This document shows positions 1 through 43,821 of a stretch of DNA of 43,821 nucleotides, piece after piece. The number at the start of each line of letters is the position of its first letter. Positions within the stretch are counted from its first letter, which is position 1. The stretch lies in contig JAUCBJ010000081.1 of assembly GCA_032718475.1 (NCBI GenBank), positions 1 through 43,821 on the forward strand, in the 5' to 3' direction. The notes beneath the pieces are model-generated. The model was given only the letters and a program-made list of their open reading frames with translations, was not told the DNA's origin and did no database searches. A program made the translations under genes and the position numbers. This DNA comes from Nemertoderma westbladi. Lineage: Eukaryota; Animalia; Xenacoelomorpha.

Positions 1-420
1 CGATTTGTTTTGATTTATTTGTTCTGATTTGTTTAATTTGCTTACCTTGATAACCGAAAGCCTTTTTTGTATTTTAGGCACTAAAGTTAATTCGTAAATT
101 TGTATTTGTATGTACGATCGATTGTATTTACGCCGTATCTGCAATATTAAGTATGCAATGATTAGATAGTGATTATATTTTATATTTTAGGCCCTACCAG
201 TAAATTTAGAAATAGTTTGTAAATATTTTATATTTCGATTGGTGAAAACAGTCTTACTTACTGTTTTCATGGAGCGGTGATGAATTATTTCACTATAAGG
301 TAGCATTTGTAGTTTAACTTTAACGTAAAAACTTTTGAAAATCCGACGTATTTTGATTAAGTTACAGTAATGTAATATGCCTATTCATATTTGTACACAT
401 AAAACCCTTAGGTACTCTCG

Positions 421-490
421 TGGCGTAGTGGTCAGATGGTTAAGGCGTTGGTTACATTACGTAGGTTACGAGTTCGAATCCCAGTCGGGA
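421..490 (+). ncRNA. tRNA-like sequence (tRNA-derived SINE head or tRNA pseudogene)
   Basis: Pol III A-box-like GTGGTCAGATGGTTAAGGCG and B-box GAGTTCGAATCCC at tRNA spacing; no clean anticodon or acceptor arms. Confidence 0.65.
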
Positions 491-534
491 AATTTGTATT
501 TTGGGGCCATTTATTTTCGTGTGGTGCTAATTGG

Positions 535-795
535 TAGGCCAATGAGAAGCGTACAGCGTAGCGAATGATGAGCCAGGCCAATCATAGGGCATAAATTATC
601 TTATTGCTCAAATGTGAGGCAGTGGAAAATTCTGTTAGGATTCCATGTCCCAGATTAGTGTAAGGGCCGGACTGCGTTGAACGATGAGCTGGGCCAATCA
701 TAGAGCACGAAGCACTTCATTGCTCAATGGCGAAGCTGTGGAAAATTCTGTTTAGTTTCCATGTGCAATTTCTAGTATAAAAGGCCGGTTTGCCT
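535..795 (+). promoter_or_regulatory. Imperfect ~118-bp tandem duplication with CCAAT boxes, ending at a TATA box
   Basis: Two copies of GATGAGC..GGCCAATCATAG...TTGCTCAA...GTGGAAAATTCTGTT...TTCCATGT; TATAAAAGG at about 777-785. Confidence 0.5.
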
Positions 796-2029
796 TCGGA
801 TATCACGTTATTAACTTCTTAGAACCCTTATGTTACACTCTCTTATTCTTGTAAAATTAGTTAATTCGGTTTCTTGTTGAAACTTTATTTGATAAATCCT
901 TTTGTAAAACTGTAAATATACTGCAATTTCCTGACATGTTTTCTTTTGGTCCGACTTCGGGACAGCCGAACACCAGGGAGATGGCAGCCTAGATCGTTAG
1001 GCCGTAAGCAACGCAGGGAGGGGATGTCCACAACACGCTAGCGCCCACATTGGATTGACCGCGCACCCCCTTTGCCCCTTCGAAATGCTCAACTTGCTAT
1101 GCAGCGCCCGCTTTGTGAGAAAGGTAAGACTTTGTTCGACGCCCTTGCCTGCCGTAAGACCTATAGATCAGGGTAAGCGTGACACCGTACTGGACGCCGC
1201 AAATTTAGGATCAAATAATTATATCCAGACACCCCCCCTCCTTTGTCAGTCCTACGAACCCCTGGGTTAACCTGTACTTCCTACAGGTGCGAACTATTGC
1301 CATTCGTCAGTACGCGAGTACATATTAGGTACGGACAGCATATGTTCCATAATTTAGTGAGTCGTAGCACTGACTGTTTGGTACCGGTTCGCTTTGTAGA
1401 ACGTACATTAGTACCCCCCCCCCCCTTGTCTGGAGTTAGCTATTTGATCAGGCAAGGAGTATTTCTGCTACCGGCACACTGCTTGGCCTAGGGAGGTTTA
1501 TTAATATCCTACCGCGCCTTGCCACGTACTGATAGGTATTGCTGCTAACTACCGCAGCAACAAAGTTCTAGAATTAAATTAGTATACCAGATCAGCTAAC
1601 GTACGGTAGCGATTAACCCCTATTCTTATCTTACAACCAGAATCTGGTATTAGTGCCGATCACGGGTGTAGTTACTAACACTGTGGTTGCCCATTGGGTT
1701 GTGGATAGGAAGGAGAGAGCTTTGACGTCATTCGTGAGTATAAAGTTCTACAAACGCGACTAGTTTATTTTAGTAGCTAGCGCACGGTATCATTTAGTCA
1801 GAAAATCACTAAAACCTAGTAAAAGGAATTACACGAAATTGTTTTATTTGTAACACACCCACACACACACGCCCTAAAACATATTGCCCTTAAAGTTCTA
1901 CTAGCTATAGCGTACTATACATTACTTTAGGTGGAAATTATTTGTATTTGTAAAATTAGGATCTGATTTAGTTGTGGCACAATAAGGAGTATTTCACTTT
2001 CGTTATTAAACTGTTGTTTGTCTGGACAA

Positions 2030-2230
2030 CGGTATTGTTACATTTAGGCCTGACCCTTTAGACTGATTTCGTACAGGGGGATCAGTTATCGTTACATTTA
2101 GGTACGACCCTTTTTCGACTGATTTAGGACTGTCAGTGTTGTTACGCTAGGTATGTTAACCCACTAGCTCGTATATAAACCATATAAATCACACCGCGGC
2201 AAGTTACTGTATTTAGGACTGTCAGTGATA
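2030..2230. repeat. Short degenerate local repeats
   Basis: GTTACATTTAGG..GACCCTT..GACTGATTT twice, about 55 bp apart; ATTTAGGACTGTCAGTG twice. Confidence 0.5.
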
Positions 2231-2599
2231 GTTAGGATTCGCTGCGCGGGGATTGTTTTCCCGTGAGTTTGGTCTGTTACCGTAACTGTACATCTGCCTC
2301 ACCGGTTAGAGGACAGGTATCCTTCTGTCTAGTACGTAGGCATTAGACCCGCTCACGTACATAGAATAGATACAAGGCTCTGTTCCTCGCCAGTAGTCGT
2401 TTGTGTACTGTATCTGTTTATTTAGATATCCTGGACTGGGATTTGTTGTCAGATACTGTACGAGCCCGTATACATTACTAGAGTCTCATAGTAAGATACA
2501 TCGTTACTAGGATCTGGTAAGCGGTATACTACTGGACCCTTACAATTTCCATATAGCGATGCGCCTGACTCAGACACAGACATTTTCGACCATGATACA

Positions 2600-3163
2600 G
2601 ATACCTCTGAGTTCTTTGAAAACTTTGACAATCCAATTTTTTCAGATATTGATCCCAATACAAATTTATTGGATCCCTCCATTAGCGGGGCTATTTTGAT
2701 ATACAATCTTTTAAAAAAAAATTGGCAACGGAATCAAAATGCTCACCGTCTGATATTTCACTGTTTCAAATCAACTGTCGCAGCCTGTTTAAAAATTTTT
2801 CCAGCCTCAATGAAATTCTATCTGGTTTGAACTTGGCGTTCAGTTTTCTTGCTTTTGCCGAACCTTTCCTAAAAAAACGACAATAGTATGAATAATTTAG
2901 GTATCGATGGCTACGACCCACCAGTTGTTGATTTTAAAAAGGATAGCACGTCCGGCAGAGGGGGGGGGGGGGGGGGGGGCAGCAATATTAAACAGGGCAT
3001 AGCAGCAATTGAAAGACCCGACCTTAAATTAAACATAAAAGGGATTGAAAACACATGGGTGGAAATTCCAGACAAACATAAACCCAACCATTCCCTGATT
3101 GTTAGCTGCATTTATCGCCCTGGGTCATCCAACTACAACGATTTTGTCGAGGCTCTAGATCCT
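2600..3163 (+). pseudogene. CR1/L2-group LINE ORF2, start of the APE endonuclease (5' piece)
   Basis: Translates to DIDPNTN, SLFQINCRSLFKNF, RGGG, IENTWVEI, IVSCIYRPG; frameshifted; continues at 17601. Confidence 0.8.
3027..3163 (+). repeat. 137-bp target-site duplication of the RTE insertion (left copy)
   Basis: Matches 17601-17737 (AATTAAACATAAAAGGG...GGCTCTAGATCCT); the two copies flank the RTE exactly. Confidence 0.9.
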
Positions 3164-3201
3164 ACTACTACTACTACTACTACTAGGTCGAGCGAACTCG
3201 G
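3162..3201 (-). mobile_element. RTE LINE 3' end with (TAG)8 tail
   Basis: (CTA)8 at 3162-3185. Joining to 15027 across the CTCGG TSD restores the ORF end ...STVRVRST*, whose stop is the first TAG of the tail. Confidence 0.88.
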
Positions 3202-3748
3202 TGTGACGGGATCCAGATGAGATCCCGGTTTATCCATTTGTTAGTTCACTCGTCCCCGCCGTGTATGAAAGATAAAGGAGTTTGTGCTGTTCCTCGTATA
3301 TAATATTTGGGTATACAGATATAGATATAGGTATAGATATGAGATAATATGGTTGTTGTATACGGAAGGCGGGATACGGTAACTAAAGTCCCGGTCCTTC
3401 CCTAGCTAAACTATCTAACCTAAACTAGCACCAATATTGCACTGAGATAACTGAATTGATATGATTACTGCCAAGTGGCTATATTGCACGGTTGGCCTTG
3501 TTACTCTACCTAATCGATGCCTTTCCCCCCTCTGATTGGTTGATACCCTTGTTGGCGCCCTTTGGAGTGTTCCCGTTCACTCCACCTGTTCTCTCTGGGT
3601 TAGGGGTTTGGCCCCTGACCCTCGTTGTGTGTTTCCTTCCCATTCTTATTGGGATGGCACGAGTTGGTTAATTGCCCAATCTCGTGGCTCCCAATATTGC
3701 TTATCGGCTTAACTTTATGGGGTGTTAGCGGGATTGAATAAGCGAACA
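3202..3748 (-). repeat. 3' LTR of element A
   Basis: TGTGAC...GCGAACA; near-identical to 14473-15021; adjacent to the PPT. Confidence 0.95.
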
Positions 3749-3757
3749 CTCCCCCCC
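3749..3757 (-). other. Polypurine tract of element A
   Basis: Minus strand GGGGGGGAG immediately precedes the TGT of the 3' LTR. Confidence 0.85.
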
Positions 3758-4460
3758 ATGCTATCTTCCCGGTAAGAAGATAGCATCAACCAAAAAAGTG
3801 CGCTACAATCCCGCTGGATCCCGATCTAGTATCGGGTGTGGGGTGGAATTATTTTCTCTCAGAGCCGGCTTTCCAGGCCGCTCCCTATGGGTATGATAAC
3901 GCTACCCTGTGTGCCTGGCGTCTCATGTCGGGCCGATCGCGCTCACCTCTCACGCAACTTTTGTTTCCCCAACACTTCCGCCCTATCTCTTCTTCACTCT
4001 CATCCTAACTCTCTCATACACTCGGACCTCCTCGTCCCTCACTCAGCCTCTTATTCTCCCCCCCCCACACTAGAATTGCGTCCGCACTCTCTCTGCACTT
4101 CGCTCTATTACTCCGTCCCTCAACCCCACTTTGACTACCTCATTCCTCCTGACGAATCTCCCCCCCCCCTCTTGTGCCGTCGCACTCAAGAAGTGTGAAA
4201 TTGTCTGGTGTCTCGTCCATAGTGCCATAGTCAGTTATCCCCCAGTCCCAGTAGCTAATTGAGAAAGGTTGTATGACTATAGTACTTACTCCGAACGTAT
4301 ATATTTGTAGATTACTAATTACTACGTACGTACATACAAATTGCACTTATAGGATTATTTGCATTAATTAAATTTGTACTTAATAGTTCGTACGTCCCAC
4401 GCGGCGCCTTCCAGGCGCACCACGTCCAAGTCTCAGTTTCTCTCCCTCGGCTCTGGGAAC

Positions 4461-7008
4461 CTATCTGTTCCTCTGGGGATAGTTCCCCCTGGCATCCTCT
4501 TCCCTGGGTCGTTTCTTGGTTACCACCGTTCCTCTGGGATCCGCTTTCTGCTTTCGGACCTTTGCCGCCACCTCCCTGCTGATCCCGGTCGTTGGCTCCT
4601 TGGGCACTGGTGTTATTAGTGCCCGATATCGCTTCACCGGTGGCCCCTCAGAGTGGCCCGGTTGTCTCCCTCTGGTGGCGTCCCATAGGATCATCTTCAT
4701 TGCTTGTGGTACGTGCTCCGCCAAGAAATCCCTAAATTCCCTTCGGTTCTGTGGCGTCCATCTGTCCAAATATCTTTGCGTGTTCATCACTCCGGCGTAC
4801 GACGCCGCCGTTGCTACCTCTTGGTAGGTAAACGGTAGCCTCCGCTTTATGATTTCCATGTGAGTCTCCTGATTGATAAGGAAGAAACCCCACTTGAACT
4901 CCTGGGCCTTCATGCGCTGACGCGTCATGGCCCCGACGTCGGCCCACTCCTCGAATCTTGTGAACTTCTCCTCGTCATTCATCCAGTCGCACTCGCGTCC
5001 GTAGTGTCCCCGAAAGTGGCACTTTGGACATCGATTATGCAACCGTGGACACGCCCCCATCCTGTGGCTTGGCTCTCGGCAGTAGAGACAAAAAGGTTCC
5101 CTTCTGGAACCGGTACAAGCAGCTCCTTTCCTGGTGGGTCTGTCTCCCACAGTAGTTGCAGCCGAGTACCAATGTCTCCCGTCCCACCTCGTCTTTCGTC
5201 CCAAGCGATCTCCGCGGTCTGTGGAGTCGCTGGTAGGCGAACTTCTCCACGTTGGTGTCTCTATCTACGTCGATCTCTCCGCCCCTCTCGGGCATCGTCT
5301 CCCCGAATACTATCCATGGTGCCGTCCCCGGTTGCTCGCCCAACCTGATAGTGCTCCCCGCGAAATCCATCGCCGGCTCCTCGTGCACCCAGGTCCGCTT
5401 GCCGGATCTGTTCCAGAAGGCCCTCGCCCCACTGGCCATCACCACCCTTCCGCCAACCCAGTCCGTGTCCGAGTGGCCTATCCTCTCGATGGGCGGCATC
5501 TCTCCGAACTCGTCGTCGTCGTCCTCCTCTTTTGGCAGTGTCTCCAACCCTGGTATCCCGATGGATCCACTATGTCCCTTCCCGCCTTGGCTCTCGCCCG
5601 TAGCTCTCCATCCCTCTAACTCCCTTAACTTCCTTGGCGGTTGGTCGCCTTCGGCGCCCGCTGGTATGGGCATCGTTTGCAACCCCGACGTCGACTGTTT
5701 CGGTGATCCCACCGTCCATCCCAGTTCTCGCCCTAGAGACTCCCCCGAACTCCCTGATGAAGTCCAATGAAGTTCGTCTAGGCCTGCCTGTTCCTCGAAG
5801 CCGTAACTCTGTGTCCTGGCCTCCTCTTCCCTCTCCTCTGCTTCTATCCTCTCCCGTCTGGCGACTTCCTCTAGTCGCTTTGCTTCTCGTCTATCCGTCT
5901 CTAGCTGCTCCCATCTCTGATACGGCGTATCTGTCTCCCCGTCTACCAGATGTCGGCTGTTGTAGTACACCGACTCGCCCTTCAGCCCCGGGTGGTCTAC
6001 CAGACCGTCGAAGGCCGTCTTAAAGGCTCTCCTGTAGCTTAGGGGTGATCCCGATAACAGAAATGCCCCTGGTTCCCTCTCGATGACCACGGTCATAAAT
6101 AAGTTAAGCAAACTTATCATCATCCAATCTTCCTGCAGGATATATCGCTTCTGATATACCTTTATCGCTCCTCTGCAGAATTGATATACCTCTTGCTTTC
6201 CCGGTCTTGCTCCCCACTTTAGCGAGTTCGCTAGTTCTGCTCCGTATTCTTCCCTAAACTTCCCCCAATCCATCGGTTTGTGGCACACGAGCCCCAATAA
6301 TTGGCCCATTGCCACCGCCCCGCATTGGCCTGTGTTTTCGACTACCCCCAACCCATCCGGTGCCGTCATAGCCATAAAGACCTTCTGCATATCCAGGAGG
6401 TTGGTGGCGTCCGGACCGATGATTCTCTCCGCATCCTCGCGAATCGCCGATCCCACTTTCGTCGTCGACTTCTCTCTTACCAAGACTTGTACCGCTTTCG
6501 GTAACCGGTTTAATTTCGGCCCGTCCTTCTTCCCATACGTTCCTAGATCGAATAAGAAGATGTCCCCATTTGGCGCGGCCAAATGTAGGAGTATGGTCCT
6601 GGCCGACCCCGCCGTTCCTCGTCTCGAACCCGCCTCGTCTTCCACTGTTCCCTCGTCGTCTAGGATCATATATCCTCCTCTGTTGACGGACTCTATGAAT
6701 CTCTTCCAGTCCTTCCTCGGTGATTCCCTCGGGTACTTCGGAATCCCGAACTTCGCCTCGTCCCCTTTCACCACGTAGTGGAAGTGTTGGAAGATCGCGT
6801 TGTCCAGCGACGGCGTCCCGTAGGTCCCGACCAGCCGCTGTTCGTGCATCTCCCTGAAGTGATCCTGCAGCGCTCGCGCCGCGTGACCCCTTTCCAACCT
6901 CTCGTAGTATCCTCTCGTCTTCTCTTCTGGATGCCTCTCGGTGAAATCCACCAGTATCTCCTTTCCTCCTGACTCCGCCTTTCTCTTCCTGATCAACTTG
7001 CTCGCCAT
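4461..7008 (-). CDS. Accessory ORF3: DEDD(y)/DnaQ-like 3'-5' exonuclease, acidic linker and 3 CCHC zinc knuckles (one frameshift at about 5090-5094)
   Basis: YMILDDEG (ExoI), LLHLAAPNGDIFLFDL, LPKAVQVLVREKSTTKVGSAIREDAERI (ExoII), NLLDMQ, QKRYILQED (ExoIII-like); knuckles CNYCGRQTHQERSC, CLYCREPSHRMGAC, CPKCHFRGHYGREC. Copy B reads through the frameshift site in frame (QKGTSCLYC). ATG at 7008 is conserved in B (26196). Confidence 0.8.
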
Positions 7009-7494
7009 TCCGAACACTCACTCGCTCACCTGCAAGGGGGTGCCTTACCAAGGCGCAATACAGATGAGTGATGTATCTAGGATGTTCTGTACGGTTCGAT
7101 AATGGCCTATTTCTTACTTAACTGCGCCTTTTAACCTAAATTATTACTAATTAATTTTGAAGCTAGTAAATGAGCGTAATTTACGATTTCTGTCCGTTAC
7201 TTTTATTATGTTCTAGAATAACTTTCCTTGTGTTGCCATTATTTGTAACTTTCAGCCCTATTCTATTTATTCATCTATTTTAATTCTACTGTCCTACTAC
7301 TTACTATTACCTATGGATTATTCTATTCTCTAATCCACATTCTGGCCTACTCTGTGGGCCTATGCAGTACAGCAGTATGCGTCGTGTGGCCACACGATTT
7401 ACCCAGCTGTACTCATATGCCCCCCTCTCGCTACTAACTGCTAACTAATATCTATATCTTATATACCCCTTTTACCTCTTACTCTCTCTCTTCT

Positions 7495-8205
7495 AACTAA
7501 CGGTACTACGTACCCTCTAACTCTAATTCTAACTAACTAATGGTACTACGTACCCTCTAACTCTCCTCTAACTAACGGTACTACGTACCCTCTAACTCTT
7601 CTCTAACTAACGGTACTACGTACCCCCTAACTCTCTAACTAACTAGCGGTACTACGTACCCTCTAACTCTAACTAACTAGCGGTACTTACGTACCCTCTA
7701 ACTCTCTAACTAACTAACGGTACTTACGTACCCTCTAACTCTCTAACTAACTAACGGTACTTACGTACCCTCTAACTCTCTAACTAACTAGCGGTACTAC
7801 TTACCCTCTAACTCTAACTAACTAACGGTACTTACGTAACCTCTAACTCTAACTAACTAGCGGTACTTACGTACCCTCTAACTCTCTAACTAACTAGCGG
7901 TACTACGTACCCTCTAACTCTAACTAACTAGCGGTACTTACGTACCCTCTAACTCTAACTAACTAGCGGTACTTACGTACCCTCTAACTCTCTAACTAAC
8001 TAGCGGTACTACGTACCCTCTAACTCTAACTAACTAGCGGTACTTGCGTACCCTCTAACTCTCTAACTAACTAGCGATACTACGTACCCTCTAACTCTCT
8101 AACTAACTAGCGGTACTACGTACCCTCTAACTCTCTAACTAACTAGCGATACTACGTACCCTCTAACTCTCTAACTAACTAGGTACTACGTACCTCTTAA
8201 CTAAC
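7495..8205. repeat. Tandem array of about 20 units of 34-40 bp, each with a GGTAC-(T)TAC-GTACC mini-hairpin
   Basis: Unit approx CGGTACTACGTACCCTCTAACTCTCTAACTAACTAG, read directly from the sequence. Confidence 0.95.
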
Positions 8206-8394
8206 TTCTGCCTACTAACTGCGTACCTACTATGTACTTATTTATTTTATTTTATTTTCTATTTTTTTTGTGTGGGAAGGGCGTCTCGCCCTCAATCCCA
8301 CCCCCCTCAGTCCAAATCTTGGACGACTAAACTCTTCTCTAATTCCACTAAGGTGCTCCTTCTAGCAGACAGGTAACACCTCTGCCCGCACCTT

Positions 8395-11300
8395 TTACGG
8401 ATCTAACTCTTCCATCCCAGTCCAACCTGTTGGACAACTCAGCGACCCAAGGGGTGATTCCTCCAGCAGGCAACTCTCCCACTGCCCCCCTATAGGTTCT
8501 CTAATTCTTCGCTCCGCTCTCCTTGTCAATTCGATAGGTGGTCTTTTCTCCTGTTTTTGGAAATGCTGTCTGCTATTTATGTTTCTGATCTCGTGGTCGT
8601 CCCTTGGCGGCAAAGTGCCACCCTTCAACGTGTCACCCGGCGGTATAATGCCGCCCCTGTTCTTCTCCTTAATCTTAGATGCCACCTCTGCTGGCCTCCC
8701 CCTTAATATGTGTGCTGGCATTAAAGGCGTCCACGACCCCTGTTCGTCCTTCGGTATACACGGTCTCTGCCCATGTAATGCCCCTTCACACTCTGTCAGT
8801 CCCGCGTGCGTATGCAGCACGCCTCCTACTTTCCCGGATCCTTTGTCCATCACACGCACACCCACGGGCTTCTCTGCCCCTGGTCTGATCGTCTCAAGTC
8901 TTCTCCCTTTCCATTTAGTCCTCCTGCTCGGCCTCCCCCTTGTCGGCATGCCTCCCAACCGGACCGGCATCTCTTCCGGACACTTCTCCAGCCTGTCCCC
9001 TGGACATTTTGCCGTCCGCCCCTCTCCATCTCCATACCGATGCTTGCTGGGACTCTTGTTCCAGCCCATCGTCTCTAGATCTTCTGCATCCATGCCATTC
9101 TCCTCCGCCCACTCTCTTGGTGTTGCTTCCACTTCTAGCTGTCTACCACTATTGCCCATCTCTGGCCTCTCCTCTATCTCGTCGACAGTTCCTGGCACCA
9201 TGCATCCTGAACTCTCAGACACATGGAATGGTATATTACTCTTAATTGGGCCTGTCAGTGTCCACCCGAATGGTGTTAATATCGCCACCGGGTCACACTG
9301 CTTGTCTTTGCCGAAGACCGTTTGCATTCTTTCGTGGGCTGTTGGGCAGTCCATCCCTACTATGATGGATACCTTCCTAACGTCCACGTCTGGGATTGAG
9401 AAGTCAATGTCGTCCAGGAATTTATACTGCTCGACCTCGATGTTGGTTGGCCGCCTGGCATTGATATTAATTGACTCTATCACTTGGATGGGGTCGATGG
9501 TTGCCCCATAGTCGCATCCTGGTGCCACTGCTGCAATTGCGCACCGTCCTGTTCTCATCTCCAGGGTCTCATCTTTGCTAGAGATGGTTGTTACCGCCAT
9601 TCTGCTTGGTCTCGTTCTCAATCCTATCTCTTCGGCCACCCATTCCTCGACTAATGTGAAGGCAGCTACACTATCAACCAGCATTAGTGTTGTTACTGAT
9701 CGATTGCCTTCCCCAATCACTCGCACGGGTACTACTCCAAGTAACACCGTTCCTCTCTTCTTCGCCCCTACTGTGCTCGTCGCCATCGTTTGGCCTCTCC
9801 TCTGACCAAATTTTATCGGCTTCTCCTTGCACTCCCTTGCTCTATGTCCACTCATTACACATCGCGAGCAGATTTTGTTGCTCAACGCATAATCTATCTG
9901 ATCTTGCCTAGGTAGCGCCTGCCAGTACCTGCAGTTCATGGTTTGATGAAGCGCATTTGCGTGTAGCTGGCATTTGCTCTTTGGGTCGTAGCCCTCTTTA
10001 TACAGCGCATTGCGTATCGCAGTTGCGTTCGTACCAAAGTCCCTACTATTCTTATTGTTTGGATTCGGCCTAGTGGACATACTGGGGTTATGTTTATTCG
10101 TGTTGTTATTGTTTCCCTGTCCGTTCCATGGTGTTGTCTTATCCTCGGCTAGCTGTGGACTTGCAGTCCCCTGCGTCGCTGCATATGGCAATGATTGCCT
10201 GAGTCTCGGTAATGCGTTTGATGTATTGTGCTCTGGTTTCGGTCTATGGTAGTCTGTCTTCGGTCCCTTTCCCAGGCTATCTTCACTATAGACTGGGTCA
10301 GTTATTAGTTCAGCCTCGTAGTTTAAGAAGTTTGACATTTCTTCTAAACCCGGTTCCGCACCCTTCTTATCTCGAGTGGAGAAGGCGATTTTCCTCCACT
10401 TGTTGCGCAGCCAGTTTGGTAGTGCCTGCGCCATCGTGGTGATGTTGTTGGACGCGTTGAGCTCGTATGGCGCGTCTAGCGTCTTCAGCACGATCAGCGC
10501 CTTTTCTACTTTGTTAGCGAACGTTTTAATGCTAACGGGATTATCCTGTAGGCCACCCGATGTTATGCCTCTCAGCGTTTGCCTGATGATCTTGGCCAGG
10601 TGCCCGTATTCCCTATCCAGTGCCCGCCATGCTGTTGTGAAGCCGCCCTCTATTCCTTGATATTGCCTCACGATATCGTATGCTGGGCCTCCCGTGTATA
10701 CTTGCAGATACTTTAGGCACTCCGCCTGCATCAAGTTTTTTGTTAGTATTTCGTTACTATACATGCGCCGAAACTGTAGATATTCTTCCGGCCTGCTCCC
10801 ATCGAATTTGAATGGTTCCACGGGTGGTAGCTCGATCCTCGTTTTCAACGCATCGATCAACGTGGCCATCCCCATCGCCTGTGCTTCCAATGGGTTCGAC
10901 GGATGTTGTGTAGTTTCTCCTGTCTGGCACGGTTCGTCCGTCCTATTTCTTGACTTTCTCTGACTTGGGTATGTCATCGGGGGTAGCGGCCCCCTCCATA
11001 TATCTGTATCACACGACCTGTTCTCATCCAAGGGTCTCGTTGTTCTTGCTCCTATCGGGGTATATTGTTGATATTGTGATGGGGGAATGTCACCCTGTCC
11101 CCCCCCCCCCCCCCCCGCCGGTATGTTTGGTACTGGGGTTGATGTTAATATGTTGGGGCCCATACACCTATCCGCAATAATTCCCCCCTCCCCTGGGTAT
11201 ATGTTATGTCCCTGCATGCTGTAGTCATACTGCTGTACTGGTACCGGTATAGGCCTACCAGCTTCTGGCCTACCCGCCGGTATGTATTCCGCGACTTCCG

Positions 11301-11403
11301 GGTTTAATCCCGTTGCCCGCACTATCCTATCCCCTACATTGCCTCTCTCAGTATGGCCTATGGTATGTGCAGTAAGGCCTACAGTATGTCCTACAGTCTG
11401 CAT
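8395..11403 (-). CDS. gag: Element A Gag core (DUF1759-like, zinc knuckles), aspartic protease and vestigial Pol tail
   Basis: LPPVEPFKFDGSRPEEYLQF, AWRALDREYG, LPNWLRNKW, CQLH...HQTMNC, CSRCVMSGHRAREC, LMLVDSVAAFT (DSGA in copy B), IIVGMD, TPFGWTLTGP. Confidence 0.9.
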   Translation of the reverse strand: MQTVGHTVGLTAHTIGHTERGNVGDRIVRATGLNPEVAEYIPAGRPEAGRPIPVPVQQYDYSMQGHNIYPGEGGIIADRCMGPNILTSTPVPNIPAGGGGGGQGDIPPSQYQQYTPIGARTTRPLDENRSCDTDIWRGPLPPMTYPSQRKSRNRTDEPCQTGETTQHPSNPLEAQAMGMATLIDALKTRIELPPVEPFKFDGSRPEEYLQFRRMYSNEILTKNLMQAECLKYLQVYTGGPAYDIVRQYQGIEGGFTTAWRALDREYGHLAKIIRQTLRGITSGGLQDNPVSIKTFANKVEKALIVLKTLDAPYELNASNNITTMAQALPNWLRNKWRKIAFSTRDKKGAEPGLEEMSNFLNYEAELITDPVYSEDSLGKGPKTDYHRPKPEHNTSNALPRLRQSLPYAATQGTASPQLAEDKTTPWNGQGNNNNTNKHNPSMSTRPNPNNKNSRDFGTNATAIRNALYKEGYDPKSKCQLHANALHQTMNCRYWQALPRQDQIDYALSNKICSRCVMSGHRARECKEKPIKFGQRRGQTMATSTVGAKKRGTVLLGVVPVRVIGEGNRSVTTLMLVDSVAAFTLVEEWVAEEIGLRTRPSRMAVTTISSKDETLEMRTGRCAIAAVAPGCDYGATIDPIQVIESININARRPTNIEVEQYKFLDDIDFSIPDVDVRKVSIIVGMDCPTAHERMQTVFGKDKQCDPVAILTPFGWTLTGPIKSNIPFHVSESSGCMVPGTVDEIEERPEMGNSGRQLEVEATPREWAEENGMDAEDLETMGWNKSPSKHRYGDGEGRTAKCPGDRLEKCPEEMPVRLGGMPTRGRPSRRTKWKGRRLETIRPGAEKPVGVRVMDKGSGKVGGVLHTHAGLTECEGALHGQRPCIPKDEQGSWTPLMPAHILRGRPAEVASKIKEKNRGGIIPPGDTLKGGTLPPRDDHEIRNINSRQHFQKQEKRPPIELTRRAERRIREPIGGQWESCLLEESPLGSLSCPTGWTGMEELDP

Positions 11404-12860
11404 GTGTCGCTCGGGATCGAAGTTTATTCTTCTCGAATAATCCTCCCCGCGGCTACCGTATTCTCGATCGATAGGTGTATTCCGTTGGAAAGTTTCTCTT
11501 CGACCCCCCCTCTCTACTGTTCTCGTCTTCGTACCGGTATATCGCGTACCCCTCCATCGGCGCGTAATGCGCCTCGCCGGGTCGCATCTCTCCGGGGCGA
11601 CGGCAATCTCCCGGAGTCCGACCCCACTGATTCTCCGTTCTCATCTCAACTACCGACGGCTCGCTATCCGTCCTCGCTCTTCTATCGTTCGCGGCGATAC
11701 CTCTACTACTGTCTTCTCTTCTTCTCCTTTCAGTGGAGTATTCCCGCTCGTGAGATCTCTCGTCGACCTCCCGGTTAAACCCCACTGTTCTTTTTCCCTC
11801 TTCTGATCAGGCTCGACGCTTCGTCCGCCCTCTTACGACGTCAACCTGTCTCTCTCTGCTCGGTCGCACGCCGCTGGGGATACTCGCAATCCCCCTATTA
11901 CTTTCCGTCGCCGGTTGTTGCGGTTTACCAATTTCGGCCCGCGCATTATCCGCTGACGGCTGTGGGACACTCTCTGCCCCCCCCCCTTTCGCCGCTAACT
12001 CGCTGTTGTGGGGTTCTCGTAGCCCCCCCCACTCGCACATCTAACTTCGCTACTCCTCACCCCTCTACTATATCCCTCTCCAGTCGACACATCAACCCTA
12101 CCGCGGTCGGGTCTATTCACCCCCGCCTCTCCCTCTGCTATTGCGTGGCCTACCAGGCCCTCTACTCCCTGCCTACCAACTATGTGGCCTACCAGGCCCT
12201 CGCTGGGTCTATTCAACCCAGCCACTCCCTGCCTACCAACTACCTGGCCTACCAGGCCCTCGCTGGGTCTACCTAACCCAGCTACTCCCTGCCTACCAAC
12301 TGTGTGGCCTACCAGGCCCTCGCTGGGTCTATTCAACCCAGCCACTCCCTGCCTACCAACTACGTGACCTACCAGGCCCTCGCTGGGTCTACCTAACCCA
12401 GCTACTTCCGGCCCACCAACTGTACGACCTACCAGGTCCCCGTCTGTCTGGCTATACACGCCCGACGTGTTTACGTTAATAGCACTCATATTGGAAACGG
12501 AATTAATTTGTTCGTTCGAAATAAAATCATTTGAATTACTTTGCGCGACTACACTATCTGAATTATTTTGTAAATTCGGGCTCGGATCATTATTTAAATT
12601 ATTTGGATTATTTTGTGTAATTGCGTTACTTAAATTATTTTGTAGGTTCGAATTTGGGTTATTATTTTGATTATTTGGATTATTTTGTATAGCTGCATTA
12701 ATATTAGAATTATTTTCTACGTTAATATTAGGGTTGTTCTGATTTAAATTTAAATTACTATCACTAGGCAAAGTATTTCCTGCAATAAAGGTTTGATTAG
12801 AATTATCCCATACGGTACTATTAATATTAACCACGTCTACTGTACCATTATCATTATTAC
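11404..12860 (-). CDS. Element A Gag N-terminal extension: Asn-rich region plus 20-aa repeats (interrupted reading frame)
   Basis: Track ORFs 11995-13044, 11807-12040 and 11453-11785 are collinear with the single 631-aa ORF of copy B; breaks at a G run (about 11980) and near 11800. Confidence 0.75.
12145..12440. repeat. 60-bp coding tandem repeat (EGLVGHVVGRQGVAGLNRPS)n
   Basis: Period-60 pattern; the copy B array (about 32060-32420) has one more unit. Confidence 0.9.
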
Positions 12861-14407
12861 CCCCCCCCCCCCCCCCCCCCGCCCGCACGGTCACACCAGT
12901 TTTGGGTCTGTCGTGCGGTCCCCGCAAGTGGGGCATTAATAAATGTATCCACGGCCCCCGGCTCCTCAAAAATACTCGAGCCAGCCTCGCTCTCAGACGC
13001 CCCCATCTGCGCCAGTTCCACCTCACGCGTGTGTACAGCTTCATACTCTACGAGTTTGTCTCGCTGTTTCTCCAATTCTTTTCGCTCACGCTCCACTTTT
13101 GCTATTTTATCCATAGCCTCCCGTTCGCTCTGCTCGGCCAATTCCATCTCTCTCCTAATCCCCTCCCTTCGCCTCACCTCAAGCTCTCTACGCTCACTCT
13201 CCTCCCTCGCTTCACGCTCTCTGCGTTCACTTTCCTCCCTCGCCTCACGCTTCTCGCGTTCGCTTTTCTCTCTCGCCACACGCTCCTCTTGTTCCTTCAA
13301 CTCTATTTCATCATACTCCCTAAGGCTCCTCACGGCCCTTTCGGCCCTCTCTCTTGTCTCTCTAATCGACGCCATTTCCCTCTCTAGCAGCACTCTCCCT
13401 TCCTCTAGCCGTCTACCTACTTCTCTATTACCTTGCACTGCTAGATTGAGACGGTACCTAGCGTCTATCTCTCTCACCCGTCTTTCTTTCGCGGAGGATG
13501 TAGCAGACTTCTCGGTTGTGAAGGATTCCCTCCGCCTTCTCGATCTACTAACTTTCCCCCTCCTCCCGGAACTCCCTCCGACCGACGAGAACGAATCCGC
13601 GGGGTCAACCTCGGATTCGCCCTCCTCAGGTCTGTTCCAACCCACTAATTTTATACCCCGGGCATCGATTAAATATGGCCCTATGTACACTACACTAGGT
13701 TGTATACCCCCATGCCGCCATGAGTCATACAGTTCCTCGGCAACCCTTCTCGCTCTCTCCTCGGCCAATTCTCTCTGCCCGAAACGCATTAGATAGTATA
13801 AATGTCTGTCCGACTTACCTAGTCCTGACTTCAGTTTTACCTCGTCTATCGTTTTCCCCTTTCTGGCCTCCTCTAGTAGTCTCCGGGTCGCGTTGTAGGC
13901 CCGTCGAAGTCGATCAGAGACCCCGACGTCCTCGTCGCCGACCTCTCCTCCATCTCTCCGGGTTCGACGTCGTACCGGCGGCCCCACCGTCGCCGTTCCG
14001 GTGGGCCGTCCGTCGCCCTCGGCCTGTGCCTGGCCGGCGACATCGGTATCGACATCTCCGACGTCTCTCCGGGTCCGGCGTCGTACCGTCGGCCCCACCG
14101 TCGCCGTCTCGGTGGGCCGTTCGTCGCTCTCGGCCTGTGGCTGGCCCGCGACATCGGCACGTCGACCCTCGTTCCGTGTCGACTCGTCTCTTTCTCCCTC
14201 GAGCTCGTTCTCTCTATCCTCCGACTCGACTCCCCTTCCTCTTGACTCGGCTTCTGACTCCAGACGGCCCCCCTCATCTTGAATCTCCGGTTCGCCCGTT
14301 ACCGATGGCTCCGGCGTCGTGGGCCTGTATCGCCTGGTTGCGGCCTCGCGGATCGTTAGCTCTTCGTCCGGGGTCCGCGTCGGTGTTGTCTCACCCGACT
14401 GACTCAT
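12857..14407 (-). CDS. Element A ORF1: Glu/Arg-rich, probable coiled-coil protein, 516 aa
   Basis: ATG 66 bp after the 5' LTR; 37-aa internal duplication; long ER-rich helix; homologous to 32834-34330. Confidence 0.8.
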   Translation of the reverse strand: MSQSGETTPTRTPDEELTIREAATRRYRPTTPEPSVTGEPEIQDEGGRLESEAESRGRGVESEDRENELEGERDESTRNEGRRADVAGQPQAESDERPTETATVGPTVRRRTRRDVGDVDTDVAGQAQAEGDGRPTGTATVGPPVRRRTRRDGGEVGDEDVGVSDRLRRAYNATRRLLEEARKGKTIDEVKLKSGLGKSDRHLYYLMRFGQRELAEERARRVAEELYDSWRHGGIQPSVVYIGPYLIDARGIKLVGWNRPEEGESEVDPADSFSSVGGSSGRRGKVSRSRRRRESFTTEKSATSSAKERRVREIDARYRLNLAVQGNREVGRRLEEGRVLLEREMASIRETRERAERAVRSLREYDEIELKEQEERVAREKSEREKREAREESERREREAREESERRELEVRRREGIRREMELAEQSEREAMDKIAKVERERKELEKQRDKLVEYEAVHTREVELAQMGASESEAGSSIFEEPGAVDTFINAPLAGTARQTQNWCDRAGGGGGGGG

Positions 14408-14472
14408 CTCTCTTTATCTCTAGATTGGTCGCTGAGTTTAGTTAGCTAGGGCGGCAGCTCTGATTTAGTTAC

Positions 14473-15021
14473 TGTGACGGGATCCAGATGAGATCCCGGT
14501 TTATCCGTTTGTTAGTTCACTCGTCCCCGCCGTGTATGAAAGATAAAGGAGTTTGTGCTGTTCGTCGTATATAATATTTGGGTATACAGATATAGATATA
14601 GGTATAGATATGAGATAATATGGTTGTTGTATACGGAAGGCGGGATACGGTAACTAAAGTCCCGGTCCTTCCCTAGCTAAACTATCTAACCTAAACTAGC
14701 ACCAATATTGCACTGAGATTACTGAACTGATATGATTACTGCCAAGTGGCTATATTGCACGGTTGGCCTTGTTACTCTACCTAATCGATGCCTTTCCCCC
14801 CTCTGATTGGTTGATACCCTTGTTGGCGCCCTTTGGAGTGTTCCCGTTCACTCCACCTGTTCTCTCTGGGTTAGGGGTTTGGCCCCTGACCCTCATTGTG
14901 TGCTTCTCCTTCCCATTCTTATTGGGGTGGCACGAGTTGGTTGATTACCCAATCTCATGGCTCCCAATATTGCTTATCGGCTTAACTTTATGGGGTGTTA
15001 GCGGGATTGAATAAGCTAACA
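14473..15021 (-). repeat. 5' LTR of element A
   Basis: TGTGAC...GCTAACA followed by TSD CTCGG; minus strand has CCAATCAG and an Inr-like TCAGTT. Confidence 0.95.
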
Positions 15022-17600
15022 CTCGGACAGTGGAAATGAGATCCTTCCAGGCTTCCCGATTCTCCATAGTTGTCGCAATTTCGTTTCTCCCAAGTTCAGT
15101 ATCCCTTTCAAGTTGATCTATATATGTTATGGCCGGTCGTCCACGACTACGCTTTCCATGAGTTGGTTGCCAGAGAAGTAGATCTGGTATGACCTCGTCT
15201 TTACTTCGCCAGCAGTGCCCACTGAATCTTAATCTGCGTTCACGGAGGGTGGTTGATACAGGGTGGTATTGTACCATAAAGCTCGGCGTTTGTCATGTGT
15301 TGTCTCCAGCTGATGTTTAGGGCTGCCCTTAGTAGTCTTGTGTAGCAACCATCAATTCGTTGTTCAAGTGATTTAGTCAGTGTCCAGGTCTCACCCCCGT
15401 ATAAAAATACACTTTCCACTGTGGCTCGAAAGAACTTAGTCTTCAGGTGCCTGGAGAGATCTGATTTCCAGATGGTATCCATTTTTGATAGAGCTACCCA
15501 AGCCTTTGCTTTCCTAACTTCTATGTCCTTTTTGCTACTCTCTATCCATGATCCAAGGTACTGGAAGTCATCGACCTTCCTTAGTTGATTATTATCAATG
15601 GTTGTCAAGTTTCCATCAACATTAAAGGTCATGAATTCGGTCTTGGTAGCATTTATATGCAATCCAACCTCCTTAGCAGCCCTCTCCACTTTATTTAGTA
15701 GAAGCTGTGCATCTGCTAGCGTATTAGAGAGCAGGGCGATGTCATCCGCAAAGTCGGTGTCTGTGACTGTAGTTGCTGGATATCTACTACTTCTGCGTTC
15801 TTGAAGTGTGAATCCCAGATCTTCACCCTTTGTGGCCGTCCTCATTGCGTAATCCAGCACAATTACAAATAGTAATGGTGCTAATGTGTCACCTTGCAGT
15901 ACGCCAGCCAGGATTGAGAAAAACTCAGTTTCACCATCTGGTGAGAGTACCTGCGCTTCTGTGTCACAATATAACAATCCAATACCAGCAACAATTACTT
16001 CTGGTATTCCATAAGCTCTTATGATTTCAAGCATTTTACCTCTATGGATGGAGTCGAATGCCTTCTTGAAGTCCACAAAAGTCATGACTGCGGGGAGATT
16101 CTTTGACTTAATTCCTTCAATCATTCTCCGTAGTGCAAGTATCTGAGCTATTGTTGATCTACTTGGTCGAAATCCGTTTTGGCTCTTACGCAGTAGTTTC
16201 TCTATGTGAGGCCTAATCCTATATAGAATCATTTTATTGTATATTTTGGCAGCTACCACAAGCAGACAGATCCCACGATAGTTTGTTGGTATGCCGAGGT
16301 CTCCTTTCTTGGGGAGAGAGGCTTTAGTTGACCTTTAGTCCAAATTGGTGGTGGCTTTTCCCCTTTTAACATCCGGTTGCAAACATTCAATAATGGTCTA
16401 TTTAGCACTCCGGTTTTCCATACCTCTGCTGGGATTTCATCTAATCCACTCGCTTTATTATTGGACATGCTTTTAATGCTTCTTTGGAGTTCGGCAGGTG
16501 TGAAGTCCCCTGTTTCTATAGGTAGTGTCTTGTCATATATTTTCCTTGTAGGGCTGACCTCGATGTTTGGTGGGTGCCCAAGCAAGTTGCTGAAGTGATT
16601 TTTACACGTTCTTCAGGACTATCGGCTTTGAGGCGCCCCTTTGCACAACTTTTCCGACCAGATACCTCATTTACAGTTTGCCAGGTAAGTCTTGATTGTT
16701 GCTGTATGTGAGCAGTTGTAATTGCTTCAGTTTTATCCTGTATGTACTTTTCCTGGCTGATGTTGTAGGCCAATTTAAGATCGTCCTTAGCTTTCTCAAC
16801 CTTGTTAATGTTTTCGGTTGTTGGTTGTTCGGTTTTAACTTTGTAGGCTATCTTAAGATCTTCTCTCTTACAAGTAACCTCAGACTTTTGCCATGGCACA
16901 TACTGTTTTCGTTTAGGTTTCTGGGGGATATGCCTCTTAGCTGATTCCTTGTGGGCTGTTATTATATTCTGGTATATTGAATCGGTGGATTGGTCTTCAT
17001 CCATTGACTGAAGTGCTTCAAAGCGGTTTTGAACTTCTACTGTATAAGCATCCTTTACAGCATTGTCAGTTCTGAGTTTCTCCCAGTCATAGTTGATTTG
17101 CTTGCTTGTCCTGGGTTTGCTGGATCTCAAACTGAGTCTGATCTCTGCAGTCACAATTCTGTGGTCCGAACCAATTAGGTTGAACGAGCTGTATGCCTCG
17201 CAGTTGATCATGCCATTCCTCCACTTTTTGTTTATAAGGATGTAATCCAGTTATGCTTTGGTTCCATTAGGGTATTGAAAGGTCCATAGCTTCCCCTTAC
17301 TCTTTTCGAATGTGTTGTTTGTTGGTATCAATTCACATTCTTCCATTAGGTCTAAAAGTAAGTACCCATTTCTGTTAGAACTGGTGTTATAGGTGTAACC
17401 CTTGATGTCTTCTGGGCCAATTTGCGCATTCAGGTCACCAGCAATGACTTTAACATTGTGTTTCGGGATGTCCTTAATAAGTCCAGTCAGTTCTTCATAA
17501 AACTTGACTGCTTGTTCTGGCTCTGATGCATTGGTTGGACTGTAGCAACATATAACTGTTGTCTTGGGATTCCCATCAAATGTTGCGATCATAACCCTGG
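15022..17600 (-). mobile_element. RTE-clade LINE, 5'-truncated, APE-RT with several frameshifts and stops
   Basis: CYSPTN, IAGDLNAQIG, GSDHRIV, QNGFRPSRST, FVDFKKAFDSIHR, GVLQGDTLAP, DFADDIALL, FQYLGS, YGGETWTLT, RRLRFSGHCWR, RGRP. Confidence 0.92.
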
Positions 17601-19830
17601 AATTAAACATAAAAGGGATTGAAAACACATGGGTGGAAATTCCAGACAAACATAAACCCAACCATTCCCTGATTGTTAGCTGCATTTATCGCCCTGGGTC
17701 ATCCAACTACAACGATTTTGTCGAGGCTCTAGATCCTCTTTTACATAAATTAAACAACAACAAATATGACGTAATAATATGTGGTGATATTAATATTAAT
17801 TAACTCTCAAATAACGAGCAGGCTAAAAGATACAGTAATATAATAAAAAGCAGCGGGAATAGACAACACATTAAAGGTGCAACAAGAATCTTCAAAAATT
17901 CTAAAACGCTATTAGACCATATTATTACTAATATCAACGATCGTGTCGTGGAGAGTGGTGTATTCCTTACGGAAGTCGGTACAACAGACCACCTTACTAC
18001 ATTTTGTATATTTAAAGAGTATGGACATTTCAATGAATTTAATTTCTTACATGACCTTGCCAATCCCAGTAATTGGAGTTATAATGATTCCACTGAACCA
18101 CAAAACGCAAAATATGAAATCTTTTATAAAAACTTCAAACAAATCTGTGAGCAACACGCAAAACTAATATAATTTTCTATTAAAGCAAAACCTGTACGAA
18201 AAACCTTGGATAACAAACGGATTGGCAAAGTCTATTGAAATTAAAAATAAATTTTATATTAGAGTAAAAATCCAGTCCATCATGTTGAATATCGAAAATA
18301 TCGCCCTACTTTAACGAATTTGCTCCGTTTTGCAGAACGACGCTATTACAACAACTGTTTTGCTCAATGTGGTAGCAATATGCGTCGTACATGGCGTATT
18401 ATAAATTCTGCAATTTCAAAAAATTAATCGTGTGGTGCTCCAAAAAAGTTAAATGTCACTCAGGAAAAGGGAGCAGTACTAACAGATAACCCCACCCTGA
18501 TTTCAGCCACATTCAATAACTTTTTTTGTGAATATTGGGTCCAAACATGCTTCCCAGTTACCTAGTGTATCCAAATGTCCCATCAAATTAATAAGAGATT
18601 TAATTCACCAAGTAGTTAATTCGCACTGCTTGAAACTACACCTATTGAAGTAGAATACCATATCCTACATTTAAATGAAAATAGCTCAACTAATGACTTT
18701 TTCCCAATTCGACTAGTAAAATTTGGCTCAAAAATATTATCTCAGCACCTATCGAATTTAATAAACGTGTCATGGAAAGCAATTAAATTCCCTGGGGATG
18801 TAAGCAGCAATTTGGCTTTAGAAAAAATAGGAGCACTTTTCAGGCTATCTTGTCTGTAACTGAGCAAATTCGGGATATTATTGATATGGGGGACTATGCT
18901 TGTGCTATATACATGGATATACGCAAGGCCTTCGACACCATTAACCACGCAATATTAATAAAAAAGATGGTATTTGGCATTCGGGGCAAACCATTGGAAT
19001 TACGCAGGGATTACTTATCTAATCGCACGCAGTATGTGGTAATCGGGATGTCATCTCCCGTTTTAACTATAACAACATGTGTTCCGCAAGGAAGCTTACT
19101 TGGACTGCTACTGTTTTTGATCTATATAAATGATCTACCAAATATCACCACCATGGTCACCACGCTTTTTGCAGATGACCGATATTACGACGCATCGAAT
19201 GCCTAAATGGACACGCTCCTGATTACTTGAGTGACGTGCTTGTGCGCTACAATCCTCCCAGAAACCTACGTTCGAGTAACCATAATTTACTGGTTAACCC
19301 CAGGTATAACCTACTGCATTACGGTTCCAGGGCTTTTTCTTTTGTGGCGCCGACAGTGTGGAATGAATTCCCAGGCGAGTTGCGTGGAGGGCTCTCATTG
19401 CCTTCATTCAAGAAAAAACTAAAAAGTTTTTACTTTAAGCTGCAATACCAAAACTGTCCTGATTAGTTTATATGAAATTAATTTTAACATTTGATTAATT
19501 GATTAATTTTTACTGTGCGTTAGCGCCTATATCATCATGTAGATTTATATCACAAAATAAAGATTCCAGTAATTTATTCATAGGTACAAATTCTGAACTG
19601 GAAAATATCACATTAAATATAAATAAAACTGAATATATTATATATACTTCTCCAACTCTAAACCAAATAATAACATTACTATTGGTAGCAGTGGTGAGTA
19701 AATGAATTCAAGTACCTTGGGGTTATCATGGATAGCAAACTGACATGGAAAGCACACATATCCTACATAATATAAAAAATTTCTAAAGTATCCGCAATAT
19801 TCTATAGATTACGTTACTTATGTGTGGACT
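17601..19830 (+). pseudogene. CR1/L2-group LINE ORF2 continued (endonuclease to RT), heavily decayed
   Basis: IICGDININ, LDHIITN, TDH, YMDIRKAFDTINH, YLSNRTQYV, VPQGSLLGLLLFLIYINDL, LFADD, LNINKTEY, FKYLGVIMDSKLTWKAHI. Confidence 0.88.
19190..19535 (+). mobile_element. L2/Crack-like LINE 3'-end fragment inserted just after the host LINE's FADD motif
   Basis: APDYLSDVLVRYNPPRNLRSS...YGSRAFSFVAPTVWNEFP...FKKKLKS is a typical LINE C-terminus, out of order in the host RT. Boundaries approximate. Confidence 0.72.
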
Positions 19831-20399
19831 TAAATCCTAGGAGTGGCTAAATCCGTAAGGCGAATGCGGTGTAGATAAACAAAAAGAGTCTGAAGGATGT
19901 AACCATAATGGCAACGGTCTGACGGTAACCAATACCGGTATAATATATAACAGCAGACGGTAGTTAAAACAGTACTAACACTAACACAAACTAACAGACA
20001 TAATGCAGTCAGTTCAATATATATAAACCTATAGGTACTGTACCGGTAGGGCAAACAGTTATACATATAAACTGTGAGTCCATAATAACGAGAGAAAGCC
20101 GCCCCAATATTAGATTATTACAACAACATATCCATTGGGTAAGAAAGTGGAGGAGAGCCAGCCCGTCTCTTAATTTTTTACTTTATATTACGCGATCAAT
20201 TTTCACTCATCTCGTCATGAACCCAACATGTATGTAACCTTTTGTTAAATTTGTTGGCTATGCGTTTGCGGTTGTTTGGGCGGAGTGTGGTAGGCCTACA
20301 CTTTTCACACTTAAATATTTTGGTTGTGAAATGTTACAGGGCATAGCTATCTGAGATATTTCATTTATATTTTATTATGAGAGGAAGAAGAACATACAA

Positions 20400-21576
20400 C
20401 GTTATTTGTTCGCGCTTTTAGACCTTTAGCAGTTTAACCTGCCAAATTTAGGTGTCTTCTAGGTTATAAATCGACTTTAGCCTATAACAAGTATTTGATA
20501 CACATAAAGTTACATTAGCCGAAGCCAGCCTATGCGCGATCATTCACCCACGGTTAAGGGAGACTGGATTCGGATGCTCTGACCTTATTGCGGTGTAGAC
20601 TTACTGTATTATTCGATTGCTCGTTACTATAATATCTCTGACAAATATTATTCACTTTCGGGAAATATTAACAGTTCCTTTAGGACGTGGCGCTCTAAGT
20701 ATGTAAACAGAGTTATGACTTACACTAAACACAATGGGATGGCTATTGATTTTCGTATAAGGCGCATTCTTTAGGAAATGCTTTGTTATCTATCACACTC
20801 ATGCACACTACCGCACACTGCTGCACACTGATCTGCCGACCTTCACTAATTTTAATCATATATAGGGAGAACAGCAACTGACACATGTAGGGTCTATGAA
20901 ATAGCATTCAATTCACTCCAAAACCACTATAATGTAAGTCGCAATTGCTACAGGTAACCGGTCTCTCTAACCTTCAGTATATCAAGAAGATTGGGGTTTT
21001 ATAATCATTTATCGATATTCTCCAAATATAACAACCTAGCCATCAACTGATAACAATTAATAACCGACAGTAAATAGCAGTAAAATAATGCGGTGAAAGG
21101 TATGTATGGTATGATATGGGCTGATAACAGTTATACGTTTCTATGATCAAAGCCGTTCTAATGTTTGGCTAAAGTCTGAAACACAGAATAATTCCAAAGC
21201 CGATGTTCTGGGCTCAGGGAAAAAGGTAAACAAAGACCATAATGCATTGCGCGATTTCCCGGAGGCTTCTATGCAAATAAAATGAAAATCGCTCTGATTG
21301 GTCGAGTGAGTGAGCCTGAACAAAGAAAGCCAAAAGCTCCATGTCGACATATCAGCTGATAGATGTCGTCATCTGAACTACACTGTATTAAGAGTATTTT
21401 GGCGTATTGCGGCATAAAATGGCTTGTTATGTCCGCTAAAGTACACATACAGAAAAATGGCTTTTATGTCCACTAAAACACCTACACAGTAAGAAAACGG
21501 CTTTTTATGTCCGCTAAAACACCTACAGAGTACTTTGCGGGGAAAATGACTAGTTATATCCGCAAAAGCCTTTACA
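20400..21576 (-). repeat. 3' LTR of element C (about 1.18 kb)
   Basis: Near-identical to 42938-43821. Right boundary inferred from minus-strand GGGAGCGG|TGTAAAGG (PPT then TG). Confidence 0.8.
21415..21530. repeat. Three ~42-bp repeats in the U3 of the C LTR
   Basis: AAAA(T/C)GGCTTTTATGTCCGCTAAAACACCTACA-like unit, three times. Confidence 0.8.
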
Positions 21577-23187
21577 CCGCTCCCAGAAAATGGGATTTAA
21601 TTCTATAAAATATAAAATCACAGTTTCTAAAATATAAAAAACAGTTAGTCTTTCTTACGCGAACGGCGTTTACGCCGTTTTTTGAGGCTAGCAAGAGTCC
21701 CTTTCTCTTTGGGGCGAGCCACTTTACCAGGAGGGCTATAACTCTTGGGTGAAGGGTGCAATATAATTGCATCAGAAGGTTTAGGGTTACGGTCGGTGTA
21801 TCCGCCGGTCGAGGTACCCGGTTGATCGGTATCAACCTCAGTGGAACGAGGTCAAACAACCTTGAGAGCGCGTTTTGAGACAGCAGCTCTTACTGGTCCC
21901 TGACGGGTCGTTTGCACGAGAGCGGTAGGTGGACCATGTGTAGTGAGAAATTTCCTCGAATGATGATTCTTTCCAACTCGCGTTCTCGGGCTCTATCGGA
22001 ATCGATCCTCGAGCTGATTTTCCTCCGCTTGTCGTTGAAAACATTTGTCCAAAACTCTTTTAGAGAGTAGGGTCGCCCAAGTTCGATATCTTCTTAGAGA
22101 TTCTGGATTTCCTGATCGAACTGAGATAAAGCTAATTTGTTTACCGCTTGGACTTGCTGCTGCAATTTACGTTTCTCTAAACAATTGTAGGTTCCTTTTC
22201 CGATCTTTTGACGAATAGTGTCCAACGCGTTTCGTACAACTCTCTCCTCCACCTCAGTGACAGGTTGTATCGGGTTAAACTGGGACGATGATACGGTTGA
22301 ATGGCGATATTAGATGTCCGCGTCCCAAACCGGCTAGGTAAGATGGGCGAATATTTAGGGAGCCCACAACCGGAGTGCCACCGACTAATTGTTCGGGTAA
22401 CACTAGATCTTTGAACAGTGAGTACAGTTCGGGAGGATCCGTGATACTATTAGGATAAAGAGTCTGAGGTCTCATTAGGGGGTGAGGAGGTCTGACCGAG
22501 TATTCCGGAACTCTGATCATCGGTTTATTTAAGGATCGTTGGAGTCGAGCGAGCATAGGTGATACATCGAACAAGTTTCGCTCGACACTCCCGTAAATAT
22601 AGTGAGTAAAACTGTGTTTAGCGCAACGTCTCCACGGATGTTTATGTCTTTCCGTTTGCTGATTGGGTCTAGGGCATTCGTCGCAGTAATACCAAAGACG
22701 CACGTCCTGCAGGGGAAATGCGGGTGATCTTTCTTCAGTTTTACAATGTTTCTCTCAAGAATTTCAAATATACGTTGGAGTCACTGCGTTTATCTGGTTC
22801 TTTAACGTCTTCTCTTTCGAGTTGGTTTCGAATATAATTCTCGTGTTCTATTCTCGGTTTATCGTTCCGACTCCGCTGGGTATGATATTTAAATAAAACC
22901 ATTTCCCTTTCGGTGTTTACATCGTCCGTATTGTGTAAATCGATAGGATGGCCAGTAGTTAAGAAGTCCATATACGTACCATTACGATGCGTATAGCGAG
23001 CGGTGAATTTTCTATAGTCCAATTCACGCGTAAGTTGCTCCTGGGACATCGGCGGTTCGATATAACGACCATCGTCCTCCGTAGTAGTTGGACTAGCGTC
23101 GCCGCGTATCAAGCTATCAACAAACGCTTGTAAAGGTAGAGTATATCGCTCCCTGATACCAAGATCATCTTCTATCAACTCAGTCAT
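21572..23187 (-). pseudogene. Decayed accessory ORF of element C (about 540 codons, unknown function)
   Basis: ORFs 22741-23187, 22275-22703, a frame at about 21860-22270 and 21572-21859 join through a few frameshifts or stops; lies between IN and the 3' LTR. Confidence 0.55.
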
Positions 23188-24142
23188 AGCTGCTATATGA
23201 GTTTATCAATATTATAATGAGTTTATAATTAGGCTAGCGGGCGTCGCTGCCTACCCCTCACGGCCCCCAGACAGCGCAAGATCCTCAGCACTGATGTACT
23301 GTCGCTGCTGTGCCTATCGCCAACATAGTAGCTGCACAACGACAATAACAACCAGCGCGAGTCACTCCACTGTCCGTCCATTGATTCTAGAATTTTGTCT
23401 TTCAAGTATATCGGTGGGTGCCGCGATATCTTAATCGACTAGAATTACAGATGGTCAAAGGGTTTAACAGATTTATTTTGCGTTTTACGCTACTGTTAAA
23501 GGGACATCACGCTACTATATGTATTATTTAATATACGGTATGAGAGCAATATTGCAAGAAGCAATGTCAGTGAGAAGAGGCAAGTCGTTTCCAAGGTCTA
23601 CCCAGAGCTTGGTTTAGCCGAGACACGAGGATCTGAATTTTGCATTCCTAATACTCTACTTACCAATAATACTTGAATATAGTAGGAGCTTTATTGTACT
23701 TTAATAAGTACGGACATTTCATCTTACTGTAGTCACGTATTTATAATATGATACGGACAGTAAGGAAAGAGAAAAAGAATTATTTCTCGCCGTTGCACTA
23801 AATATATAATATAATATAAGTCAGTAAGTAATAAACACTAATATATATTGCACATTATTAATATATATAACAAAATTGTTCTATTTGTACTGAACTATAT
23901 TTGTATAAAAGCACCAGTATAATTTTTAAATAAATCTCTGAATAAATATAAAAAAATTTCAAAAAAAAAAAAAAAAAAATATATATATTGCACTAATCTA
24001 CTAAATAATCGCTAAAATAACATTCTACTAAATAAAATTAAAGAAAACGATTATAATAAAATTACATAATAATACATACATAAATATAAAATAATAAAAA
24101 CAAATATAAAATAATATAGTCATACACCCACTCCAGACGCTG

Positions 24143-24890
24143 TTACGTTGGGGAGTCCCTAGATGTTTGTTGGATTAGGGAGGTGGTTGTAGGAAGAGTA
24201 TCTTGCCTTCCATAGTTTCCGGAGAGTTCTCTGTCTCTTTCCAGTAAACATAAACGACCAACTGGGCGATTGAGCTGCTGCGTCTCGAAGACAATTCCCG
24301 GTTTCTTAAAGTTACGTCGCATGACGACGAGTTCTACCGATCGCACTAACTGTGAACATTACTGTGAACAGATTACTGTGAAAAGATTACTGTGAACATC
24401 TACAATCATCTTGATTTGTATTTCAAGATTTCTAATGAGTATGGGAAACTTAGTGTCAAAGGATAATGGAGCATTAGTTAGTCTTCCTCCAACGCGTATT
24501 AACCCATCTATCATTGTGCTAGATAAACGATCCCTTAAGCGCATCTGTGGATTTCTCAACAACAGGAAATACTTATCGGAATCCTCATAGCATTGCAGGA
24601 GTCTCAGTATCTGCTTATTGGTTTCTTCATGCTCCTGGTAACTGATCTTCTCCTTCAGAAACCTGTCGGATATCTTGTACTTGGGAAGATCTTTAACAAC
24701 ATGGACCTGCGCAGATGTCAGTGGAGCGGTATCACTAGTGGTCTTTGTCCTGGAGTAGTGATGATGAAAACATCGCTTTAAATATGTAACGGCCTTACAG
24801 AGCCGATTCCAGGAACTATAGTGATGTATCACTCTCTGCAGGAGAGGTGAGAGTCCTTGCGAGACGTCTGGTATTCCAGATTTCACCCAG
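24143..24890 (-). pseudogene. Element C Pol remnant: pre-integrase region plus integrase C-terminus (core deleted)
   Basis: YSSWNRL, DGLIRVGGRLTNAPLSFDTKFPILI, then VRSVEL...RPVGRLCLLE. Confidence 0.85.
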
Positions 24891-25271
24891 TCCCTCACTC
24901 AGCCTCTTATTCCTCCCCCTCCACACTAGAATTGCATCCGCACTCTCTCCGCGCTTCGCACTATCACTCCGTCCCTCAACCCCACTTTTACTATCTCATC
25001 CCTTCTGACGAATCTCACCCCCCTCCCATGCCGTCGCACTCAAGAAGTGTGAAATCGTCTGGTGTCTCGTCCATAGTGCCATAGTCAGTTTACCCCCCAG
25101 TCCCAGTAGCTAATTGAGAAAGGTTGTATGACTATAGTACTTACTCCGAACGTATATATTTGTAGATTACTGATTGCTACGTACGTACATACAAATTGTA
25201 CTTATATGATTATTCACATTAATTAAATTTGTACATAGTTCGCACGTCTCACGTGGCGCCTTCCAGGCGCA

Positions 25272-26196
25272 CTACATCAAATCCTCAGTCCATCCCTCCT
25301 TGGCGTCCGTGGTGTCCCCGAAAGTTGCACTTCGGACATCGGTTCTGCAACCGTGGACACGCTCCCATCCTGTGGCTCGTCTCGTGGCAGTAGAGACAGC
25401 TGGTCCCTTTCTGGAACCGGTACAAGCAGCTCCTTTCCTGGTGGGTCTGTCTCCCACAGTAGCCGCAACCGAGTACCAATGTCTCCAATGTACCAATGTC
25501 TCCCGCCCCACGTCGTCTTTCATCCCAAGCGATCTCCGCGGTCTGTGGAGTCGCTGATAGGCGAACTTCTAGACGTTAGCGTCCCTGTCTACGTCGATCT
25601 CCTCGCCCCTCCCGGGCATCGTCTCTCCGAATACTACCCGTGGTGCCGTCCCCGGTTGCTTGCCCAACCTGATAGTGCTCCCCGCGAAATCCATCGCCGG
25701 CTCCTCGTGCACCCAGGCCCGCTTGCCGGGTTTGTCCCAGAAGGCTCTCGCCCCACTGGCCGTCACCACCCTCCCGCCAACCCAGTCCGTGTCCGAGTGG
25801 CCTATCCTCTCGATGGGCGGCATCTCTCCGAACTCGTCGTCGTCCTCGTCCTCCTCTCGCAGTGGTCCCAACCCCGGTATCCCGGTGGACCCACTATGTC
25901 CCTTCCCGCCTTGGCTCTCGCCCGTAGCTCTCCATCCCTCTAGCTCCCTTAACTTCCTTTGCGGTTGTTCGCCCTCGGCGCCCGCTGGTATGGGCATCGC
26001 TTGCAATCCCGACGTCGACTGTTTCGGTGATCCCACCGTCCACCCCAGTTCTTTCCCTAGAGACTCCCCCGAACTCCCTGACGAAGCCCAACGAAGTTCG
26101 TCTAAGGCTGCTTATTCCTCGAAGCCGTAGCTCTGCGCCCTAGCTTCCTCCTCCCTCTCCTCTGCTTCTCTCCTCTCTCACAAGTTTGCCTGCCAT
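25272..26196 (-). pseudogene. Element B ORF3 remnant (exonuclease and C-terminus deleted, knuckles kept)
   Basis: MAGKLVR jumps to the EEEAR..SYGFEE region; several stops; CGYC, CLYC and CPKC knuckle motifs present. Confidence 0.85.
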
Positions 26197-26629
26197 CTCG
26201 AACTCTGCCCGATCGCTCACCCGTAGGTGGTGCCTTGCCAAGGCGCAAACGTGATGAGTGATGGGTTTAGGTGGTTTAAGTTCAGTTCGATGGCCTATCT
26301 CTTTCTGAATTTCTGAGTTATTGCCTATTCTTACTACTGTTACCATAATTTGTTCCCCTTCTTAGCCCTATTCTTATTCTAATTTTTATTTTGATTTAAT
26401 TTCAATCCTACTACCTTACTGTTTCCTATTACTTGCTACTGCCTATGGATTATTCTATCTCCTAATCCACATTCTGGCCTACTCTGTGGGCCTGTGCAGT
26501 ACAGCAGTATATGTCGCGCGGCCTACACGATCTATCCAACTGTACTCATATGCCCCCCTCTCGCTACTAACTGCTAACTAATATCTATATCTTATATACC
26601 CCTTTTACCTCTTACTCTCTCTCTTCTAA

Positions 26630-27325
26630 CTAACGGTACTACGTACCCTCTAACTCTCCTCTAACTAACGGTACTACGTACCCTCTAACTCTCCTCTAAC
26701 TAACGGTACTACGTACCCTCTAACTCTCTAACTAACTAGCGGTACTACGTACCCTCTAACTAACTCTCTAACTGACTAGCGGTACTACGTACCCTCTAAC
26801 TAACTCTCTAACTAACTAGCGGTACTACGTACCCTCTAACTAACTCTCTAACTGACTAGCGGTACTACGTACCCTCTAACTAACTCTCTAACTAACTAGT
26901 GGTACTATGTACCCTCTAACTAACTCTCTAACTGACTAGCGGTACTACGTACCCTCTAACTAACTCTCTAACTAACGGTACTACGTACCCTCTAACTCTC
27001 TAACTAACGGTACTACGTACCCTCTAACTAACTCTCTAACTGACTAGCGGTACTACGTACCTCCTAACTAACTAACTAACTATCGGCACTACGTACCTTC
27101 TAACTCTCTAACTAACTATCGGTACTACGTACCTTTTAACTCTCTAACTAACTATCGGTACTACGTACCTCCTAACTAATTAACTAACTATCGGCACTAC
27201 GTACCTTCTAACTCTCTAACTAACTATCGGTACTACGTACCTTTTAACTCTCTAACTAACAATCAGTACTACGTACCTCCTAACTAATTAACTAACTAGG
27301 TACTACGTACCTCTTAACTAACTTC
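26630..27325. repeat. Hairpin tandem array of element B (about 19 units)
   Basis: Same GGTACTACGTACC core, with 32-40-bp units. Confidence 0.95.
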
Positions 27326-27468
27326 TGCCTACTAACTGCGTACCTACTATGTACTTATTATTTTGTTTTCTATTTTTTTTCTATTTTTATGTGTGGGAAG
27401 GGCGTCTCGCCCTCAATCCCACCCCCCTCAGTCCAAATCTTGGACGACTAAACTCTTCCCTAACTCCA

Positions 27469-29320
27469 CTAAGGTGCTCCTTCTAGCAGACAGCATTTCC
27501 CTACAGCTCTCCTGTAGGTTTTTCTGTCCTTCGCACCTATCTTACCACCTATCCGCACTTCTACCGATCGGACTCTTCCGTCCTCGTCGGAATAAGTGCC
27601 TACAACTCTCGCCAACCGCCACTGGTTGTTGATGATAGTATCATCCGTAACGATTACGAGATCTCCTTCTCTTAACTCCCTATTTGGCTTCCTCCACTTA
27701 CTCCTTTTATGGAGTGTGGGTAGGTATTCCTCGACCCACCTCCTCCAATACTCTGCGCTTATTGCTTTAGCGACTTTCCAACTCTGGCGGGAGTGTATGT
27801 CATCTGGGTCTACACCCCGCATATCGATGGTCGCTGGCCTTTCCATCAGGAAATGGCTAGGCGTCAGCACGTCTAATGACTCAGGGTCATCATTCTCCGG
27901 GTATAGCGGTCTGCTATTAATGATCCCCTCGAACTTCGCAAGTACTGTCCGTAAGACGTCTTCAGTGACCATGTGGGTGTTCATCAGCTTCGTCATTAGA
28001 CGCTTTGAACTGCCCACCAGTCTCTCGACGCATCCTAGTTTATGTGGTGCATACGGCGTCCTTCTCTCCCACTTTACTTGTCGTCGTCTCATGGCCGCCC
28101 TGACTTCTTCTCCCTCCAAGATGTCCAAGGCCTCTGCCATCTCACTCTCTGCGCCCACAAAGTTGGTGCCGTTGTCGCTGTATATCATTGCAATCGTCCC
28201 ACCTTTGCGGTCTCTAAACCTTTCTAAGGCATTAATGAATGCTGATGCGGTTGCATCTTGGGCGAGTTCTATCCCCACCGCCCGTGTGTTGTTGCATACG
28301 AAGATAATGCCGTAGCGTTTCTCCGTGTGTCGCATCACTTTGATCTTTATCGGCCCGAACATGTCCACACCGCAATGCGTAAATGGCGGGTCGTGCTGTC
28401 TTACCCTACTCGCCGGTAGTGGCGCCATCTCCTGTACGGCTCGCTCCTTCTTCGCTCGTCGGCAAGTCTGGCACTGCCCCACTACCGCTTTTACCTTCTT
28501 CCTCAATTGTTTGACCCAATAGGTCCTCCTTATCTCTGTGAGGGTTCGGTTGGTGCCCCCATGCAATATCGACTTGTGGGAGTCCCAGATAATCTGGTGG
28601 ACTATTGGCGATCCTGTGGGAATGATGATGGGTTTCGGTGGTACGACTATGCTGTTGTTGTATCCCACCCTAGAATTCATTACTAGAATCCCGTCGTCAT
28701 TGAGTTGTGGCGACAGCGTAATCAGCTCGCTGTCCCGTCGGAGGTGCTGTTGGTTACCGACGCGTTCCACCTCGTCGCCATAGTTCTTCCGTTGTTCATA
28801 GCGGATGATTGCCTTAGCCACTCCTTCCAGATCTATGTATGTCTTGATCTTCTTTTCCTTGCCAACTCCCGCGAGGAAATTCCCGAAGGCTCTCCAGTAC
28901 GCCACTAGTTTCTTGGTCTTATACCAACTAGAACTGTAGCTGAGGAGTTTATCCATCGGGTTATCGCACAGTTCTCGTCTTGGTTGCACGTCCCTAATCT
29001 CCCTCACCATCTGGGAGTATATCTCTTCTCCCTCTGAATCTCCCTCTTCTCCCTCTGATACCACTTCTGAGCCCGGATCCACCTTTCTCATCGGCGGCCA
29101 GGCCTCCTTATCGCTCAGAAATCGTGGCCCATGCTGCCACAATACTTCCTTCTTCAAGAAAGTGTGGCGTTCCACGCCCCTCGATAGCAAGTCCGCTGGG
29201 TTCTCGTCTGTTGGGCAGTAGTGCCACCTTTCCAGTTCTGTGGTCGCCCTTATTTCGTCCACTCTATTTGAGACGAATATCGGGTATCTCGTCCTTTCGT
29301 TGTGTAGCCAACCAAGCACT
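27469..29320 (-). CDS. Element B RNase H C-terminus plus BEL/Pao integrase
   Basis: VLGWL..FVSNRVDEI, WHYCPTDENPADLLSRG, H..ILHGG...CQTC, GVDMFGP, IYSDNGTNFVGA, ERLVGSSKR, INSRPL, LTPSHFL, GRVRSVEV. Confidence 0.93.
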
Positions 29321-32300
29321 ATCAATGTCGTCCAGGAATTTATACTGCTCGACCTCGATGTTGGTTGGCCGCCTGGCATTGATATTAATTGACTCTATCA
29401 CTTGGATGGGGTCGATGGTTGCCCCATAGTCGCATCCCGGTGCCACTGCTGCAATTGCGCACCGTCCTGTTCTCATCTCCAGGATCTCATCTCTGCTAGA
29501 GATGGTTGTTACCGCCATTCCGCTTGGCCTCGTTCTCAATCCTATCTCTTCGGCCACCCATTCCTCGACTAATGTGAAGGCAGCTCCACTGTCAACCAGC
29601 ATTAGTGTTGTTACTGATCGATTGCCTTCCCCAATCACTCGTACGGGTACTACTCCAAGTAACACCGTTCCTCTCTTCTTCGCCCCTACTGTGCTCGTTG
29701 CCATCGTTTGGCCTCTCCTCTGACCGAACTTTACCGGCTTCTCTTTGCATTCCCTAGCTCTATGTCCACTCATCACACACCGTGAGCAGATTTTATTGCT
29801 CAACGCGTAATCTATCTGATCTTGCCTAGGTAGCGCCTGCCAGTACCTGCAGTTCATGGTTTGATGAAGCGCATTTGCGTGTAGCTGGCATTTGCTCTTT
29901 GGGTCGTAGCCCTCCTTATACAGCGCATTGCGTATCGCAGTTGCGTTTGTACCAAAGTCCCTACTATTCTTATTGTTTGGATTCGGCCTACTGGACGTAC
30001 TGGGGTTATATTTATTTGTGTTGTTATTGTTCCCCTGTCCGTTCCATGGTGTGATCTCATCTTCGGCTAGCTGTGGACTTGCAGTCCCCTGCGTCGCTGC
30101 GTATGGCAATGATTGCCTGAGCCTCGGTAATGCGTTTGATGTATTGTGCTCTGGCTTCGGTCTATGGTAATCCGTCTTCGGTCCCTTTCCCAGGCTATCT
30201 TCGCTATAGACTGGGTCAGTTATTAGTTCAGCCTCGTAGTTTAAGAAGCTTGACATTTCTTCTAAACCCGGTTCCGCACCCTTCCTATCTCGAGTGGAGA
30301 AAGCGATTTTCCTCCACTTGTTGCGCAGCCAGTTCGGTAGTGCCTGCGCTATCGTTGTGATGTTGTTGGACGCGTTGAGCTCGTATGGCGCGTCTAGCGT
30401 CTTCAGCACGATTAGCGCCTTTTCAACTTTGTTAGCAAATGTCTTAATGCTAACGGGATTATCCTGTAGGCCACCCGATGTTATGCCCCTCAGTGTCTGT
30501 CTGATGATCTTGGCCGGGTGCCCGTATTCCCTGTCCAGTGCCCGCCATGCTGTCGTGAAGCCGCCCTCTATTCCTTGATATTGCCTCACGATATCGTATG
30601 CTGGGCCTCCCGTGTATACTTGCAGATACTTTAGGCACTCCGCCTGCGTCAAGTTCTTTGTTAGTATTTCGTTACTATACATGCGCCGAAACTGTAAATA
30701 TTCTTCCGGCCTACTCCCATCGAATTTGAATGGTTCCACGGGTGGTAACTCGATCCTCGTTTTCAACGCATCGATCAACGTGGCCATCCCCATCGCCTGC
30801 GCTTCCAATGGATTCGATGGGTGCTGCATAGTTTCTCCTGTCTGGTGCGGTTCGTCCGTCCTATTTCTTGACTTTCTTTGACTTGGGTATGTCATCGGGG
30901 GTAGCGGCCCCCTCCATATTTCTGTGTCACACGACCTATTCTCATCCAAGGGTCTCGTTGTTCTTGCTCCTATCGGGGTATATTGTTGATATTGTGATGG
31001 GGGAATGTCACCCTGTCCCCCCCCCCCCCCACCGGTATGTTTGGTACTGGGGTTGATGTTAATATATTGGGGCCCATACACCTATCCGCAATAATTCCCC
31101 CCTCCCCTGGGTATATGTTATGTCCCTGCATGCTGTAGTCATACTGCTGTACTGGTACCGGTATAGGCCTATCAGCTTCTGGCCTACTCGCCGGTATGTA
31201 TTCCGCGACTTCCGGGTTTAATCCCGTTGTCCACGCTATCCTATCGCCTACATTGCCTCTCTCAGTATGGCCTATGGTATGTGCAGTAAGGCCTACAGTA
31301 TGTCCTACAGTCTGCATGTGTCGCTCGGGATCGAAGTTTATTCTTCTCGAATAGTCCTCCCCGCGGCTACCGTATTCTCGATCGGTAGGTATATTCCGTC
31401 GGAAAGTTTCTCTTCGACCCCCCTCTCTACTGTTCTCATCTTCGTACCGGTACATCGCGTACCCCTCTCTCGGCGCGTAGTGCGCCTCGCCGGGTCGCAT
31501 CTCTCCGGAGCGACGGCAATCTCCCGGAGTCCGACCCCACTGACTCTCTGTTCTCATCTCGACTACCGACGGCTCGCTATCCATCCTCGCTCTTCTATCG
31601 TTCGCGGCGATACTTCTACTACTGTCTTCTCTTCTTCTCCTTTCAGTGGAGTATTCCCGCTCGTGAGATCTCTCGTCGACCTCCCGGGTAAATCCCACTG
31701 TTCTTCTTCCCTCTTCTGATCGGGCTCGACGCTTCGTCCGCCCTCTCACGACGTCAACCTCTCTCTCTATGCTCGGTCGCACCCCGCTGGGGATACTCGC
31801 AATCCCCCTATTACTCTCCGTCGCCGGGTGTTGCGGTTTACCTATTTCGGCCCGCGCATTATCCGCTGACGGCTGTGGGACACTCTCTGCCCCCCCCCCC
31901 TTTTCGCCGCTAACTCGCTGTTGTGGGGCCCCTGTAGCCCCCCCCCACTCGCCACGTCTAACTTCGCTATCCCTCACCCCGCTACTATATCCCTCTCTAG
32001 TCGACACATCAACCCTACCGCGGTCGGGTCTATTCACCCCCGCCTCTCCCTCTGCTATTGCGTGGCCTACCAGGCCTTCTGCTCCCTGCCTACCAGTTAT
32101 GTGGCCTACCAGGCCCTCGCTGGGTCTATCCAACCCAGCCACTCCCTGCCTACCAACTACGTGGCCTACCAGGCCCTCGCCGGGTCTACCTAACCCAGCT
32201 ACTCCCTGCCTACCAACTATGTGGCCTACCAGGCCATCGCTGGGTCTATTCAACCCAGCCACTCCCTGCCTACCAACTACGTGGCCTACCAGGCCCTCGC

Positions 32301-32836
32301 TGGGTCTATCCAACCCAGCCACTCCCTGCCTACCAACTACATGGCCTACCAGGCCCTCGTCGGGTCTACCTAACCCAGCCACTTCCGGCCTACTAACTCT
32401 ACGACCTACCAGGCCCTCGTCTGTCTGGCCATACACGCCCGACGTGTTTACGTTAATAGCACCCATATCGGAAACGGAATCAATTTGTTCGTTCGAAACA
32501 AAATCATTTGAATTACTTTGCGCGACTACACTATTTGAATTATTTTGTAAATTCGGGCTCGGATCATTATTTAAATTATTTGGATTATTTTGTGTAATTG
32601 CGTTACTTAAATTATTTTGTAGGTTCGAATTTGGGTTATTATTTTGATTATTTGGATTATTTTGTGTAGCTACATTAATATTAGAATTATTTTCTACATT
32701 AATATTAGGATTGTTCTGATTTAAATTTAAATTACTATCACTAGGCAAAGTATTTCCTGCAATAAAGGTTTGATTAGAATTATCCCATACGGTACTATTA
32801 ATATTAACCACGTCTACTGTACCATTATCATTATTA
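29321..32836 (-). CDS. gag: Element B Gag and protease (frameshift at the G run, about 31020)
   Basis: ORFs 30970-32865 and 29264-31081, near-identical to A; protease motif LVDSGAAFT intact. Confidence 0.9.
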
Positions 32837-34330
32837 CCCCCCCCCCCCCCCGCCCGTACGGTCACACCAGTTTTGGGTCTGTCGTGCGGTCCCTGTAAGT
32901 GGGGTATTAATAAATGTATCCACGGCCCCTGGCTCCCCTAAAATACTCGAGCCAGTCTCGCTCTCAGACGCCCCCGCCCGCACCAGTTGCAGCTCGTGCG
33001 TGCGTCTAATCCTATGTTCCGCTAGCTCACTTTGGCGTCTCTTTAATTCCTTATGTTCTCGCTCAGCTTCTACCATTCTCCTCTCACACTCCCGCGCGTC
33101 CCGCTCAGCCAACTCTGCTACTCTCCTAGCGCTCTCCCTTCGCCTCGCTTCACGCTCCTTGCGTTCACTTTCCCGTCTCGCCTCACGCTCCTTGCGTTCC
33201 TTTTCCTCTCTCGCCTCACGCTCCCTACACTCCCTTTCCTCTATTTCATCACACTCCCTAAGGCCTCTCAAAGCCCTTTCAGCCCTCTCTCCGGTTTCTC
33301 TAATCAATGTCGCTTCCCTCTCTAGCCGCATTCTCCCCTCCTCTAGCTGTTTATCCATTTCCCTCTGGCCTTGCTTTATCAGGTCGAGACGGCACGCGGC
33401 ACCTATCTCTCTCACCAGTCTTTCTTTTACGGAGGATGTAGCAGACTTATCGGTTGTGACGGATTCCCTCCGCCTTCCCGTCCTACTAACTTTCCCCCGC
33501 CTCCCGGAACTTCCTCCGACCGACGAGGCCGAATCCTCGGGGTTAACCTCGGATTCGCCCCCTTCAGGTCCCCTCCAACCCACTAATTTTACTCCCCGGG
33601 CATCGACCAAGTATGGCCCTATGTACACTGACGCTACGCTAGGTTCCATACTCCCACATTCCCATAGTTCAAACAGTTCGCTGGCAACCCCTTTTGCTCT
33701 CTCCTCGGCTAGTTCTCTCTGCCCGAAGCGCATTAGATAATATAAATGTCTGTCCGACTTACCTAGTCCTGACTTTAGTTTTACCTCGTCTATCGTTTTC
33801 CCCTTCCTGGCCTCCTCTAGTAGTCTCCGGGTCGCGTTGTAGGCCCGTCGAAGTCGATCGGAGACCCCGACGTCCTCGTCGCCGACCTCTCCTCCGTCTC
33901 TCCGGGTTCGACGTCGTACCGTCGGCCCCACCGTCGCCGTTCCGGTGGGCCGTCCGTCGCCCTCGGCCTGTGCCTGGCCGGCGACATCGGTATCGACATC
34001 TCCGTCGTCTCTCCGGGTCCGGCGTCGTACCGTCGGCCCCACCGTCGCCGTCTCGGTGGGCCGTCCGTCGCCCTCGGCCTGTGGCTGGCCCGCGACATCG
34101 GTACCGACGTCCGTGTCTCGTGTCGACTCGTCTCCGTCTCCCTCCGTCTCGCTCTCTCCTCCTCTCGGCTCGACCTCAGGTTCCAGGCGGCCCCCCTCAT
34201 CCTCAGCTGCCGGATGACCCGTTACCGATGGGTCCGGCGTTGTGGGCCTGTACCGCCTGGTTGCGGCCTCGCGGATCGTTAGTTCTTCGTCCGGGGTCCG
34301 CGTCGGTGTCGTCTCACCTGACCGACTCAT
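32834..34330 (-). CDS. Element B ORF1, probable coiled-coil protein, 498 aa
   Basis: Homologous to 12857-14407 with frame-preserving indels. Confidence 0.8.
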   Translation of the reverse strand: MSRSGETTPTRTPDEELTIREAATRRYRPTTPDPSVTGHPAAEDEGGRLEPEVEPRGGESETEGDGDESTRDTDVGTDVAGQPQAEGDGRPTETATVGPTVRRRTRRDDGDVDTDVAGQAQAEGDGRPTGTATVGPTVRRRTRRDGGEVGDEDVGVSDRLRRAYNATRRLLEEARKGKTIDEVKLKSGLGKSDRHLYYLMRFGQRELAEERAKGVASELFELWECGSMEPSVASVYIGPYLVDARGVKLVGWRGPEGGESEVNPEDSASSVGGSSGRRGKVSRTGRRRESVTTDKSATSSVKERLVREIGAACRLDLIKQGQREMDKQLEEGRMRLEREATLIRETGERAERALRGLRECDEIEERECREREAREEKERKEREARRESERKEREARRRESARRVAELAERDARECERRMVEAEREHKELKRRQSELAEHRIRRTHELQLVRAGASESETGSSILGEPGAVDTFINTPLTGTARQTQNWCDRTGGGGGG

Positions 34331-34436
34331 CTTCTTTACCTCTAGATTGGTGGCTGGTAGTCGCTGTTTATCTAGGGCGGCAGCTGGTTTTAGTTACTGT
34401 TACAGTTTAACTAGGGCGGCAGCTCGATTTAGTTAC

Positions 34437-34976
34437 TGTGACGGGATCCAGGAGGGATCCCGGTTTATCCGGTGTTAGTTCACGCGTCCCCGCCGTGTGT
34501 GAAGAGTAAATGAAAATGAGTAAATGAGTTCGCGTCCTTCGTTGTATATAATGATCGGTATAAAGATATAGATATAGGTTGTTGTACACGGAAGGCGGGA
34601 TACGGTAACTAAAGTCCCGGTCCTTCCCTAGCTAAACTATCTAACCTAAACTGGCACTAATATTGCACTGAGATAACTGAACTGATATGATTACTGCCAA
34701 GTGGCTATATTGCACGGTTGGCCTTGTTACTCTACCTAATCGATGCCTTTCCCCCCTCTGATTGGTTGATACCCTTGTTGGCGCCCTTTGGAGTGTTCCC
34801 GTTCACTCCACCTGTTCTCTCTGGGTTAGGGGTTTGGCCCCTGACCCTCATTGTGTGCTTCTCCTTCCCATTCTTATTGGGGTGGCACGAGTTGGTTGAT
34901 TACCCAATCTCGTGGCCCCCAATATTGCTTATCGGCTTAACTTTATGGGGTGTTAGCGGGATTGAATAAGCTAACA
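34437..34976 (-). repeat. 5' LTR of element B
   Basis: TGTGAC...GCTAACA; matches the A LTRs except in the U5-side ~140 bp. Confidence 0.93.
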
Positions 34977-36450
34977 CAGTGGATAGTCGATCTGTTCTGT
35001 TTCATTCCGGCCGATGGCTGTAGCGTATAGAGCCGCTTTTAACTCCGCTCGTGGAACTTTCAACTTGTTGTTTATCAAGGCCTTAGAGGTAACCAAGGCA
35101 ACCTTAATTCCATCCGGAGTTTCAACTCTCAGGTAGGCTACTATACCTATTCCCATGTCGCTAGCATCTCCAAACACATGGAGTTGATAGGAGTACGTGG
35201 GGAGAACATGACCAAAATATGAACGGGAAATTATAAAGTTCTCGATGGATGGTAGAGAATCTTCCTATTTCATCCATTTCTTTAATAGTTCTCCCTTAAG
35301 TGGATCGTCCCATGAGTGGTTTTCAAGCCACATTTGTTGTACTAAACTCCGAGCAATCAATATAACTGGGCTAATAAATCCCAATGGATCGAAATAAGTG
35401 CTCAGGATACTTAGACAAATCCGTTTAGTCCGAACTGGATTATCTCGCTGTTTTAGCTGGAAAAACAGGATATCTCTCTCTGTGTCCCATTTCAAACCAA
35501 GCGTCTTGGTTTCTGGAAGATCATCCTTGATAAGGTCTAGATCTTTAACTCCTCGGTCTTCTACCGGGATCGATTCCAGAAATTCACGGGAGTTGCTGGT
35601 GAATTTAGTTAATCGAAATCCACCTCTTTTCAAGCACTCTACCGTTCCTTTGGCGACATCAATGGCTTCTTCCACCGATGGGAGGGACTTTAAATTGTCG
35701 TCCATGTATATATCCCATTTGATGTTGTTGATAACCTCTTTGGAGAAGGCGTCCCGGTTGTCATCAGCAGTGGTACCCACTACTGAACAGGCGTTTGAAG
35801 GGCTCGAGATGATCCCAAAAGCCTGGATGGTCATCCAGTACTCCACCGGTTTCTGGTTGAGGACTCCGTCAGGCCACCACAGAAATCGTAGGCTGTCTCG
35901 ATCTCTATCCAGCGCCTTAACTTGTAAGAACATGCCTTCTATATCGGAGGCGAAAGCGATTGAATATTGTCGTAATCTTAAGAGTATTCCCAACAAGGAT
36001 TGGAGTAAGTTGGGTCCTGGCAACAACTCGGAGTTAAGGGATTGGCCCATGTAGAGGGCGGAGCCGTCAAATACTACCCGGACTTTGTTGGGTTTACCGG
36101 GTTTGGGAACGTAATGATGTGTTAAATAGTACGTTCTCTCAGTTATGGGTGTTCCTTCCGGTACTCGCTCCGCATATCCCTTGTCAATGAATTTCTTCAG
36201 CTGGGTCTTGTACATCTCCTTAGCTGAAGCATTTGCCGTAAGGCGTCGATGTAGTTGCGCAATTATCTTCTCCGCCAAGGGTCGGTTGTTTATAAAATTG
36301 GGTTCTCGCCGTCGGAAAGGCAGACCAATCTCATACCTACCTTGATCTTTAAGAAAACGTGTAGTTGTTTCCTGTATATGCTTGGCTCTTTCTTCTTCTA
36401 CCGATAGGGCCTTATCGTAGGAATTGGGCTCTACAGCCTCTTGAGTAAAG
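34977..36450 (-). pseudogene. pol: Element C reverse transcriptase and RNase H (premature stop at 35265)
   Basis: KVRVVFDGS, SLNSELLPGPNL, DIEGMFLQV, LRFLW, FGIISSP, IYMDD, GGFRLTKF, KTLGLKW, FDPLGF, FGDAS, PRAELKAA. Confidence 0.93.
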
Positions 36451-36452
36451 AA

Positions 36453-38940
36453 TCATACGGCGTGTTCATCACGAGTCTTCGCGTTGTAGCGATCTATCAC
36501 GTCATTCAATTCGTCGTTGTAGTCAACTTGTCCTGCTGGATGAATGAGGTGACATAGGTTCACTTGGTTTTGCCAAGTTTCATTTTCCGTAAGGCGGTCG
36601 ATGGTATTCTCCTCGTCGAAGAGTTGGTGGATATCGTCATTATCTGAGGAGTATGGGGTTCCCTCAGGTGGGTTGTCTCCCTCACTGATCTCCTCTTCCC
36701 ATTCACTCACCTGGTAGACTCGTTCTTTGGGTAGCCTTTCCATGAGAGTTCTACGGGAAGGTCCAGTAAAGTACCAACCTACTCTAGTTCTTCCCGCATA
36801 GGTTTGCAGTGGTTGCGGTTGAGCAGGCCATTTTTCCAATGTCTCAAGCGCCTCATGCGCATTTTGGCCGATGAGTATTTGCACTCCAGGGTAATCTGTG
36901 TTGAATCTAGGTATCTCATGCTGTTGGGTGAAATCGTCCTCATCCCAGTTATAAGGTCCCACTTGGCTGGTAGCGAAGTTCTTTATCGCCACCATTTTTA
37001 CTGACCTTATACTGTGTTCTCCTAGTTCATCCTGGGGGGTGGACAACGCGCCTACATAGTAGTCTGTAGTGACTGTGGATTTCCAAACCTGCATAATTCC
37101 TGACATGTTCAACTTAGTTTGGAACTTGGGTTGTCCAGCAAAGATGTCTTCGGCTAGTTCTTTGTCGATGAATGTTCCTGTGCTGCCAGAGTCAAGGAGG
37201 GCGTTCACTATATAACTCTTTTCTGACCCGTGGACTCTCAACTGCACTACGGGAAATTCTCGGATTCCTACGTTGGAAGTTGGTGCTTTCCAAGATGGTT
37301 GTCGGTCAGGAGTAGTTAGCGGGAGCTCACTATCTGTTTCCTTCTCATACGTAAGTGCTCGATACACTGCGGTGTTTATTAGATAACAGGATTCGTTTTC
37401 GTCGGAGAATTCATCCGTGTAGAATCCTTCCATCTCAGAACTGTGGTCAGTGTCGTTCACATCACTGAATTGGACATGTAGTTCGGGCTCACTTACCTGA
37501 CTCGTGCGGGTTCTTTCAAATTCTGTGTGCAGCAAGATATGATGTTTCGCGCCGCACTTAGCACACCTAGCATCTGAGTAACAGGTCCGCCGTTGGTGTC
37601 CTCGTCTGAGACAATTATAACACAACCGCTTATCCCACATGACATCACGTCTATCCTTTAGGGATTTCTTTAAGAATTCATCACACCCACTCAAGCGATG
37701 GGGCCCGTCACACAATACACATTTGGGCTTGATGTTACTTACCTTACCTTGTGTGGTGTTGTGCACACTTGTTCTCTCCTCGGGCTTTCTTCCATGAATT
37801 CTCTTAGGAGACGTGGGAGGAGTTTTTGTTGTCTGTTCTCTCCTGTCACTGGTTCGAGACTTAAATTTACTTAGGTCTTGAGGTGCGTTGTTGACATAAT
37901 AAGATCTTTCGGTGTCTTTCCCGCTGTTCTCCTCGTGGGAGGTTTGGCTTTCACCGTCGTCTGTATAACACACTGGTGTTACCTTTCTCCTAGAAACGGG
38001 TTTTTCACTTACCTCACTTTCAGGAGTCTTCTCTCTAGACTGTTTTAGGAGTTGTAATCTTACCTCTCGGTTAAAGAATGACAGAAGGTCGGTCATGGTT
38101 GGATCTCTATGTTGTTGGTCCATCAAATAGAGAACCCTTTTGTCCCAGCGAGTACCTACTTCACCCTTTGGCAAAGCTGATGCTAAGGCTCCTACAACCA
38201 TGGAATTCTGGTATTCATGAGACTTACCCAACCAGTCTAATTGTCTACAGATCTCCTGAATCTCATCGGAAAACTCTATAATCCCGCTGCTAAGGAACTT
38301 TCGGGGCGCTACTAATTTCGCATACAAATACCTAGCTATGTTTGTCCTATTACCATACCTGATGTTTAGTGTATCCCAAACTTGTCTTAATCCATCTGGA
38401 TGTCCAATAAACTTTAACGCCATTAACTTGGGAGATTCTTCCAAGCACTCGATGAGGAATCTAAGTTTCTCTCCGTTAGATAGCACAGAGTTCTGTATGT
38501 TATCTTTGTAATATTCATTAAAAGGTAACCATTTCATCTCATCTCCATTGAACTTGACGATCTCTCCCACCTTTACCGCTTGACGGGCTTCGGTTCTAGC
38601 CATTTGACGCGTAAAACTTTCTTGGGCCATCGTATTATTTAATATCAAGTTATCGGCATATAAATTTCTCGGATTATTATCAGGTCTATATGGAATATCA
38701 TTGTCAACAGGTTTATAATTACCCTTAATAGGGTTTACTATAGGAGTTTCTACTTCACTAGCAGTATAGATGCGTGTAGGCTCCACACCTTGCGCATGAA
38801 ATACTTCAGACCTAATAGGTTGACACATTGTTACAGGGGGTGGTGGTATACCCTTTTGTGTATTTACTAATTTATCGCGTTCTAACGCGATACTCTGCTG
38901 CACTTCTTGCAACTCTAACCTACTTTCCCTTACTGTTCCC
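36453..38940 (-). CDS. gag: Element C Gag (DUF1759-like, 3 knuckles) and aspartic protease
   Basis: KFNGDEMKWLPF, EKLRFL, CVLCDGPHRLSGC, CYNCLRRGHQRRTC, CAKCGAKHHILLH, ALLDSGSTGTFI, ILIGQN, TRVGWYFTGP. Confidence 0.92.
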
Positions 38941-40755
38941 TTGAACAGTCTCCTGCATCTGCCCGAGCAGGAGATCCATCCCCCGCCGTCCCTCATCCAC
39001 CCACTCGACCGCCGAAGCGGGAGCCGCCAACATAGTAGCGGGTAGACGAGGGACAACGGGCGACAAATCGTTGATATTTCGCTCGGAGTCCAGGACAGGA
39101 ACTGTCTCAGGGGCGGTTCTGCTGGGCACAGGTAGTTTAGTGCTGTGCAAAGGGAATTTAGAGTTCGGTTCTGGAAGTACAGTGGTCTCTATTACAGAGG
39201 GAGTGGCTTCGAGAACAGGCCTAATTATTTCAGGTTCATCCACTATAGTAGGGAGTGTTTCTACTCTAATAATTTGGTCTGTGGGTTCTATACTACCTAA
39301 GTCTGCTCTAGCTAGTTGCCTTCTCACAGCTGGGGGCAAATCAGGCAATTTCTGACGGTGGGGCATTCTTCTACGCCTGCTGGGACGAGATCTATTTCCT
39401 CCGCCTTCAGGATCTGTTGTATCGCCTTCATCCGATGATGTAAAGTCCTGTCTTTTGGGAGTAGATCGACTTATCATCTGCATCTGACTAGCTGTTATCT
39501 GTTTATTTAGGTAATCTTGCTTCTCCTCAAGATTTTCCAACTCTAGTTGGGTGGTCTCTTCAGACGCCCTCCGTTCTGCTTCTGCCACTGCTACCTTTCT
39601 TTCCGCTTCTGCCGCTTTTCTTTCCGCTTCTGCCGCTGCCACTGCTGCTTTTCTTTCCACTTCGGCCGCTTTTCTTTCCACTTCGGCCGCTTTTCTTTCC
39701 GCTTCTGCCGCTGCCACTGCCGCTTTTCTTTCCACTTCTGCCGCTGCCACTGCCGCTTTTCTTTCCACTTCGGCCGCTTTTCTTTCCGCTTCGGCCGCTT
39801 TTCTTTCCGCTTCTGCCGCTGCCATTGCCGCTTTCCTTTCCACTTCTGCTGCCTTTCTTTCCGCTTCTGCCTCTGCCGCTACCGCTGCTGCTGTCTTTCT
39901 GTCTTCTATACGTTTTTTCTTTACTTGTTCTTCTTGAACCCTAGCGATGCGGATGCTTTCATCAAATTTAGCTTGGTTCGCAGCTAACATTTCCGCATCT
40001 ATTGCGTCCAGCACAAACTTGGCTCCTTCACTATTAGGACGAAGTCCAGCCAGCCTTCTCCTCAACTCTTCGTCACCTAGAAATCGTTGATAGTCTGACA
40101 GATAGATGTCAATAGCGTCCTTCTTCTGTGGTTTCTCTGCTGTCGCTTCGCTTTCCACTTGAGAAAAGGTAGCGTCTGTTGATTCTCCGTGGGTTGAGCG
40201 CTCAGCCAGCTGAAATTTCCACTGGGCCGTTCCTTGAACCTTGAGACCCACCCGCTGGAACCAAGTCTTTACGGCAACTTGCAACGACGTGTCTTGTCTT
40301 CTTTTCATAGCTTCCTCAAAGGCCGATAGGATTAGTCTGATTCTTAGAATTCTTTCTCGAACTTGATAAAGCAGCTCTCCCTGCTCTTGAGGTCCTTGAG
40401 GTTGTTGAAACAGTTGTTCCTCTAATCGCTCCAAAGAGCTGAAGAATCCCTGTACATATCCTGCTGCCGACCTCTTCCACACAGCTGGATCACTAGTGTC
40501 TTTTGTCACTCCCATCCTGTGTAAGTCCTCCCAGGCAGCTTCCGATAAGTTAAACGGGAGTCCGGGTCCGGGGAAGTTCCATTGCGTCTCGACAATAGAC
40601 TTCAGTTCCTCCCTTGTGTATCCCGCATAACTGTCCTTGGTCAATCGCTTACTTCTCGCCCAATCGATTTGGTGTTCCTCCACCGCAATCAATACCCTAG
40701 TGAGTACGGCTGCAGGAAGAATGAGAAGGGGATTCGAATAAACTGCATCTGCCAT
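38920..40755 (-). CDS. Element C ORF1 or Gag N-terminal coiled-coil protein, 611 aa
   Basis: Long open frame with (AE[A/V]ERKA) 7- and 11-aa repeats at about 39560-39900. Confidence 0.8.
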   Translation of the reverse strand: MADAVYSNPLLILPAAVLTRVLIAVEEHQIDWARSKRLTKDSYAGYTREELKSIVETQWNFPGPGLPFNLSEAAWEDLHRMGVTKDTSDPAVWKRSAAGYVQGFFSSLERLEEQLFQQPQGPQEQGELLYQVRERILRIRLILSAFEEAMKRRQDTSLQVAVKTWFQRVGLKVQGTAQWKFQLAERSTHGESTDATFSQVESEATAEKPQKKDAIDIYLSDYQRFLGDEELRRRLAGLRPNSEGAKFVLDAIDAEMLAANQAKFDESIRIARVQEEQVKKKRIEDRKTAAAVAAEAEAERKAAEVERKAAMAAAEAERKAAEAERKAAEVERKAAVAAAEVERKAAVAAAEAERKAAEVERKAAEVERKAAVAAAEAERKAAEAERKVAVAEAERRASEETTQLELENLEEKQDYLNKQITASQMQMISRSTPKRQDFTSSDEGDTTDPEGGGNRSRPSRRRRMPHRQKLPDLPPAVRRQLARADLGSIEPTDQIIRVETLPTIVDEPEIIRPVLEATPSVIETTVLPEPNSKFPLHSTKLPVPSRTAPETVPVLDSERNINDLSPVVPRLPATMLAAPASAVEWVDEGRRGMDLLLGQMQETVQGNSKGK

Positions 40756-41204
40756 CTTTGCTCCGCGCTCGGGTGTCAGTCTACAGTATCCGAACTACTG
40801 GGGCTGTCGGGCCGCTGAAAAATAAGTTCTCGGCTCGGGTGTTGCTGCTGTTTGACAGCTGCTTCTTGATCCCGCTTGACTTGAGCCCGAGTGCCTATGA
40901 TAGACCTATGGTGTTGGACTAGCCTAGGGTCTGATACTACTACTGGAGGGATGATCTTTCTTACAGTAGGAGGTGAGTTGAACTTCGGTCTCAAACGTTC
41001 CGCACTCCTATCTGGGTCACAGATGGTTGTATCTAGGAGACTGTCTGGCAGGTTTTGCTTTGTGTCAGACATTTTGTTTGTACAGTTGAATGCCTACTGC
41101 TATAATTACAGTTAAAGCAAGTCTAGTAATTCAGTATCAACTGTTAGCCTAGTAATTAATTACCGATATCGTTACTCAATGTAATGTGATATATATACAA
41201 TATA

Positions 41205-41465
41205 TTAGAATACCGGTATACACTTTAGCATATATAAGTATTATTACGGATCGGATATTAGGGTTCGTCACAGAATACCGGTATATAATTTCAGCGCAAA
41301 TATATAGATATATAATAAGCCTACCGTGAATACCGGTATACAGCTTACACTTATAGTATATATAAGTATAATGATAGACTAGAATTAATTACAGAATACC
41401 GGTATATAATTTCAGCTTAAATTTATAGAAATAAATATAATAAGCCTATCGTAAATACCGGTACA
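41205..41465. repeat. Five AATACCGGTA motifs at ~60-bp spacing in the 5' UTR of C
   Basis: Motif at about 41210, 41275, 41330, 41395 and 41455; ~120-bp higher-order duplication. Confidence 0.75.
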
Positions 41466-42937
41466 TCAATTATTTTAGAATAATTGAATTTCTGAATTTT
41501 TAGGGTTACTTAGTTACTTTACTTTACTTTATTACCATTATTTAAGCAGTAGTCCAACTGATATTAAGACCTAATTGTTGTATGACAGGCCTACTATTTT
41601 ATAAATCGTTTGAGTTGATTTATAATATATATACCCGCTTGATGGGTTTTTTGACAATATTTGAAATAAATGTTATTATTTCTGGGAAGGAGTCACTACA
41701 CAGAAGCTGTACGCTCTCAGTGAAGTGCTACTTGTTGGACACTAAAACAAATAATTCTACTAGCCTAAGTTACTTATTACTACAAATTACGTACAATACG
41801 GGGTGAGATTACAATCTCTAAATAAACACAAAAATTACACGTACGAATTTTTAGGGTTAATTTTACAGGGAATCTACAAACCAGCTTTACAAGGAGTTAG
41901 AATCTCTGGTTATTACAGACGGACAAGATACTACGGTATTTGAAAATAATAAAGCAGTAGTAAATATATTGCGTTGTCTAGATAGGAAAATACCACCGTC
42001 TGACGACTTATAGCCGTAGCGCTATAAGTACTACATTATGTACCCGGAGTGTTCCACCTAGAAGTTAATTACCGCAGCCTACTATAGCTAATGTGCCTTC
42101 GGAAAGCACTGTACACTAAACCCTAAATTAGGTACAAGTACTTATACAACAAATAACCAGCAGTTAAAAATACTTGTACAGCTAAAAGAACCACGGTATC
42201 TGCCGGAGTGACCAGAGCATAAAATCACCAGTCTTTACCTACGCCAAACAGTCCTGATGTAGTACCGGGGTTAATTTAACTATAACGGTATGTATAACAA
42301 GCACAATTACTGTAGGAATAAACTTGGGGTTGTGAATGTTGCGAATAATCGCATAAACTCTGAATAATAAATATTACGCTACCCGTACAGACTACACAAA
42401 CAAAATACAGACCAAATGCTGGCAGACTACTATCAAGCCTAAATAAACTACAGTATATACAGACTCCGAAATGGTTAGTTAGTATGCATTCTAACCGAGT
42501 AGTACGACTTATTCTTTCGGGGGGGGGGGGGGGGGGGATTTACCTTACAGCACTGGATGCCCCCACATTCCTAACTAGTACTTTATCGGACATACACTCT
42601 ACACACACTGCAATCTTTTCGGACCTGACAACAGCCAGACAACAATCCAGCTTACAAATTACCTGTACAATCTGAGCAGGCTTACACGCCTTCTGCTCAA
42701 TATTAACTTACAAATAAATAAAACTGACAGAAATAAATAAGCTCCAAAAGAAACAAGGGGTGTACAGTCCCTAATCTCTTAAACAGCCTACCAATATACA
42801 ATATCACAATCGAAATAATACTAGTACCTGTACTGCTGTAAGTACCGGTTCAGGTGGTTAGGTAGTTAGGCCTACTGGTTACCGGTCGACCGGTACTTTT
42901 GCCTTTATTGCCTATGTTGCAATAAAGAAATTATAAC

Positions 42938-43821
42938 TGTTATTGTTCATGCTTTTAGACCTTTAGCAGTTTAACCTGCCAAATTTAGGTGTCTTCTAGG
43001 TTATAAATTGACTTTAGCCTATAACAAGTATTTGATACACATAAAGTTACATTAGCCGAAGCCAGCCTATGCGCGATCATTCACCCACGGTTAAGGGAGA
43101 CTGGATTCGGATGCTCTGACCTTATTGCGGTGTAGACTTACTGCATTATTCGATTGCTCGTTACTATAATATCTCTGACAAATATTATTCACTTTCGGGA
43201 AATATTAACAGTTCCTTTAGGACGTGGCGCTCTAAGTATGTAAACAGAGTTATGACTTACACTAAACACAATGGGATGGCTATTGATTTTCGTATAAGGC
43301 GCATTCTTTAGGAAATGCTTTGTTATCTATCACACTCATGCACACTACCGCACACTGCTGCACACTGATCTGCCGACCTTCACTAATTTTAATCATATAT
43401 AGGGAGAACAGCAACTGACACATGTAGGGTCTATGAAATAGCATTCAATTCACTCCAAAACCACTATAATGTAAGTCGCAATTGCTACAGGTAACCGGTC
43501 TCTCTAACCTTCAGTATATCAAGAAGATTGGGGTTTTATGATCGTTTATCGATATTCTCAAAATATAATAACATAGCCATCAACTGATAACAATTAATAA
43601 CCGACAGTAAATAGCAGTAAAATAATGCGGTGAAAGGTATGTATGGTATGATATGGGCTGATAACAGTTATACGTTTCTATGATCATAGCCGTTCTAATG
43701 TTTGGCTAAAGTCTGAAACACAGAATAATTCCAAAGCCGATGTTCTGGGCTCAGGGAAAAAGGTAAACAAAGACCATAATGCATTGCGCGATTTCCCGGA
43801 GGCTTCTGTGCAAATAAAATG
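42938..43821 (-). repeat. 5' LTR of element C (cut by the window edge)
   Basis: Starts TGTTATTG; matches 20400-21283. Confidence 0.9.

Follow-up and report, generated by a model that had tools for sequence, protein, structure and literature searches.

We found that a BEL/Pao LTR retrotransposon from Nemertoderma westbladi carries an additional open reading frame, ORF3, whose product combines a predicted DEDDy-fold 3'-5' exonuclease domain with three CCHC zinc knuckles. The window, by which we mean the whole 43,821-nt stretch of DNA that was analyzed (contig JAUCBJ010000081.1), contains two related LTR elements on the minus strand, referred to here as copy 1 and copy 2. ORF3 is a real accessory gene that is under purifying selection and is conserved between copies.

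The elements and their third open reading frame

Copy 1 (3202-15021, minus strand) is a young, non-autonomous BEL/Pao element with LTRs that are 98% identical, differing by 11 mismatches over 547 columns. The TG...CA LTRs, polypurine tract and short target-site duplication by which BEL/Pao elements are recognized are all present (Table 1). Gag contains DUF1759 (E = 1.8e-9) followed by an Asp_protease_2 match that lies below the cut-off (E = 0.0028), and a charged ORF is found upstream of Gag. A triple Cys-His box is described as a BEL/Pao Gag trait that is absent in Tas (PMC554778, available text); inspection of the Gag translation by eye revealed one canonical and one degenerate Cys-His box and no third. 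Reverse transcriptase was found in neither copy 1 nor copy 2.

Copy 2 (approximately 24890-34977, minus strand) is inserted within a third, unrelated BEL element. It is without reverse transcriptase and a 3' LTR and has kept an integrase with DUF5641. Pfam identifies DUF5641 (E = 3e-24) and Integrase_H2C2 in this integrase, and the best of its 449 matches are Pao-type pol proteins with up to 36-39% identity. Pol homology is almost continuous across the junction between copy 2 and its neighbor, yet base composition puts the 24434-24886 piece with the neighbor. The copy 2 integrase has a GC content of 0.52 and a purine content of 0.61, like the ORF3 family, compared to 0.45 and 0.54 for the host element. 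We assign the integrase (27469-29394) to the ORF3 family by continuity and composition. Its membership in the neighboring BEL element was considered and rejected, because composition groups it with the ORF3 family instead. Together, the DUF1759 Gag and protease, the DUF5641 integrase of the sister copy and the LTR, polypurine-tract and duplication features all fit BEL/Pao, the superfamily named in the initial annotation of this DNA.

That annotation had also placed an ORF of about 850 aa between the end of pol and the polypurine tract and 3' LTR, and both the location and the length (~846 codons in all, 638 before and 208 after a frame break) were borne out. In copy 1, knuckles 2 and 3 lie past the break, in a second open frame that spans 4461-5264. 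Knuckles 1 and 2 share a single frame in copy 2 and are therefore parts of one protein in this family. The ORF3 start codon (position 7008) has a strong context. Every motif that had been picked out by eye is present in the order given: ILDDEG (aa 115), LHLA (141), IFLFDL (150), LPKAV (169), KVG (184), IRED (189), LLDM (204) and QKRYILQED (286). A charged spacer of roughly 300 residues then leads to the three CX2CX4HX4C knuckles, which also lie where they had been reported, and basic NLS-like stretches are seen at both ends of the ORF3 sequence. No transmembrane or hydrophobic fusion segment was detected in ORF3, with maximum 19-residue hydropathy values of 1.3 and 0.36 for the two frames. ORF3 is therefore not env, and its identity as an envelope glycoprotein was ruled out.

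Copy 2 retains an ORF3 remnant with its own frame breaks and stops, which matches copy 1 only at 4995-5853, 6998-7121 (the start region) and 4034-4437. This remnant had been taken to mark ORF3 as a family feature. The remnant does exist, but the exonuclease domain is wholly lost from it, and the occurrence of the exonuclease across the family therefore cannot be read from this remnant. Contigs from public sequencing runs show the domain instead, as described below.

Table 1. Features of copy 1, copy 2 and ORF3, in coordinates of the window.
Feature	Position	Strand	Evidence or remark
Target-site duplication, 5 bp	3197..3201, partner 15022-15026		Identical 5 bases outside both LTRs
3' LTR of copy 1, TG...CA	3202..3748	-	536/547 aligned columns identical to 5' LTR
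Polypurine tract	3749..3757	-	G-run adjoining 3' LTR on minus strand
C-terminal part of ORF3 in the second frame, with knuckles 2 and 3, a helical region and a basic tail	4461..5090	-	ORF list
CCHC knuckle 3	4989..5030	-	CX2CX4HX4C motif
Main frame of ORF3 (657 aa), with an N-terminal region, the exonuclease-like domain, a charged spacer and knuckle 1	5035..7008	-	ATG at 7008, stop at 5035
CCHC knuckle 2	5049..5090	-	CX2CX4HX4C motif
Frame break in copy 1, A run	5090..5094	-	Frames of knuckles 1 and 2 differ here, same frame in sister copy
CCHC knuckle 1	5119..5160	-	CX2CX4HX4C motif
Predicted DEDDy-fold 3'-5' exonuclease domain, aa 95-310	6079..6726	-	Profiles, alignment, alignment-guided model
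Candidate splice acceptor (pyrimidine run and CAG), 21 nt 5' of ATG	7030..7040	-	Sequence inspection
Tandem array of ~36-nt units between pol and ORF3	7486..8202		Sister counterpart at 26608-27323
Gag (DUF1759)-protease ORF with degenerate pol remnant at end	8395..11640	-	Reverse transcriptase and integrase core absent
Primer-site position	14442..14472	-	No TGG/tRNA-type site; 9-nt and 10-nt blocks complementary to LTR
5' LTR of copy 1	14473..15021	-	LTR pair comparison
LTR-internal partner, candidate self-primer	14650..14680	-	Complementarity to primer-site region
ORF3 remnant, copy 2	25303..26309	-	Start region fused to spacer and knuckles, with loss of the exonuclease domain; two stops in frame
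Copy 2 RNase H end, integrase and DUF5641 (family integrase)	27469..29394	-	Pfam; composition of ORF3 family, not of host element

Evidence for a probable exonuclease domain

Neither ORF3 frame, knuckles included, has a significant match in Pfam, NCBIfam or PHROGs, and the curated cut-off of PF01612 was not reached. No ORF3 homologue was recovered by a 5.8-billion word-indexed search with aa 20-360 (candidates of 361-1150 aa) or by phmmer with aa 1-349 against 1.84 billion representatives. There was likewise no match to PDB sequences at E = 10, and no relative in metagenome contigs, viral contigs or phage genomes. A single-sequence AlphaFold model had a pLDDT of 38 and no fold match, though this poor model still shows the helix-strand-strand-strand start of the DEDDy fold. 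Because the standard searches were silent and the single-sequence model failed, we tested ORF3 directly against natural DEDDy domains fetched from bacterial genomes, using profiles of 28 and 98 domains.

Local profiles built from either set scored aa 91-345 at ~10 bits (E ~2e-5, a value for one comparison that would fail correction over all Pfam families), a score reached by 0 of 1000 shuffles. The match is centered on a strand-strand-helix-KVG-D segment that includes D192. When the whole domain was scored glocally, the 98-domain profile gave a z of 5.5, which was exceeded by none of 2,081 controls (1500 shuffles, 500 shuffles in blocks of five residues and 81 windows taken from other ORFs). 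With six narrower profiles z was 2.2-3.8, and 1-36 of 1500 shuffles reached these scores. WRN-like profiles outscored a 5-sequence RNase D-like profile in the glocal comparison; sequence comparison does not allow the nearest exonuclease subfamily of ORF3 to be named. hhalign against 8 sequences returned a probability of 12.8%, and ORF3 is 10-20% identical to the reference exonucleases, with insertions between the motifs.

Unguided MAFFT alignment with 48 DEDDy domains produced five columns that are invariant over all 49 rows, corresponding to D117, E119, D192, Q286 and Y289. D117 and E119 thereby supply the DxE of ExoI. ExoIII departs from the YxxxD pattern: ORF3 has Y289xxxE293 with an Asp at +5, whereas Asp is found in 48/48 reference domains. 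E293 sits in the ExoIII Asp column and the next Trp is in register. The atypical ExoIII pointed out previously is supported. The predicted catalytic set is D117 and E119 (ExoI), D192 (ExoII) and Y289 with E293 (ExoIII). All five catalytic columns were filled in 7 of 1140 shuffles. Under a looser motif count (10 of 17 conserved columns), 13 of 868 shuffles did as well as ORF3, and none of 46 real windows did.

AlphaFold prediction from the exonuclease alignment gave a model with a pLDDT of 74, a pTM of 0.76 and core pLDDT above 85-90. This guided model matches RICE1, Nibbler, TbRND, EXD2, RNase D, WRN and Egalitarian with Z scores of 13-14 and rmsd ~3 over 156-184 residues. Since the model was built on an exonuclease alignment, the agreement is circular and speaks for compatibility only. 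The initial annotation had proposed a check for a DnaQ-fold match, and the outcome is mixed: the guided model matches in this circular way, the unguided model is without a fold match and the broad profile rises above its controls. The RNase D/WRN/EXD-like DEDDy reading itself held up as a weak match, with a whole-domain score above every control and the catalytic columns filled. Together, these results indicate that aa 95-310 very probably adopt a DEDDy fold, with D117, E119, D192, Y289 and E293 as the predicted metal site. The Glu at ExoIII may leave the enzyme weak or dead; with this substitution taken into account, we think it reasonably probable that the predicted domain is enzymatically active.

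Variation and distribution of ORF3

Part of the window is contained in 5 of the 6 public runs listed (three studies, one possibly the source). No RNA data set was among those listed as containing it, which carries no information on expression. Over 3200-9500, four runs yielded 18,995, 8,008, 8,925 and 160 contigs, which fall into several identity classes; in three runs they covered all 30 bins, and in the remaining run 27. This cover by contigs of several identity classes shows that the exonuclease region is present in many diverged copies. The pol remnant (8475-9107) seemed to have roughly one tenth of the contig depth of ORF3, a difference of which we made no use, as contig depth cannot rank parts.

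Among the 40 variants listed of 839 rows, 31 fall in ORF3, none of them over ExoI or ExoII. Silent changes account for 20 of these 31 listed variants across the whole of ORF3 and for 5 of 11 in the knuckle and tail region. At 6085-6250, 11 of 13 listed variants are silent compared to an expectation of at most 33% (p = 2e-4); both replacement variants lie in a single codon, and the change in the E293 codon is silent. Comparison of copy 1 with copy 2 gave dN/dS values of 0.32 over 5170-5853 (spacer) and 0.15 over 5095-5169. This excess of silent changes between copies supports the selection on ORF3 that had been proposed from its survival in copy 1. Survival itself was rejected as proof, because copy 1 is young (11/547 LTR mismatches) and its ORF is frame-broken.

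The comparison panel consisted of 81 distant BEL/Pao loci, 24-41% identical in integrase, 30 of which have 1.5 kb or more of downstream sequence, and it included 134 ORFs of at least 100 aa. No relative of ORF3 (tblastn, E 0.01) and no DEDDy-like ORF (best E 0.55) was found among the 81 loci. Where distant loci have a repeat pair, pol ends less than 1 kb from the downstream repeat in 24 of 25. As judged against this panel, which holds distant loci only, ORF3 appears to be lineage-restricted.

Possible functions and relation to known systems

Mut-7/Nibbler and EXD1 act in small-RNA and piRNA pathways, and we know of few transposon-encoded counter-measures to small-RNA silencing in animals. We tentatively propose that ORF3 is an RNase D/WRN-type exonuclease with three knuckles, which degrades or over-trims unprotected small silencing RNAs or their precursors and thereby shields the element. 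The protein would be expressed from a spliced or subgenomic RNA. Its knuckles would tether single-stranded RNA, as in the trypanosome RNase D (TbRND), and the exonuclease domain would strip nucleotides from free 3' ends through two-metal catalysis, again as in TbRND; the target would be a host small RNA. We favor counter-silencing because overexpression of TbRND, the only exonuclease-CCHC protein that is known, depletes small guide RNAs and its fingers are needed for full activity (PMC7797062, available text), and because rotifer DEDDy ORFs are common to elements with unlike replication. The sharing of DEDDy ORF3s by rotifer LTR and Penelope-like elements may mean that their job is not tied to LTR priming. 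The results do not distinguish one RNA target from another.

The primer-site region offers a different substrate. A TGG-type primer site was found in neither copy 1 nor copy 2, and Rfam and ARAGORN reported nothing relevant. In both copies, the first 9 nt past the 5' LTR form an exact complement of a segment of the LTR (positions 14658-14650 in copy 1), and a second block of 10 nt pairs with the LTR 12 nt beyond the first, without a shift in register. Anchored 9-mer complementarity appeared in 9-10 of 2000 shuffled LTRs, 2 and 0 of 300 shuffles attained the duplex energy, and the region folds with a z of -2.74. These features suggest that the element may prime from its own RNA. Because there is no tRNA primer site and the leader pairs with the LTR, the ORF3 exonuclease may trim the 3' end of such a primer RNA back to the paired stem beside the LTR, a role that we regard as unlikely. 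Of the distant BEL/Pao loci, 25 have a repeat pair; at least 7 of these 25 show a TGG-type site and none has ORF3, which is in keeping with this role, but two distant loci (L216 and L262) are without an adjacent TGG and yet leave no room for ORF3. Moreover, the cut in the known self-priming of Tf1 is made by RNase H, and the minimum-energy fold of the region pairs the second block and gives the 9-nt segment another partner. The anchored match of 9 bp is also one base under the 10-bp rule applied in PMC6317226 (available text).

It is somewhat unlikely that the DEDD domain is dead or weak and serves as an RNA-binding adaptor, in the manner of Egalitarian and EXD1 or with a CERV-like role, for export, localization or packaging of element RNA. 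The Asp-to-Glu change at ExoIII would fit such a protein, as would the three knuckles with basic stretches at both ends, and in the fold lists of the guided model Egalitarian and Exd1 rank level with enzymes that are active. CERV also provides an example of an env-position ORF able to drive genomic-RNA export (PMC10309623, available text). However, all four metal positions are still acidic, the Tyr is retained and E293 is kept in other copies through a silent change. Proofreading or trimming of cDNA ends by a DNA-acting, WRN/PolA-like exonuclease is highly unlikely: the VIA list is headed jointly by WRN and polymerase exonuclease domains, and the WRN-like profiles outscore the RNase D-like one, but the VIA ranking mirrors the input alignment, the CCHC knuckles and TbRND parallel point to RNA, and ORF3 is kept in a copy without reverse transcriptase or integrase. 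The motif order could also have arisen by chance in an orphan protein that binds nucleic acid and is not an exonuclease at all. The hypothesis was chosen by eye before testing, and the library searches, hhalign and the unguided model all failed to support it; we nevertheless consider a chance match quite unlikely, given the glocal score above all controls, the five invariant columns in register and the confident core of the guided model.

Returning to an RNA-directed enzyme, the case is close to evenly balanced that this BEL/Pao lineage evolved its own exonuclease-knuckle protein, convergent with trypanosome RNase D, either for destruction of piRNA-type RNA or for tRNA-independent maturation of a self-primer. 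If ORF3 does degrade small RNAs, it would represent an anti-silencing factor of a new kind; if it trims a self-primer, it would open a new way of priming without tRNA. Copy 1 has an unbroken exonuclease domain, which can be assayed directly. We found no report of an exonuclease ORF in BEL/Pao elements in a literature search whose scope excluded most subscription journals and Repbase, and the word "exonuclease" is absent from PMC3118150 and PMC13524379. DEDDy ORF3s in LTR elements were known already; what is new here is their occurrence in the BEL/Pao superfamily, the exonuclease-knuckle combination and the D-E-D-E site. The gene was seemingly captured independently, in a superfamily other than that of the rotifer carriers.

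The bdelloid precedent, which the initial annotation had mentioned, is published: the LTR elements Juno and Vesta and the Terminons carry DEDDy ORF3s (Rodriguez, Kenefick and Arkhipova 2017, PMC5408684, available text). As described there, bdelloid ORF3 resembles the one reported here in being a separate ORF 3' of pol at the env position, with an RNase D-like DEDDy domain, an altered acidic set and no transmembrane segment. The carrier here is instead a BEL/Pao element (DUF1759, DUF5641), and the motif is D-E-D-E rather than DEED. Compared by description only, the present protein of ~846 aa has three CX2CX4HX4C knuckles, whereas a Cys-His-Cys motif is reported for two rotifer ORF3s. Purifying selection seen from variation is a further contrast with bdelloid ORF3. 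Rodriguez et al. found that copy number was not clearly related to DEDDy ORF3, which weighs against the counter-silencing reading. The rotifer proteins were untested in the 2017 paper; ORF3 here adds RNA-binding-type knuckles and purifying selection.

Among cellular proteins, WRN, EXD2, Mut-7 (Nibbler), EXD1 and Egalitarian of the PF01612 group share the motif order LQL..., LP..L..L...I.K.G..I..D, ..DL, Q..Y, but ORF3 differs by its 10-20% identity under the Pfam cut-off, its inter-motif insertions and its Glu at ExoIII. Unlike the products of env-bearing BEL/Pao elements (Tas, Cer7, roo), ORF3 has no hydrophobic membrane segment and is not a fusogen. CERV, from the Gypsy element Cer1 as described in the available text, is compared here by role. 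The closest parallel in domain order is TbRND (PDB 7c42/7c45), in which tandem CCHC fingers come after an N-terminal DEDD exonuclease domain and enhance both the binding and the cleavage of RNA (PMC7797062, available text); the likeness of ORF3 is at the motif level. TbRND was absent from the input alignment, and it has the longest alignment (184) and the highest identity (20%) in the VIA list for the guided model. As a cellular enzyme of the mitochondrion, TbRND has an intact DEDD set and carries its four fingers on a short linker, whereas the three knuckles of ORF3 lie past a charged spacer of ~300 residues. The resemblance between the two proteins likely arose by convergence.

Leader-LTR complementarity

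No tRNA-type primer site was present at the leader positions of copy 1 or copy 2, the two sister copies of the BEL/Pao family. In both copies, two leader blocks are complementary to a segment inside the LTR, anchored at the first base past the LTR, and the leader unit is duplicated in copy 2. This complementarity may point to self-priming in a BEL/Pao element.

Coordinates of features in the two copies
Feature	Copy 1	Copy 2	Location
Leader / LTR-internal complementary pair	14442-14472 with 14650-14680	about 34405-34436 with about 34605-34635	
Pol remnant	8395-9240		
Tandem arrays, about 36-nt units	7486-8202	26608-27323	between pol and ORF3
Two ORFs	12857-14413, 11995-13047	30970-34393 (matching region)	ahead of Gag DUF1759 part

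Divergence and the pol remnant

The copies were compared over 9404-15021 (copy 1) and 29322-34977 (copy 2). Gag-protease matches at 95-96% identity and the upstream ORF at 76-87%; the LTR and the ORF3 spacer both stand at 89%, and the start of ORF3, the accessory gene, at 73%. Because identity is uneven along their length, the sequences suggest recombination among subfamilies.

The pol remnant carries traces of integrase C-terminal motifs, below significance. The remnant is open and in frame yet highly degenerate, which suggests that copy 1 belongs to an old non-autonomous lineage of Gag-protease and ORF3, and its LTRs, 98% identical, suggest that this lineage still moves.

Upstream ORFs, repeats and neighboring elements

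The first ORF preceding the DUF1759 part is long, charged and coiled-coil-like, with zero matches in a Pfam search; the second is Asn-rich with 60-nt repeats. Each array unit contains a 5-bp hairpin, and the arrays could be an RNA signal or enhancer for ORF3. A perfect-looking palindromic hairpin (3759-3787) lies directly upstream of the copy 1 polypurine tract.

Copy 2 is hosted by a third, unrelated BEL/Pao element (34978-40794 and 24359-24898) containing Gag, RT and a pol piece. Non-LTR (LINE-like) RT and endonuclease fragments occupy 15240-17250 on the minus strand. Positions 3027-3163 are identical to 17601-17737, and an unclassified repeat of about 900 bp occurs at 20388-21284 and 42925-43821 (98% identical).

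Follow-up and report, generated by a model that had tools for sequence, protein, structure and literature searches.

A candidate self-priming arrangement in two BEL/Pao-like LTR retrotransposon families of Nemertoderma westbladi

Two LTR element families at the locus

The window (the whole stretch of DNA analysed here, i.e. the 43,821 nucleotides of contig JAUCBJ010000081.1 in the Nemertoderma westbladi assembly GCA_032718475.1) contains an LTR element on the minus strand, family A/B, which is present as two copies (A and B), and an older element, family C, which encloses copy B. The main features of family A/B are:

15021..3202, minus strand: copy A, with LTRs of 549 and 547 nt
14473..15021, minus strand: 5′ LTR of copy A (549 nt, TGTTAGC...CGTCACA; from a three-way LTR alignment)
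3202..3748, minus strand: 3′ LTR of copy A (547 nt, 97.8% identity to the 5′ LTR)
3749-3757, minus strand: polypurine run GGGGGGGAG, immediately before the 3′ LTR of copy A
15022-15026 and 3197-3201: target duplication CCGAG (5 bp), flanking both ends of copy A
34437..34976, minus strand: 5′ LTR of copy B (540 nt)

A 3′ LTR of copy B was looked for in the window and not found. Both copies gave Pfam matches to DUF1759 (E = 1.8e-9 and 3.2e-11) and to an aspartic protease, and copy B additionally to Integrase_H2C2, rve and DUF5641 (E = 3e-24); this copy also encodes an RNase H-like region. By tblastn, RNase H and integrase were absent from copy A and a reverse-transcriptase region was absent from both copies, and family A/B is therefore non-autonomous. 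The best relatives of its integrase among 5.8 billion proteins were metazoan BEL/Pao-like proteins of at most 36% identity, from which we take the family to be BEL/Pao-like and without a close relative on record.

Family C has Pfam matches to DUF1759, protease, RVT_1 and Peptidase_A17. Its LTRs are:

42944..43821, minus strand: 5′ LTR of family C, cut by the window end
21322..20407, minus strand: complete 3′ LTR of family C (916 nt, TGTTCA...TGAACA)

No LTR similarity exists between families A/B and C, nor was any similarity detectable between their Gag-protease regions (tblastn, E 1e-4).

BEL/Pao is the third large superfamily of LTR retrotransposons and is confined to animals. Its characteristic domains (DUF1759, protease, Peptidase_A17, H2C2, rve and DUF5641) are found when A/B and C are taken jointly, A/B being without a reverse-transcriptase region, and LTR structures of the expected kind are present in both families (TGTTAGC...GTCACA, the CCGAG duplication and GGGGGGGAG in copy A; TGTTCA...TGAACA in C). 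The two families resemble canonical tRNA-primed BEL/Pao elements in their DUF1759 Gag, aspartic protease, Pao-type RNase H region and integrase with DUF5641, as well as in their TG..CA LTRs, TGTTC/GAACA-like ends and 5-bp target duplication.

The window also contains an open reading frame that had been put forward as a possible element-encoded nuclease for tRNA-independent priming:

7017..5035: ORF3 (660 aa), with no Pfam match even at E 10

A word-indexed search gave no relative of ORF3, and a search of 1.84 billion representatives gave one marginal match (E = 4.8e-4). A language-model lead to 3′-5′ exonuclease (DNA_pol_A_exo1) clusters scored 0.86, which is sub-threshold, and the single-sequence fold (pLDDT 38) was unusable. 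On these results, i.e. no Pfam match, a marginal match, a sub-threshold lead and a fold of pLDDT 38, the proposal that ORF3 acts as a priming nuclease is left without support.

The primer position and its complement in the LTR

In LTR elements the 3′ end of the primer pairs at the base following U5. The 5′ LTR of copy A ends ...CCCGTCACA and the sense strand continues GTAACTAAAT (14472..14463), also written GTAACTAAATCAG. The two words that concern us here are:

14464..14472, minus strand: primer-binding site (PBS) position of copy A, GTAACTAAA, made up of the 9 nt next to the LTR and exactly complementary to LTR 364-372
14650..14658, minus strand: LTR motif TTTAGTTAC, at LTR 364-372 and 177 nt short of the LTR end; candidate for the 3′ end of a primer derived from the element itself

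The LTR motif is identical in all three A/B LTR copies (at 3379-3387 in the 3′ LTR of copy A and at 34605-34613 in copy B), and the leader of copy B carries the same letters at the PBS position (34436..34428, facing its LTR motif at 34613..34605). The leader is free of TGG over its first 173 nt in copy A and 187 nt in copy B, no tRNA gene was found in the window or in 26 scanned related loci (80 fetched), and no Rfam family reached its gathering score in the window. The original prediction had claimed that family A/B lacks a tRNA PBS, that the PBS position instead complements a word in its own LTR (11/13 when extended into the LTR end) and that this is conserved in copy B; each of these claims held up, the first of them as judged by TGG-type sites, and all the letters and positions on which they were based were found in place.

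An anchored exact complement of at least 9 nt arose at a frequency of 0.0022 in 5000 dinucleotide-preserving shuffles of the A/B LTR, and at 0.007 when start offsets of 0-5 were allowed. The 9-bp duplex at the primer site is short and AU-rich (-7.3 kcal/mol). Within family A/B no compensatory change was seen among the copies, because motif and site are invariant in all of them, and there is hence no covariation to be read. A primer formed across a splice junction, by removal of a GT..AG intron within the LTR, was considered and rejected, as 0 donor/acceptor combinations in the A/B LTR complemented the leader over at least 10 nt and the 9-nt complement is contiguous; likewise, a reading of ACA|GTAACT, where LTR and leader meet, as a 5′ splice donor was set aside by eye, G being absent at -1 and +5.

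A second, colinear duplex of 10 nt, missed in the original prediction, connects the leader with the LTR:

14442..14451, minus strand: leader arm (leader 22-31), CCCTAGCTAA; one C-to-T change in copy B keeps a G:U pair
14671..14680, minus strand: LTR arm (LTR 342-351), TTAGCTAGGG; duplex energy -15.3 kcal/mol

The spacers between the two duplexes are 12 nt on each side and mutually unrelated (3/12 matches), and a 10-nt complement between these two neighbourhoods appeared in a fraction of 0.010-0.019 of 20000 shuffles. With both blocks together, the best LTR:leader duplex of A/B reaches -31.9 kcal/mol, compared with -24.8 +/- 3.0 kcal/mol for shuffled leaders (a fraction of 0.024 of 1000 as good) and -23.0 +/- 2.8 kcal/mol for shuffled LTRs (0.005 of 1000 as good).

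Copy B contains the PBS unit, together with the LTR's final ACA, twice in tandem, and a remnant of this duplication is left in copy A:

34389..34436, minus strand: two tandem PBS units in the leader of copy B (ACA-GTAACTAAA..GCTGCCGCCCTAG, twice), with GTAACTAAA at 34428-34436 and 34389-34397
14437..14445, minus strand: second PBS-like copy in the leader of copy A, CTAACTAAA, corresponding to the second tandem unit of copy B

Such a duplication would be expected if the word serves strand transfer. Related words recur in this part of the element: the family (G)TAACTAA(A) has sense copies in U5 and two in the leader, together with one antisense copy, and the octamer TAACTAAA occurs eight times in the window (2.2 expected; 0/100 shuffles reach 8), seven of these occurrences lying within A/B LTRs and leaders.

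The LTR motif had also been described as lying in the loop of a CGGGA/TCCCG hairpin. This stem is present and forms part of a longer predicted hairpin, and the same region has a competing partner further downstream in the LTR:

14636..14672, minus strand: predicted hairpin GGAAGG-AC-CGGGA(14-nt loop)TCCCG-CCTTCC, with the motif in the loop (MFE -16.8 kcal/mol)
14512..14531, minus strand: U5 segment GGCGGGGACGAGTGAACTAA, competing partner of the motif/hairpin region in MFE folds of candidate transcripts

The energy of the hairpin is ordinary for its composition (z = -1.24; 27/200 shuffles fold at least as well), and hairpins were rejected as independent evidence, being no better than shuffles (z of -1.24 and -1.01). 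In MFE folds of candidate A/B transcripts the motif region is often paired with the U5 segment and not with the leader, which makes alternative conformers plausible.

Looking for the same relation with other letters in another family had been suggested as a check, and it was found once, in family C, as an exact complement of 12 nt:

42932..42943, minus strand: PBS position of family C, ATAACAGTTATA, comprising the 12 nt that directly follow ...CATGAACA and exactly complementary to the C LTR motif
43661..43672, minus strand: LTR motif of family C, TATAACTGTTAT, at LTR 188-199 and 717 nt short of the LTR end; both LTR copies carry it unchanged

As A/B and C share no LTR similarity and no detectable Gag-protease similarity, the relation is kept with different letters. 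The earliest TGG of family C is at leader position 151. An anchored complement of at least 12 nt had a frequency of 0.0002 in 20000 shuffles, a value to be read together with the partly post hoc choice of the C LTR end, made after the match had been seen (P ~0.003 with 13 start positions). This LTR end is supported by a drop in identity from ~98% to 15/20, by a 6-nt terminal inverted repeat and by the GAACA ends of relatives; blastn similarity of the two C LTR copies runs 19 nt beyond it. The C site is near-palindromic (ATAAC-N-GTTAT), so that a repeated DNA motif (10/11 in direct orientation) would describe it almost as well as the pairing (12/12). A weaker complement of 8 nt is also present in C, between leader 2-9 and approximately LTR 646 (reckoned from distance).

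Distant relatives and predicted transcript starts

An integrase profile retrieved 80 metagenome loci, of which 30 had internal direct repeats; 21 of these were inspected and 16 kept as controls, L004, L014, L062, L067 and L072 being dropped for a 3′ copy that was partial or cut by the contig end. All are distant relatives (~30-36% integrase identity), and two of them (L055 and L058) are doubtful, as their repeats do not properly enclose the integrase match. A TGG-type site, TGGTCCTTC(G/A)AGCC..., was found 1-5 nt past the LTR in 12/16 relatives, all 12 from one assembly (11 directly, plus L063 once an early alignment stop had been corrected). L016 and L056 have no TGG, and no self-complement either. 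The longest own-LTR complement starting at most 6 nt from the LTR end measured 5-8 nt in all 16 controls, compared with 9 nt in A, 9 nt in B and 12 nt in C.

It follows that canonical tRNA sites are the rule among the relatives and that the complement measure is not trivially reached. The statement in the original prediction that BEL/Pao elements are normally tRNA-primed agrees with these 12/16 relatives and with the tRNA-Tyr site described for the BEL/Pao element Achilles (PMC4580426). Families A/B and C differ from such canonical elements, represented here by the 12 relatives with TGGTCCTTCGAGCC, in that the latter have TGG 1-5 nt past the LTR and an LTR self-complement of at most 8 nt.

Where the LTR motif would lie in the RNA depends on the promoter, for which two candidates were recognized in the A/B LTR:

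14710..14812, minus strand: candidate core promoter upstream of the motif, with CCAAT (LTR 212), AATATAG (266) and TCAGT (292, 297 and 306); predicted from motif positions
14565..14575, minus strand: TATATA word at LTR 449, conserved throughout the three LTR copies and lying downstream of the motif; a possible alternative promoter

The upstream words have canonical spacing and would put the motif ~60-80 nt into R, while use of TATATA at LTR 449 would place it in U3. Among the relatives, TATA words are found 176-274 nt from the LTR end, a spacing that the upstream A/B promoter, with an R-U5 of ~250 nt, would fit better than the downstream one. In family C both TATA words (TATAAAA at LTR 320, and TATATAT at 459 followed by TCAGTG 35 nt later) are downstream of the motif at 188. 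A downstream TATA acting as promoter would mean that the motif falls in U3 and is absent from the RNA 5′ end, and for family C this is the more natural layout. A Tf1-like primer at the RNA 5′ end would accordingly be plausible for A/B and doubtful for C.

Priming from LTR-derived RNA and its alternatives

The primer position matches only the element's own LTR in two unrelated families, and we therefore take self-derived priming as the best explanation: an RNA from the element's own LTR may be the primer of minus-strand DNA in both families, a reading to which we give about even odds (a probability of roughly 0.5). The exact complements starting at the first post-LTR base (P of 0.0022 in A/B and of 0.0002 in C, the latter with an LTR end chosen partly post hoc) speak for it, as does the second colinear A/B duplex, which copy B keeps through a G:U pair. 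Also in its favour are the missing TGG, the different letters of the two families, the shorter complements (5-8 nt) and prevailing TGG-type sites of the relatives, the tandem PBS units of copy B, the promoter-like layout upstream of the A/B motif and the precedents of Tf1 and of the predicted plant cases. Several features weigh against it. The motif lies away from the predicted 5′ terminus, unlike in Tf1, and with a long primer one has to ask what would halt plus-strand strong-stop synthesis. The duplex of A/B is short and rich in AU, the hairpins are no better than shuffles, and a U5 competitor appears in the MFE folds. The downstream TATA words, the near-palindrome of C, the partly post hoc LTR end of C, the invariance of A/B, the lack of a self-complement in L016 and L056 and the distance of all the relatives also count on this side. 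The earlier proposal of tRNA-independent priming is thus borne out in part, the missing TGG site, the complement in the LTR and family C agreeing with it and the TATA words downstream of the motif going against it.

If self-priming operates in A/B, it may proceed as follows. Transcription would start at the initiator-like TCAGT words (LTR 292-308), with CCAAT ~82 nt and AATATAG ~28 nt upstream. Such a start would place TTTAGTTAC, in its hairpin loop, ~60-80 nt into R. By folding back, the RNA's 5′ portion would bring the loop into pairing with leader nt 1-9, while LTR 342-351 would pair with leader 22-31; the two helices would total 19 bp. As in Tf1, cleavage 3′ of C372 by an RNase H activity would leave a 3′ end, which reverse transcriptase would elongate across the remaining 177 nt of the LTR. 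Having no reverse transcriptase of its own, A/B would have to borrow that of an autonomous relative. Family C, which has a reverse-transcriptase region and the same kind of site, is a candidate helper.

The pairing may be real without providing the primer. A long-range RNA contact between the leader and LTR sequence, the latter being either R at the 5′ end or U3 at the 3′ end of the genomic RNA, which cyclises or switches the RNA and so aids initiation or the first strand transfer, with another RNA as primer, is in our view rather unlikely. It would account for the downstream TATA words, with which the motif would fall in U3, above all in C, and the two helices with a competing U5 partner do resemble a structural switch; the CYC5/CYC3 pairing of Ty1 (PMC3592414) and the bipartite site of Ty3 (PMC5371799) offer precedents. 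Yet the pairing covers exactly the bases that the 3′ end of a primer would take, from the first post-LTR base and in both families, and by blocking the site it leaves no room for another primer, which is hard to reconcile with initiation. Nor is there another primer candidate, as TGG is missing and the window gave neither a tRNA nor an Rfam match. A further alternative is priming by a host RNA, either an internal tRNA fragment or some other small RNA, with the LTR copy being incidental. Priming by half-tRNAs without TGG is described for copia and Ty5 (PMC5371799, PMC3592414), and half-tRNA sites are described in plants (PMC6317226), but a host primer leaves unexplained why two unrelated families carry an exact primer-like word in their own LTR, and since the A/B and C sites differ, two different host RNAs would be needed. 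We consider this quite unlikely.

There may also be no RNA function at all, the matches being due to chance in low-complexity, TA/AG-rich LTR and leader sequences, or to protein-binding DNA words repeated in both orientations. Such an origin would fit three observations: (G)TAACTAA(A) has further sense copies, in U5 and at two places in the leader; the C word is near-palindromic; and the second A/B duplex alone has a P of only 0.01-0.02. It also has to be borne in mind that many features were inspected in the original prediction and that the LTR end of C was chosen partly post hoc. Against this, both matches begin at the first post-LTR base, with shuffle frequencies of 0.0022 and, given that choice of LTR end, 0.0002; 0/16 control elements exceed 8 nt; and the A/B word is not palindromic. 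On balance we hold an origin without RNA function to be unlikely.

To our knowledge, fission-yeast elements of the Tf1 type are the only ones in which experiments have shown self-priming. The Tf1/sushi clade to which these belong has a Ty3/gypsy-type Pol, usually with a chromodomain integrase. Membership of this clade was rejected for the present elements, as DUF1759, Peptidase_A17 and DUF5641 are BEL/Pao-specific and no chromodomain was found; A/B is Tf1-like in its working at most, and not a clade member. In Tf1 the RNA's initial 11 bases are described as pairing with the PBS, with an RNase H cut between bases 11 and 12 (PMC7175516), and a similar proposal has been made for Tj1 of S. japonicus (PMC4600332). 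The likeness to Tf1/Tf2, Tj1 and the Tf1/sushi group consists in the absence of a tRNA site, a post-LTR PBS that complements the element's own LTR and the proposed release of the primer by RNase H (PMC7175516, PMC4600332). Judged by TGG, no PBS for a tRNA 3′ end is present over 173 nt in A, 187 nt in B and 150 nt in C, and the PBS position complements the own LTR from the first post-LTR base at 9/9 positions in A and B and 12/12 in C.

The differences from Tf1 are nevertheless considerable. A/B and C carry BEL/Pao domains and not those of a chromovirus, and the complementary word lies away from any demonstrated or predicted 5′ terminus, in A/B within a predicted hairpin loop with a second helper duplex and in C 717 nt upstream of the site, possibly in U3. 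The pairing comprises 9 nt (A/B) or 12 nt (C) instead of 11 nt, and self-priming in A/B and C is predicted here from sequence alone, unlike in the experimentally studied Tf1. In this last respect the families resemble plant Tcn1 chromoviruses and the TAR lineage of Ty1/copia, in which self-priming is likewise predicted from sequence outside fission yeast (Neumann et al. 2019, PMC6317226). These are plant Ty3/gypsy and Ty1/copia lineages, with no BEL/Pao case seen among them, and they indicate a trait scattered over superfamilies (PMC6317226). A survey of BEL/Pao elements (PMC3118150) makes no mention of PBS or tRNA, and full-text searches of the literature, judged by titles and abstracts, returned no report of self-priming in this superfamily.

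Pairing of short PBS-adjacent sequences with the other end of the RNA has counterparts in yeast elements. Ty1 requires pairing of CYC5, which adjoins the PBS, with CYC3, close to the 3′ end (PMC3592414), and in Ty3 half of the primer site is in the 3′ U3 (PMC5371799); A/B and C are alike in that a short sequence at the PBS pairs or cooperates with a distant one. They are unlike Ty1 and Ty3, which use tRNA-iMet and have a recognisable site, in that the pairing here occupies the primer position itself and no TGG-type tRNA site is present (cf. PMC3592414, PMC5371799). A more far-reaching reading, which we hold to be improbable, is the following: the BEL/Pao elements of this host would have given up the tRNA and would prime from internal LTR RNA through a two-helix, hairpin-displayed contact; the primer word of C, lying in U3 on this reading, would have to be supplied by the 3′ end, either of that very RNA or of the co-packaged genome, and would thereby join priming to 5′-3′ cyclisation; and A/B, devoid of reverse transcriptase, would parasitise the enzyme of C through the same priming logic.

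Should self-priming be true of BEL/Pao elements, tRNA-independent priming would have arisen several times or would be ancient, and pipelines that make a tRNA site mandatory in annotation would systematically overlook these elements or misjudge them. One family without and one with reverse transcriptase, both bearing the same kind of site, would then be a concrete system for primer excision away from the RNA 5′ end.

Traces of these elements were also sought elsewhere. Inverted or fold-back LTR fragments, the footprints of dead-end cDNA, were absent (blastn, word size 9), and no relative turned up when viral contigs were scanned at the protein level with the Gag-protease of A/B and the reverse transcriptase of C. 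The 17-nt word at the LTR/PBS junction of family A/B had no match in viral contigs and 15 matches in bacterial genome contigs, which we take as chance.

Coding content of family A/B and the copy B junction

The reverse-transcriptase region is absent from both copies (A and B) of family A/B, the minus-strand BEL/Pao-type LTR element, and the family is therefore non-autonomous. Copy A contains 1033 nt (8372-9404) that are unmatched anywhere else in the window and that occupy the position of the RNase H-integrase region in copy B (27493-29322). The two open reading frames further upstream in copy A (14413..12857 and 13047..11995) had no match in Pfam.

Copy B lies within family C, an older BEL/Pao element. 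Compared with P0018, a full-length relative, the family C Pol ends at approximately residue 414 (window 35019-34977, minus strand) and is followed, after 42 nt, by the copy B 5' LTR, and the 'copy B' RNase H-integrase picks up at approximately residue 417 (29349-27481, minus strand). The arrangement looks like a seamless insertion within the family C pol of the 5' half of A/B (5.6 kb, from LTR to protease), producing a chimera. No target duplication was visible at the inner junction of this putative chimera, and the first 22-27 nt of the copy B RNase H start are also found in copy A, after which the two diverge.

Long tandem arrays, with periods of 60, 40, 36 and 21 nt, are contained in the A/B and C coding regions:
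12033-12572, tandem array
31950-32549, tandem array
26680-27287, tandem array
7441-8274, tandem array
39534-39899, tandem array

An open reading frame at 15240-16334 (minus strand) gave a strong RVT_1 match (E 2e-35); it is part of a separate retroelement that received the copy A insertion.

ORF3

One open reading frame of copy A, which the original prediction had proposed as a possible nuclease for priming, is an orphan:
5035-7017, minus strand, ORF3 (660 aa)

This protein had no match in Pfam and a single marginal match among 1.84 billion representatives. Its resemblance to 3'-5' exonuclease clusters (DNA_pol_A_exo1/EXD1-like) was detected by language model only, and below threshold.

Leader and LTR features

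The leader of family C carries a perfect 16-nt palindrome, TACCGGTCGACCGGTA (42880-42895), approximately 50 nt past the PBS position, which represents a candidate dimerisation site. The 19 nt past the family C 3' LTR (20388-20406) are similar to the sequence that follows the 5' LTR, namely its PBS and the start of the leader (15/20, with two indels), possibly as a retained primer-site copy, through a tandem arrangement or by chance.

The LTRs of A/B and C, otherwise unrelated, have one 10-mer, CCAATCAGAG, in common, located upstream of the primer-like motif (the exact complement of the PBS position within the LTR) by 152 nt in A/B and 166 nt in C:
14803-14812, minus strand, 10-mer at A/B LTR position 212
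21292-21301, minus strand, 10-mer at C LTR position 22

In the metagenomic BEL/Pao relatives L004 (2110-2135) and L014 (2145-2170), the LTR alignment and the contig stop at the very point where the 5' copy runs on into (T)TGTAAGTAAT, which resembles a consensus 5' splice site.
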